Positions 1 to 64,000 of a stretch of DNA of 64,000 bases are shown here, piece after piece. The stretch spans positions 31,682,001 through 31,746,000 of the forward strand of contig CM060733.1 in the NCBI GenBank assembly GCA_030704615.1, in the 5' to 3' direction. Every line of letters starts with the position of its first letter. Position 1 is the first letter of the stretch. The position numbers were made by a program, and so were the translations under genes. This stretch comes from Takakia lepidozioides (taxonomy: Eukaryota; Plantae; Bryophyta). A model generated the notes under the pieces. That model was not told where the DNA came from and ran no database searches. It worked only from the letters and a program-made list of their open reading frames with translations.

Positions 1-123
1 TGAAGGCACCTTCTTCAACATTTCAACCTATTTTTCGGGCTGTTATCAGGGTCGGCCCTAAAATTTCATGTTGAATTCTGCAAGTTAATTTGCAAGTTAC
101 CTCGCAAAGCAAAGGCGTGGGAT

Positions 124-843
124 GAGGCTTTGGAGACTTGTCAGCAAATGATGCGAGAAAGGATGGAGCCTAGGCCAGTCACATTCGTTTGTGTTTGCAA
201 TGCGCGTGCAATCCTGACAGCCATGGAACATGGGGAAGAGGTCCATGGTGGCATCATCAATGCTGGGATTGTATCAGATGCAATCTTACCAATGCCCTGG
301 TGGACGTGTATACCAAATGCGGGTGCATGAAGGATGCATTAAAGGGGGTGTTGGGCAGTGTGGCTGAACGGAATGTGGTGTCGTAGAGCGTGATGGTGGC
401 ATGCTATAAGCGCTACAAGGGCAGTGGAGGGAGGCTTTGGAGACCTCTGAGCACATGTGCAAGCTTGGCAGCCCTGGAAAATGGAGAAGAGGTCCACGGT
501 GGCATCGTCAAAGCTGGGATTGTATCAGATGTCAATCTGACCAGTGTCATGGTGGACATGTATGCCAAATGCGGGTGCATGAAGGATGCATGAAAGGGGG
601 TGTTGGGCAGTGTGGTTGAACAAATTGTGGTGTCGTAGAGCGTGATGGTGGCATGCTATAAGCACTACAAGGGCAGCAGAGGGAGGCTTTGGAGACCTCT
701 GAGCACATGTGCAAACTTGGCAGCCCTGGAAAATGGAGAAGAGGTCCACGGTGGCATCGTCAAAGGTGGGATTGTATCATATGTCAATCTGACTAGTGCC
801 GTGATGGACATGTATACCAAATGCAGGTGCATGAAGGATGCAT
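124..843 (+). pseudogene. Tandemly duplicated PLS-PPR pseudogene fragments (3 units, ~252-307 bp)
   Basis: GAGGCTTTGGAGAC recurs at 124, 431 and 683. Translations such as [45 protein letters not shown] and ERNVVS* are PPR L/S motifs with stops and frameshifts. Confidence 0.85.
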
Positions 844-3466
844 TGTCGATCATTTTTTTAAAATTCTAATTAAAACAACGTCTTCCATATACATTAGTGT
901 ATATTTTATTGAGTTGAGTACAAATTATAGCAGAAAATCTTCAAGAGGTGAAATATAGCAATGACAAAGCTGGAGTAACTATCGGAGGAAGCCGGATGTG
1001 ATAACGGCTTCTTCCTCAAAGAAGATCAACGACATGTTTCAGGAGGATAGGAAAATTCAGACTGTGAACCGGATTCGGATTTTTGAAAACCCATCTCTGG
1101 CGACTAGTTTGTCTGACCATGGGAGGCTTGGCAACGGAATTGTCATTCCGGAGGATGTTGTATCACTGGAGAACCTGCAGAAAGTGACATCCCATCATAG
1201 AGAGGACTAGCCCAATGACAACTCCTTGATTCCGGGGTTGACAGACCATGTGGCATTGGAGTGCATCGCAGAGGAATGCAACTTTTGGGCGGACAGTATT
1301 CTAGAGGTTGTATGGAGGTATGATCTAGAAATCAATGAGTAGTCTTCAGCGCCAAGAATGATTTAGGATCGATGTCTTTGTAAGTTATGCAGGAAAATAT
1401 GCTTATCTTGCTGGAGGATCTCACCAACAGACGACTCTCAGAACAACGCTACAACTCGCTACTTCAAGCATGGGAACCTCTCCCCGATCTCAAAATAGCA
1501 CGGAAAATGGATCTAATGGGAAAACAAGGATAAATGCTAACCGCTGGATACTGGCTAATCAAGGGTAGCGATCCCACTTCCCAAACGGATGAATAACATG
1601 GATGAGAAGCAACATTCATAAGGACTTAAAACGGACAATGTACCAACTTAAGTTGGTCATGTGCCAAGGTGGAAGATAGATGAAAATTATGGAAGGATGA
1701 AAGTTACAGACAGATGAAATTAGTGGATGGATGAGAGATTACAGGCTGGATGACAAAAAAATAAAATGGATCACAATGACAATGGATGGAGGAAAAACAC
1801 GTGGTTCGATTTGGGTATGTTATAATAATGGACACTCTAGGAAAAATTAATTAAAAACTTTAACTAGGTGTCGGTGCTTAAATGCACCAGTGGTGATTTA
1901 TTTATTTTTTTGAGAAAGGGATGGATGATAGCCGTCAAAACAAGTGACGGATGGAGGGCGACGGGCTGCTATAAATCAGCCGGCGAACAGGGACAATCCA
2001 ATCTCTCTCTCGCTCTTCCTTCACTCTCTCTTTCTCTCTGCCTCCCATTCTCCCTTTGACAAACTTAGTTAGTTTAGATAGAACCAGAGCTGAAAACTCT
2101 GATTCAACGTTAATGTGGTGTTTAACGTGGGCTTGAAAGTAATAGGGACTGCAGTACGACGTTTTACCTGTAGAGTCATACTGGTCCATAGTTCAAGTTA
2201 TGGTCATAATTGTTGGGTAGATTTTGAAACACATGTATCGTATTTGTTTCTTTTACCTTTGTACCACCGTTTTGGAATTTAGAAAGCCCACGATTGCAGG
2301 ATTGCCAGTTGCCTACAGGTACCCACATTTCAAGTTCAAGCATTTTAGCACCTTGATGATCTTTAGAAAAGCTCCCTCGTATTCAAGTGTGCGTCAAATC
2401 AGGGTATCTAGACGTGCATTTTCCGTTTTTATTCAGGCTTGAACTGGTGTCATACACGGGAATAGTTATCTACCTGAATCGTTTTGTTACGTGAACTTAC
2501 TGGTTAGTGAATTTGCTCGCACCCTTGAGGTTAGGGGTTCAAATCCCTCTTCTTGTATTTCTATCTGTAGTTAGTTTTTTTTGTTTTCTCGTGTTTATTT
2601 TCATTGGATAGATCCTAGAAATGAATATTAAGTAGTTAGATTACTACTTGTACTCTCACAAATCCACCTTGGTCTGTTGGTTAGGGACCTCTGTTGCATC
2701 GCCGAGGTTGGGGGGGTCAACTCTCGTTTATTGCAACTTAGTTGGTTTTGCTTATATTTAAAAAAAACCCTTGAAATAGCTCTATAAGTAATTAAATAGG
2801 CTAGTTAGTTTTGAATGGTTCTTGATGGACTTATTAGTTAGTGGTTTAGCTTGCACCTCCGAGGTTGGTGGTTCAAATTGTCGCCGCACTGCTCCCTCTA
2901 AGCAGTTTTGATTCTCTCCTTTTATTTTGGTTATACTAAGATTGTTTGTTGGGCTGATCTTTTCCTTAGAATGATCTAATTGCTTATCTATTCTTGACTC
3001 ACATAAATTAATGGGGACTAGTAAAATTAAAATAAATCAATATCCCTATCTTTTAAACGTAAATATATACATAAAATCCTCCAAAAAGAAAACAAATAAT
3101 TAAGTTGGTTGGTTGAAATTAAATTTTGTTGTTTGCTTAATAACTAATATTTACACTAGGCTATCTTTTTTATGCGTATATGTATATATATATATATATC
3201 TAAAAATCATAATTATTTATCCCGAAGTAATTATACATTCATCTTACTTATTTCTAGACTATTGTTTTCGTAAATACGTCAATGAGTTAGCACTAACTGT
3301 TGGTTACAAATTACAAACGCAAACACTTATAACATAGAAAATTTATAAATCCACACTAGCAGCACCCTTGGAGCTAGGTGGCGCCTTCGGGACCTAACCT
3401 GACTCTGTCTAACACAAACCTTAAATTAAGTATGCAACTGTTAATGGGGTACATTAATGGTTGACA
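844..3466. mobile_element. 2.6-kb TG...CA insertion with 5-bp TSD (solo LTR or non-autonomous LTR-derived element)
   Basis: Starts TGTCGATCATT and ends AATGGTTGACA (9/11 inverted match). Flanked by TGCAT at 839-843 and 3467-3471. Removing it restores the PPR unit ATGAAGGATGCATTAAAGG seen at 328. Confidence 0.85.
1211..1510 (+). pseudogene. F-box/kelch-repeat protein fragments inside the insertion
   Basis: DNSLIPGLTDHVALECIA is an F-box start. VVWRYDLEINE*SSAPRM, YAYLAGG and RYNSLLQAWEPLPDLKIARKM are kelch blades, with stops and frameshifts. Confidence 0.75.
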
Positions 3467-3775
3467 TGCATTAAAGGTGGTGTTGGGCAGTATGGCTAAA
3501 CGAAATGTGGTGTCGTAGAGCGTGGTGGTGACATGCTATAAGCGCTACAAGGGCAGCAGAGGGAGGCTTTGGAGACCTCTAAGCACATGTGCAAGCTTGG
3601 CAGCCCTAGAAAATGGAGACGAGGTCCACATCGTCAAAGTTGTAGTGATTGTATCAGATGTCATTCTGAAAGTTGCCCTGGTGGACATGTATGTCAAATG
3701 TGGGTATATGAAGGATGCAAAGGGAGTGTTGGGTAGCTAAGGGGCTATATGCAATGGGGTGTCATGGAGCATAGT
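3467..3775 (+). pseudogene. Fourth PPR pseudogene unit, continuing the array after the insertion
   Basis: Near-identical to the units at 340-843 (ORF 3522-3740: CASLAALENGDEVH...VDMYVKCG). Confidence 0.85.
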
Positions 3776-3919
3776 GATGGCAGGACTTGCAAATTTCACC
3801 TGGATTGCACATGAGGCAAAGCTCGTTAATGCTTCTACCAATTTTTTGTCTTTGTTGTTTCATTTTCTCATTGAGTGCCAATTCTAAAGTTCCCACTGGC
3901 CCATTTATTGGTTTTCTCA

Positions 3920-4570
3920 CATGCTTGTGGAGGGCTAGATTGTCTTGTTTATCTCCTTCCATGTTTTGAGCAGTTTTTTATCATCTTATAAGCTCCATCA
4001 ATAATGTTTTTTGGGCTGCTTGTGGAGGGATGGTACCTTCAGCTTGTTTCATTTGCAGTGGTCAGTCTCAACTGCTTGTGGACGGCTATGTCATTTTTGT
4101 TTCAGTGTGTCATTGAATAATGCCTCATCCCACAAGCTGTTATTCTGGTTAGTGGGCTACTTCCCGAGCATTGTTTGATGGGCCTCGTATAGTTTGTGGA
4201 GGTCCTGATATGTTTTGTTTCATGTTTTTATTGGCAACAATCATTTTTTTTGGCTGTGGGAGGGGGTTGCTCGTGGTCAATCTCACCTCAGCCCAAGAGG
4301 TACACTATGGTGTGGGCATTTTCTGGAGGTCTCTTTGTTGTTTGTTTCTTTTTTTTCAGTGGCAAATTTTGTGCAGGGTTGTTTATTGTTCTTGATCCAT
4401 TTTTTCTAGTTGCAAAGCTGGACGTTTGTCACGCAGGCTTGTGGAGGCCTATTTCATTTTTGTTTTTTGTTTTCCTACCATGTTTTGTTTCTTGTTTCAT
4501 TGGCAATAGTGCCAGTGTTGTGGGCTGCTTGCGGAGGGGCCTGGAGGGGGCTATGTCATTTTGTTTCTTG
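3920..4570. repeat. Degenerate T-rich repeat region with recurring GCTTGTGGAGGG motif
   Basis: Motif variants near 3923, 4017, 4074, 4437 and 4527, often followed by CTATGTCATTTTGTTTC. Confidence 0.5.
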
Positions 4571-5679
4571 TTTTCCTTGAACAATGCATCATCTCATAAG
4601 CAGTTTACTGCTTTCAGGGATGTCCTACCAGACCTCTATGGGGTTTTGAACATGCCTTTGTAGAGTGCCATTTCTTGTTTTAGGGTTGCTTATACCAACC
4701 TGAGGTCTTTCTTGTTTTATCTGGTCACTTGTATCATGGTTTCTTCAGTCCATTATCTAGTTTAGTATATCAGATTCACATGCTTATGAAAGCCCATTGT
4801 CGTGTTTGTTATACTTATTGATTGACAAATCCCTCAAGTCATCCCATGGGACTGGTTTTGGGATGGTTATAGAGGGCATGTACCGCGATGGTTTGCATTC
4901 ACCTTATCATGTCATCCCAAGAGGTACACGTTGGTTCTTGGTTATAATGCCATATGTCATCACATGAGCTGTTTGGGCTTGTTGGTACTTACTGGGCATC
5001 TTTAACACTCTTGTAGTTGACAACATGACACTAGGTGTTTTACCACTTACCTCTTACTCATGCTACTAGCCTCAGCAGTTTTGTAGCGCCTTCACCTTAT
5101 GTCAATATTGTGCATGAATGCTTGTTGCTTGGTTTTATCTTGTAGAATAATAGGAATTTCTGGTTGAGCTACAATCTTAAGAAAAATTAGTGTTTTCTTC
5201 CATCGATATACTTTGTGATATCCTCGATATTGCTGCGATAGAGCAGTGTTCCTCGATATTTTGTAAATAGCCGATAGTCTGTCTTTGACTGAATGATAGA
5301 AAAAAATGGATGAATGACTATTTTGGATGGATAGAAGAGGTTGAAGCAGTTATAGAAGTTGTTGGAACAACTCTGCTATTTATTTCGTTCATGTGAATCA
5401 GATGGTGTCAGATGAGCCGGCGAGCCGTGACCAGAGCAGTGAAGAGTGAGTAGGTGCTAGAAGATAGAGTTATTTCTCAATGGTAGATTAGCATGACGTT
5501 ATTGTGGTATAATGTTTGTGAATGAATGGAAGAGAAGAAGGAGAAAAATGAAGACTTTCAATTCAATTTACTCTGTATGAAGAATGGAATGATGAAATGT
5601 AAATCCAATTCTGAATGCAATGATTGAAGAATTATAATTGCGTGAGATAATGAGAATGTGCATAAATGGAGAAGATAAG

Positions 5680-6615
5680 AATTCTGTGTGTGAATTAATT
5701 CCTGGTTTACTTAAGAGATATATCAATTCGGATATTTAGAAGTCTATTATGTAATGATGCAGAGTTAGTACGAATAGAGAGTGTGAGTAAAGCTGGAAAA
5801 AAGAAATATCAATTCTATATAAACATCGTCAATTGGGGCGTAAGTGGATTAATATGTGGTGTTGTCCTTTAGATGGATATCTAGAATATATGAAAGAACA
5901 AATAAAAGACCTTAGGATATAAAGTCTTCAATTGAATTAATTGAGAGGGAATAATGGTGAAGTAAAATCATTTGTATGGCAGTGATAAATGATGAAGGGA
6001 TAAAAGGATTATCACAATTGATTACTGATTTACCAGATCATCTATCGATAAGAATCTTCCAGAAGCTTTATTGTAGTGATAAAGAGATATTCTCATTACA
6101 GCTAGTCAATAGATGATGGTACAGAGAGTTATCAATTATGTACATGAATTGTTATTGGAAGCACAATTGCTTGCACATGTGGTATCGATCTTTTGAAGGC
6201 TATGCTGAACTAATGGGAGAATAGAACAAGACCTTTGGTGAAGGAACATCCCTGGAGGAACTGAAGAAGCAAGATTGGTGGTAAAGAACAATTGATAGTA
6301 ATGTGTAGAGGAGAGATAATGGAAGATCCTTTAGAGTTAATTACTGGATTACCTAATAGTTTGTCGATAGATATCTTCAAGAGACTGCGTTGTAGTGACA
6401 TAGAGATAATTAATCTACAGCTTGTGAGTAAAGGGTGGTGTAAAGAACTATTAACTCTATATCGAGCAGATTACTGGAGGAGGGAATTAGATAAACAATG
6501 GTATTTAACCTCAGCCGATGGAATAGAGTTAACTAGTAGAAGACGGAGGGAATATTATCGAGACTGGAAGGATATTAATCGCGTTAGATTGAGGAAGTCT
6601 GGTGGTAGAAATTGA
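5680..6615 (+). pseudogene. Three tandem diverged F-box-motif units (~320-bp spacing); third has an open 107-aa ORF (6292-6615)
   Basis: ELIPGLL..DISIRIFRSLLCND (~5690, frameshifted), QLITDLPDHLSIRIFQKLYCSD..LQLVNR*W (~6015) and ELITGLPNSLSIDIFKRLRCSD..LQLVSKGW (~6335). Confidence 0.65.
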
Positions 6616-6692
6616 TCTATTAAGGGATTAGAGAGAAATAGAATAGTATATCATCATTATTTTGCAATTGTATAGGGCTTTCCCTCCTGCAG

Positions 6693-6796
6693 ATGATGTT
6701 GTTGTGAACATGTACATCAATCAAGAGAAAAAGTTTGCATTTGTGGAGATGTGGATGGTTGAAGAAGCTAGCAATGTCATGGCCCTCGATGGTATG
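6693..6796 (+). pseudogene. Isolated exon fragment of splicing factor U2AF large subunit (RRM)
   Basis: After the CCTGCAG acceptor it reads DVVVNMYINQEKKFAFVEMWMVEEASNVMALDG, resembling the plant U2AF65 motif DAVVNVYINHEKKFAFVEMR.VEEASNAMALDG. Confidence 0.75.
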
Positions 6797-7036
6797 CATA
6801 CTACAATTGTGGTTAGGTATCACTGCATACTATACAGTTAGGTGTCCTAGACTTGATTTGTGCAGAGGCATGGATAGCTGAAGGAGCAGGGATAGAGTAT
6901 GGGTCTAGATTCATCCAAGAGGGTCAGATTTCAAGCAAAAGATTACGTATGATTCCCTGTGGATCAGCTGCAAGAAACTTGCATGTGTAGATGGTCAACT
7001 GGAAGTTGTAGCAACAGCAGCACAATTGAGAAAACC

Positions 7037-7330
7037 AGGCACTAGGACCTTCTTCAACACATTTTCACCCTGTTTTTCCCTCTTATCAAAATCGGCCCTA
7101 AATTTCCATGTTAATTCTGCAAGTTAACTGGTTGAGTAAATCTAGTTTGAGGTCTATGGTGACATCATCAAAGCTAGAATTGTACTAGACATACCTGGAA
7201 AAAAGAAAAGAGCTCCATGGTGGCATTGAGGATGTAAAGGGGTGTTTGGGAATATTGTTGACAAGATCATGGGGTGTCATGGAACTCGATGATTGCAGGA
7301 TATGCCCGGAGTATGCCCGACATGGTCATT
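7037..7330 (+). pseudogene. Further degenerate PPR pseudogene copy
   Basis: 7037-7128 resembles 5-90 (CCTTCTTCAACA...TCGGCCCTAAA...AATTCTGCAAGTTAA). It is followed by VYGDIIKARIVLD and VSWNSMIAGYA. Confidence 0.65.
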
Positions 7331-8949
7331 TTGACTTCAGTTTTTTAATCCCTTTATAGTGGAATAAATTTGTGAGACCTAAAGTTTTGAATTTTTTTGT
7401 TTGAAACACTTTTTGTAAATGCACATCCTAGTTACAATTGGAAGAAATCTCAACACCAATATATATTGTGTAGGAAGGGAGAAACATGGATCACCGCCCA
7501 AACTGAGATCCCTTCCCCCTCCCCATGATCATCAAATATTTTGAAATTCGGAGGTGCAGGGACCATGTTCCTGATGGTCTCTGACTCTCCTCTGATGAGA
7601 ACATTTAACTCGGACATGTTGTGGACCTACGTATATCTCCAGTACTGCAAAACTGATACCTATTGTTGCAACCAGTATGTTCTTCTTCTTTCATAGCAGG
7701 CCGCAGAAGTCAAGTTGTTTCATGTGACTTAAGGTTGCTGGGAGCTTTGATGGTCATTGTGGTTGAACGAAGCTGCCCACTTTATAGTTTCGTGACCTCA
7801 GATCATGCGATGTCTGATATGAAGGGGAAATGAAGGTTCTTTGGATTGAGAGTTGGTCTAACTGTCTGTGGGTGAAACACAACCAGCTGCTGTGAGAGCA
7901 GAGTTTGGTTATAGTTCTAAGTCCATGTACGCTATGGAGTTCCAGGCAGGGACACAACAGGTTGGTACAGTTCATTTTCATGTCACATGAGACGGTGATT
8001 TCCTTCTCAAAATGTAGCAAGAAGCATGTCATCTCTTCTAGCATGTCTGCAGTATGCCTAAATAGATATGGTCTCGGAGTAAAGTGATCACTGATATGCT
8101 CGCTGTGGGAGTATGCAGAAGTATGTTGAGGTCTATTAGCAAATACCAGAAGGGTGATTTTGAATAGGTTTTTGTCATATGCCTTTGGAATGCAGCTTGT
8201 GCCAGCCTAGGAAAGAGGTGAAGACAACATGCAAGCTGGGGTTGTATTATGTATAATCTGGAGAATAACAAGTTAGGTGCATGAGAACCATATGCGACAA
8301 TTTTTTTGTTTTGTTCTAATCATGGTCGTTACGGACTCATGAGTTTGTGCATTGTATGGGACGATTTTGAGGTATTGTCTTAATACAATGTCACGTGCTC
8401 ATCATCATATTTATTTCTTTTCGTGCTTTAATGGGATGACATGTATGTTCTCTAGTCTCAATCACATCGCAATGGGATGATCAATGGCAGTGTGCGGGGG
8501 ATTGTGTTGGTTGCAATACTGTAATAGGGCCATCGTAACATCTGTGTTGTTATTCGGAGACAGTAGAAATAGTATTGTACATGTATAAACCACAAGTCGC
8601 AGCCCCCAAGTCACTGCAACCACTACAAGTGCCTGGTTCCCAACCCACAGTCGATGTATATCACTAGAAAAGTAGTGCATTTCAAACCTCCAGTTACATC
8701 TGTCCCTTCAACACTCTAGTTGTCGACTCCGTTGCAAGTCGTAAAGGCAACTAGCAGACAACTCATCGCCCCACATGGTGTGGCCTCAGGCCTGCACGTG
8801 GCCACATCCGGAATGCCACGACAAAAAACACGTGGAGTACTACCGACACATAGCATGCGGCTGCCCAGTGCGGCGGCGCCACATGGCCACTCCTTAAAAA
8901 ATTACCCCGCAGTCGGCGGAACGACTCCGACCACGTACTGACCGAAGTG

Positions 8950-9548
8950 ACTGGGCTGTCTGAAAGATCTTGGCCTTTCGGACTCGTAGTCGCCCAATTG
9001 TTTTCTGACTGAAACAACTTGGTTTCTAGTCGTTTCTTGAGTTGTTATTTCGGCGATTCCTACTAGTTAAAACTTCTCAGCAGCCTTTCGGATCATCCTC
9101 ATTGACAATGCATGGAATGATGTGATCCTTGACTGACAACCATAGGATGGCAAGGGCCTTGGCCTTCAGTTTCCTCTAGACGTCATCGTTCTCATCATCA
9201 GGTTTTACTCCTGAGACAAGAATGTCCCACATCTCCTCTTTCTCCAAAATAGTCTGCGTGACTTTGAACTTCCAAACAGAATAGTTGCTTGCTCCATCAA
9301 GCTTTTTAGCTTCGGTCAGAGAGATATCAACGTTGGAAGAAGTAATAAATTCAACTTCCCGCATTCAAAGATAGAAATAGAAAGAAAGAGAAGCCAAAGT
9401 AAGCAGACAATGTCTCAACAAAACTCTCTTAAGGAGCAACGCTCACTTACAGCATAATCACTCACTAATCCACTAGTGGAGTAAAGCTCACACTCGTCCC
9501 TCAAGGATCTTTGAATGTGGTGTTACCCTCAACACCGCTATGATACCA
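8950..9548 (-). mobile_element. Ty1/Copia remnant: PBS and gag N-terminus
   Basis: Minus strand reads ...CTACA|TGGTATCATAGC (tRNA-iMet-type PBS, 9548-9537) right after a CA LTR end. Gag reads KLDGASNYSVWKFKV..ILEKEEMWDIL..KAKALAILWLSVKDHIIPCI, with stops. Confidence 0.8.
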
Positions 9549-9739
9549 TGTAGAAACAGTAAAACTAGCACTACTTCGACTATCTAACAAGGAGGAAAGC
9601 TCGACTAAAATACTATACTACAAAGGGAGGTGAAGTAATTAGAGGGTCAGTGTCAACTAATGAGGCTTACTCGCGGCTTGATTCAATTTACTAAGGGAGC
9701 CGTCTAGTAATTAATCCTGCCAAACCAGAGCCGTCTAGT

Positions 9740-10020
9740 GATAATACCACTGGCAATAGACACTTTGTCATCTGCCATCTGCCAGGGGATGGTGTCCCAC
9801 GATGAGAGTGGACTGTACCAACACATTTATAATCGATGTGGCATCTCCAGGCTCGGATTCTACAATGATCACGTCTGCAAATTCTCCTATGAAAGTTGCC
9901 AATTGAGTGTACAACCCCCATACATGCTACACAAGGCATGGCAAGTGGTTTCCCAGCTGATCACCTGGAAACGACACAAAACCAGTTCCAAGCTCCACAT
10001 TTGGGCCAACGCGAGTGTGT
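9740..10020 (-). pseudogene. Highly degenerate PPR fragment
   Basis: Pieces GPNVELGTGFVS, VISW and EPGDATSIINVL resemble PLS motif consensus. Confidence 0.4.
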
Positions 10021-11143
10021 CCTTTGGACGCCGACTCACAAAGTCGCATGTGACGCACTTTGCAAGCTATAGATCATACGTTTCCACCTCGTTTCCATAG
10101 TGAATTAGTTCTTGCGATTTTGACCTGTCTTTGAAACAACCCTATAATTTAGGCAATGAGCATTCTTTTCCATAACACTGTTTTCCTCCACCACACCCAT
10201 GCCCGAATACATTGGCAAGACATTCGTTAAATAGAAACCTGCTCTACTCCTCAAGAATCAACCCGTCACACTCCGATGTCTAAATCTCATGTGGATGAGA
10301 CGAGAGAAGACTTCTTAGGATGGATTGTGGCAGAAGGGAAAGAACAGTGACTGCAAGATGATGAAAAAAATTGAAAGGAGACGGATCATATAAGTTACAG
10401 AAACCGCCCTACCCTAATTTGTGCGAAGCTATCTGTCGTGCACCTAAGCATCGTGCCACAACATACATTGCTGTCCAACCACACTTCATAGCATATAGTC
10501 CTAGAAAGCCATGCCACAATAGTGATACGGAAATGGTGAAAAGAGGAGAAACCACTCTATCACATTATATAAGTCAAGCCAATGGCACCTTTGCTAAAGG
10601 ACTCCACCATACAGACCTCACCCACTCTCCATCTCAAGTACTAGAGCTATGGCGGCGAGAGAGGCCTCGGGAGGCTCGACTAGAAGAAGACGAGCCTGCC
10701 TACATCTCACGTGGAGATAACCTCCCTACGTCCCAAGTGAGGTTCGCCACCTCACTTGGCACATGGAACCAAATGAAGTCCCAATGCCAACAAAATACAA
10801 ATATGAATGTATAATGTCCTAATTAGTTAGAAATAACTATTTCTAACTAATCACAAATAAAACCATGACAGCTGTCGTGCACATAAGCATCGTGCCACAA
10901 CATACATCGCTGTCCAACCACACTTCCTAGCATATAGTCCTAGAAAGTCATACCACAATCGCTCCCCTAGCTGTTGATTAGGTCCTTCTAACATCGGATA
11001 GCTTGCAAGTATCCACCCCAATAAGATAATCGCTTGGTCTTCAATCGCACAAGTCCCAACACCTTGGGATCTATCCTCCCATCCATATGTGGAAGGTGAC
11101 ATGGCGCACAATTGCACACATGGTCCTTCCATACCCTACCATC

Positions 11144-12183
11144 TCAATCCTCCAGAATCAACACTCCTGAAGGCAACACCTCCCTGACCCTTAGAATCAC
11201 ACGTCTTACTGTGACATCCAAGGTCGTAGACGCTGTCTGCTGCAGATACACATAGTCCCCAGGGTGGAAATGCCGAACACCTAGCCGATATCCCCCTCCA
11301 CGTTTAGTGACGTACCTCAAAGTGTCTTGGTGTTGGGCAATAGCAAGGTTCTCAAAAGCCATAGGCATGACTCTCTTGAACAACTCTGCCTGCTGGGCAC
11401 ATGCTTATGTCCACACATCCGGATCATCAAGGTTGAGAACTATTGCCGCCTCCCTGCAAATAGATGTAGGGAAATCCAGCTCTCGGCCGAAGAGAAGAAA
11501 GTAAGGTGAGAAGGAGGCAAGTGAAGCTTGTTTGCTGAACCTATAGCCCATAGCTAGCCAAGGCAGTTGAAGGTCCCAATCTCCTAGGTATCCCTTCTGC
11601 AAACCGTATTTGCGCAAACCTCTCTTGATTGTCTGAACAACTCTCTCCGCCAAGCCATCAGCCTCAGGATCATCCCGAGAAGTAGTGCAGTGATCTATCA
11701 AGGCTTGCTCACACAAAGCCTGAAACTCCCCCAAGAACTCTCTCCCCTGGTCCGTGAGTACCTCGGCTGGAGCACCAAAATGGCTAAGCACTCGATCTAA
11801 GAATGCATACGCAGCTCCCTCACCTGCCTTGTCAGGCAATGCCACCAGTTCAATCCATTTGGAGAAGTGTTCCACCATCACCAACGCATACTTGTTATGG
11901 CAAATCGTCAGTGACAATGGCCTGCGAAGTCAAGACTCCAACGATAGCCCAAACCCATAATGGGTAAAGGATGCAATTGTGGAGTAGGAGTGTTGAAAGA
12001 AGCCCGCACTCTATCACACACCATGCACCTTGCCACTAACTGTTGCACATCCGTGTGCATGCCCCGCCACCAATAATGCCCTTGCAGCAAACTATGAGTG
12101 CGCCGCACCCCAAAATGTCCCAACTTCTCATGGGCATGGCGTACCAATCGCACTCGTTGTGTTGGATGAGGCACAATCCTCAC
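11144..12183 (-). pseudogene. Gypsy integrase (HHCC zinc finger, DDE core, C-terminal region), frameshifted
   Basis: HAHEKLGHFGVRRT...CMVC, WSLDFAG, VLTDQGREF, ADGLAERVVQTIK, and FHPGDYVYL downstream. Confidence 0.9.
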
Positions 12184-12499
12184 TCGTCCATCTTCCCATA
12201 CCCGGAGTAGATGAGTCCCCTCCCACTTGAACCTCTTGGCTCATTGTAGGACCCGATCTCTCTCCTTAGCAGTCACACTGACTGCTGTCTCTCCGGTACG
12301 AAGGTATGCCAACACTGCTGCATCTTCATGCACATCCTTAGCACCACCAAACTCCTCACTAGTCTCTGGATTGTCATGCACGCTATCTACATGACCAATC
12401 GCATGGGATGGACCAGCTTGAGCTCCCATTGTTAGAATGCACAAAAAGACCGATGCATGCCATCCTGGCACCATCTCCTTATCTGTCTCACCATGCCAC

Positions 12500-12910
12500 C
12501 GAGCTCCAGTATCATCATGCTCGCACGTGCATGGATTACAACTCAATCCATCTGCATCCCGATTGACAATACCGGCTCGATGCACCACCTAGAAGTCGTA
12601 CTCTTGAAGCATAAGTGCCCACCGTGCAAGCTTCCCTGTAAGCTTGTCTGACTCCATCAACCACTTCAATGGTTGGTGATCCGTGACAAGGGTGAAGAGA
12701 TTGCCATAGAGGTAACATCTGAAATGTGCCACTGCCCATACTGCAGCTACATACTCCCCTTCATAAGAACTATACTTCGCCTCGGCATCATTGTTCGAGC
12801 GGCTAGCATATGCCACTACGAACTGCAGAAGTCAATCAAGCCTTGAGTTTCTCAAATGCTTCCTCCTGCTCCTCCTCCCATTGCCACTCCTGACCCACCT
12901 TGGTCAACTT
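12500..12910 (-). pseudogene. Gypsy RT-connection and RNase H remnant; RT core absent
   Basis: KLTKVGQEWQWEEEQEEAFEKLKA, then VVAYASRS..AEAKYSSYEGE..FTLVTDHQPLKWL..KLARWALMLQEYDF and HRAGIVNRDADGLS. No YxDD RT motif is visible. Confidence 0.85.
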
Positions 12911-13234
12911 CGTAGCCTCCACTTGCTCCGCCATAGCCACCTTGAGAACATCCTCTGAGCAAGAAACATCCTCAACCTCTTCAAAAACCTTGGTCACCTT
13001 GGCCTCCAACTGATTCTCAGTCCCACTCCTCATACTGCTGCTTGAGAGATCCAATGACTCTCTCTTTGCGCATCTCATCCCACATCTGCCATGGGTGTTT
13101 GCAACCCACGATCCTGTGCTCGTCCCCACTCTCTGCCTCAACCGTCCCGGTTGGCAGGGAGGATGCACTATCCAATGGGAGTGCAGAAGTAGCCATCAAT
13201 GCTTGCAATCTCCGTTGCTCAGCCATGCACAAGC

Positions 13235-14172
13235 CAATGACCCATGTCAAGCAATTTAGATCCATTGCTTGACCCAACACTTGGCGGCGTGATGCCTCTG
13301 ACAGAGCTGTCACATCTGTAGTGCCGGTGGCAAATCCCATTGCCTGCTCTCGCTCATCCGCATTGGGCTCCACCAATTGCTGTAGCACACTGTCCCAAAT
13401 CAATCCAGGACCATTGTCTCGAAAAGCATGAGACGAGGGAAAGCTCATGAGCGTAGGCAAAGCCGAACGTGGCTGCCCCACTCGATTGACCACTGCTAGA
13501 GGTGGACGGTCATCATGTCGCACCCTCTGTGGTTGTCTCCCTTAGTCCAAAATGCCATCAACTGTGAGATTGGGTGGTCGATGAATGAAATCGTATGCTC
13601 TCTTGAGCAGCTCTGGTGGTGCAAGATTGGTCCACCACAATCGAGGTCGATGCGTGCGTGATCCCATCGCTGTTGCATCCAATAGCACCGCCAATCCAAT
13701 CCAAGATCGCACCTGATGCACACCGGGCATAACCCTGGCCCGAGAATCCCCCATAAAAAGAACATTCTCCAAGATATAGCCTAGAGGTTGCACTTGCCTC
13801 GTCTGCAAGTCCCGCAGCACTCGCAACATCTCCCAAAACAAATGCGATCGTGCATCATGCAAGCCATTCCCATGACCTACGGGAGAGTGTCATTGGCAAG
13901 GCCATCCGGTTATCACCAAGTCAATGGAACCATGCCGTTGCAAATCATCCCCCCCTAGCAAGGTAATGTCTGCTGGCAAGGCCTTTTGATACCCTTGAAC
14001 TGCTGAGAGAGGCAACAACTCAGGATACCGGTGTGTGAACAAGACAATGTGGCGCATGGAAATACGCCGAGCAATCTCATCCTTCTCCACATACAAGTAC
14101 TTGCGTACTTTAATCCCTGCTTGCAACACTCCTGCAAGCCCAGTGCCTCCAAACAGGTCTAGCAAACAAATC
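13235..14172 (-). pseudogene. DNMT3-like C5-cytosine DNA methyltransferase domain embedded in Gypsy pol (two in-frame stops)
   Basis: One frame across ORFs 13890-14729, 13542-13862 and 13017-13523. Motifs: I LLDLFGG-TG, II YLYVE, III ADIT, IV GWPCQ, VI YILENV, VIII HRPRLWWTN, IX EREQAMGFATGTT, X RRQVLGQAM. Confidence 0.9.
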
Positions 14173-14619
14173 CCTGAGTCAGGTGGTTGCGAGGTAATGG
14201 GCACTGTGTCCAAAGGAGCTAACTCAGGAGGTCTATGTGATGTCACTGAACTCCCCTCACTCACCAATGGAAAGGCCTCCCGCCATGCTTGGTGCACACA
14301 CTCACCTGCTACTCGATGCAAATTCCCAACCGTACCCCATAGTGGAATATGCACAGGCACATGAGGAAGCAAATCAGCCTTGTATGCCAATTGTTTGTCC
14401 TCATCAAGTGATGGCCTATCATCTGCATGACTATTGCCCTCCAAGAGCTCACCACCCCAAGCCACCACCCCTGAGAATGCAGCCAATGTGGGCATCATAT
14501 TCCTATGATCCACCGCTACATTCCCAATAAACCGCACTGGGAGCAGTGCACGTCGGCCATCGCCTGACTGCCATTCCGGCCTGTAGGATGCCGTTTCCTC
14601 CCAAAAGTCCAGAGTGAAT

Positions 14620-14900
14620 CCCATGGGGTATAACATCGCCCCACCAACAAGCACATCATAAGACATCGCGTCCGTAACAATGGCTTTAGCTCTCATGACT
14701 GAGCCGTCCATAGGATTGTCCGGCTGCAATCAAATGAAGAGCTCATGGCGTGTAATCCCTCGTGCCTTTTCTGAACCGCCCAAAGATGTTTGGATTTGGA
14801 AAGGACAAGGCTCCAAATCCGCCTCTGTAAGGCCCAAGCCTGCAATTGCTGCTCTTCCCAACATCAATGGCTGTGCTCCCGAGTCCAACAAGACCCGCAG
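14620..14900 (-). pseudogene. Retroviral-type aspartic protease of the Gypsy element
   Basis: RVLLDSGAQP (catalytic D codon 14885-14883) and C-terminal YDVLVGG. Same frame as the DNMT, with one TGA at 14732-14730. Confidence 0.85.
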
Positions 14901-15469
14901 TGGCCTATACCTCTTCCCAGCTGGGCATGGAGGAAAAGTACTGTTGTTGGAAATAGTGAGGAATCACTACATGATACACGGGAGGGATCCTCTTCTCCGA
15001 CGCTGTTCTCTTCCGGTATAATTGCCACTTTCCCTTCAGCACTTTAGTTTGAATTTTGAATGCAACAATCCTCTTCTCCACATATCAACATTTCGTTGGG
15101 TGATTGTAGTCAAGAAGTCATAAGATACAGACGTGACTATGACTACGTCACTTCCGTTATCATTTTAATTAATGCACATGTCGTGTTTTCATTGGTCATG
15201 TGTAGTCATGTAGTCATATATGACTTACTAAGTGACTGCAACTATGACTTCAATGGCTACAAATGTCGTGTTTTGATTGGGTGTATATTCATAAGATACA
15301 TATGTAAATATGACTGCATCACTGCAACGTCTCCGTGCCTCCTATGTCATAATATGAACAAGTGTCACATCTAAGCAATAGATAAGACTATCATTAAATA
15401 ACCTCTCAAATAACGAAGTTCGCAAACTTGGACTCCAAACAGTCCACCAAAAGGCCCTAGGCGCCCGCC

Positions 15470-15860
15470 AATTAGTGGCCTCCAAGGTCTCCAACCAGCC
15501 CTCACAATGGCTCCACAAGCCTGCCCAATATGGCCTCCAAGGACCTCCAACAGTCCTCCAACAGTCCTTAAGAAGCTCCTCAAATCTGCCAAGTATTGGC
15601 CTCCAAGGACCTCCAACAGTCCTCCAAAGAGCTCTTAGAAAGTTCCATAAGTCTGCCCAATATGGGCCTCCAAGGACCTCCAATCGTCCTCCAACTAGCC
15701 CTCACAAGGCTCTACAGGGCTGCAAAACATTGGCCTCGAAGGACCTCAAATAGTCCTTCAAACAGCCCCAAGCAGGCTCCACAAACCTGCAAGATATTGG
15801 CTTCAATAGACTCCAAATAGTCCTCAAAGCAGGCCCCAGAAGGCTCCAAAAATATCCATA
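15470..15860. repeat. ~67-bp tandem repeat, ~6 copies
   Basis: GGCCTCCAAGGACCTCCAA-like motif at 15477, 15532, 15598, 15665, 15732 and 15799. Confidence 0.85.
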
Positions 15861-15867
15861 GTCGATT

Positions 15868-16378
15868 TTACATCCGTCACTGACCCAATTTCATCCAAAA
15901 CCGTGATTTCTCATCTGCAGGTCCGATACTTCATCCACCACGATAGTTCATCTGTCGGTGCGATATTTCATCCACTGGCGCGATTTCATCCGCTGGCGCA
16001 GTTTCATCCATCCCCGCGATTTTTCATCCAATGGCACGATAGTTCATCCGCTGCCACGATTTCATCCGCTGACGCAGTTTCATCCGTCGCCGCGATTTTT
16101 CATCCGATAGCGCGATAGTTCATCCGCTGACGAGATTTCATCCGCTGGAGCAGTTTCATCCGTCGCCGGGATTTTTCATCCGATAGCGCGATAGTTCTTC
16201 CGCTGACAAGATTTCATCTGCTGGCACAGTTTCATCCATCACCACAATTTGTCATCCGATAGCACGATAGTTCATCCGCTGACGAGATTTCATCCTCTTG
16301 CACAGTTTCATCCACTACAACCGATTCTCATCCAGGAGCGTCGATGTTCATCCACTGGCTCAATAAGTTCATCCGATT
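15868..16378. repeat. CG-rich ~19-bp TTCATCC minisatellite with ~76-bp higher-order unit
   Basis: TTCATCC recurs every 18-21 bp. CCGATAGCRCGATAG recurs at about 16104, 16180 and 16256. Confidence 0.85.
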
Positions 16379-18030
16379 GGACAATGGTGGTGCTCCCAAC
16401 TCTGGGGCAATGTTCCCACGCATTCCTATGCGTTCCCACGAGTTCCCAAAGAGCTCCCAAGCGTTCTCACGCGTTCCTTTGAGTTCCCAAGGAGTTCACA
16501 CGCGTTCCCAAGCTAGGGTTTGCGCCGCTTTGCCTTTGCGATTGCTGCAACGAGCTATGGCTTCTATGGAGCAACCAGAGGTGCTGTTCTTGGTTTCTTG
16601 AGCATCAATAGACCACCAAGAGTGCCTCTAACTCCTTGAGCAAGCTATTTGCCACACAACAAGCTCTCTTTCTCTGTGGAACTTATTGAAATAAACATAG
16701 AACAAGCTATTGAGCTTTTATGGCATACCCTCTTCTAGCCATCGTATGCACTCATAGTGCTTCCTTCTATGGCCATAGTGCACCTCTTAGAGTTCCTAAT
16801 CCAGCCCTGCATTTGCCACTTCCATAGACCTGCTCTTCCCAAGCTTGGGATTGAAACTCCAACTCAAAGCATGCTCTACAAATACACTATTCTGCCCCAG
16901 ATAGAAATCAGATGTCTACCTCCACTCATAGCTCTCCTAAGCTTGAAGTTGAAGACTCCCACAAGCTGAAACCATGCTCCACACATGCACCGCTTGCTTC
17001 CTTAACACCTGAGCTCTTCTTGAACTTCTCAAACCCTGCAACACTTGCAGAAGAAGAGCTTCTTCACAAGCTCTCAAACTTTCCATTGGGGGTTTCCTTG
17101 AAGACCTCATCTTGTACATAAACACCACAAGGCTTTCTTCTTGCAAACCCTGCAACACCTTGTAACTTAAGAGCTATCTATCAAGCTCTCTTCCACACAC
17201 AAGTGCTAACTATGCTAACACCTTGCACTCATCGATGTAAGCAGGTCTTCTTCTAGTAATACGGAAATGGTGAAAAGAGGAGAAACCACTCTATCACGTT
17301 ATATAAGTCAAGCCAATGGCACCTTTGCTAAAGGACTCCACCATACAGACCTCACCCACTCTCCATCTCAAGTACTAGAGCTATGGCGACGAGAGAGGCC
17401 TCGGGAGGCTCGACTAGAAGAAGACGAGCCTGCCTACGTCTCATGTGGAGATAACCTCACCACGTCCCAAGTGAAGTTCGCCACCTCACTTGGCACATGG
17501 AACCAAATGAAGTCCCAATGCCAACAAAATACAAATATAAATGTATAATGTCCTAATTAGTTAGAAATAACTATTTCTAATTAATCACAAATAAAACCAT
17601 GACATATCCACCGGAACTTGACCTCCAAACAGTCGTCCATGAGAAGGTGAAGACAACTGAAAAACAAAAGCCCATCTATCAAGAGGATAGAAAACAGCTA
17701 GTAAAGAAGATCCGAAAAATTAACAGAGCTTTGCAGTGGTAAGAAAAAAATAGCATCACAGCAGAATAGAAGCTCCTTACTACACAAACAGGTACAAAAG
17801 AGAATTATACAAGCACCATAGGGCTAGTTATTCAAGACCACTTTCGGAGCTCCATAGGCCAAGAAGCAGGAACCAGCTATGGCTGAGCTGGACGAACGAA
17901 TTTTTTTGTTGGGAACACATAGTTTTTAAATGAGTAACTTATAAATCTCTACATTACAATTTAGACATTACATTTTTAGTCTTTCCCTCCTTGAGAACAT
18001 TGAAGAAAGCTACTATGTAAGTAGTATTCT

Positions 18031-21000
18031 TCAAGTTTGTCCTCTCTTTGCAATTTTCAAGAGCAGCCCCTTTTTCATACATGGCATGGGGTCGACAAGC
18101 GACCATTGTAAGCGTCTAACCAGTTGATCCAGAAACACCAACATCTCCAACCGCGCAAACTCAGCGCCAGGGCAGCTGTGCAGACCTCCTCCAAATGGTA
18201 CAAACGTGTGCTGAGGAGGTCCAACACCTTGGAATCGAGAGGGGTCGAATTTGTGTGGTTCAGGAAAGTACTCTGGGGCCATGTTGGAGCGGAATGATGA
18301 ATACATCACCTGTGACATAGGACACAACAGATTGTAAGTAAGACCTAGAGCTAGCTTCAGAAATCAAGTTTTCTTCAATGGAGAACTATAGATCTATGAA
18401 TTATTAGGCCTAGTTCTCAAAGTGTGAGCAGATCATGCGAGTTACAGTGATATCTAACAATGCTGATTGCTTTGGACGAGTTATTGATACTTGAACATGA
18501 TGGGTTTAGGTGGTTTTGATCGATGAAGCCCAATACTTGGACCATTAGTGCCCAATATTGAATAAGGACAAAGAGAGAATTAGATGCCAGTGGGTGGATC
18601 TGAGCAGGATGTACCTTCCACCCCTTGGGAATTGTAAAGCCGTCGAATACAAAATCGGTAATAGCCTCACGAAAGGCAAAAAGCACCACTGGTACTATGC
18701 GCATACTTTCTTGGATTACGCGCCATGTGTACTCCATGTGCCTCGTATCCGTCCAGTTCATTCCTACTCCAGGTTCCCTCTCTGCCGCAACCTGTCTTAG
18801 CTCTGCAAACTTGTACAAAATAATCAGCAAGCAATTCTATTGGAAGAAGAAGATGAAGGTGAACTCCTCCTGGAATAAGCGGAAGCTGAGTGCAATGTGA
18901 AGAGATAATTTACCATCTAGAATAAGAAGTTGTTTCACTTATTTTTTGTTGTATTATCACAATTTGCTGGTATACTAAAAGACTTCATGATTATGTATTG
19001 AGACTAAGCTTGGCCTGTAAGCACACTGGAAGCGTCTTCTACGGTTTGGAGTTTGGAGGTGAGCAAGTATACTTATCATCTTTCTAGTCTGCTGGTCATT
19101 TTGCTTGTTGAAACAACTTCATCCTTTGAAGTGTGTTCAATCTACCACGTGATGGCCGGGCGCATTGGCATCAACCTCACACGCTGTGCACACATTTCAT
19201 GGGAAGCACCCTCACCCACTTCCGTCATGCCAGTTCTCATATCAATGATGTCATAGGAAAGGTACTTCTGACAATGTGGCATGAGATGAAGGCTACCTTT
19301 CAGCATCTCGTTCAGGCAGGTCGGATTTTCAGCCAAGAGGCGCACCGTCGTGGAAAGGGCGGAGGCAGTGGTGTCGTGACCAGCAACCAGGAGAACAATA
19401 AGGTTGTCATGGAGGGCTCCCTCGGAGAGGAACTGTCCATTCTCGTCCGGCGTCGTCAGGAGCACCGACAGAAGGTCTTGACGCGGCGATGCGCATTTGT
19501 CTTTGAGTTCTTGCTACGGTCAAGATCTTGCATGGTCATAACAATGCTTGACCAATCCCTGATCTCTTGGAAAGAAAGACAACAACTGTTCCAGCACAAA
19601 AAAATTCTGCGAGGAGGTGTAAATTCATCTTGCTCATAAAAAACGGTCGGTCAGCTACGAGCTTGAATTGTAGTATGTAGCAAGTGTACTAGCACCTAGT
19701 AAATTATATGGTAGATCCCGCTTTAGTTGTACAAGAGGTTCACTTGTTACCTGGCGCCTTCTTGTCGTGATGGCGACGATGTCGCTCTGGAGGGTCTGAC
19801 GTGCCCGTTTAGCTTTCCAGAAAGGTGTGCCCGGGATAGCAAAGGGAAGGCTCTCGAGGCCTTCCATCATAACGTTGAATGCATCGAAAAGTCTGTCGAG
19901 TTCAGGGCCCTCCTTAAAGCTCAAGAAGAGGTCGCATGACAAAGCAAATGCAAATTGTTTGATGCACTTAGATCCTGTCACTTGGTCTTGATTCTCCCAG
20001 TGCTTGGATATGTGGGCCGCTGCCAATAACTCCATTCTTGGCACAAAACTCTGGAGCGATTCAGGACTGAAGAAAGTCATGAGAATTCGGCGGACGCGTC
20101 TGTGCAATCTCCCCGTAGTTGAGGTTAGTTCAAAGCAGCAGCATTGTGCAGTCACTTGTGAGAACTTTTAGGAATTCTTATCGTGCGTCAAATTGTCTCA
20201 CAATAGCAAGGTCGAGCACGTGCACATTGTTTGGATAGCAAGCTTATTGTGTGTGAAGTTGTTGATTTCTTCCTGCATGCCAATCTGCAAATTGTATTTT
20301 TGAATTCTTAAGTAGAGTAGTGACCCTCGTACCGCATGCCGTGTGGTCATGTACACAGACATGTTGCAAATACTAGACTATCCGCTCTAGACCTTTCTGG
20401 AAAAGTTCTACGGCTGAACATTGATGAAATAGGTACCAGTTCAAAGGAAGTCTGTAAAGCAAATCGTTCACTTGTTTTGGCTTTCTTCAGTTGACAAGTT
20501 TGTCCATTTCAAAAAACAATCATTCAAGGAGTATTATTTACCTGTGAGAGTCGGGCGTCCCTCTGTTGAATGCTTCTTTTCCAAGAAGGTTGACAATTGT
20601 GTCGGGCCAGCGATTTCGAACCAGTTTGTTCTCATTGGCAAACACGAACTTGTTTCCAGCAGGCGCGGGCAAGCATACAGTCCGTGCTAGCAACAGCGAC
20701 GTTTTGAACACCCTTCCATATTTCTCCTCCCGAGTCTGCGACCAGATAACCATGAGATCATTTGGCAGAATTTCACATATATCAAAGCTCTGAAATCGAC
20801 TAGATCTTGCGACTCAGAAATTGACCTATTGTGTCAACGTGTTGTATTTCACTTATGCTACGTGGATGATCGGTAATTGGATTAACAAATGCCACGGATC
20901 TCAAACTAAATATATTAGCTCAGCTACTCGTGGCATAAGTTTTCCTTGGACACGTTATTTATCGCAACAGCACGCTGAGGCGGTATCCCACAGCTTTTGT

Positions 21001-21465
21001 CGACATGCAAGAGAACGGAAGTGTGTGATTCATTGCTCCAGAATCGCTTCGTCTGTTCAACACTCCGCCCAACTCATGGGAATCATACTCACTACGCTTT
21101 CATGTTCCCTTCACGACTTACAAGGTTTCCAATAACATTGCTCAGCCGCATACAACAAGACTGAAATTCATGTACACATATGTCTAGTCTAAGCATCTAA
21201 TAAGCACTAAACTAGCTGCATGATCTAGTCGCATCCCTGGCATTACCTGAAAGAAATCTCCGACTCTGTTGTTGCGCAACGCTGACAAGAAGCTAAGTGT
21301 CTCCCCAATAACTGGAAGCCCAAATCGACCCGGTGGCAGTGGGGGCCGTCCTCTGAGCCGATTCTTCTCTGATTGCAAAGGGATAATCCGGAAAACTAGC
21401 CACAACACCAGAGTGCCAAACAGCAGTGCAAAGAGTGAACCCACAGTGGCCCCATTTCTGATCAT
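18031..21465 (-). CDS. Cytochrome P450, CYP85 clan (CYP716-like); ~6 exons (~21247-21465, 20542-20735, 19751-20114, 19295-19567, 18615-18802, 18031-18309)
   Basis: N-terminal TM helix then [19 protein letters not shown]; [17 protein letters not shown]; I-helix AGHDTT; ExxR (ESMR); FDPSRF; heme motif [15 protein letters not shown] introns. An upstream in-frame ATG at 21513 is possible. Confidence 0.9.
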
Positions 21466-21732
21466 TCCCGTATACACTTGCCACAGTCTGTCGATCTCAA
21501 CCACGTTTGTCATACCTACCAACGGAGCCCTCCAGTATGTAGAATCTACTTAACACTTCAGGCCCCGGCAGCTTTGGGTCTCCTCAGTCTCGTTGCTTGA
21601 ACTCGTAAAATTTAATGTCTCCCGAAAAGGAGCGCCAAACCAGCATCCGGTTTGCTTGCACGCTCATGTAAGAGCCTTCTGGCTTTGCACATCTTGCAGA
21701 TGCGAGGAACCCCTGCCTGGGTCGATGTTTCA

Positions 21733-22113
21733 TCAATATATGAAGCTAGAAGTTTGTTTGTTTGTTTTGTCACGTTGAGAACTCCCAAAACGTGGGCCCC
21801 AACCCTGGTGCTTGGTGCCGTTGGAAAGAGCCCTCGATGAGGAGGGGTGCACGCTTGGTCTCATGATTTTGGACATGCGGTGTGGGAGATGTGGAACTTC
21901 AAAGTACTTTTGGTAGCGGGGAAATTCGCGAGAAATTCACAAAAAATAGCAAAATGGCGAAGTGGGCATTCATGGGACAATAGTTGGAGCCTCGACGGCG
22001 GGAAGGAAAAAATTCTATGAAAAAAAATGATTAAATATGGCTTGCTTCATATATTGATGCCCTTGGACTTAGATCACATTGGACACTTGGGCCAACGACA
22101 CAGGCTGCCCTAG
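21733..22113 (+). mobile_element. Non-autonomous Helitron-like element
   Basis: Begins TC after A, ends CTAG before T, no TSD, with (GTTT)n near the 5' end. Homologous to 22475-22831. Confidence 0.6.
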
Positions 22114-22474
22114 TATATTTCTTAAGTCATGCATGCATATGTGAAAATCCCTACTGACCAGCCGGTGCGTATGTGGCAGTTCTGCGCACATGGCTTGAGA
22201 AATACACTGTTCATCCAAACCTAACCTCACTCTTGTAGCTCCGCCTCTAATAAGTATGCATAGGGAAGAGGGCCCACCCCACAAAGGGGGCAGTAGCCGT
22301 GAGGCTGCTCTTAGTTGGGCCGGCTTTGGCAGGAGTATTTCCCAATAAGGGTCAACTTCCATGTATAGGCCGGCCAAGATTGCATTAGATGACAAAAATG
22401 ACACATTGTTTCCGCGTGTTAATTTTCGCACTTGAATTGGAAGCGTAATCGAAAGTATCGATGCTAAAGCTGCC

Positions 22475-22831
22475 ATAGTCCTGCCTAAAGAAGGCAGGGC
22501 AAACAAACAAACAAACAAACAAATGTCTCGTTGATATCCAATCCACTTTGCCATTTTTCACAAATTTTTCCAAATTGTATCTCACTTGAAGGGCCAATCA
22601 TTGCCCCAGGAAAGCCCATTTTGCTATTTTTCGTGAATTTCCAGCAGCCCAAAGTACTTGAAATTCGACATCTCCCACACCGCCGGTCCAAAAATCATGA
22701 GACTAACCTGGTGCACCTCCTCATCGAGGGTTTTCCAACGGCATCAAGCACCCGCGTGGGTCCCGCGATTTCTGAGATCTGACCGAAGGTAGAAACAAAC
22801 AAATAAACAAACGTCTCACTTCATATTTTGA
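22475..22831 (-). mobile_element. Second copy of the same Helitron-like family, inverted
   Basis: Reverse complement shares TCAA.ATATGAAG, (GTTT)n, GGTGCTTG.TGCCGTTGGAAA..CCCTCGATGAGGAGG and GCGGTGTGGGAGATGT. A 3' hairpin CCTGCC-N7-GGCAGG lies at 22480-22498. Confidence 0.6.
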
Positions 22832-23057
22832 TTTAATGTGATATGATTGTCTGAAAGGCCCAAAAATTTGTCAACATGTAATGTGAAAGGCGTTTTCTCA
22901 AAGTTGTCTGTCACAGCAAAGTCCAGTGAATTTCACAGGGCCAACAGTGAAAGTCAGAAAAACAATTAACCTATCACAATAAAGCTCCAAAAACAATTCA
23001 AGCATCAAAACTTGGCTGGCCCCACTTGGATGTCTTTCCTGACTTTCACTGTAGGCC

Positions 23058-23233
23058 GACAACCAAAATGTAGCCCAGTGGTAATGGGCACATACCACGT
23101 TGGACGTGGTTGTGGGTTCAAACCATGGTCTGGTGTGTCATGAAGGTGTGTCCACCTTCCTAGCGGAAGGCAGTAGCCCTTGGGGGTGAAGTGACTCCAA
23201 GTTACGCTTCCTTGGGGAGGCGTCATACTTTTT
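23058..23233 (+). mobile_element. tRNA-derived SINE with poly-T tail and 14-bp TSD
   Basis: A box GTAGCCCAGTGG, B box GGTTCAAACC (23115-23124), T-run tail. TSD TTTCACTGTAGGCC at 23044-23057 and 23234-23247. Confidence 0.85.
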
Positions 23234-23812
23234 TTTCACTGTAGGCCCTATAATTGACTAACTAACTGATTGACTGGATTCTGGAATTAGTGTATCGCTG
23301 TACGAGATACCAGTATATATCGTGTTTTATGACCAGCCATGGCAACTTTGGCATCAGCAAACTTGGATAAAACCAGTGCAATGCCATTCCCCAGCAGGTT
23401 ATCTAGCTACCCCGTCAAGAGCAGCTGCGATGAGCTGATCGATTGCATCAACCAGGCCCTGTGCCCCTGAGCTCTTCAATATTGTAAAATATCTACTTAC
23501 AGTCCAGCTGAAACTGGCAAGTACACAGTGACCAATCTTTTCTCCTCTAAAAAATAAAATAAGTAAACAAGCTTGCTTGCACGGCGTGTAGATGTATACA
23601 TCCGAAAACGGAGCCTCCAATGCAACTGATCGGATTGATTCTCTCTTGAGCACAAAGTGGCGGAGCGTGAATCGTCATTTTGGCTTTGTCTGTACTAGTT
23701 AGCCTTAAAATTTCGCCTTGTTTCTTCCTCTTCTATGTACAGACTTGCTCAAGTAGTTTGAAGTGCACTGATCACACCAAAAGCAACTCCAGTGCTCTGA
23801 ACTGTATCAACC

Positions 23813-25914
23813 ATGACCTTAGCCAAGGACCTCCAGCCTTGCAGCGTGCTTGCTACTGCAATTAAAGATGTGTGGATTCCACCTGAGATGCAACATCAAG
23901 ACAATATGCACTCTCGCAAGCAGTTGTCGGATTTCGTGTGCCCCGAGCATGAGCGACCCACCATTGCTCACAATGACTTCCAGGGAGGCGATCAGACCCC
24001 AGTCATTGACCTCGCAAAGCTCAAGACAGGTGATGAGAAAGACAGAGAGAGCCTAACAAGGAAGATGATGGAGGCGGGCTCCGAATGGGGGCTCTTTCAA
24101 GTGGTCAACCATGGCGTGCCCCTCGAGATAATGGAGAAGCTGCAGGCGCAAGCACGCGTTTTCTTTGGTCTTCCTCTAGAGCGAAAACAGAAGGCGAAGT
24201 TCAGTGGCCAAATAGGTGGCTACGGCCGTAGCCCGAGAAAGCGGGCAGCCAGCCCATGGATGGAGGGATTTTTCTACGAAGCAGATGTAGGATCACGTAA
24301 ATCGGACTTGAGAGAGTACGCACAGTTATGTCTTGAGGGTTCAGAGCTTGAGGAATTCAGGTACAAACTTACAATCTCAGCTGCTCGACGTTGCGGCTAC
24401 TTAAGTCACTTTCTTCCTATTTTCCGAGCAACAATTTTTTTTGTTCAAATACCCTGTTCAAATCTCTTTGTCCATGAATTATACTCCCGCCTATGATGTG
24501 CGAGTTGTCGAGTTGAGCCTTCCTCACATGAACTTCAAATTTTGTGTGGTGGGATTCCCTCTATCTGCTTTCCACCAATTAGTTCCGCATGAACCGAGTC
24601 AGATTCCCAGAACAGAACACTACTACTTGAGGAATTATCCTCTCTAGATGAATGCAATATCCAGCTAGGCTAGTATCACTTGATTGGCATGTATGTTGAA
24701 GGGAAGTGGAGCGATGTGATCTTGGCAAATTCCTTCTCAAGGACGAGCAACCATGATCGTTTGTGCTGGACCTACGATCATTTTTCAGTATCCAGCACAG
24801 ATATGCCGCCAACTGACAAGCTTAGTTCTTGAACAGTCGTGACTGGCCAATTCCATTAAAGTCTTCAGCTTCAGGAGCGGCTTATATTCTCTTTGCCCTT
24901 CCGAGGCCCTTCCAGAGTACTCAACTGATTTCAAGTGATAACAAACATCTGATTGCACACATACATGTGCATCTTATACTCTAGTGCGGAGTGGTCGGGA
25001 TCTCAAGACGAGTACTTGTCGTTCTAGTCTAGATTCTCATGAGATTGGTTTTCATTTCAAATGCAGCACTTGTCTTGAGGAGTTTGCAAGCTATGTGGAC
25101 AAGCTTGCTTTGGAAACCTTGGAGATTTGGGCAGAGGGCCTTGGGTTGCATCCAACCTTCTTCACGAACTATTTTCGCGAAGGAGGGTTGAGGAAGGGCA
25201 CTCGCTTGAACAACTACCCACCTTGCCCTGAGCCTTCGCTCACCCTTGGGCTGGGAGCCCACGCAGACCCCAACTTGCTCACCGTACTACTACAAGACGA
25301 GACTGGAGGATTGCAAGTACAAAAGGATGGTGTCTGGTTTACAGTTAGACCTCGGGTTGGTGCACTAATCGTCAATGTTGCTGATCTTGCTCAGGTATGA
25401 TGGCTGACACAAAAAGCAAAGATTATGAAATCTCAGAATTATTGGATTTCTTCTACACCCCTTCTACAAATCATGTCAAAATGATGTGAACCATGCACTT
25501 GCAACCTCTCCACTCTGTGTCAGATGAGCTGCTGGGAACCTCTGCACGGTTTTCCATATCATCGCGCAGATATCCCTGTGTACATAAATCTTGGACATTT
25601 CATGTCAAATATATGAAGTCAATCAGCTCTACACTAATAGTACACTTGCTCATCTTTCTCCACAGGGATTGAGCAACGGGCGATTGAGAAGCTGCGTGCA
25701 CAGGGTTGTTGTGAACGCCACAGTGCCTCGACTCTCGGTGGCTGCCTTCTACACCCCCAAAGTGCCAAGCACACTCATCTCTGCTCCCCCAGAGCTCATC
25801 GACCACCACCATCCTCGCCTCTACCGCCCCTTCTCCTTGGCTGACCACTTGCGCGAGATCCACCCCGACGCGCCCCACTGGCTCGAATCCTTTGCCATCC
25901 GCTCCCCTTCATGA
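23813..25914 (+). CDS. 2-oxoglutarate/Fe(II) dioxygenase, DOXC class (GA20ox-like); 3 exons (~23813-24360, 25067-25394, 25666-25914)
   Basis: PVIDL..EWGLFQVVNHGVP (DIOX_N); SPWMEGF (compare GA20ox LPWKET); RLNNYPPCPEPSLTLGLGAHADP (HxD); SCVHRVVVN (distal His); RLS (RxS). Confidence 0.9.
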
Positions 25915-28319
25915 CATTCATCCACCACCAACGTTAGGGTTTCACCTAGTATGTTATGTCCTGGGCCCACCATCACATTGTGTGCACAGAATGGGCTTCA
26001 AACACCCAGCTTGAACTGGGCAGAGGTTTATGCTCCTTTTCTTTAACTTTAATTTAAATTTTTAATGTTTTTTTAAAGGAAAGGGACAGAACCCTTTTAA
26101 GCTCCTTATGTGTTCCATTGTTGGATGATTATAGATATCTATGACAAGATGAATTTCATCCTCCCTTGTTGCATGGAATGATCCACCTTATATCTTGATT
26201 AGGTCCCAAGTTGGGCAAATCATGTCCAATGATGGATGAACAAGGTAGATATTTACGATTTTATTAGATGAATTTTATTGTCTTTAAAAAAGATATTAGA
26301 ATATATATTACATGTTATTATTATATAAATAAAACAAGCGGCTACGCTATTAGGCTCCTCCTTCTCAACAGTGGGATTTTATTCATCTGTAAAGCACTGC
26401 CAAAAAAATTTGTTTGTATATATCATGCGGTTAAAAAGCTAATTCATGGGGGTGCACCCCATCAGTTCTCTCCAGTACATTCCGAAGAGCAGAATGCACC
26501 GGACATTAGATTTTTTTAAATTTTTGGCATTTCTTTACGCAGGGTAACTTAATGCCCCTCGTGTCGGGCATTCCCCGGTTTTCGGGCACAGTGAGCTCAG
26601 ATTATGGGTATATGTATTTTCCAGTAAGGAAGAAATAAGCTAACACCCTGGCAAAAGCTTGAGTATAGTGGATACCATCCCAAATGATATATTATGATCA
26701 GGACAGGCAATGACAGTTATAGTGGTATTGGTACCAGGTATTATCACAGGCAACATAAGGGTTATAATTGTACTGGCCACCAAACCCGCAGCAAGCAGTC
26801 AAAATAGCATTCGCTACAAATCCTGCATACATAGAAAGAGTTTGAAGGTCACTTTCTCCTCCGTGCCGAAGCCACTACATCATGCACATGATTTGCAAGG
26901 TGAGTGCATAAGTGATGGTCTGAAATAAACAAGAAAGATCGTACTGTTTACCGTTGTAAGGTGTTTGTAAGAAAGGGTAGAATGCGTTATCAGCGATTGA
27001 TGGTGAAGGCCGCAATGACGTCCTGAGACTCGAAATTGGGTGGAGATCAAGGAAGAATAGTATACATGCTGGCTTGGCCTGCAAACAATGCCCAGCTTCC
27101 CATAGGTACACAAAAGTGGCGGGCGTTTGATCCCGTAATATGCGGTGGCCAGCATTTCTTTTATACTATTTGCATTGTGGCGCGAGTGGCATCCATGGGA
27201 ACCTAAGTGGAGCATGTGTGGCTATGGTAACCAGATAATTTCGAAATAAGTGGCGATTGTAGGAGATGTTGAATGAGTGTTATGCGAATGAATCCAAAAC
27301 ATAGTAGAGACGATAAGGCGAACAATCTAAAATTGACATAGCATGTTAAAGGCTAACAATATGGAAACAAAATAGACAAGCAAAATAGCCACCTTATTCA
27401 TTTTTATTCACTTTATCATCCAAACCACTTCACTATTGAACAATAACATAGTGAGGTTATTTTTTCCTCGGTGTAAGCTTCTGGCACTTTGCCACCTCGC
27501 TATAATATTAAGGGCCTCCATCCCCTTCTCTAAAAATAAAAAAAGAAAAAGAAAAAGAACATAGTGATAAATGTCCAGGCTTGATCCCCTTCCACCAACA
27601 AACAAAGAAAGAAAAGAAAAAAGTGAACAATTGTTTTTGACCTCCCTCAAAAACTATTGTTGAGGTAATCATCTTTAAAAAAAAGAACATAATGTTTTTG
27701 AAAATAGATATTACCTCTATGACACAAAAACTTGAGATTTGACCACAAGGTCTTGTGCCATCAAAGCACCATCAATACCACAAGACAAATTGTAAACTAA
27801 ACTGATTACAAATAAGTAGTGCAGTATAGTATATACAAGGAACATTGTTGGCTCCATACCCTCCCCCAATGTACCCCAATGTACATGTGATTGTGGCGAT
27901 CCCTTACAAGTGCTTAGCGGAATCTGGCCCCTCCGTTCTAACGTCCCTCGCTCCAGGATAGCAACAAGTGGCTCCCTCTTGCAACCCTTTGGTGGAAGAT
28001 GGGCCCACCACATGAACTTTTGGAGAACCCATCTATTTGTCAACCTTTTTTTCCTTAACCTCATTCGCCAGGGCACGTTCAAAGTCGCAATTTGGCGATA
28101 AATCGCCAATAAAAGAATGGCCGTTTCAAGTGATCCTTATAAGTTATTAGTCCCTCCCATAAGACTATAGGAATAATGTAAGAACTTAATGGACGCGCGT
28201 GATCTGACACTACTTTCACTGGATTTCGGCAACCTGGACTCCTGCAGCGAGCCCCCTGTCAAATCCTCCCCACCCCATCTTACCTCGGTTTCACTATTAA
28301 ATACTTAAGAATCCAAGTG

Positions 28320-28510
28320 AGAAAAAAAAAAAAAAAAAAGGTGGACGTGTTGCCGAAGCAAGCGTAACTTATGGTGTCACTTGACCCAAAAGGGCTCTTG
28401 CCTTCCGGTAGGAAGGTGGACACCTTTGTAGCAACCAACAGGATGGTTTGAACCCACAACCACTCGTGAGAGGGTATATGCCCTTATCACTGGGCTACAT
28501 GTTGGTTGTT
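28320..28510 (-). mobile_element. Second copy of the tRNA-derived SINE
   Basis: Reverse complement reads ACAACCAACATGTAGCCCAGTGATAAGGG..GGTTGTGGGTTCAAACCATCC..poly-T. TSD TCCAAGTG at 28312-28319 and 28511-28518. Confidence 0.85.
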
Positions 28511-28721
28511 TCCAAGTGGGTTGTAAGCTATGGTGGGTAGCGTGATGGTAAGGTGGTAGCGTTGTAGGCGGCGAGGTTTAATGTTCAGTTCTTGATGGGA
28601 GGCTCTTGCAGTGTAACCCTCCAATTGGTGTAACCTTCTGTAACCCCGGTTTCTCATATAACTCTGGTTAGTCTTTTTATACTTAGCCACATTTGGACTT
28701 AGTCCAATAATTTCGAGACCA

Positions 28722-28925
28722 AGTGTGGGTTACACCAACTGGAGTTACACTCCATTCTGTGCAACCCCAAGTGGAATTACACACCTCGTCGTGTAACCCG
28801 ATGTAACCCCAAGTGGAGTTACACACCTCGTTGTGTAACCCGATGTAACCCCAAGTGGAGTTACACACCTCGTCATGTAACCCAGTGTAACCCCAAGTGG
28901 AATTACACACCTCGTTGTGTAACCT
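28722..28925. repeat. 42-bp minisatellite, ~4.5 copies
   Basis: Unit AACCCCAAGTGGAGTTACACACCTCGTTGTGTAACCCGATGT; translates as a 14-aa repeat in ORF 28683-28910. Confidence 0.9.
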
Positions 28926-31144
28926 CGATTGGAGACTCCTTCAGTTCCATGTCACTCTCAACAGAGGGTGGGGAGGATTTGACATGCCGGGCCGGAAACC
29001 TACGTGCCATCAGAGGTTGCACGAGTGCATTAAGTTCTTACATTATTCCTATTATCTTCCCAGTATTATCATGGTAATAACAGCTCATTCTTTTCGCCAC
29101 CTGGGGTAGAATACACAGGTAGCCGGTCGAGCTACTTTTGGTAAAAGAAAAGAAGGACAGGTGGAAAGTGCACTGAGTGCCTAGAGATCACATCTCTGAC
29201 GAAGAGGATTTGGAATGTCAAGGGTTTTGGGTGGTTATGACCAGTGTTGTACTACCGTAGTATATCCCTTTGCGCCCGGGTATGTGCAGTGGTATGAATA
29301 AGGGTATTGTAGACCAGTGGTGGTCAATCGCAATGTGACCCTGTTGGTGAGTTTTGGGCCTGTTTTGGGAAGTCATGAAGCCATCGTCATCCAAAATGCA
29401 ATCACTTGGTTTCCTTGGCATTTGGATTGGTCCCAACAATTTGGGTCCATTGTAGAAATTTTGTCACACAGATAGAGATTGTCTTTGGGGTCAGTTTGCT
29501 TGCTGGAGGTGGTGAGCAAGAACCTCAAAGATAAGGAAGGAGATCCCCAGAGCTTTGAAGTTGGGAACCACTCCTCATATGCTGCATGGGATATAACTGT
29601 GGTTTGCAAAGATCTACCTTCCATTTTTCTTAATTTGCTTTCATATTGCTGCATGATGTTTAATGTCGATATGTGTAAGGATGTCTGGAAAACTTGGAAA
29701 AAAAGTCATGCTTGTTGGGGATGCATAGGAATCTTAGGAGGCTCTCATTGCGGGAGAGGTGGCCTTTACCAAGAAGACTTTTGCTAGAGGCCGTGAAGCA
29801 GCTACATCACGCCTTAAGAATGGGAATGTCACACACAAATTCAGCCCCGGAGGAGCCAAATCTTTCAAACCCGATTTATAGTCTTTGTGTGGCTTTGTTG
29901 TTGATTCCTTGTATGTATGTATGTATATCTCCATATATGAGTTACAACGTTACAACTCATTGCAATTGTATGTCATGTGCAGAGATGGAAGTTTGGGAGG
30001 AAGCCTTCTCTTGTAGAATTGGACTACACCAAAAGCCATGGTTGGGATAAACTCATGGTTATTTGAAAACAGACTTAAGGGAGGAGAGGGACTGTTTCTG
30101 CGCACGATCCATTCTGCTAGAACCATGAATCTTACTCTCAGCACAGTATAGAGTATCTTTCATTTTCAACACCTTGGGTTAGCACTGCATGTGTGTCCAT
30201 GTCCGCATGAGATTATTAGGCTCCAAAATCTGTCATCTTAGCTGAGAATCATGTAAAATCATTCCCACAACATCTGACAGACCAAGCTTGGATGAAATGA
30301 CACTAAAATTCTTTGAACATGGATCCCTTCTAGACTCGCACATCATTTCTCCCTGTCTTGTACAACCAATGCAGCAGGTTCAATACTTGGAGCTTGATGT
30401 GCGTCTCTTTGCGAAGAGATAAACCACTGCATGCAGCTCTGGGATGACACACTTATCTACTCTCACTCCTAAGAGGATGATCGAGCGAGCTAGTGTCCGC
30501 ACCCCAAAACTGTTTCCTGGTGGTCCATTCATAGTATACATGGGAGTCAAAGCAATTTGGGCACAGTTGCTTCTCCCATCCTTTGGGCTACAAAACGAGT
30601 CAAGCATGATAGCAAGATACAAAGCCTTAAGAAAAAAATCATACACACACACCATCTATGCAAGGTCTGTGTCTTTGATCACAGTGATGATTACCAACAA
30701 CAAAATCTGTTCCAGAGTTTTCCAATGGGCTAAACAGTGTTCTGATAGCTCTTAACATTTTTCGAATTTGCCAGCATTGAATCTAGTGAACAAAATGGCA
30801 TCTTGCAATGAGTTATCCCGCTACTGTACAAGGGGAGTATTAAATAAAACCTGGAGAGGTCTGAGCTGCAGCTCTCAGGCCACAGGACCATGCCTCCACT
30901 CATTTCCTGGTTGGAGTCCTGGTGAGGTGTCTGTTGTCCTCAGTCTTGGAGTGCCTGGGGGACCCAGCATCTTGGACTCTTTCTTTAAGCACAAATTCAT
31001 GGTGGAAAAAGTGTCAACTTGGCGCAATCAGCTTCCTGAGCTAACCGAACTAACGGCTACTAGTATAGAACATTCTTGTAGTCCTGAAACAAAATGACAG
31101 AATATCTGCTCTTTGAGCTATCATCTTGTTTGGAAAGAAGATGT

Positions 31145-34100
31145 CTACGAAAGATAAGCCTTCGACTGAGGAAACTTCTCTTTGAATCTAGTGACCAGAT
31201 CCTTTGGCAGAGGTTGCTCGCTGATTAGTTTTTGAGCATGTGACTTCAAGAATGCTAACACATGCGCCTCCTGGTCTACCAGCACCAGGACCCCTGTTCC
31301 CTCCCAGAGAGATCCATCACAATACAGATCAGCTTGTCCTGCAGTAGCTATATGATTAAACACACATGCAGAAATGTACAATGCATGTACGAGTAAAGGA
31401 AAGGTGTCCACCTTCCACAACATAGGCAATAGCCCTTCATGGTGAACAGACAATTTCTGCTTGTTTCGGCAGGAGTCCACCTTTCTTGTGAGTAAATGTA
31501 CCAGGATCTCCAAGGAACAGGGAGCAAATCTCTCAGTTCAGAAGAGGTACAGAGGTCTTCAAAGGTGGCATAACATGGCCAGGCTGTCAATAGTTTGGGG
31601 AAGATGGGCCTATAACACTTAAGGCATTAGATAAAGAAAAAGCACTGGAAAGAGCATACCAAGTTCAATTTCATGGCCATCCTCATCCTGTCCATTCTCA
31701 GCCTCCCCAGTGGCTTCCTCATGTAGCTCGCGTGCCGTCTGTGCATATCGCTCCAAAAACTCTTCTTCTGTTTCATCGTGTCCTTCATCCGATTCCTCAG
31801 ACTGCGCGTTCTGTTAACATGAGGTTTGTTGAGGAAAGTATGTGAATTCCTCCCTTTACCTCTCTTTAGTGTAATTGGGTGTGCAATCACATTGTAGACA
31901 TGTGTAATTTGCATCTAGTGCACCCACATTGCACTAGATGGCTCCCTTCATCATTTGACAGCAGCCTCACTGTACAACAGGTAACCCAGAAAAGCTCAGT
32001 TTCAATGGTTGACATGAGTAAACATTATTCTAATTTGAGCTCTGAGTGCATCATGAAACACGTACTTGACCACCAGTGAAAGACTTGCTCAGGTTTACAG
32101 TCTTTACATCATTGCTGTCTTCATCGTCCTTGTCCTCAGTGCCATCGGAGTCAGAGTTGGATTCTGAGTTGCTGTCATCAGTTCCTGAGAATTCCATGAG
32201 CTCCTTGAGATCTACCATTGCCTCCAATAGTGATCGAAAGCAACGGTGTGCTGTCTTGAATCCCTTGCCTCCCCGCACCATGTCACTGTCGATTATGTCC
32301 TCCAGTATCTTCTGCAAACCCATGACTGTCCACCCACACCATCTTCATCTCAGCGTTAGAGAAGACTGAGAGTGTTGGCAGTCCAGACCTAGCCTTCATC
32401 CTCCCATTATAGTAGAGTCTGGAAGGCATCTACATCAGATTTGCAAAAGCGAACACACCTACATGTGCCAGTCATTCAGCGACTGGTTGCCAGCAGGTTT
32501 CTCCATGATCAGAAGATGATTGAGTAAATCTATGTTGCAGGGGGCCATGCCAACAAGGCCACAGACACAGAAACTGCCCAAAAAACAAAACATTTGATAA
32601 CTTTCATCCACCACATATGTGCTGTATGTGCTGATGATGAACCAGAGGAATCATAGATAAGCAATTAGGAACAGAAACGTACTGGCAAGCTTTAATTCTG
32701 ATTCCAAGGCCAAGCCTGGGTCAGCTTCACTTTCGGCTAGCCCTGCCAGTGCGTCTGCCCACATGAGCAAGCTTTCACTGGCACCGTCCTCAGTAACATT
32801 ACCACCTTTGTCTTCAGAAGACAGTATCTTCTTGACAAGTTCAGGGCTAATAATGAAGCACATAGTGATTACAAGAATAAGCGGCTTTGCCAATGGGACA
32901 GTTACACTCGTCAGCTTCTGGAGCCGTTGTGTGGCAACCTTGCAGAATCGGGGGATCAGGACACTAGCAATTTCGTCCCCTTCGAATGAGAGCTGTGATG
33001 CATGCAAAAGAGCATGGGTACAGCGGCATGCACGCCAGCAGGCCGCTGGGTAGGCTATTTCAGTTGCTCTGGTAACAAACACAACTAAACATTCAAGAAT
33101 TGAGCGTGGTGGAATAGGTGCTGGTTGAGGTGAAACTTTGGCCTCTATGAAGTGCTTCAGAGGACATCTCCCCTGTAAAAACATCCCCACACATGACATG
33201 GCGTAAGGAAATTCTCTCCAAGAGAAGACAAATATAGTACAAGCCAACATTTTTCTTTTTAAGGAGAAAAAATCTTCTGCAGTCACAACCATTTATATGC
33301 TTATGGCTGTAGCTTGCTTCAATTCACTACTATTTCCAGTGGGGTCGTTATGAAGTTTTTAATCTTTTTGTGCAGACGTTATAAAGCACCATTTCATTTC
33401 ATTTCTCTTGCTTTCTTGTCCCATAAGCTCCTAGAGCTTCCCTTGGATGTTATGAAGTTCCCTTCTTTCTATCAAGTTTCCCATAAGCTCTTTGAGCTTT
33501 CCACGGACGCTATAACGTATTTCATGTCATTTTGTTTCTTCATTTCTGCCTTTGCATGGATATCTTTAGTTCCTTGAAACAAATTCTCCACAATTAACTT
33601 TTCTGTTTTGAGTGCCCTAACTACAAGATGAGAACACAGGCATCCATCTCCACACCTGCTTCTGTCCTTCTTATAGAAAGACAGAACAGCCGGCAGACTA
33701 ACGAAGATGTTGAATGATACTGCACCCTCATGGATGATAGAGCATCTTCTCTTCTCTTCCACCGATTTCAGCGATTGTGCATCCTTGGCAGAGGACGCCA
33801 GCTTTGTGGTTAATGCATCAGGCAGTCCGTCTCCTGGCAGTGCTTTGGGTTATGACCGAGCAATTCAGTTCTTTTGTAGTCTACTAGCTCCCATTGGCCC
33901 TTTGGATCTGCTATGGACATAATAAATTTCATCATCTCATTTTTCTTCTTCTTACTTCCAAACCTTAAATATAAAGAAGAATTTCTTTCACAACCTCCTC
34001 GGTGGCATCAACAACGAAAGCTTTTGGAAATGAACCTGCAAAGCAATTGCCTCCTCGATGGCATCGAAGACCGACTCATCTTCTTCCTCTTCCCATGCAT

Positions 34101-37100
34101 TCCAGTCGGTCACCAGGTTTGCCCACACATCCAGCAGCAGCTCTACTTTTGTGCTGGCAGCTGTGGTTGAGTCTGGAATGTACCTCATAATTGTAGCTAA
34201 CAGTACTGAGGCATCACTTAAGCACGATGGCGGGGGTGCCACTTCCATTGAAGCTCCCTCCTGCATGAAAAGATATCATGAATGGAGCGAGTAGAACCTT
34301 TCATGACAAGAATACTTTGCAGGACAATCTGGACACTATTTACTAGGAGCCACACAAACATTAGGGGATTTGCATTTACATAAACCATCAACCAAAGACT
34401 AGTGCATAGATATTCAAAATACACATGATGCTTACCCTCCATCATGCTTGATCCATCCTCCCTGCCACTACCATTCTCTCCCTTGGCTCCCACTTTTTCT
34501 CTTGTATCCTGCTTTCTGTTGTCCAATAAGCCCTTTGAGCTTCCCTTCACCATTATAAAGTTGTTTTCTAAGTTGTTTTCGGGCTGCTTGTGGAGGGCCC
34601 CACTCTTCTGTGTTTCATGCTTTCTCTTGTCCCATAAGCTTCTTGAGCTTCCCACGGACGATACAAAGTATCATTTCATTCATTTCCATGCGGAATAAAG
34701 AAGATAGCAATGATCCTTAAGAATGTGCAAATATAGGTACTATCAGATGGCTGTCACAATAACTGTGAACCAAAAGAAAATTGATTGCAGACCTGTGAGG
34801 GAGTCAGCCATGCCCGCTGCAAAAGCTCAGCAAATGTGTTCGCCACAGTTGCACACCCAGCCTTCCACTTGGCCAGCGCCTTGCCGTTATCATCATCCTC
34901 ATCAGGCTCTGCACTATCCCATGCCTGAGCCAGCGAAGCAACTGCCGAAAATCCTAGCTCAACTGTCTGCACAACAAGGCGTAATTTTCTGAGGCTATTA
35001 TTCTAATTCCTTGGGTGAGATGTGGACAGCTTAGATGCGCAGGACAATGGCAGCCATCATCAGGACCTCAGTTCTCCTTTGTTTTAATGAATGGCTCATC
35101 AACCACAAGTATATGAGCCACAGCAATGTGGATGGCATGATACTCTTCCATGACATGTCCTTCATCAATTTCAGTGCGACACTCAGCCTGGTAAAATTCA
35201 TATTCCATTACCTGGGGCCAGGGTTCGGGATGAGGTGGGATATGCCGGGATATCTCCCATTTCACTGCAGCAGTGATGGCTGGGACATGGGGTGCCACTT
35301 CTTCTTCCCCTGCCTCTGCAGCTGTAGCCAGAAGCTGCAAACAGACAGTTGCCTCCTCTTCGTCTCGGATGCGTGATCCTGCAACAGTAGCTTGCAGCAG
35401 CGGCAACCACTGTAAGGGTTTGTACTCTTCCTGCCACAACAACAGGGAAAGAACACTTAATATTTCTCTTTGTGCATACTCTTTGTACCTGTACCTTTTC
35501 ATTGCTTAGAATTAAAAGTGACACTGGAAACATTGATCAGCAAATCAGATCTATAACCTACAGCATCATTATCCCAGTTTCACAAAATATGTTCTTTGTG
35601 ATTCACTATTCTATGCCATGGTATGTTCAACTGTCATGATTTGACCTAAATGCCTTGCCTACTCTGCAACAGTGTGCCAGTCTAGCTTGAAGAAGAAAAG
35701 AATGTTAACTACAGGATCTTGAATTAAAAATCCAGGATAGCTTGCCACATGACCATTTATGAAGCTTCTAAAGTTGCAGAAAGCACATCACTTGACTAAT
35801 GGTCAAAACCGATGGAACCTGGAGAAGTGAAGAGAGGGCTCCTGCTGCAGATGCTCGGACAGGTCGCCACGACACTCCACCAGCATTGGGTGCCACCAGT
35901 GCTTTGAGTAATGCATTATAAACCTCTTCATTCAATTCCTACTTCACAAAATAAACCATGAGACAACTAAGACAACCAGGAAAGAGATACATGTGGCAGT
36001 CCCAATGCTTGTTTCTTTGTGAGCTTTAAGGTAATGGCTACCCCAACTGAACAAATAGGAAGGCAAGTAAACCACATCAGAGGAAGTGCCCATCATTATC
36101 ATTATCATCATCAGCCAACAGCTCAGTGCGAACATGGGACACTTTCAGAACTCAAGAATGTCCAAAGTACCCTGACAAAATCTTGCATACCTCAGGCATG
36201 CACGTAGCCAGCTCCCCAAGCAACCAATTGGAGCTGGCCAGCACATGTGGAGCAGGTGACATCATACTGTACAAAGGAAAGACTCGTGTTCGGAGCAATG
36301 TAGTCACTTTTTCAGCAGATTGTGTCTTGAGAAACTGCATCACTCCCACACACAATTTAGTCTTGTGGTACGGCAGCTTGATACAGCAGTACAGAATATT
36401 ATGCAAGGGCCAAGGTACAGGTGAGAAGTAGAAAGAAAGAGGAAGCTCATTACGTCCACAGGAAGCGCAGAGGGCCCATGGGACATCGTAGAACAGCGCG
36501 ATAGAAGTAGAGAATCCAAACAGAGCGAAGCAAACAACCTATGTCTCAGGCACCCTGCCAGTTTCCATTACAACGTATTCTAATCTAGAGGTAGCCATCA
36601 GTATGCTATGATCATCAAAATATCCCCAGCAAACAACACGACTAAGCCCTAATCATAAGATCAGGAATGTGGTGATGTGGTCTCCAACCACTCACCTTTG
36701 GCAGACAACCTCAGAATTCTGAAGAAAAACAAGAGTTGGGAAATTTGCAAAACCCTGCTATACTGTGAGGAGTAGGTCTCAACAGTTTATTCCACACATT
36801 GACACTCTCTTAAGATGGGATAAACCTTTGCTGAACAGTTGTGCCAAAAAAGCCTCGGTGGTAGGCCAAGAAAAGGGAAGGGTTTTGCACCTCTTGAAGA
36901 CCACCGTAGGCCATCGTTACACCAAAGTAGCTGGCAGAAAACCCATCCCAATTACCAAACCAATTTGTCAAAACACTAGCCAACACTTAAGATGACTCCT
37001 GAGACAATATGGCAAACAGTATTCCCTCTGAATGCTCTACCCCTGAACTCTTGCAGTTTTCTGCATAAGAATTAGCAAATAAATATGGACCAGGTGAAAA

Positions 37101-40100
37101 AGATAGTCTACAGTTGACGAACCTGCAAAATGAAAATGAGTTGTGCACAAAGAATTGTGACCAGAATAAGGGAAGGCTAAAACGGACATAAAAATGCAAG
37201 GTAATATATGTTTATAGAGACACCATGGCACACACTTGATGGATGAGAAACATACTTGACAACTAATTCTGAGCTTGGTGGAGCTCCATTAGGAGGAAGA
37301 GGGAACCGGGACAAAAAGGGCATCACCAAAACCTCTCCTGCAGTGCCCTCCCCATTTTTTTCTTTCCCTTTGCCCTCCTTCTTCCTCTTCATTGTAGCAA
37401 CTTTCTTCATCCCACATGTAGTTGGCGGTTCCTGTATAATGCCACCCACACACTCCTTCGTAAGAACTTAACAGGATGCTTCCCTTCTTTGCGGGGGGCA
37501 CAGTGCGGAAGATGCAATAAACTTATTATGTCCACAGGAAACCCAGAGGGAGGAAGCAGATACAAAGAAAGAAACTTCAATGAGTCCACTTGAAAGCCCA
37601 AGAGGCCTATCAGACCAAGAGAGATTCAAAACTCTAAAGCTGTGATGAACTGGGTAAGCTCCTGGCTAATAATGCTTCAGACATTGGGCCCTTCTGTCAT
37701 CCTTACTTTAGCATCAACTGTCATACAAGAAGAATTCAGGCCCAGAAGAGCTACAGCAAATCTTTGCTTGAGCTTCTCAAATGAGCAAAAGAAGGTGCTG
37801 TGACAGTATATTTGTTGGTTTCAAGTAGGATCTATAATTGAGCATAGTACCCAATATAATGCATCAGGAAATGCTTGCTCGATTGATAGGACAGGTATAT
37901 ACCTACTGTCTGTTAGATGTCAGCTCAGATTTTGTTAGCTAGGGTTCTGTTAGGGTATTTGACAGCTAGGGATAGTTCTACCAGAAGGTTCCAGCACATG
38001 GTTCCGCCAGAAGTTTCTAGAGAACCCATGTAGGATTTAAGGGAAAGGCTGAGGCAATGCCCAGCACTTCTTCTAGCATTTTGGATGTGCTATCCTAGTA
38101 GATTGCAGAGAGAGGAGGAGGAGAAGTCCAGCATCTACTTTTGTAAGCTTTTCTTTTGCAGTAAGGAGCATTCTTGTTAGTACTAACTCTTTGGTTGGTT
38201 TAGGCTGTCAGTTTTTGTACTGCTGCTTGTGCTAGAAGCTATCAGTGCACTCTGAGAACAGAACGGGATGGGTAGCTCAGTCCCACCGGAATGGGGGAGG
38301 TCCTAGGTTCAATCCCTAGCCCGACCACACGCCAGTGGTTTTCCAACACTGTCAACATCCAGTTGAGATACCTTGCTGTAGAGAGGTACCCTAATGTTTG
38401 AGCTTCAGACTAGTGCTAAACACAAGGAGACATAAGAACATTTTTCTATCCATAGGAGGCCCGAACAGCACACAGGACACTGTAGAACTACAAGACAAAA
38501 TCAGGAAGTCTCGTAAAACTGGAAATGTTGACTGACTGCAGGTAAGCTGCTAAGCACTGTGGACCCTCATAGGTGAAGGCCTCTGCTACAAAAGACAGTA
38601 GTGGAGCTACTGTATTAGCATATAGTTTATGTAACGCCTCAACTTGCAGCATATGTAATGTTCCCATGGAGCGATAGCAGATCAATTGAGTATAATCTGA
38701 ATGGATGCAAGACAGGCATCATACATACTGGACAGCTCCTAGCCTCAGAACAAGAGAGCCTCTGGGGCATTAAGAATTCTGTCCATTCTCGTTGTTCTAC
38801 TCTGTCCCATTGGACCTTGTGGACGTTATATAATTTACTCATTTTTTTCCTTGGACGTTTTAACGTATCAGTTTCACTACTTTCCATTTTGTCCCATAAG
38901 CTCTGTGAGCTTTCCGCGGATGTTATAAAGCACCATTTCATTTCCTTTCAGAAATGCTTTGTATTTTTCATGTATGCTAGGTGAGGGAGCTTACCTAGCA
39001 AATATTTCCATTGAGGAAGGTCATACATTGCTTGGCAGCTTGGACGAAGCGTCGACTCTAAGACAATCCCTTGAGCAATAGTTGCTTTTGGGGTGCTTGT
39101 GGCCCCTCTCTCTTTCTTCCTCTTGTCCCGTATGCTCTTTGAGCTTCCCACAGATGTTGTAAAGTAACATTTCATTTAGTAGGCCTTCTGACTCCTCTGC
39201 CCTGTGGAAGACTACCAAAAGGCAATGCTGCCTCTCTCCATCTCGAAGGAAAATGCAACAAATCTAATTTCCGTCACTGTCCAACCAAAAAGTGGCTTTT
39301 TGACTCTGTTGTCACTCTATGTGACTCTGAACTCTGAGCCCTTGGAATCCTGGTTTCTTGGTGGGAGGAAAACCTTCAACCTCTACAGTCGTCTTTACTT
39401 CGAGGACTGCTGGGAGCTAGGTGCACAACGCCATTCAGGTCTTATATGCCAAATTTGCTTGCATAGCCCTCAAGCTCAAGGCCATATTTTAACTCGCTGG
39501 TTGAGATCTCTGGGCCCCAAGTGGTTTACAGCCGGTGACAGCATTGTCAACTATACAAGAAGGGTGACAGAGAAGAACCGGGGAACTACCGTGGCATCAC
39601 GCTCCTCAATGCTGTTGGCAAGACATTCTGCAGAGTTATAAGTACTCGTCTCGAGGTTGATCTGGAGTCTAGAGGTTGTTTCCACAAAGGCCAAGCTGGC
39701 TTTCGGTGAAACAGGGGCTGTGTGGATCATATCTTCAGTCTAAGCCAGATTATCCAGGGAAGGAAAAAAGAAGGGAAACCCACTTATGTTTTTTTCCTGG
39801 ATGTCAAAAAGGCTTATGACACAGTGTGGAGAGATGGCCTATGGTTCCGCCTTAGGTCTTGTGGGATCAAGGGAAAGATGTGGAGAGTTGTCCACAACTT
39901 GTATGCTCACACCAAAAGCTGTGTCACTGTTAACGGACAGAAGTCCAACTTCTTTGACATAGACCAAGGTGTAGCTCAAGGATGTACTCTCTCCCTTCTG
40001 CTCTTCAATGTTTTCATCAATCAACTCCTCGAGGATGTGGAAAGTGAGGGATTTGGGTTAAGGGTGGGTGATACCACCATACCAGCCCTTATGTTTGCGG

Positions 40101-43100
40101 ATGACTTCGCAGGCATAGGGGAGACTCCAACCAATCTCCAGGAGTTGATTGATTGCGCGAAGAGATACTTTGATCTTTGGGGGCTAGAGGGTAATGTCAG
40201 CAAATGTGCAGTGGTAACATTCAACGACAGAGGAGAGGGAGGAAGTGATCTTAAGTGGCAGTGGGGTAGCCAAGAGATCCCGGTCCTGCCTTCCTACACT
40301 TACCTGGGCATTGTGTTTTCCTCCAATTGTAATTGGGATGCACATATCCGGAAAGTTGTTCAAACTGGCAAGGGCAAAGCTCTGGGCTCACTAAATTTTT
40401 CCACTGCAGAGGGGTCAACTCTGAGGTTAAGAAAACCATGCTTTGTCGCGTTATTAGACCTGCCTTGGAGTACGGATCTGCAATATGGGTTGATGACTCC
40501 AACCAGGCTAAGTCTCTAGAATCCATTCAAGTGGGGGTGCTTAAGGAGTGTATGTCAGCATGCTCCAAAACAGCCAATGTGGCTGTTCGGGGTGAGTTTG
40601 GCATTCCGTCCTTAAGCTCCCGACGAGATGAATTCAAGGTCAGATGGTGGGGTCAGCTGCAACATATGTCCAACACCAGGTATCCTAAGTTAATCGGCTC
40701 TATATCTTGGAAACAGGACCGCCCTGTCAAACAGGCCAAGTCCTGGCAGAAGAGAGTAGAAGAGATTCTCAAGGACCTGGACCTGGATCCGCAAGTCTTG
40801 ACCCTGCTGGATAAATCTGACAGGCTGTAGTGTCCAAAGCCACGTCTGTTGCCATGAGATTGTCTGATGAAAATGAAGTTAGGCAGAAAACTTCCCTGAA
40901 CTTGTTTCCAGTCAGTGACATGGGGGAGGACATCTTGGATGACCTCAAGGGTCTACCCACTCTCGGCACTAGACTGAAATTTAAACTCAGGGCAGGAAGC
41001 CTACCTTTGAACAGCAAACAGAAGCAGAGAGGAAAGGGAGATTGCAATTGCCCGTTGTGTGGGCAATCTGAAGACAGTATTCGTTTTCTGATACACTGTC
41101 CGGGGTTCTCTCACCAAAGAGGCGCTCTCTTCAAATCTATCAAGGGAATTGTGCCTGTACCCCTGTTTACCAACTTTGAAAGTCTCGAGGCTGAGCCAAA
41201 AGCCCAGGCCCTCCTGAGGCCTAGTTTTTGGGCAAATCACACACAGCAGATTGATGCTTGTGTGAAGGGATTTCTAGAGGATATCTGGAAAACCCGGATT
41301 AATTCTATATATGAAGGTAAGTCTTACTACCAACGTCAGCCCCTGACAGAGGTAGGTTCTGTCCCTTTTGTTCCCGCTCAAACTGGGCGCGGGGTCAATG
41401 GCCACAAGGCTACGGCAAACAACGTCTTATGAGTACAATCTATGAGACTCAAAGCGGTTGGCTTGAAGGCATGCTAGTATGCTCATGTCTCCACTTCTTT
41501 GAATGCCATGGCTGCTGTCTCTTAACAAAACCAGGGGAGCCTGGAAATCGTGGCCAAGCATGGCAGGAACAGGCTTAGGGCACCTTTCCATGTGACCCCC
41601 AGAAGCTGACGTCATTTAGTCAAGCCTTGGAAATGCCTTGCACTGTGATCTTTCAACCCTCTCAACACATTCTGGGGTGGGGGGTTGGGAGTTGTAAGCC
41701 GCCGCGGAATCTTGGGCTGTCCATGGGTCCCAGGCAGTCTATCCACCCTGCCATAGCAGGTCAGAATCACAGGATAACCGTCACTATTGAAATTAACAGG
41801 GTTTCGTCTTCTCGTTGAAGCAATGACCTACACAGCTCTGTCTGTCTCATCGAGATGAAGAGACAAGTCTCCCGCGACCTGTCTAAGCGGTGGCACCCCA
41901 TCACTACCTGGTATCCACAGGTGGCAAAAGCAAGGCTCGTCGCCCTTTATCCATGGACCATGGGTGACCCAGACACTGCCCTATGTTATCCACAGGTCAC
42001 ATGGAAAGAGGCCCTTATCAGGAGTAGCTGTCAGCACTCCATCTTCAATCAGCGGCACCCCATTCAACAAAGCTGTGACGCTTGTGCAAGCCTGGCAGCC
42101 CTGGAAAAGGGCAACGAGGTCCACGGTGACATCATCAGAGCTGGAATTGTCTTCTACCATGACAACTTCCACATCCTCCACCATAATAGAATCGTACAGC
42201 TGAATTACTTGTCTGCAACTCTATCGCCCTCTCTTCAAAAAAAAACAAAAATGAAGGTGGGGGGGGGTTTAGACATTGGGAAGGTTCAGGGTTGACTCAC
42301 ACAAGCAGATACAGAGTGTTAGATGGGACAACCCAGAGTGTGCGGATAGCTTGTGTCCAGCATGCATTAGAGCAGGCAGACAGGAGATTGAGACTGAAGA
42401 ACATTTCTTCCTCCCGTTTCCTCTCTACTAAAGGATCTGGGCCTGTTACAGTGCCTGTTCCGGGACAGCCAATCAGACCTTGCTGAGGTCTTCCATTATA
42501 TGAGGACCAGAAATGCCTGGCAGCATATGTACATGAGGCCCTTCACCTTAGAGAATCTCATAAGGCTGAATCTAGACACTGAGTTTTTGGGCTGCTTGTT
42601 GAGGCCCTCACGTCCTTATTGTATGATACTTTCTTTATCCACATTCTGGAACAGTTCTCCAAAGACTATGGGCTGCAAGTCAATCTTAGCAAGACCAAGA
42701 TCATGGTCTTTAATGGTCAGGCTAGACTCATCTTCAACCACCAGGAAATTGAGATTGTGAAATCAGACCGGTATCTGGGTCTGGTTATCCACTCCCCCAA
42801 ATTCCACTTTGCAGCCACTGCCCTGGACAGATCGACTAAAGGGAAGGCGGCCTCCATCCGCCTTCAGGCCAAATGCAAACAAATACACCTACATCACCCC
42901 CCAACCAAAAAGTGGCTGTTTGACAGCGTTGTCAACCCTGCTACCCTCTATGGTTGTGAATTCTGGGCACCTGGTGTTCCTGTCTCCTGGTGGGAAAAGA
43001 ATCTGGAACCATTGCAGTCATCCTTTCTCCAAGAAAATGCTTGACGCCAGAAGCACAACTCCATCTCATATCCTAGGTGCAGAGTTCGCATGCGTGCCAC

Positions 43101-46100
43101 TGCAAACCGAGGCCCTCTTCTGGCTTACAATCTTTCTCCATAGATTACACGCCCTTCCACCCAAGGGGCTCGTGGCAAGAGCCCTCGCAACATCTATGAG
43201 GCTCAAAGCTACAGGTTTCAGGCACTCCTGGTATGCTCGAGTGGACAGTTTATTTCAGCGCAATGGACTCTCTACTGCTTCCCTATTACCAATGAATCCA
43301 GAAGGGGTGGACATCACATCCAGACATGACCGCAACAGACTCATTAGGAGAGGACTTATGGAATTACATGTCAAGAGAACTTGGAAGCTACCCAATCTCA
43401 CGACAAACCTCCACTTCTATCGAGAGACATTCTTGGTGCTCCGAGATGATAGAATCTTGAGGCCAAATTACCTTTCGGCATCTTTATCTCCTTCCCTCCT
43501 GAGGGCATTGGGGCGGTTCAGGGTGGGTTCCCACAACCTACAGATAGAGACTGGCAGATGGGAAAACCTGCAACGGGAGGACCGCCTATGTCCAGCTTGC
43601 ATAGGGTGCAGCCGGGAAATTGAAACTGAAGAACACTTCTTCTTCTACTGCCCTCTATACTACCCGATCCGTGGGAGATTCCACTGTTTATTCAGAGGAA
43701 CCCAATCTCTCACTGAAGTCTTCCACTATGAGGATCAGAAATGCCTGGCAGCTTACCTGCACGAGGCCTTCACCCGTAGACAATCACTAGAACAATAGTT
43801 CTTATTCTTGGGGTTTTGGCTTTGTTTCCTCTCACATGTTTTCTTCCATTTTGTCCCATAAGCTCTATGAGCTTCCCGCGAACGTTATAAAGCACCATTT
43901 CATTTCATTTCATTTCATCTATCCCATAAGCTCTTGAGCTTCCCCTGGATGTTATAAAGTTCCTTTCCTTTCCTTGGATTAGCTACCACTCTCCCCTCGT
44001 TAGCATTCAGAGTGTTTCTCTGATTACCAACCCTGTCTGGGGCAGCATTTCCTCCCTAAGAAAGAGAGGCAGACAGAGACAGGGAAAGCAGCACATTCAG
44101 GGAGTTTAAGCTGGTAAGAAAACCCGTAAGACGAGCAAACCTTGGCTGTAGCAATGAGACCAAGCAAATTTAATGCACTTTGTCGAGGAGTCATCAGGTC
44201 CTCTTTCCACCCACTTGCTTCATCCTGCGCCAAAAGCAACTACTGTCTAGCATCACTATGTTCATTGCAAACAGACAGAGGATAATTGACAAAGGCCCTC
44301 ACCAAGAAGTCGGTGATTGCCAAGTCAGACAAACAGTACAGATGAGAATAAAGATATTCCAGACAAAGAAGTTGGAGAGAAACATAGACAGTTAGAATAC
44401 TCTGCCAGGCTAAGATGTCAATCTTAATTAGGCCCCAACGAAGAGATACTGATGCTCTCCTCACCTAGTCAACACTTGTTCATAAATAGCACAGAGTACA
44501 CAATAGCTAGTTATACCAAATCTGAAGGAAGATTTTTGCGCAGGTACTCATCTTCGTCCTCCTGCCACTCCACCATATCCTGCAGAATGATCCAATTTTA
44601 TTATTTCTCGAGCTTCCTTCTCTGAATTATCTACTTTCAGTATTGCATGCATTAAAAACATCACCTTGCCGGAGGTCTACAGGAAACTAAACCACATGAA
44701 CAATATATTCTATCAACACCAACATGTACCTTCTCATTCATTTTGAGGGCAGGAAAGATTGCACTCTCTAAGAGACATGAAAAACAAGGTGCCATGAGCC
44801 GCCATCCCTGCCATACCAACAGCATCCTACTCACATTTCTCAGCAAAATCCTCATTTATTGGTAATATGTCCATTGGCAAGCACATCCGATACCACTGAC
44901 ATAACAAGCTGGTACTTTGCTCTTAGAGAACCGTGAACACAAAAAGAAGATGAACGGTGTGATAAAACTCAAGGTTACTCTCAGTTGACCTGATTGCTTC
45001 CAAATAAAGACCATCGCAGTTCACCTGAAGCTTCAATTGGCATGAACACTGGTGGAACCACATACAAGGCATGACACATGAAAAGGAATCGTGTACAAGT
45101 TGTCCTCATTCTGTTTTGAAGCAACCAGGCTGAGTGACACTTACAGGTCCAGTCTCAAGAATGTTGGAGACCAGATCAAATGACAGTGACATGATATGTT
45201 CCTGCATCGGATGAAGGTCCTGCAGAACCGAACGACGACCATCAATCGAGTTAGGTGCCTGATGACCTTAAAATCACTAACAAATACAAGTATCTGTGTC
45301 TAACCAAATGCTATCCATCATCACCATTCTCTATTTTCACGAGAGGAAGATCCACTAAACCTCAGGTAGTTTCAGTATCTTAGAAGTTGGGACTTACCTT
45401 GGCGTTCACAACTTTCCTCACAACTTTGAGTGCTGTATTTGACATTGCAGGTAGATACCTAAAGCATCACCCATCCAAGGCTGTAGTTATGCACAAGTTT
45501 GACATCACTAAGGCACACACTCGTCAACCTACTAAAAGACTAAGAGTTCTAGCCTCCCTATGTGCTGTAAGACACCATTATTCTTCTCAGCATGCTCACA
45601 AAATCAGAGTGGCAAGTGTGTGGAAGTGCACAGATAAACTATCTGCAGAGACCATTTACCTATATATCATGTGAATGCAATTTGCTATCCTTGTTGACAG
45701 CAGCCCACCCTCAAGGAGGATTTTAAAATGAAGAGTGGGGAGACACGCAACAATCTTACTTGTCAACATGCTTAAGATGCCGCACTACCAGGTTGCTGCA
45801 GATTTGAAGCACCCTCTTCCAAGTTTTGAGCCTCGGCTGCTGCTCACGAGAGTCCAATCGTTTCTCAAGCATCACCATATCCAGCAACACCATGAGATCT
45901 TGGAACCACTGTCCCAGGCATGAGAGGAGCGATGCTGGCATGTGCGACTTTATCTGTCACCCCTCCCACATGCAGGAAAATAAGTCTCCAGTTGGTGAAC
46001 TAATATGGAGGTACATGATCCTTGCACAAACCTAAAATTCATTCTCCTGAGGGGAATGTAGGCTTGAGGCATACATTCACTAGGAAACCCAGGATGATAT

Positions 46101-49100
46101 TGTGAGATTGAGTTTTCATGAGCATACATTCTCATTTAGAAAAGAAAATTACCCAAGCCACCAGCCCTGGCCAACAATCAAAGCCATGGAAATGAACCAA
46201 AGTAGGTCAGCACTTTCACACAATCCAGTTGCGCAAACTCCAAATATTCCATGTCTTGTTTGAACCCACAATGGCTTCTTTCTATGGGCAAACACAAGCA
46301 CATTCAATGGGAATAGACAAATCTTGATTGGAAAGATTCATATCATCAACAGGTCTTACGGCAAGGTGGAAGGACTTGCACAGGATCAGGAGAATGTTGT
46401 CATGCTGAGCACAACCCTCGTCCTTTGATGCTGCCACCTGTGTGTATTTGCACAATTCCACCCTATATGTGAAGGTTAGGACCTGAAATCAACTATCAAA
46501 ACACTGTCAAGCCACCTTTATACTCTACTGTGATCCCGTCTAATTATTTTCTCAGATAAGCCATCAGTTTGTGAATTTGTGCCACCAAAAGTCCCAAGAG
46601 CTTGCTAGGTTGAGTACCAAAACAGAAGTACCCAACATGTTCAGAAAAACACAAACCCACATGTACGCATGTGTCTAGAAGGAGCAACAGATATGGGCTT
46701 GTCTTGGTGCTGAGTTGGAGTCCATAAAGTCCTAAAGGATGGAACTTTAGAACGTCAACCGGAAGCTCAAAGTGCTTATGAAAAGATGAAAGAATGATGC
46801 AAGACAGAGAGAAGGCGGGCCTTCAAAGCAACCTGAAAGCAACCACTACTATTCACAATCCAGAGATTCTCTAAGGTGGAGAGATTCGTGAGGTGTGCTG
46901 CCAGGCATTTCTGGTCGTCATAATGATAGACCTCTGGAGAAACAACTATAAAACATCCATGGAAAGCTCAAAGAGAGATACTCTAAATTTACATGTCGAT
47001 TGATGGATGTATGAGCCTGGGCAGGCTTCAATACCTGCTGTACAAGATGATGGAAGATGCCATGCAGAGGTGTAACCAGCTCCTTGACAACCAGCTCCAA
47101 TTGCTGAGGAACAGGCTCATGTGCCACTGTTGGGTCCTTGAAATACTACACACCCACCACACCAACTTCAACGTAGTTCTCTTCACTCATACAAATGGAA
47201 ATTCACGATGTAAATAGCTGACAGCACCTGCTTGACAATAGATCCACAAACAACATTCACCGCCGCCGACGGCACCCCAGCTTCCACGGAGGTTGACAGA
47301 CAGGCAGAAACAAGAGCTTGAAACCCTAACACAATTACCCTCACTGTGGCCTAGCTGCAGGGTATGTTCTTGCCCTCTAGAATTGCCTTTAAAGCAATAG
47401 AAATGTCTTCAGTGAACTGAGAAGTTCAGCACAAAGAACAGTAGCGAACCTGAAAGGGTTTGATTATAGTTTGAAGTGCAATAAGAACATTCAATGTTTT
47501 CAGCTCAGATTTCCCTGTTCCATGCACCAGGTCACTGTTCTGCGTTGCTGTCTTGAGTGCTGGCACAAGTTCTGGCCATGTCATTTGCTTCGTGAAATCA
47601 TTCACTGCTACCAGGCGAAACTGCAGTCACAAGAAAGAGCCAACCTTGGTCAGTGGGTGACCTGGTGCTAGTCTAGCTGATATTGGCAGCACCATTGAAG
47701 ATCTCAAAGTATTAAATAAATCTGCACTAAACCCTTAAGATGCAGAAACGGCTAACCGAGAAGGCTATGCTTTGGTTGCTTAGGGAAAAGCAGCAGGAGG
47801 GAATACATAGTTAGTACGCAAGAAGAGCCCATTGTTACATGTAAAAACCAAGAGTCAATCCATAGCATCTCCTTATTGACCATAAGAAGACAGCATCTTT
47901 AATAAAATTGTTCTTGCACAAACAAGGCCTGTAAGGGCAAACATCCTAGATCAGAGCAAAAGATATTTATGAACAATATCATCCAGAGCTAGTATCGTTC
48001 AGTAAATTATGAGATTGAGCACCAAAATGCCAGAACAATTTGCAGAATTTGCCAGTGTAAAGAGTTGAGGCTCACTTGAATGCGAGGCTTCATGGGTTGA
48101 TGCAAGGGTTCATTTGATGGGTCATAGACCCAGTTACTAAACCTCGGCACTATGAAACTATTGGAAATCTGTTAGGTCACCCATTTCAAAGTTCCCTTGA
48201 AATGAAATCCCACTATTCAGCCCACCGAATCAATAAACATGCAATTCCTCTATGGAACCTCAAGCTGTTGTGCTAGGTCAATGCCAAGTAGCAGGCTGGC
48301 TGGATCAGCAAGCAGATATTAGTAGCGTCAGAACAGCTTGTGCCAAATTGCAACATAATGCACAGTCACATCCCTACATAATTATGTGTGCACTCATCCA
48401 TAGGACTGACCACAGCTCCTCATTGAACGACTCAAAAGAGACTTACAGATTCTGCCAAGATCTTGAGGACTAGACCGTCAACGCGCAAAAGCACCTCCAC
48501 AAGCTGATTCCTGAACTCGCGTCTTTCTTCATGGGAGATTGCATCGTCCTCATTCCATTGATTCTTTAAGAAATTCTTGAGATATGTGGCTGCAGCAACT
48601 CGCTGCCCTTTCTCCTGGCCCCCTGCCCACAGCCCAGAAACATGGTAATCTCACCTCTGAGAATTGCCTGTCCAATGTTATTTGAGAAAGTAGGACCTTT
48701 GCAATTATGTGTTAATTTCTGCAAGAGAAAATGTCTATATTTCCCAACTTCATCGTCAGCAACATTAGCCTTTTTGTTTGTTAGTGTCACCAGGTATTGA
48801 CAAATGGCTCAGGAGCAGCATTACCTCTTCAATAGCAAGGATAAATGAAAAATCAAGACTAACTTTCTGTACTCTTGGTGGGAAAATTGCAGAACATGTC
48901 CAGCGGTACAACAGGATGCGTATATAGTCTTGCCATTTCCATTCAAACCTCCAGTGAAACTACACCCTCTCTACACGATTAAGAAAAACATTCAAGTAGG
49001 GCATGCCCCAAAATTGGACGTTTTACAAGCTCGAATCATACGTTCGTCTCATTAAATACAGTAGGATGTGATTCTTCGAACCTTAGGTTTCTGATAATGC

Positions 49101-49289
49101 CCAACTTAGGGCAGAGGGCTCACCTGCGGAAAGCATGAGAAGGCATATAGCAAAGTTTGGGACAATGTGAGCAGCTTCTAAATGGGCAGTAGCTGTCCGC
49201 ACAACTGCCTCTTGAGCACCTGCTGTCTCACTCAGCCACTGTGCTATCTGTTCCTTTCCTATCCCCGGCATCTCCACCATTGCCTCCAT
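31145..49289 (-). CDS. Importin-beta family (IPO7/8-SAD2-like, probably PLANTKAP-type) ARM/HEAT protein, ~20 exons
   Basis: IBN_N-like exons include IAQWLSETAG..ATAHLE, GQRVAAATYLKNFLK, WPELVPALK, EEDEYLRKNLP, GWKEDLMTPRQSALNLLG, ANWLLGELA-like (SNWLLGELATCMPE), WNAWEEEEDESVF and an acidic EETE..FLER-like stretch. Last exon ends FPQSKAYLS* at 31145. Consistent GT-AG boundaries. Confidence 0.8.
37911..38348 (+). mobile_element. 438-bp solo LTR in an importin intron, containing a tRNA-like module
   Basis: TGTTAGA...TCCAACA termini with TSD CTGTC (37906-37910, 38349-38353). tRNA-like segment at ~38266-38326. Strand assigned from the tRNA-like segment. Confidence 0.85.
39200..41620 (+). mobile_element. 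Nested LINEs: an old family-B fragment (39200-39530 and 41430-41620) interrupted by a 5'-truncated family-A LINE (~39530-41430)
   Basis: Family A RT: NYRGITLL, GQAGFR, FLDVKKAYDTVWRDGL, GVAQGCTLS, LMFADD, YTYLG, C-terminal CPLC..H..C-like. Its flanks align in order to the LINE at 42836-43300 (PTKKWLFDSVV; TCTATGAG.CTCAAAGC). Confidence 0.8.
42078..42152 (+). pseudogene. Small PPR fragment in an importin intron
   Basis: ACASLAALEKGNEVHGDIIRAGIV, similar to the units at 455-525. Confidence 0.6.
42570..43975 (+). mobile_element. 5'-truncated LINE (family B): RT end, C-terminal zinc-binding region and duplicated 3' tail
   Basis: GLQVNLSKTKIMVF, RYLGL, LYGCEFW, RFRVGSHNLQIETGRW..RLCPAC..ETEEHFFFYCPLY. 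Tail TTGTCCCATAAGCTCTATGAGCTTCCC..ATAAAGCAC(CATTT)n. Confidence 0.85.
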
Positions 49290-52200
49290 CTTGCCGTCCC
49301 TTTTCCTTCTTCTGCTACCAAAATAAACTCTCAGACTTTCTCCCCGACCGTGTTTTCAAATAAGCACTCTCCACCTCGCCCGCATATTTCTTTTGGGTCT
49401 GTCAACCACACAGATAAGCAAAGGTTAGTCGCCGGAAGCTTTCCAATTCGAGAATCCACACAAGAGTACCAATTACCGCAAGAGCTTCAAGCCCTTGCCG
49501 TGGAGCAGACAGCAGACCGGAGACAACACAGGGCTGGTGCGCGGGACGACCGAGCACGGGATCTGAAGAGCAGTTCCCGCGCTCTGTCGGGGCCAATGGG
49601 AGATCGAAGCTTCACATCCGTTCTGTTTCATTCATCCATCCGTGACGGGTGTGCAGCAACGTTTACTGAAGGATTTTCCCCGCTGTCGGAATATTTGGCT
49701 CTCCAGATACGCGTTAGCCTAACGACATTAGAGGCCAGCGTTTCCAGTAGTAAAAGGAAGGAAAGAGAGACGAAGCTGTGTGTCTGCGTTTGTCCCCACC
49801 ATCTCTCTTCATTGCGCACAACTGGCCACAGCCCCACTCTTTACTCTCCATCATTGCTTCCTGCAGTGATCTCGTGTTTTGCAGCAAAGAAAGCTTGTCT
49901 TTGCTCCTTCTTCCAGCTGGCCTGCAAATTTGTCAGCCTGCACTCCTTCAAGCTTGCGGAAGGAACACTGCACAGCTACTCCACAGCTGCAGGAGAGCTG
50001 CAGGCGGCCTCATGAGCTTGTACAAAAACGAAGGGCACATGCTGTGATAGATTCACTGGACTGCTGGCCACAGGTGATCGTACTCAATCAAATAGAATCC
50101 TGGAGGCCATGCGTTCATCTTTGCGATCGCATCAGCCCAAGTTGCAGTGTGAAGTCTAAAAACCTGTTCAGATTGTGTACCTTCTGACAGGACAGTGAAA
50201 CTGAATGCTCAACATGTATGGCTCCTGTTATACCGGATCGTGAGTAGAGTATCAATCGAAGATGAGTAGACAGTTGGTAGTTAACTACTAGAGAGGTTGG
50301 TGAGTACCTGAGAATTGGCGTTTCAGCTACCTGCTTGCACCCTCACACATGAATACTCACTTTAGTACAACTGAGAAATTTGATCCTTGTAGAGGTGCCG
50401 GCATACGAGATGGGTACGATGGCAAGGACCACACTGCCGGGTTCAGGGTTTCCCGCTCCGTCGGGTGCATTGTCTAGTATTCAGATGTCTAGTTGACTGC
50501 TCAATTTGCATGTAGAACACCTAAGCTCGAAAAGAGCGATAGAGAAAGAAACGGAATGGTACTTTATGGAAGAGTGGGGCCCTCGATCACAAGCAGCCCG
50601 AAAACAACATTGATCAAGGGATCGCCTCATGCAGATCTAAGCATCTCTAATCATTGGAATGGAACACCTAAGGTGTGAGAGATTGGCCATCTCCGAATAT
50701 ACAACGTCTGTAGTACCTCCTACGGATCTCACAGGAAGAAAGGACAGTGAAAGAAGAAATGTTCTTCGCACGTTTTCGATTTCCCTCCTGTTATCCAGAG
50801 CAGGCGGTCCTCACCTTGCCCCACCTACCAGTCCTGTCATCACGGAGGACCAACACCTGACCAACACTATTGTCTGCCGATAGAACTGCAGTTTGGTTGT
50901 AAGATACTGACGTGAAGTTCCATCACCTCCCGTCTGATGCATTTGTTGCAGGACCATGCTTGGACGAAAGAAAAACGACTTTATAATGTCCACAGGAAGC
51001 TCAGAGCATTTACGGGACGAACTATAACAGGAAACAAGAAAGACAGTGAGGCCTTGATACCGTCACGAGGGCGGACTCACTGCTGAAAAGGAGCTCTAAT
51101 AAGTATATCATTTACATCAAACGACGCGGTGTCATAGTCTTGATTCTGTTGTACCAGGACAAGTCGAGAACGTTATTTCGTATTTGAAGCAACTACTACT
51201 AGGTATTGCATAAATCTTCACGATCGTTTGCTGAGGAAACAGCTCATGAAAAGCTTTGGATATACATGGTTCGCGGGAATGGAAGCGAGAAGACTTACGG
51301 TTTCTTCCAAAGCTTGGTCCACTGCTGAGTTCAGATGTACTTTCTGCGATTTCATCTTGGTTGACAAGAAGAAAGCGCACGAATCTTTACCTCATGATCC
51401 CACGAAACCCTCACCAAAGCAGTGGACTGCACACTGCACACGCGACGAGGCAGACGATGGCATGCACGACATCCGTTTATAAAAGTGTTAAAAGAAGATC
51501 GGTAACAATCTCCTGCTGGTATTGAAAGTTCTTCGTCGTTATCATAAGTTAATAACCAGAACGTTTGGTAACGAATTATTTAGTAATAGTGAATCTCTGT
51601 TATAGTCATAAAACATATTCTTTACTGGACCAGATATTACCTAGTGTAGTTTCGCCACATTTCGCCACTCCATTTGTCTGCGAAACTCCGGGCTTCCTGT
51701 GAGAGCGAGGGACGTAGTGGAAGGAAAGGAACAAGTCCATGACTTTCACGAAGAGAGAGAAAAGGAGAACGAGAAGCAACGAGCATCGGGAGTCGCTTGT
51801 GATGAGGCGGAGGTTTTATGCTGAGAAAGAGAGATGAAGAAAATGCTTCTGATTTTTCTTATTGCATGAGGCCCGGATTTTTTTGAGCGGTTAGTATCCT
51901 CTGTTGTTCTGGTATTTTCTTGCGTCGAGAAGTGACACACACACCGCTTCACTTTGAGGGGAGAAAGAGGAGAGGAGGAGAAGATAGAAGTTTTGAAAGT
52001 TGTTTTGTTGTGTGATGTAAGTACCGCTTCACTGGAGTGGTTCTGACGGGAAAAAGGGAGGGGAAGAGGAGGAGATAGGAATTTGAAGTTATTTTTCAAA
52101 AAATGGGGAGTGTGCGCAGAGAACCGCAGGGGAAACTGACTCACAGGAAAACGTCTGCCAGTTAATTTAGTATCTTACACTCACAGCTCCAACTCGTATC

Positions 52201-52311
52201 GTGCAGTATTAAAACACTCCTCTGGAGTCTTCCATTTTCGGGCTCAGGGCAGAGTGGCTAAGAGAGAAGGAGCGAAAAGAAGTTTGAGGCAGGTCGACTG
52301 GACCGCATTCT

Positions 52312-55937
<3,626 letters not shown>

Positions 55938-56177
55938 ACTTGGCCCTCTTTGGACATTTTCTCTGTTTTCTTGACTGGTCTAGCAGGCCACTTTCCAAGG
56001 TCACACTTCGTGATACTGGATAGCCAAGTCATATTGGTAATAAAGGCATCAGTTGGGGAGTCTTAGAAGCCCGTGATCGACTGAAGCCTGCACAATCATA
56101 GTTAGACCATTTTTTTTCTGGGAGGCCAAGATTCTGATAGAAAGGCCTCGCCTTGGCCTAGAATTGTCCACTTACTA

Positions 56178-56400
56178 TCACCAATAATCCCACAAGAACA
56201 TACCCTCTCTTTGAAGTGATGGAAGTGGTTCACAGCCCTTGCAACGATTTCTCAGTCGACAATCTTTGAGCTGAACTTGGTGACAGTGTGGCAGTCATCA
56301 CATATCTGTAGGTTCGATGTGCTGATGAGCCCAAAAGAAATGGCCAGCCTTTCACTGTGGTGGCAGAGAGACCATTCCTTTGTCTGCTGATCCAAATCAT
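56178..56400 (-). pseudogene. Decayed, out-of-frame DYW deaminase domain of the PPR gene
   Basis: [61 protein letters not shown], with frameshifts, a deletion and an internal stop. Confidence 0.85.
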
Positions 56401-59400
56401 CGTGTTTTAAACACATACCCTGCTTCCTTCATCTGCATGGTCAAGTTCTCCGACTTATCATCCATCACACCTCTGTCCTCCATCACACTGCTCACCTTCG
56501 CTACGTCATCCCACCTTCCAGCTGCAGCATAAATGTTAGAGAGCTGCATATATGCTCCAACATTTAGTAGTTCCAATCTGAGCTCACATTCTGCAGCACG
56601 TTCTGCTCGCTCCACATTGCCATGTATTCTGCAGGCACTGAGCAAGGCCCCCCAAACTGAAGAGCCGGGTTCACATGGCATTTTGTTGATGAAGTCCTCT
56701 GCCTCATCCAAGAGGCCTGCACGGCCAAGAAGGTCAACCATGCAGCCACAGTGCTGTATGGTTGGTGTGATTCCATGATCTACACTCATGGAATGAAAAT
56801 AGTGACAACCTTCACCCACTAGGCCCACATGGCTGCATGCAGAGAGAACACCAATAAATGTGACCGCGTTTGGCTTCACCCCTTCCTGTTGCATCTGGTC
56901 AAAGAGTTGGAGGGCCTCCTTGCCATGCCCATGTTGAGCATAGCCCGCAATCATCGCAGTCCAGGAGACCACATTTTGTTCGGGCATTTTGTCAAACACT
57001 TGGCGTGCATCCTTTAGACTCCCACACTTTGCATACATGTCCACCAGGGCGGTCCCCAACTGGACATCTGACACGAATCCAGATTTGATAAGGAGGGCAT
57101 GAACCCACTTGCCTTGTTCCAGGACTGCTAGACTTGCACATGCATTGACAATGCTAGTGAAAGTGACCTCATCAGGCTTCATGCCATCTTGTTGCATTTT
57201 CTGAAAGAGTTTGAAAGCCTCCCTGCCATACCCATGCTGAGCATATCCTGTAATCATTGCATTCCATGAGACCACATCTCGCAGAGGCATTTGATCAAAA
57301 ACCTGGCGAGCATCCAACGCACTTTTACACCGGGCATACATGCTGACAAGGGCTGTCCCCACACATATGTCTGACTCAAATCCGGCCTTGATTATGTGGC
57401 CATGCACTTGCTTGCCCTGATCCAGGTCTGCAGGGCTGACAAACGTGTTGAGGACACTGCTAAAGGTGGACTTATCAGGCTTCACACCTTCTTGTTGCAT
57501 TCGGCAAAACAATTCATAAGCCTCCCTACTGTACCCGTGCTGAGCATAGCCAGCTATCATCGCAGTCCATGAGACCACATCCCGTTCAAGCATTTTGTCG
57601 AACACCTGGTGTGCATCCACCACACTTCCACACCTGGCATACATGCTGACAAGGGCATTCCCAACAATGACATCCCACCTGAATCCACTTCTGATTATTA
57701 CAGCATGGATCTGCTTGCCCTGCTCCAAAGCTGCTGGGCTGGCACATGCAGTGAGGATGATAGTGAAAGTGATCTTGTCAGGTTCAATATTTTCATGTTG
57801 CATTTTCCAGAAGAGGTCCAATGCGTGTGCCCTTTGTCCTTGTTGGACATATCCTGTGATCATACCATTCCATGACACCACATCTTGTTTATGCATTCTG
57901 TCAAACACTCTGCGTGCATCCATCACACTTCCACACCTGGCATACATGCTGACAAGAGCATTTCCCACACGCACATCTGATTCAAAGCCACTCCTGATGA
58001 TGAGACCATGGATTGCCTTGCCATGTTCAAGGGCTGCCAAAGTGACACATGCACTGAGGATGCTAATGAAAGTGACCTTGTCGGGCTTGACCCCTTCTTC
58101 TTGCATTTTCCAAAAGACCTCAAAACTCATTCGATCATATCCTTGCTGAGCATAGCCAGTAATCATAGCAGTCCATGAGACCACGTCTCGTTTAGGCATT
58201 TTGTCAAACACCCGGTGTGCATCCACCACACTTTCACACCTAGAATACATACTGACAAGGGCAGTTCCCACACGAACATCCGACTCAAGGCCAGCTTTGA
58301 TTATGTGGGCATGGACTTGCTTGCCCTGCTCGAGGTCTAATAGGCTGGCACATACATTGAGAATGCTAGTGAGCGTGACCATGTCAGGCTTCACGCCTTC
58401 TCGTTGCATTTGCCAAAAGAGGTTAAATGCCTCGGCAGCATTTCCTTGCTGTGTATATCCTGCAATCATTGCATTCCATAAGACGACATCTTGTCTAGGC
58501 ATTCTATCAAACACTTGGCGTGCATCTACCACACTTCCACACCTGACATACATGCTGATAAGGGCAGGAACATCCAACCCAAATCCAGCTTTGGTGATGT
58601 CAGAGTGGATCCGCTTGCCCAGTTGGAGACCTGCTGGGCTGCCACACACATTGAGGATGCTACCGAAAGTAATCTTATCAGGCTTTACACCATCTTGGAG
58701 CATTTGTTGAAACAGTTCAAATGCCTCTTCATCTTCCCCTTGCTGAACATATCCTGCAATCATTGCATTCCATGATATCACATCACGTTTGGTCATCGCC
58801 TCAAAAACCAGGCGTGCATCCACCACACTCCCGCACCTAGCATACATGCTGATAAGAGCATTCCTCATGCGAACATCTAGCTCGAAGTCACTGTTAATAA
58901 TGCGGCCATGGACCCACTTGCCCTGTTCCAATGCCACTGGACTGGCACATGCATTGAGGATACTCACAAAGGTGATCTTGTTTGGCTTAACACCTTGTTG
59001 TTGCATCTCCCAAAAGAGTTTGAAGGCATGTTCACAATGCCCTTGTTGAGCGAATGCTGTGATCATGGCAGTCCATGAAACCACGTTGCGATTTGGCATT
59101 TTGTCGAACACTTGAAGTGCATCCTCAACACTCCCACACTTGGCATACATGCTTACTAGGTGGTTCCCTAAGAAGACGTCTGGCTCAGCACCACTTAGGA
59201 CAATGCGGGCATGGACCTTCTTGCCATCCGCCAGGGCTTTCATCTTGGCACACCCCTGCAAGAGACGAGCATAGGTGTCGGAGCATGTGCGAATGCCTCG
59301 CTTATCCATAAGATCCAAAACGTGCAATGCCTCCTTCAATCGTCCCTCTTTGCACAGCTCAACAAGAGTGCTGAAAGACTCCACGTTGCATCCTTCCATC

Positions 59401-59510
59401 TGCTGTTGTCCTCTCGATCTTCCAGTAAAAGGAGTGGTGATGAAACCTTCGCCACCACTCTGCTGCCCCACAGACAACCGCGTCTGATTCCAGGATGGAA
59501 ATCCCACCAT
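56397..59510 (-). CDS. PLS-class pentatricopeptide repeat protein with E domain (organellar RNA-editing-factor type), intronless CDS
   Basis: Many P-L-S triplets ([13 protein letters not shown] / [12 protein letters not shown] / [13 protein letters not shown]) and E1/E2 ([25 protein letters not shown]). Likely ATG at 59510, just after a 5' intron (59848-59512). Confidence 0.9.
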
Positions 59511-60659
59511 CCTGCAAAGAGAATTTGAAGGGAATCTATAGTTGGATACGATTACTGCATACAGTCGCAATAAAACATAACCATGACGTAAATCTGTACG
59601 TACTTCAAAGATTGTTTTTCGCAAGAAAAAGGTCTTCAACACGTTCTTATTCTGGGTTGCATTCGAGCTGTACTAGAGCTCATTGCTATAATCCAAAAAC
59701 TACAATAGGAGTGGAATCTGAGGGTACCTAGAACTCCACGTACTTTTTTGGAAGCTTGAACGAGCCATAGGGCCATACAAGGATCTTTAATCTCTTGCAT
59801 ACCGACCATATCCCAGATCCTTCATAGGAAAGGAAGGGAGGAGAATTACCTGCAAGAAATTGTCTGAACAGATGAGAACCTGAAATTCTATGTACAGACG
59901 TAGGAGCGACTAAACACTGGTGCCCATTCTCATAGACTAGTGAGTGTCTTCCTCAACTCTGCCCATCGTCTTAATTACCACCCTCCCACAACCATCTCTC
60001 AACAGTCAAAGAGCCTCACCCAACTTCGCCTAATATTGCCATGCAAAAGCAGCAACACAGAGCTTTGACCCAAGAAATCACAAGGAAGAATTGCTCCGGG
60101 AAAAGAAGCATCTTAAGATCCAGCTCTCACCATCAAAATATCTCGTGGGTTGTGAATCCTTCACTGTTTGCTACACTGCCGCTCCCATCACCACCATCAT
60201 CGTCATCATCCCCTGAACCGCTTAATCTAACTTTGTAATAACCGGGATCTTGGTAGCTAATCGAGATTGGCCTAAACGCTTGGCTTTCGGGCTTTCCTTT
60301 TCTTTTTGGTTTTTGCATTACTCGTGTCTTCTTCTTCTTCTTCTTCTTAGGAGAACAGGGGACAAGATTTTTTTAAGAACAGGGGACAACGGCCTTGGAG
60401 CAGCTGTAAATTGCGAGGAAAAGACGAGGAGAAAATAACCTCGTGAAAGGAACGGTGAGGGCTCTACAATGGGGCAAGGGGCAAAAAGAACCCAGAATGA
60501 AGAGAGGGGCAAAATGCGAGAGAGACATCAGAATCGCGACTACTACCCCACTAACAGATGGAACAAGAAATATAACCGCAAAAAAGCAGACAGCTCTTCA
60601 AAGGACGCAGCCGGGATTGGCGATGTCACTGCAAGGGTATAGTTCAAGAGCTTCCGTGA

Positions 60660-60754
60660 TGAACGGGCCGCGTTGGCCGATTCTGCCCTGTAAGCGGCCT
60701 TTGGGCGAGCCCTAGGCCGCGCACAGGGCAGAGTCGGCCAACGCGGCCCGTTCA
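60660..60754. repeat. Long GC-rich inverted repeat (41-bp arms, 38/41 identical, 13-nt spacer)
   Basis: TGAACGGGCCGCGTTGGCCGATTCTGCCCTGTAAGCGGCCT (60660-60700) versus the reverse complement of 60714-60754. The spacer contains GGGC-GA-GCCC. Confidence 0.95.
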
Positions 60755-61154
60755 CTGGCGTTAAAAGCAGGTTGTGGCGTATTCTCGCCGCCACTTGGTG
60801 CAATATGATTGGGGTTCAATTATCCCATATCGATTGCCTAGATACAGAGCCCTGGAGAGGATATAAACGGGGCGAGCCTCCTTGAGAAGGTGCGTGAGGG
60901 CGCGCTGTTGGATGCTGATTGATGACATAGGCTGATTGGTTGGACTGCCGTCCTCCGAATCGCCAGTAGACGCTGGGCGGTCGATTCGGCCCGAGATTTA
61001 GTCTCAAAGTTGGCAGAGTACGCCACACCTGCTTTTAACGTCTCGATTGGCATATGCCCGGAGTGCACATGTCCTAACCTTGTGAAGATGCGAAATCTGA
61101 AAGAAGCGTACAAGCTTGTATACTGGATTTTTTTCTTCTGCGTCTCCGCTGCAG

Positions 61155-63963
61155 TGCTGACAGCCCCACAATTAATTGTCCTACTTTGAGTATGGACGAG
61201 GTCAGTGAAATCCTTCGCAATGATCCCTACATATGGTTGGAAGGGTCATTCATACCTAGGGGGCTTTATTCATCATTTGCTCTATTTCTGTTAGTTTATA
61301 GGACAGCAAAGGGGGTTGAGAGTCGCATCCAAAAAGAGATGACCGCTATAAGAAGGACTATAATGAGTGCTTTCGTGAAGCAGTTGAGAATTGCCGACCC
61401 ATCATTCGGACCGCAGTTTCTCCTGGAGATAAAAAAAACCATTATAACAAGCCAGGCAAGCCAGAAATGGCCCAGGAGAAGTTGCACAGGCTGTCTACCG
61501 CCGTTGTGTCTCCAGAACAAAAGGTGAAGTGGCTGCAGATATGGAACTCCGATCCCACAGTTAGGGATACCCACATGTTCCCAAGGCCGGAGAAAGAGAA
61601 GAAGACCCAGCGTGTCATTCCTGTCAGTGACAATGTGCTGGACACCTGGCTTCACAAGGCCACTTACTGGAGCCAGGTGTGATGTCCTTCCCTGTGTCAC
61701 TGTCTTTTCTCTTTTCCTGTCCTTATCTTTCTATTGCCTCTTACATTCGCTGTGATTGCTTTTGGTTTCATTCTTGCATTTGTATTGTTTTGCAGTTGGA
61801 AGAAAGGGCCAGATCGGTTCTGCATACTCAACTGGCTGACTATGGCATCAGTATGATAGCACCGAAGGTGTCCTTCGAAGCATACATGAGGAAATGGAGA
61901 GCCACAGTGTGGCACTCTTGTTTCTTTAGAGAGTTCAGCAAGGAAGGTGGCATCAGTCGAACAAATGAGCTGGACCAGCAAGAAAAAGGAGAGGAAGCCT
62001 GGAAACGATGCCTTTACAGGTGTACACTCTTGCACTACTTATTTGTGCTGTGGTTGCAATGTGTTGTGTGGCATACTGTTTAAGGGGGTCTTCCTGGTGT
62101 GATGGAAAAGTTGCCACACAATATTTCCATTGTAAAATGAGACTGTCTCTGTTGCTGCAGGTACATAAAGTTTGTTCTCCTGGAAGAGAATTGCCTGGAC
62201 AAACATCCAGATTTCGTGGACCTGTGGCTTGTCCCTGCTGGCAACCAGACCATGTTCACTACTGGGATCTTGCATGACTGGGGCCCAGACCATCTTTCTT
62301 CTTGTGGTTGGTATTTGGATTGCCCTCCTTCTGAGACCCCAGCTCCAGAGGTGTCTTTGAGGAGAGAGAATGACCGTATTGCAGCCACTACCGCAGCAGC
62401 CGACCTCGACATTCATGAACGAAATTTGAGGACTCTTGCAGAGAAGGAGCCTCCCGCTCACGATAACCCAGGTAGAGGAAGAAAGGCAAAGGGAAAAGAT
62501 GTTGCTGGTGTTGTGGGGAAGGGAAGGGGTAGAGGGAAGGTGGCACAAGGGCAGGGAAGTGTTGCAGATATTGGCCCTGTGGAGCATGTCCAGCAGACTC
62601 CACCGCATGGTAGGGGATCCGGGAGAAAAAAACAAGGGGGTGGTTGATCCCAATGACCCGTACCATGCAGTGGAACATCCCACGAGGGTCATTCGCCCAA
62701 CCAGGTTGGAGATGGCCAACGTCGGGTTCCTTGCCATGATGGAGTCGAAGAAATCTGATTACAAGGGCGAGCCATCACCAGTGTGGGACAGGATTGTGCA
62801 ATTCCTCAGCACAGTGCGTGTTCTCTTTGGGTTCTGTGGCTTCTGTTGTTTTTGTCTGCTGTGGGCATGGATCGTTTGTAAACTTGTGAGAATTCCATTG
62901 TATTTTTGTTTGCAGGCTAAAATGACCAAATCCTGGGTGAACGGGAAGGAGAAGCCATATGCAGCCGAACTCATCATCTTGGACATCCCTGATGGGTTGG
63001 CAGTCCCGGATATCCCTCCATCGGGTGCTTGTCCGGGTTGGAATGCTTTTGATGAGCGCTATTGGCGGTGGGTTTTCTCCTTTTGCAACTTCTTCCTGTC
63101 CGATGCAGGTGTTTTGGTGCTCATCCAGTCCATCGACGGTCGGTGTCGCCGTGCACTTTCTAGCTATTTGAAAGCCTCGGGCATGAGAGTCGTGAAGACA
63201 TGGAATTGTATGAACAGCATGTACCTTACGAAGGGGGATCGCCCGGGAGAGATGGTGAGTTTGCCTTCTTCTTCCTCTTCTTGGTTGTTCTCCGATGGGG
63301 TTGTATAGGTCGCTCGAACTCATATGTAGGGGCCCGATTTTTTTTGCTTCTTAGTTCCTTGTGGATGTCATGTTCGCAGACCCGTCTGTTTGAAGCTGTT
63401 TGTCTCGTCCGGGTGCATCCACAAACGACTCCGGCCGGCATTACCGAGTTTGCCATCACTCATGGGGCCAAGTTCATAGATGACAGGACAGATCCCCCCA
63501 CGGATGACATGCATCACAACTACGTCGACAGCAACGTGTGCTTGCGAAGGGGGAATGGGGTTCCTTGGAGAGGGGCGAGGGAGAGGAGTCCGGCTTTCAT
63601 TCAAACGATTGTGGAGTGTTGTACCTACACAGACGCTAGAGTTCTGGATTTGTCGATGGGCACAGGTTCGTCTCTTCAACATTCACATTTCATGAGGTTT
63701 GATTGAGCTTGCACTTTCAGCACTTCCCACCGTTCCGAATGTGTCTTCAATGTCTTCTTCATTCATTCTATTCCACTGCAGGTGCTTCTTACCACGCTTG
63801 CAAGGCCAGTGCGCGACATGTCTTTGGGATTGAAGGGTATGCTGAGATTTACAAGAACCTCCTGATGGGTTTGGGTGGACACACTTCTCAAGTCCTTCCG
63901 AAGCCCCGTCCCGTTGATACTGATACAGAGGAGACTTCTGACAAGGAGCTGGACTGTGAGTAA
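61155..63963 (+). CDS. Multi-exon gene, possibly a pseudogene or TE-borne, ending in a beta-class N4C/N6A DNA methyltransferase-like domain
   Basis: Short GT-AG introns at about 61677-61795, 62020-62160, 62814-62915, 63254-63379 and 63667-63781. Spliced C-terminus: ELIILDIPDG (motif IV-like) ..FLSDAGVLVL.. ERSPAFIQTIVECCT (motif X-like) DARVLDLSMGTGASYHACKASARHVFGIE (motifs I-II). Two apparent frameshifts fall in homopolymer runs (~61435, ~62635). The 5' end is uncertain. Confidence 0.65.
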
Positions 63964-64000
63964 GTTCAACCTGTGCATGCTTTCATTGTTGTTTCAATAT

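Follow-up and report, generated by a model that had tools for sequence, protein, structure and literature searches.

Of the described retroelements with a DNA methyltransferase, the closest to the one dealt with here is KnitGypsy-Dnmt3 of the charophyte Klebsormidium nitens, a Gypsy element with an unpermuted Dnmt3 and repeats in the order A-coding-B-A-B (de Mendoza et al. 2018, PMC5890265). Common to both, going by the text of that article, are the Gypsy domains, an intronless unpermuted Dnmt3 within the polyprotein, purifying selection and the DIRS-like arrangement of the repeats. In Klebsormidium the domain is placed in the Pol frame, whereas in the nearest relatives of the present element it closes the Gag-protease frame, and the hosts here are land plants, with neither liverwort nor Sphagnum in the article's table. 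Nor does the article's text hold an analysis of target duplications, junctions, primer or read-through for KnitGypsy-Dnmt3. The only assay published for the Klebsormidium enzyme was done in yeast and gave no methylation, a result that its authors call inconclusive; the enzyme of SymbioDIRS-Dnmt3, from Symbiodinium, methylates CG de novo in yeast (PMC5890265). That element also shares the Dnmt3-type domain and the A-coding-B-A-B repeats, but it has a tyrosine recombinase where a DDE integrase, TG..CA ends and 4-bp duplications are found here.

The Ty3/Gypsy elements termed DAM-LTRs or EpiLTRs also carry DNA methyltransferases, but the cytosine enzyme is a DNMT4 sister and is accompanied by an adenine methyltransferase and a chromodomain; the text of the same 2026 preprint names 'Gypsy-DNMT3' of streptophytes as known (bioRxiv 10.64898/2026.05.21.726589). 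Tf1/Sushi and Tcn1 elements, the latter present in mosses, likewise have no tRNA primer site and are predicted to self-prime, but with ordinary LTRs and a chromodomain in place of split repeats, PHD finger and methyltransferase (Neumann et al. 2019, PMC6317226). No land-plant description was found in a literature search, the texts of PMC11244446, PMC11982613, PMC8616336, PMC9940879 and PMC12344493 included, although bryophyte sequences may stand in figures or supplements that accompany PMC5890265, PMC12344493 or the 2026 preprint.

The window, a stretch of 64,000 nucleotides from the bryophyte Takakia lepidozioides (contig CM060733.1, positions 31,682,001 to 31,746,000), contains what is, with little doubt, a decayed member of a multi-copy Ty3/Gypsy family that belongs to non-seed land plants and has a DNMT3-like methyltransferase. 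The original prediction had set its extent at 12836-14900, but the element is larger:

10434-17604, minus strand: whole element, 7,171 bp, starting TGTC and finishing GACA
17605-17608: target-site duplication, 5' side, 4 bp, the same four bases as 10430-10433
10430-10433: target-site duplication, 3' side, 4 bp
15430-16375, minus strand: tandem repeats of the 5' leader, 67-bp and 76-bp
14916-15371: stretch at the expected place of gag, without gag match; likely another repeat
14526-14918, minus strand: aspartic protease (LLDSGA), one stop
13218-14174, minus strand: DNMT3-like C5 cytosine methyltransferase, motifs I-X, two stops
13898-13896, minus strand: catalytic Cys codon of the methyltransferase
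12836-12915, minus strand: RT connection remnant of 25 residues, RT core absent
12541-12822, minus strand: RNase H, N-terminal part deleted
11108-12336, minus strand: DDE integrase (zinc finger, core and C-terminal part), with stops and a frameshift

A contig of run X1 connects 10433 with the sequence right of the element, a joint like that of an empty site.

That an aspartic protease runs into a C5-methyltransferase in a single frame broken by three stops is borne out on the read-through of 14963-13020 (minus strand; 648 codons including the stops at 14732-14730, 13892-13890 and 13544-13542). Along it come LLDSGA and YDVLVGG, then DLFGG (motif I, two codons shorter than in relatives), YVEKD (II), GWPCQ (IV), ENV (VI), HRPRLWWTN (VIII), DEREQAMG (IX) and RRQVLGQAM (X), and the canonical order from I to X that had been proposed is upheld. 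The HMM search with PF00145 that the original prediction called for gave E 2.1e-10 on the read-through (41 bits, the cut-off being 22); on single ORFs the methyltransferase scores 19.4 against 22, so that it passes only as read-through. Asp_protease_2 reaches no better than E 0.034 on the read-through, but the protease region aligns with intact relatives. RNase H and integrase are indeed present downstream (Pfam E values of 1e-25 for RNase H, 6e-17 for the integrase zinc finger and 6e-12 for rve), but in other frames, the shared frame being confined to protease and methyltransferase. The assignment to Ty3/Gypsy stands on the order protease-RT-RNase H-DDE integrase, which lacks the RT core in the window and is complete in relatives; a tyrosine recombinase is absent from the window and from 11 scanned homologs, with the rve integrase instead.

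The copy is dead, as foreseen, with three stops in the protease and methyltransferase frame and the RT core gone, but an account of its losses in terms of stops and RT was incomplete, gag and the PHD finger being missing as well: none of RT core, gag or PHD was detected in the window copy, the PHD finger being one that relatives have on the integrase. At least 41 contigs of run X1 diverge from the window at 14915, and an X5 contig spans 14926-15371 and then continues with sequence differing from the window. At least 36 contigs diverge at 12824, beside RNase H, and at least 20 exit the window at 13022, where their onward sequence looks, by eye, similar to the following 14 bases of the window; such exits would mean a short indel, and an RT-less junction common to host copies. 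In run X1, 23,765 contig pieces match the element, and summed contig depth, which is not a copy number, is 85,000-151,000 over the methyltransferase as against 110-170 in the flanks. Element pieces occur also in two possible RNA runs, where they were not counted as expression. The CpG ratio is 0.48-0.65 in the element and 0.42-0.51 in the window, with no useful difference between them.

The resemblance of the methyltransferase to DNMT3, earlier read from its motifs, is supported by a comparison with 48 PDB sequences, of which the top 16 are all DNMT3A (best E 4e-10), with DRM2 at E 0.02. A family profile ranks DNMT3A (E 3e-20) and DNMT3B (9e-18) above DRM-type enzymes (8e-10), with DNMT2 and bacterial enzymes lower (1e-6), and the structure modelled for a close relative, at pLDDT 72, has DNMT3A as its best match (E 5e-19). 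On this ranking, which carries the call in that the trees are without host DNMT3, DRM and MET1, the domain is DNMT3-like. Identity with DRMs, which are permuted, is ruled out by the canonical, non-permuted motif order of a domain that lies, moreover, inside a retroelement polyprotein. Also ruled out is a host plant DNMT3 gene, given the embedding among retroelement domains and the absence of DUF3444 from the window read-through and 11 scanned homologs; the text on host PpDNMT3a and PpDNMT3b describes a likewise unpermuted catalytic domain, but one accompanied by DUF3444 (Yaari et al. 2019, PMC6453930). The methyltransferase domain is under purifying selection: its catalytic Cys is conserved in 195 of 197 domains and the motif VI Glu in 196, dN/dS is 0.11 for L058 versus L059, the least damaged pair of loci, and pN/pS is 0.29-0.31 for the window copy against three loci and 0.42-0.62 among decayed copies. 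Viral contigs gave 6 weak partial C5-methyltransferase matches only, with no sign of a phage donor. An Atlas match for a Marchantia domain merely repeats the Pfam family.

Occurrence in land plants, as anticipated, extends to homologs in Marchantia polymorpha, Calypogeia fissa and Sphagnum, whose proteins match at 45-67%; the genes around the element likewise point to a land-plant host. The domain is a trait of the family, as the original prediction had it, and not a one-off capture: among metagenome loci with sufficient flanking sequence, protease lies upstream in 49/52 and RT/RNase H/integrase downstream in 45/47, and a retroelement domain is present in 136 of 138 homologous proteins of at least 900 aa. 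The metagenome counts are not independent, since many of the loci derive from the same insertion assembled more than once, or from a single host genus. In the tree the window copy clusters with liverwort and Sphagnum-type rows (SH-like support 100), and across 92 rows the path distances for DNMT and integrase are correlated (r 0.74; 0/999 permutations). A separate land-plant novelty, on the other hand, is not what emerges; because the A-coding-B-A-B layout is shared, the element is most likely of the KnitGypsy-Dnmt3 kind, and one lineage with the Klebsormidium elements, compared by published description only, is quite probable. Protein searches gave no Klebsormidium or Chara name among the matches, and neither is present in the best 150 of 471 representatives (E<=1e-30) or in a 10-protein cluster look-up.

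The placement 'inside pol' applies to deeper relatives, of which P0058, P0080, P0225 and P0227 are single frames with no stop; it has to be restricted to them because in the nearest relatives the domain is the last part of the Gag-protease frame, which a conserved stop then ends. Methyltransferase and RT are there in the same frame phase, with the stop between them, a short way ahead of RT, in 34 of 35 in-frame loci (16 out-of-frame loci being left out of the count) and CAR after it in 31/34. It is absent from the window copy, where the linker is shorter, and from L061. The position of the methyltransferase varies among subfamilies; the PHD finger, C-terminal in intact relatives, stays with the integrase.

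A plain LTR element is not what the repeats describe. Instead of two identical flanking LTRs they give A-coding-B-A-B, a layout overlooked earlier:

17254-17604, minus strand: repeat A1, 351 bp, 97.2% to A2
10520-10870, minus strand: repeat A2
10873-10958, minus strand: repeat B1, about 88 bp, 94.3% to B2
10434-10519, minus strand: repeat B2
10959-10968, minus strand: polypurine tract abutting B1 on its upstream side, conserved in Sphagnum-type loci
10863-10879, minus strand: B1/A2 junction, a near-palindromic copy of the element ends joined via 2 bp (CA-GC-TG)
10520, minus strand: A2/B2 joint, predicted circle junction

Between A1 and A2, 10 of 351 sites differ, nine of them by transitions, and between B1 and B2 of the window 5 of 88. 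The 351-bp repeats were considered as ordinary or solo LTRs and rejected: no target duplication borders them individually, and the one present lies outside A1 and B2. Across the copies compared, a complete 3' B-A-B is present in 7 Sphagnum-type loci and in L064/L070, TG..CA ends with 4-bp target duplications in 5 of the 6 insertions visible at both ends (L048 having no duplication), and B upstream of a visible 5' A start in 0/17 (16 distinct insertions). The B/A junction motif, which contains a CG, recurs in the distant L058 and L059, and at the A/B joint 3 letters are missing at 10520 in 5 contigs. Within one copy B1 and B2 have private variants in common (5 columns, 3/7 loci), the nearest lying 7 and 15 columns after B begins, and B distance is 0.070 within copies as against 0.092 between copies. 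With copy-private variants shared and no fixed B1/B2 difference, B2 therefore appears to be recopied from B1 along its length.

As to priming, a search of the element gave no tRNA primer site, and there is no tRNA gene in the window. Two tracts in and beside A1 are candidates for pairing:

17413-17425, minus strand: predicted self-primer tract in mid-A1, likely transcript start
17245-17257, minus strand: predicted primer-binding site at the A1 3' edge, without the tRNA-type TGG

The first is complementary to the A1 3' edge over 13 nt, a length that 0 of 300 control 22-mers reach, and is paired in the predicted fold. All of 7 elements have a self-primer complement of 10-17 nt in one or more of their A copies, with four unrelated tract sequences (that of L059 included), though 2 of 14 primer tests failed to beat control (67/300 and 7/300). 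Four relatives, but not the window, have a TATA-like box 26-31 nt upstream of the tract. Such complementarity makes it quite probable that the element RNA primes its own reverse transcription.

A cycle may be proposed on this anatomy. Transcription would start in mid-A and the RNA self-prime as in Tf1-type elements. Gag-protease-methyltransferase would be synthesized in the same amounts as Gag and stop read-through would supply RT-RNase H-integrase-PHD, and therefore particles would contain many methyltransferase copies. Reverse transcription would yield an ordinary linear B-A-internal-B-A cDNA, whose ends, once joined, would create the A/B joint. The DDE integrase would then cut the near-palindromic B/A site beside that joint with a 2-bp stagger, giving CA-3' ends and insertion of A-internal-B-A-B, and the methyltransferase would mark the cDNA, most likely at CG, such that the new copy arrives methylated. 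Foamy-virus integrase, also a DDE enzyme, is reported to cut a palindromic circle junction to give processed ends, but in the text of that report the site is the LTR-LTR junction, (Delelis et al. 2005, PMC1180852), while the cut proposed here would fall within the LTR and the element is found integrated in permuted form. Integration from a two-LTR circle opened by integrase at an internal site is somewhat favoured, and a circle would have two B/A sites, yet there is one product (0/17), with the consequence that the circle model needs some bias. That the element's own cDNA is the enzyme's substrate is evenly balanced. As an overall account, a family of the KnitGypsy-Dnmt3 kind, with an enzyme likely acting on its own cDNA and integration likely from a two-LTR circle, is the best explanation and may be held with reasonable confidence.

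PAT/Ngaro-type tyrosine-recombinase elements obtain their split repeats by copying from RNA with no end-joining. Were the repeats here likewise copied directly from RNA spanning A1 to B2, with integrase cutting a circle or linear form, the identity of A-coding-B-A-B with DIRS-type elements, the single permutation seen and the precise A/B joint in most copies would all be accounted for. Nevertheless, the sharing of copy-private variants by B1 and B2 with no fixed differences, a polypurine tract that sets the start of B and a self-primer site that sets the end of A, as in a linear B-A LTR, and the 3-letter variation at the joint all tell against that route, which is rather unlikely. Doubtful to the same extent is a methyltransferase that, guided by the PHD finger, targets insertion flanks, other transposons or host chromatin, or that marks one B/A site and so steers integrase; the C-terminal PHD finger of intact relatives and the CG within the B/A site are in keeping with it, and conserved catalytic residues do not specify a substrate. 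Against such targets, the domain goes with Gag-protease and not with integrase in the nearest relatives, for which reason a role inside the particle is suited, and it relocates between subfamilies while PHD remains on the integrase.

The origin of the domain is a further matter for which alternatives merit mention. Independent DNMT3 captures in land plants and Klebsormidium, or horizontal transfer from algae, would be compatible with the lack of a Klebsormidium protein among the protein-search matches, with liverwort and moss domains that are 60-77% alike, high for transposons so far apart, and with the recurrence of DNMT capture by retrotransposons. Yet the rare repeat layout is in common with the Klebsormidium elements, and the DNMT and integrase trees co-vary sample-wide, chlorophyte-named rows in the DNMT tree included, which points to one old capture; separate origins or horizontal transfer are improbable, though transfer may still have taken place. 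A one-off capture of a host DNMT3/DRM fragment by the window copy, or an assembly chimera, might be suggested by the heavy rearrangement of that copy, but is scarcely credible when the same domain order is present in those 49/52 and 45/47 loci, in named genomes and in thousands of X1 contig pieces, and there is no intron, nor DUF3444 in 11 homologs.

What is already known is this kind of element, in a charophyte; new from the copy comparison are its ends, target duplications, joined-ends copy, self-primer and conserved stop. A transposon with its own de novo methyltransferase inverts the usual silencing story, a surprise lessened because the kind had been described in a charophyte. For annotation there is a warning, as many of the PF00145 gene models labelled 'hypothetical' in Sphagnum and liverwort genomes represent copies of transposons.

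Two-LTR circles are regarded as dead ends, and their use as integration substrate would, if true, be an exception to that view. More tentatively, there may be a green-lineage-wide Ty3/Gypsy clade characterized by self-priming, a Gag-level DNMT3-like enzyme and the two-LTR circle as usual integration precursor. If so, the clade would have been overlooked since LTR finders demand two plain flanking LTRs, and an LTR retroelement with circles as its normal integration precursor would be present in the model liverwort Marchantia too. Given the tractable genetics and methylome data there, the presence of the family in Marchantia makes the use of the enzyme to the element testable.

The minus-strand stretch at window 14963-13020, read through its three stops, is one frame of 648 codons in which an aspartic protease precedes a cytosine-C5 methyltransferase whose motifs, I to X, are canonically ordered, as the original prediction had it, and PF00145 matches the read-through translation with 41 bits (cut-off 22). 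The RNase H and DDE integrase expected after the methyltransferase are also present downstream, but in frames different from that of the protease and methyltransferase. An intact relative is alignable to the copy over protease-methyltransferase and RNase H-integrase, with no match to its RT core; neither was a match to gag or PHD seen in the window copy. With its stops and its missing RT, the copy is dead, as had been claimed. As to enzyme type, DNMT3A accounts for the best 16 of the 48 solved-structure sequences matched by the window domain, and the family profile ranks DNMT3A before DNMT3B/C, then DRM-type, with DNMT2 and bacterial enzymes last. The predicted structure of a close relative, protein P0002 (pLDDT 72, pTM 0.79), also matches DNMT3A best. 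A domain scan of the window read-through and 11 homologs did not find DUF3444, a domain of host plant DNMT3s (PMC6453930). The catalytic cysteine is conserved in 195 of 197 domains, and dN/dS between the two least damaged loci compared is 0.11.

The methyltransferase is a family trait. At E<=0.001, domain searches yielded 45 plus 20 proteins (identity up to 69%); Calypogeia fissa, three Sphagnum species and numerous gene models of Marchantia polymorpha are among the named matches. Domain queries placed gag, protease, RT, RNase H or integrase beside the domain in 136 of 138 homologs of 900 aa or more; a land-plant Gypsy family with a DNMT, as proposed, is borne out. One-off capture by this copy, the outcome that was to count against the proposal, is contradicted by 80 sampled metagenome loci, with protease upstream in 49 of the 52 with enough flank and RT, RNase H or integrase downstream in 45 of 47. 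DNMT and integrase distances correlate (r 0.74, 92 rows, 0 of 999 permutations; FastTree only), and the window copy falls in a well-supported tree group with liverwort and Sphagnum-type rows, so called since the first frame of most of the metagenome loci ends as in a named Sphagnum protein. Sequencing runs of the host show high repetition of the element: 23,765 contig pieces fall on it, with summed depth, which is not a copy number, near 100,000 over the methyltransferase versus 110-170 in the flanks.

At E<=1e-30 a profile search gave 471 clusters, of which the best 150 were inspected. Proteins P0059-P0066 and most long matches among those 150 share a second architecture, RT-RNase H-DNMT-integrase-PHD, which is commoner than the first among the distant relatives listed. 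Its named member is from Cymbomonas, with Haematococcus grouping alongside. In the DNMT and the integrase tree alike, a single branch separates the two architectures; the domain changed its place in the polyprotein once. Among 70 homologs that combine DNMT and PHD, two (P0060 and P0061) have adenine/N4 methyltransferase motifs behind the PHD (MethyltransfD12 E 0.0035 in P0061) and may be elements with two methyltransferases, one of them of DNMT3 type. P0063 and P0113 have a G-patch domain between methyltransferase and integrase. P0021, labelled a Candidatus Obscuribacterales MAG protein, is nearly identical in the tree to retroelement locus L059 and is probably eukaryotic DNA in a MAG bin.

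Self-comparison of the window gives two repeat pairs within the element, in the order A-coding-B-A-B along transcription.

Repeats of the element
17254-17604 and 10520-10870: repeat A pair, 351 bp, 97.2% identity
Flanking the second A on both sides: repeat B pair, about 88 bp, 94.3% identity

The element starts with TGTC at 17604 and ends with GACA at 10434, flanked by a 4-bp duplication. These limits are consistent with one contig of X1, a sequencing run that may be the window's own source: left flank is fused to right-flank-like sequence, with the four duplication bases single. A polypurine tract lies immediately 5′ of B1, and where B1 meets A2 both element ends are joined via two bases as a near-palindrome. 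The layout is a family trait: a complete 3′ B-A-B is present in seven Sphagnum-type loci and the more distant L064/L070, B is absent ahead of all 17 of the 5′ A starts in view (from 16 distinct insertions), and of six insertions visible at both ends, five are flanked by 4-bp target duplications (the 5′ end of the sixth, L048, is eroded). The CA-NN-TG junction motif extends to the distant loci L058 and L059.

Neighbours in the window
200-850 and 3400-3730: further PPR fragments
17990-21550 (-): cytochrome P450 gene with introns, whose end lies some 400 bp away from the 5′ end of the element
23106-23199 and 28372-28463: pair of imperfect inverted repeats flanking the dioxygenase gene at a spacing of about 5.2 kb
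23801-25400 (+): 2OG-Fe(II) dioxygenase gene
39710-41432 and 42583-43798 (+): two LINE-like RT remnants (first, RVT_1 E 1e-23)
56397-59672 (-): intronless PLS-type PPR gene with E motif, 1,090 aa
62916-63900 (+): beta-class amino-methyltransferase-like reading, three apparent exons (DIPD then VLDLSMGT, by eye)

The PLS-type PPR gene and the liverwort and Sphagnum-type neighbours of the element in the tree point to a non-seed land plant as host; the PPR fragments and the P450 and dioxygenase genes likewise point to a land plant. The beta-class reading comes after an inverted repeat of 41 bp (60660-60754) and is possibly part of another transposon. Neither Pfam nor PDB gave a match for it, and an Atlas search gave weak methyltransferase leads (N6_N4_Mtase at 0.85). 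Liverworts have a 4mC enzyme, which gives these exons added interest.

No tRNA-type primer site lies behind A1. Instead, in each of the seven elements tested, 10-17 bases at the A1 edge are complementary to a mid-A tract in one A copy or both, and in 12 of 14 tests at most one of 300 controls was equally good. The tract sequence is wholly unlike among the window, Sphagnum type, L064 and L059, with pairing kept. The predicted window RNA fold brings edge and tract together (z -2.65). A TATA-like box lies 26-31 bases 5′ of the tract in four relatives, with none there in the window element. Self-priming of this sort, here predicted from complementarity, is a likeness to Tf1/Sushi, for which it is described, and to the moss Tcn1 clade, for which it is predicted (PMC6317226).

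With the start of B set by the polypurine tract and the end of A by the predicted self-primer, reverse transcription should yield ordinary linear B-A-internal-B-A cDNA. Relative to the two-LTR circle of this cDNA, the integrated form would be circularly permuted, the circle having opened at the B|A site next to the joint, where a 2-bp staggered cut at CA-NN-TG would leave CA-3′ ends, a DDE integrase substrate. That a DDE-type enzyme inserted the element is shown by the 4-bp duplication. B2 appears to be recopied every cycle, because within a copy B1 and B2 have private variants in common, some of them near the B start, and no fixed differences between them were seen in the copies compared; these variants, and a joint variable in that five contigs show a three-letter difference at A|B, are in line with the circle. 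Foamy-virus integrase is reported to cleave a palindromic circle junction (PMC1180852). The weak point is that each circle would have two B|A sites and only one product type is observed. The main rival is a PAT/Ngaro-like route, in which copying is from RNA spanning B2. On the sequence features the two-LTR circle is the likely route as a whole; that it is the normal integration precursor, with the enzyme loaded at the Gag level, is put forward tentatively, as a shade more doubtful than not.

Pertinent to such loading is a stop 21-32 codons 5′ of RT in 34 of the 35 loci with methyltransferase and RT in phase (the count leaves out 16 out-of-phase loci), with CAR directly 3′ of it in 31; UAG-CAR-YYA is a read-through context. 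L059 has a single gag-protease-methyltransferase frame (1,369 codons), the stop, and a single RT-RNase H-integrase-PHD frame (1,047 codons). In the window copy the linker is shorter and lacks this stop; deeper relatives consist of one frame each. In near relatives the enzyme would be produced with Gag, in many copies per particle, because the stop separates its frame from RT, and such abundance would suit methylation of new cDNA. Judging from SymbioDIRS-Dnmt3 of Symbiodinium, the enzyme would most likely act in the CG context; the Klebsormidium enzyme was inactive in yeast (PMC5890265).

Klebsormidium Gypsy elements carry an unpermuted Dnmt3 (De Mendoza et al. 2018, PMC5890265), with repeats stated to be arranged as in DIRS elements. 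Four features described for KnitGypsy-Dnmt3 of K. nitens recur in this family (Gypsy domains, an intronless unpermuted Dnmt3, DIRS-like repeats and purifying selection on the domain), a likeness to the published description and not to sequence; protein searches with the domain retrieved no Klebsormidium sequences. The species table of that paper includes Physcomitrella and Selaginella, with liverworts and Sphagnum absent, and later papers of the group treat 'streptophyte' Gypsy-DNMT3 as known. The literature searched, with incomplete coverage and some figures and supplements unseen, gave no land-plant description of such elements and no account of the repeat mechanism. New here is the extension of what is most likely a known kind of element to liverworts, peat moss and the Takakia host, with chlorophyte relatives in a second architecture; the target duplications, the proposed attachment site inside the element, the predicted self-primer and the conserved stop add the anatomy for a testable replication model.
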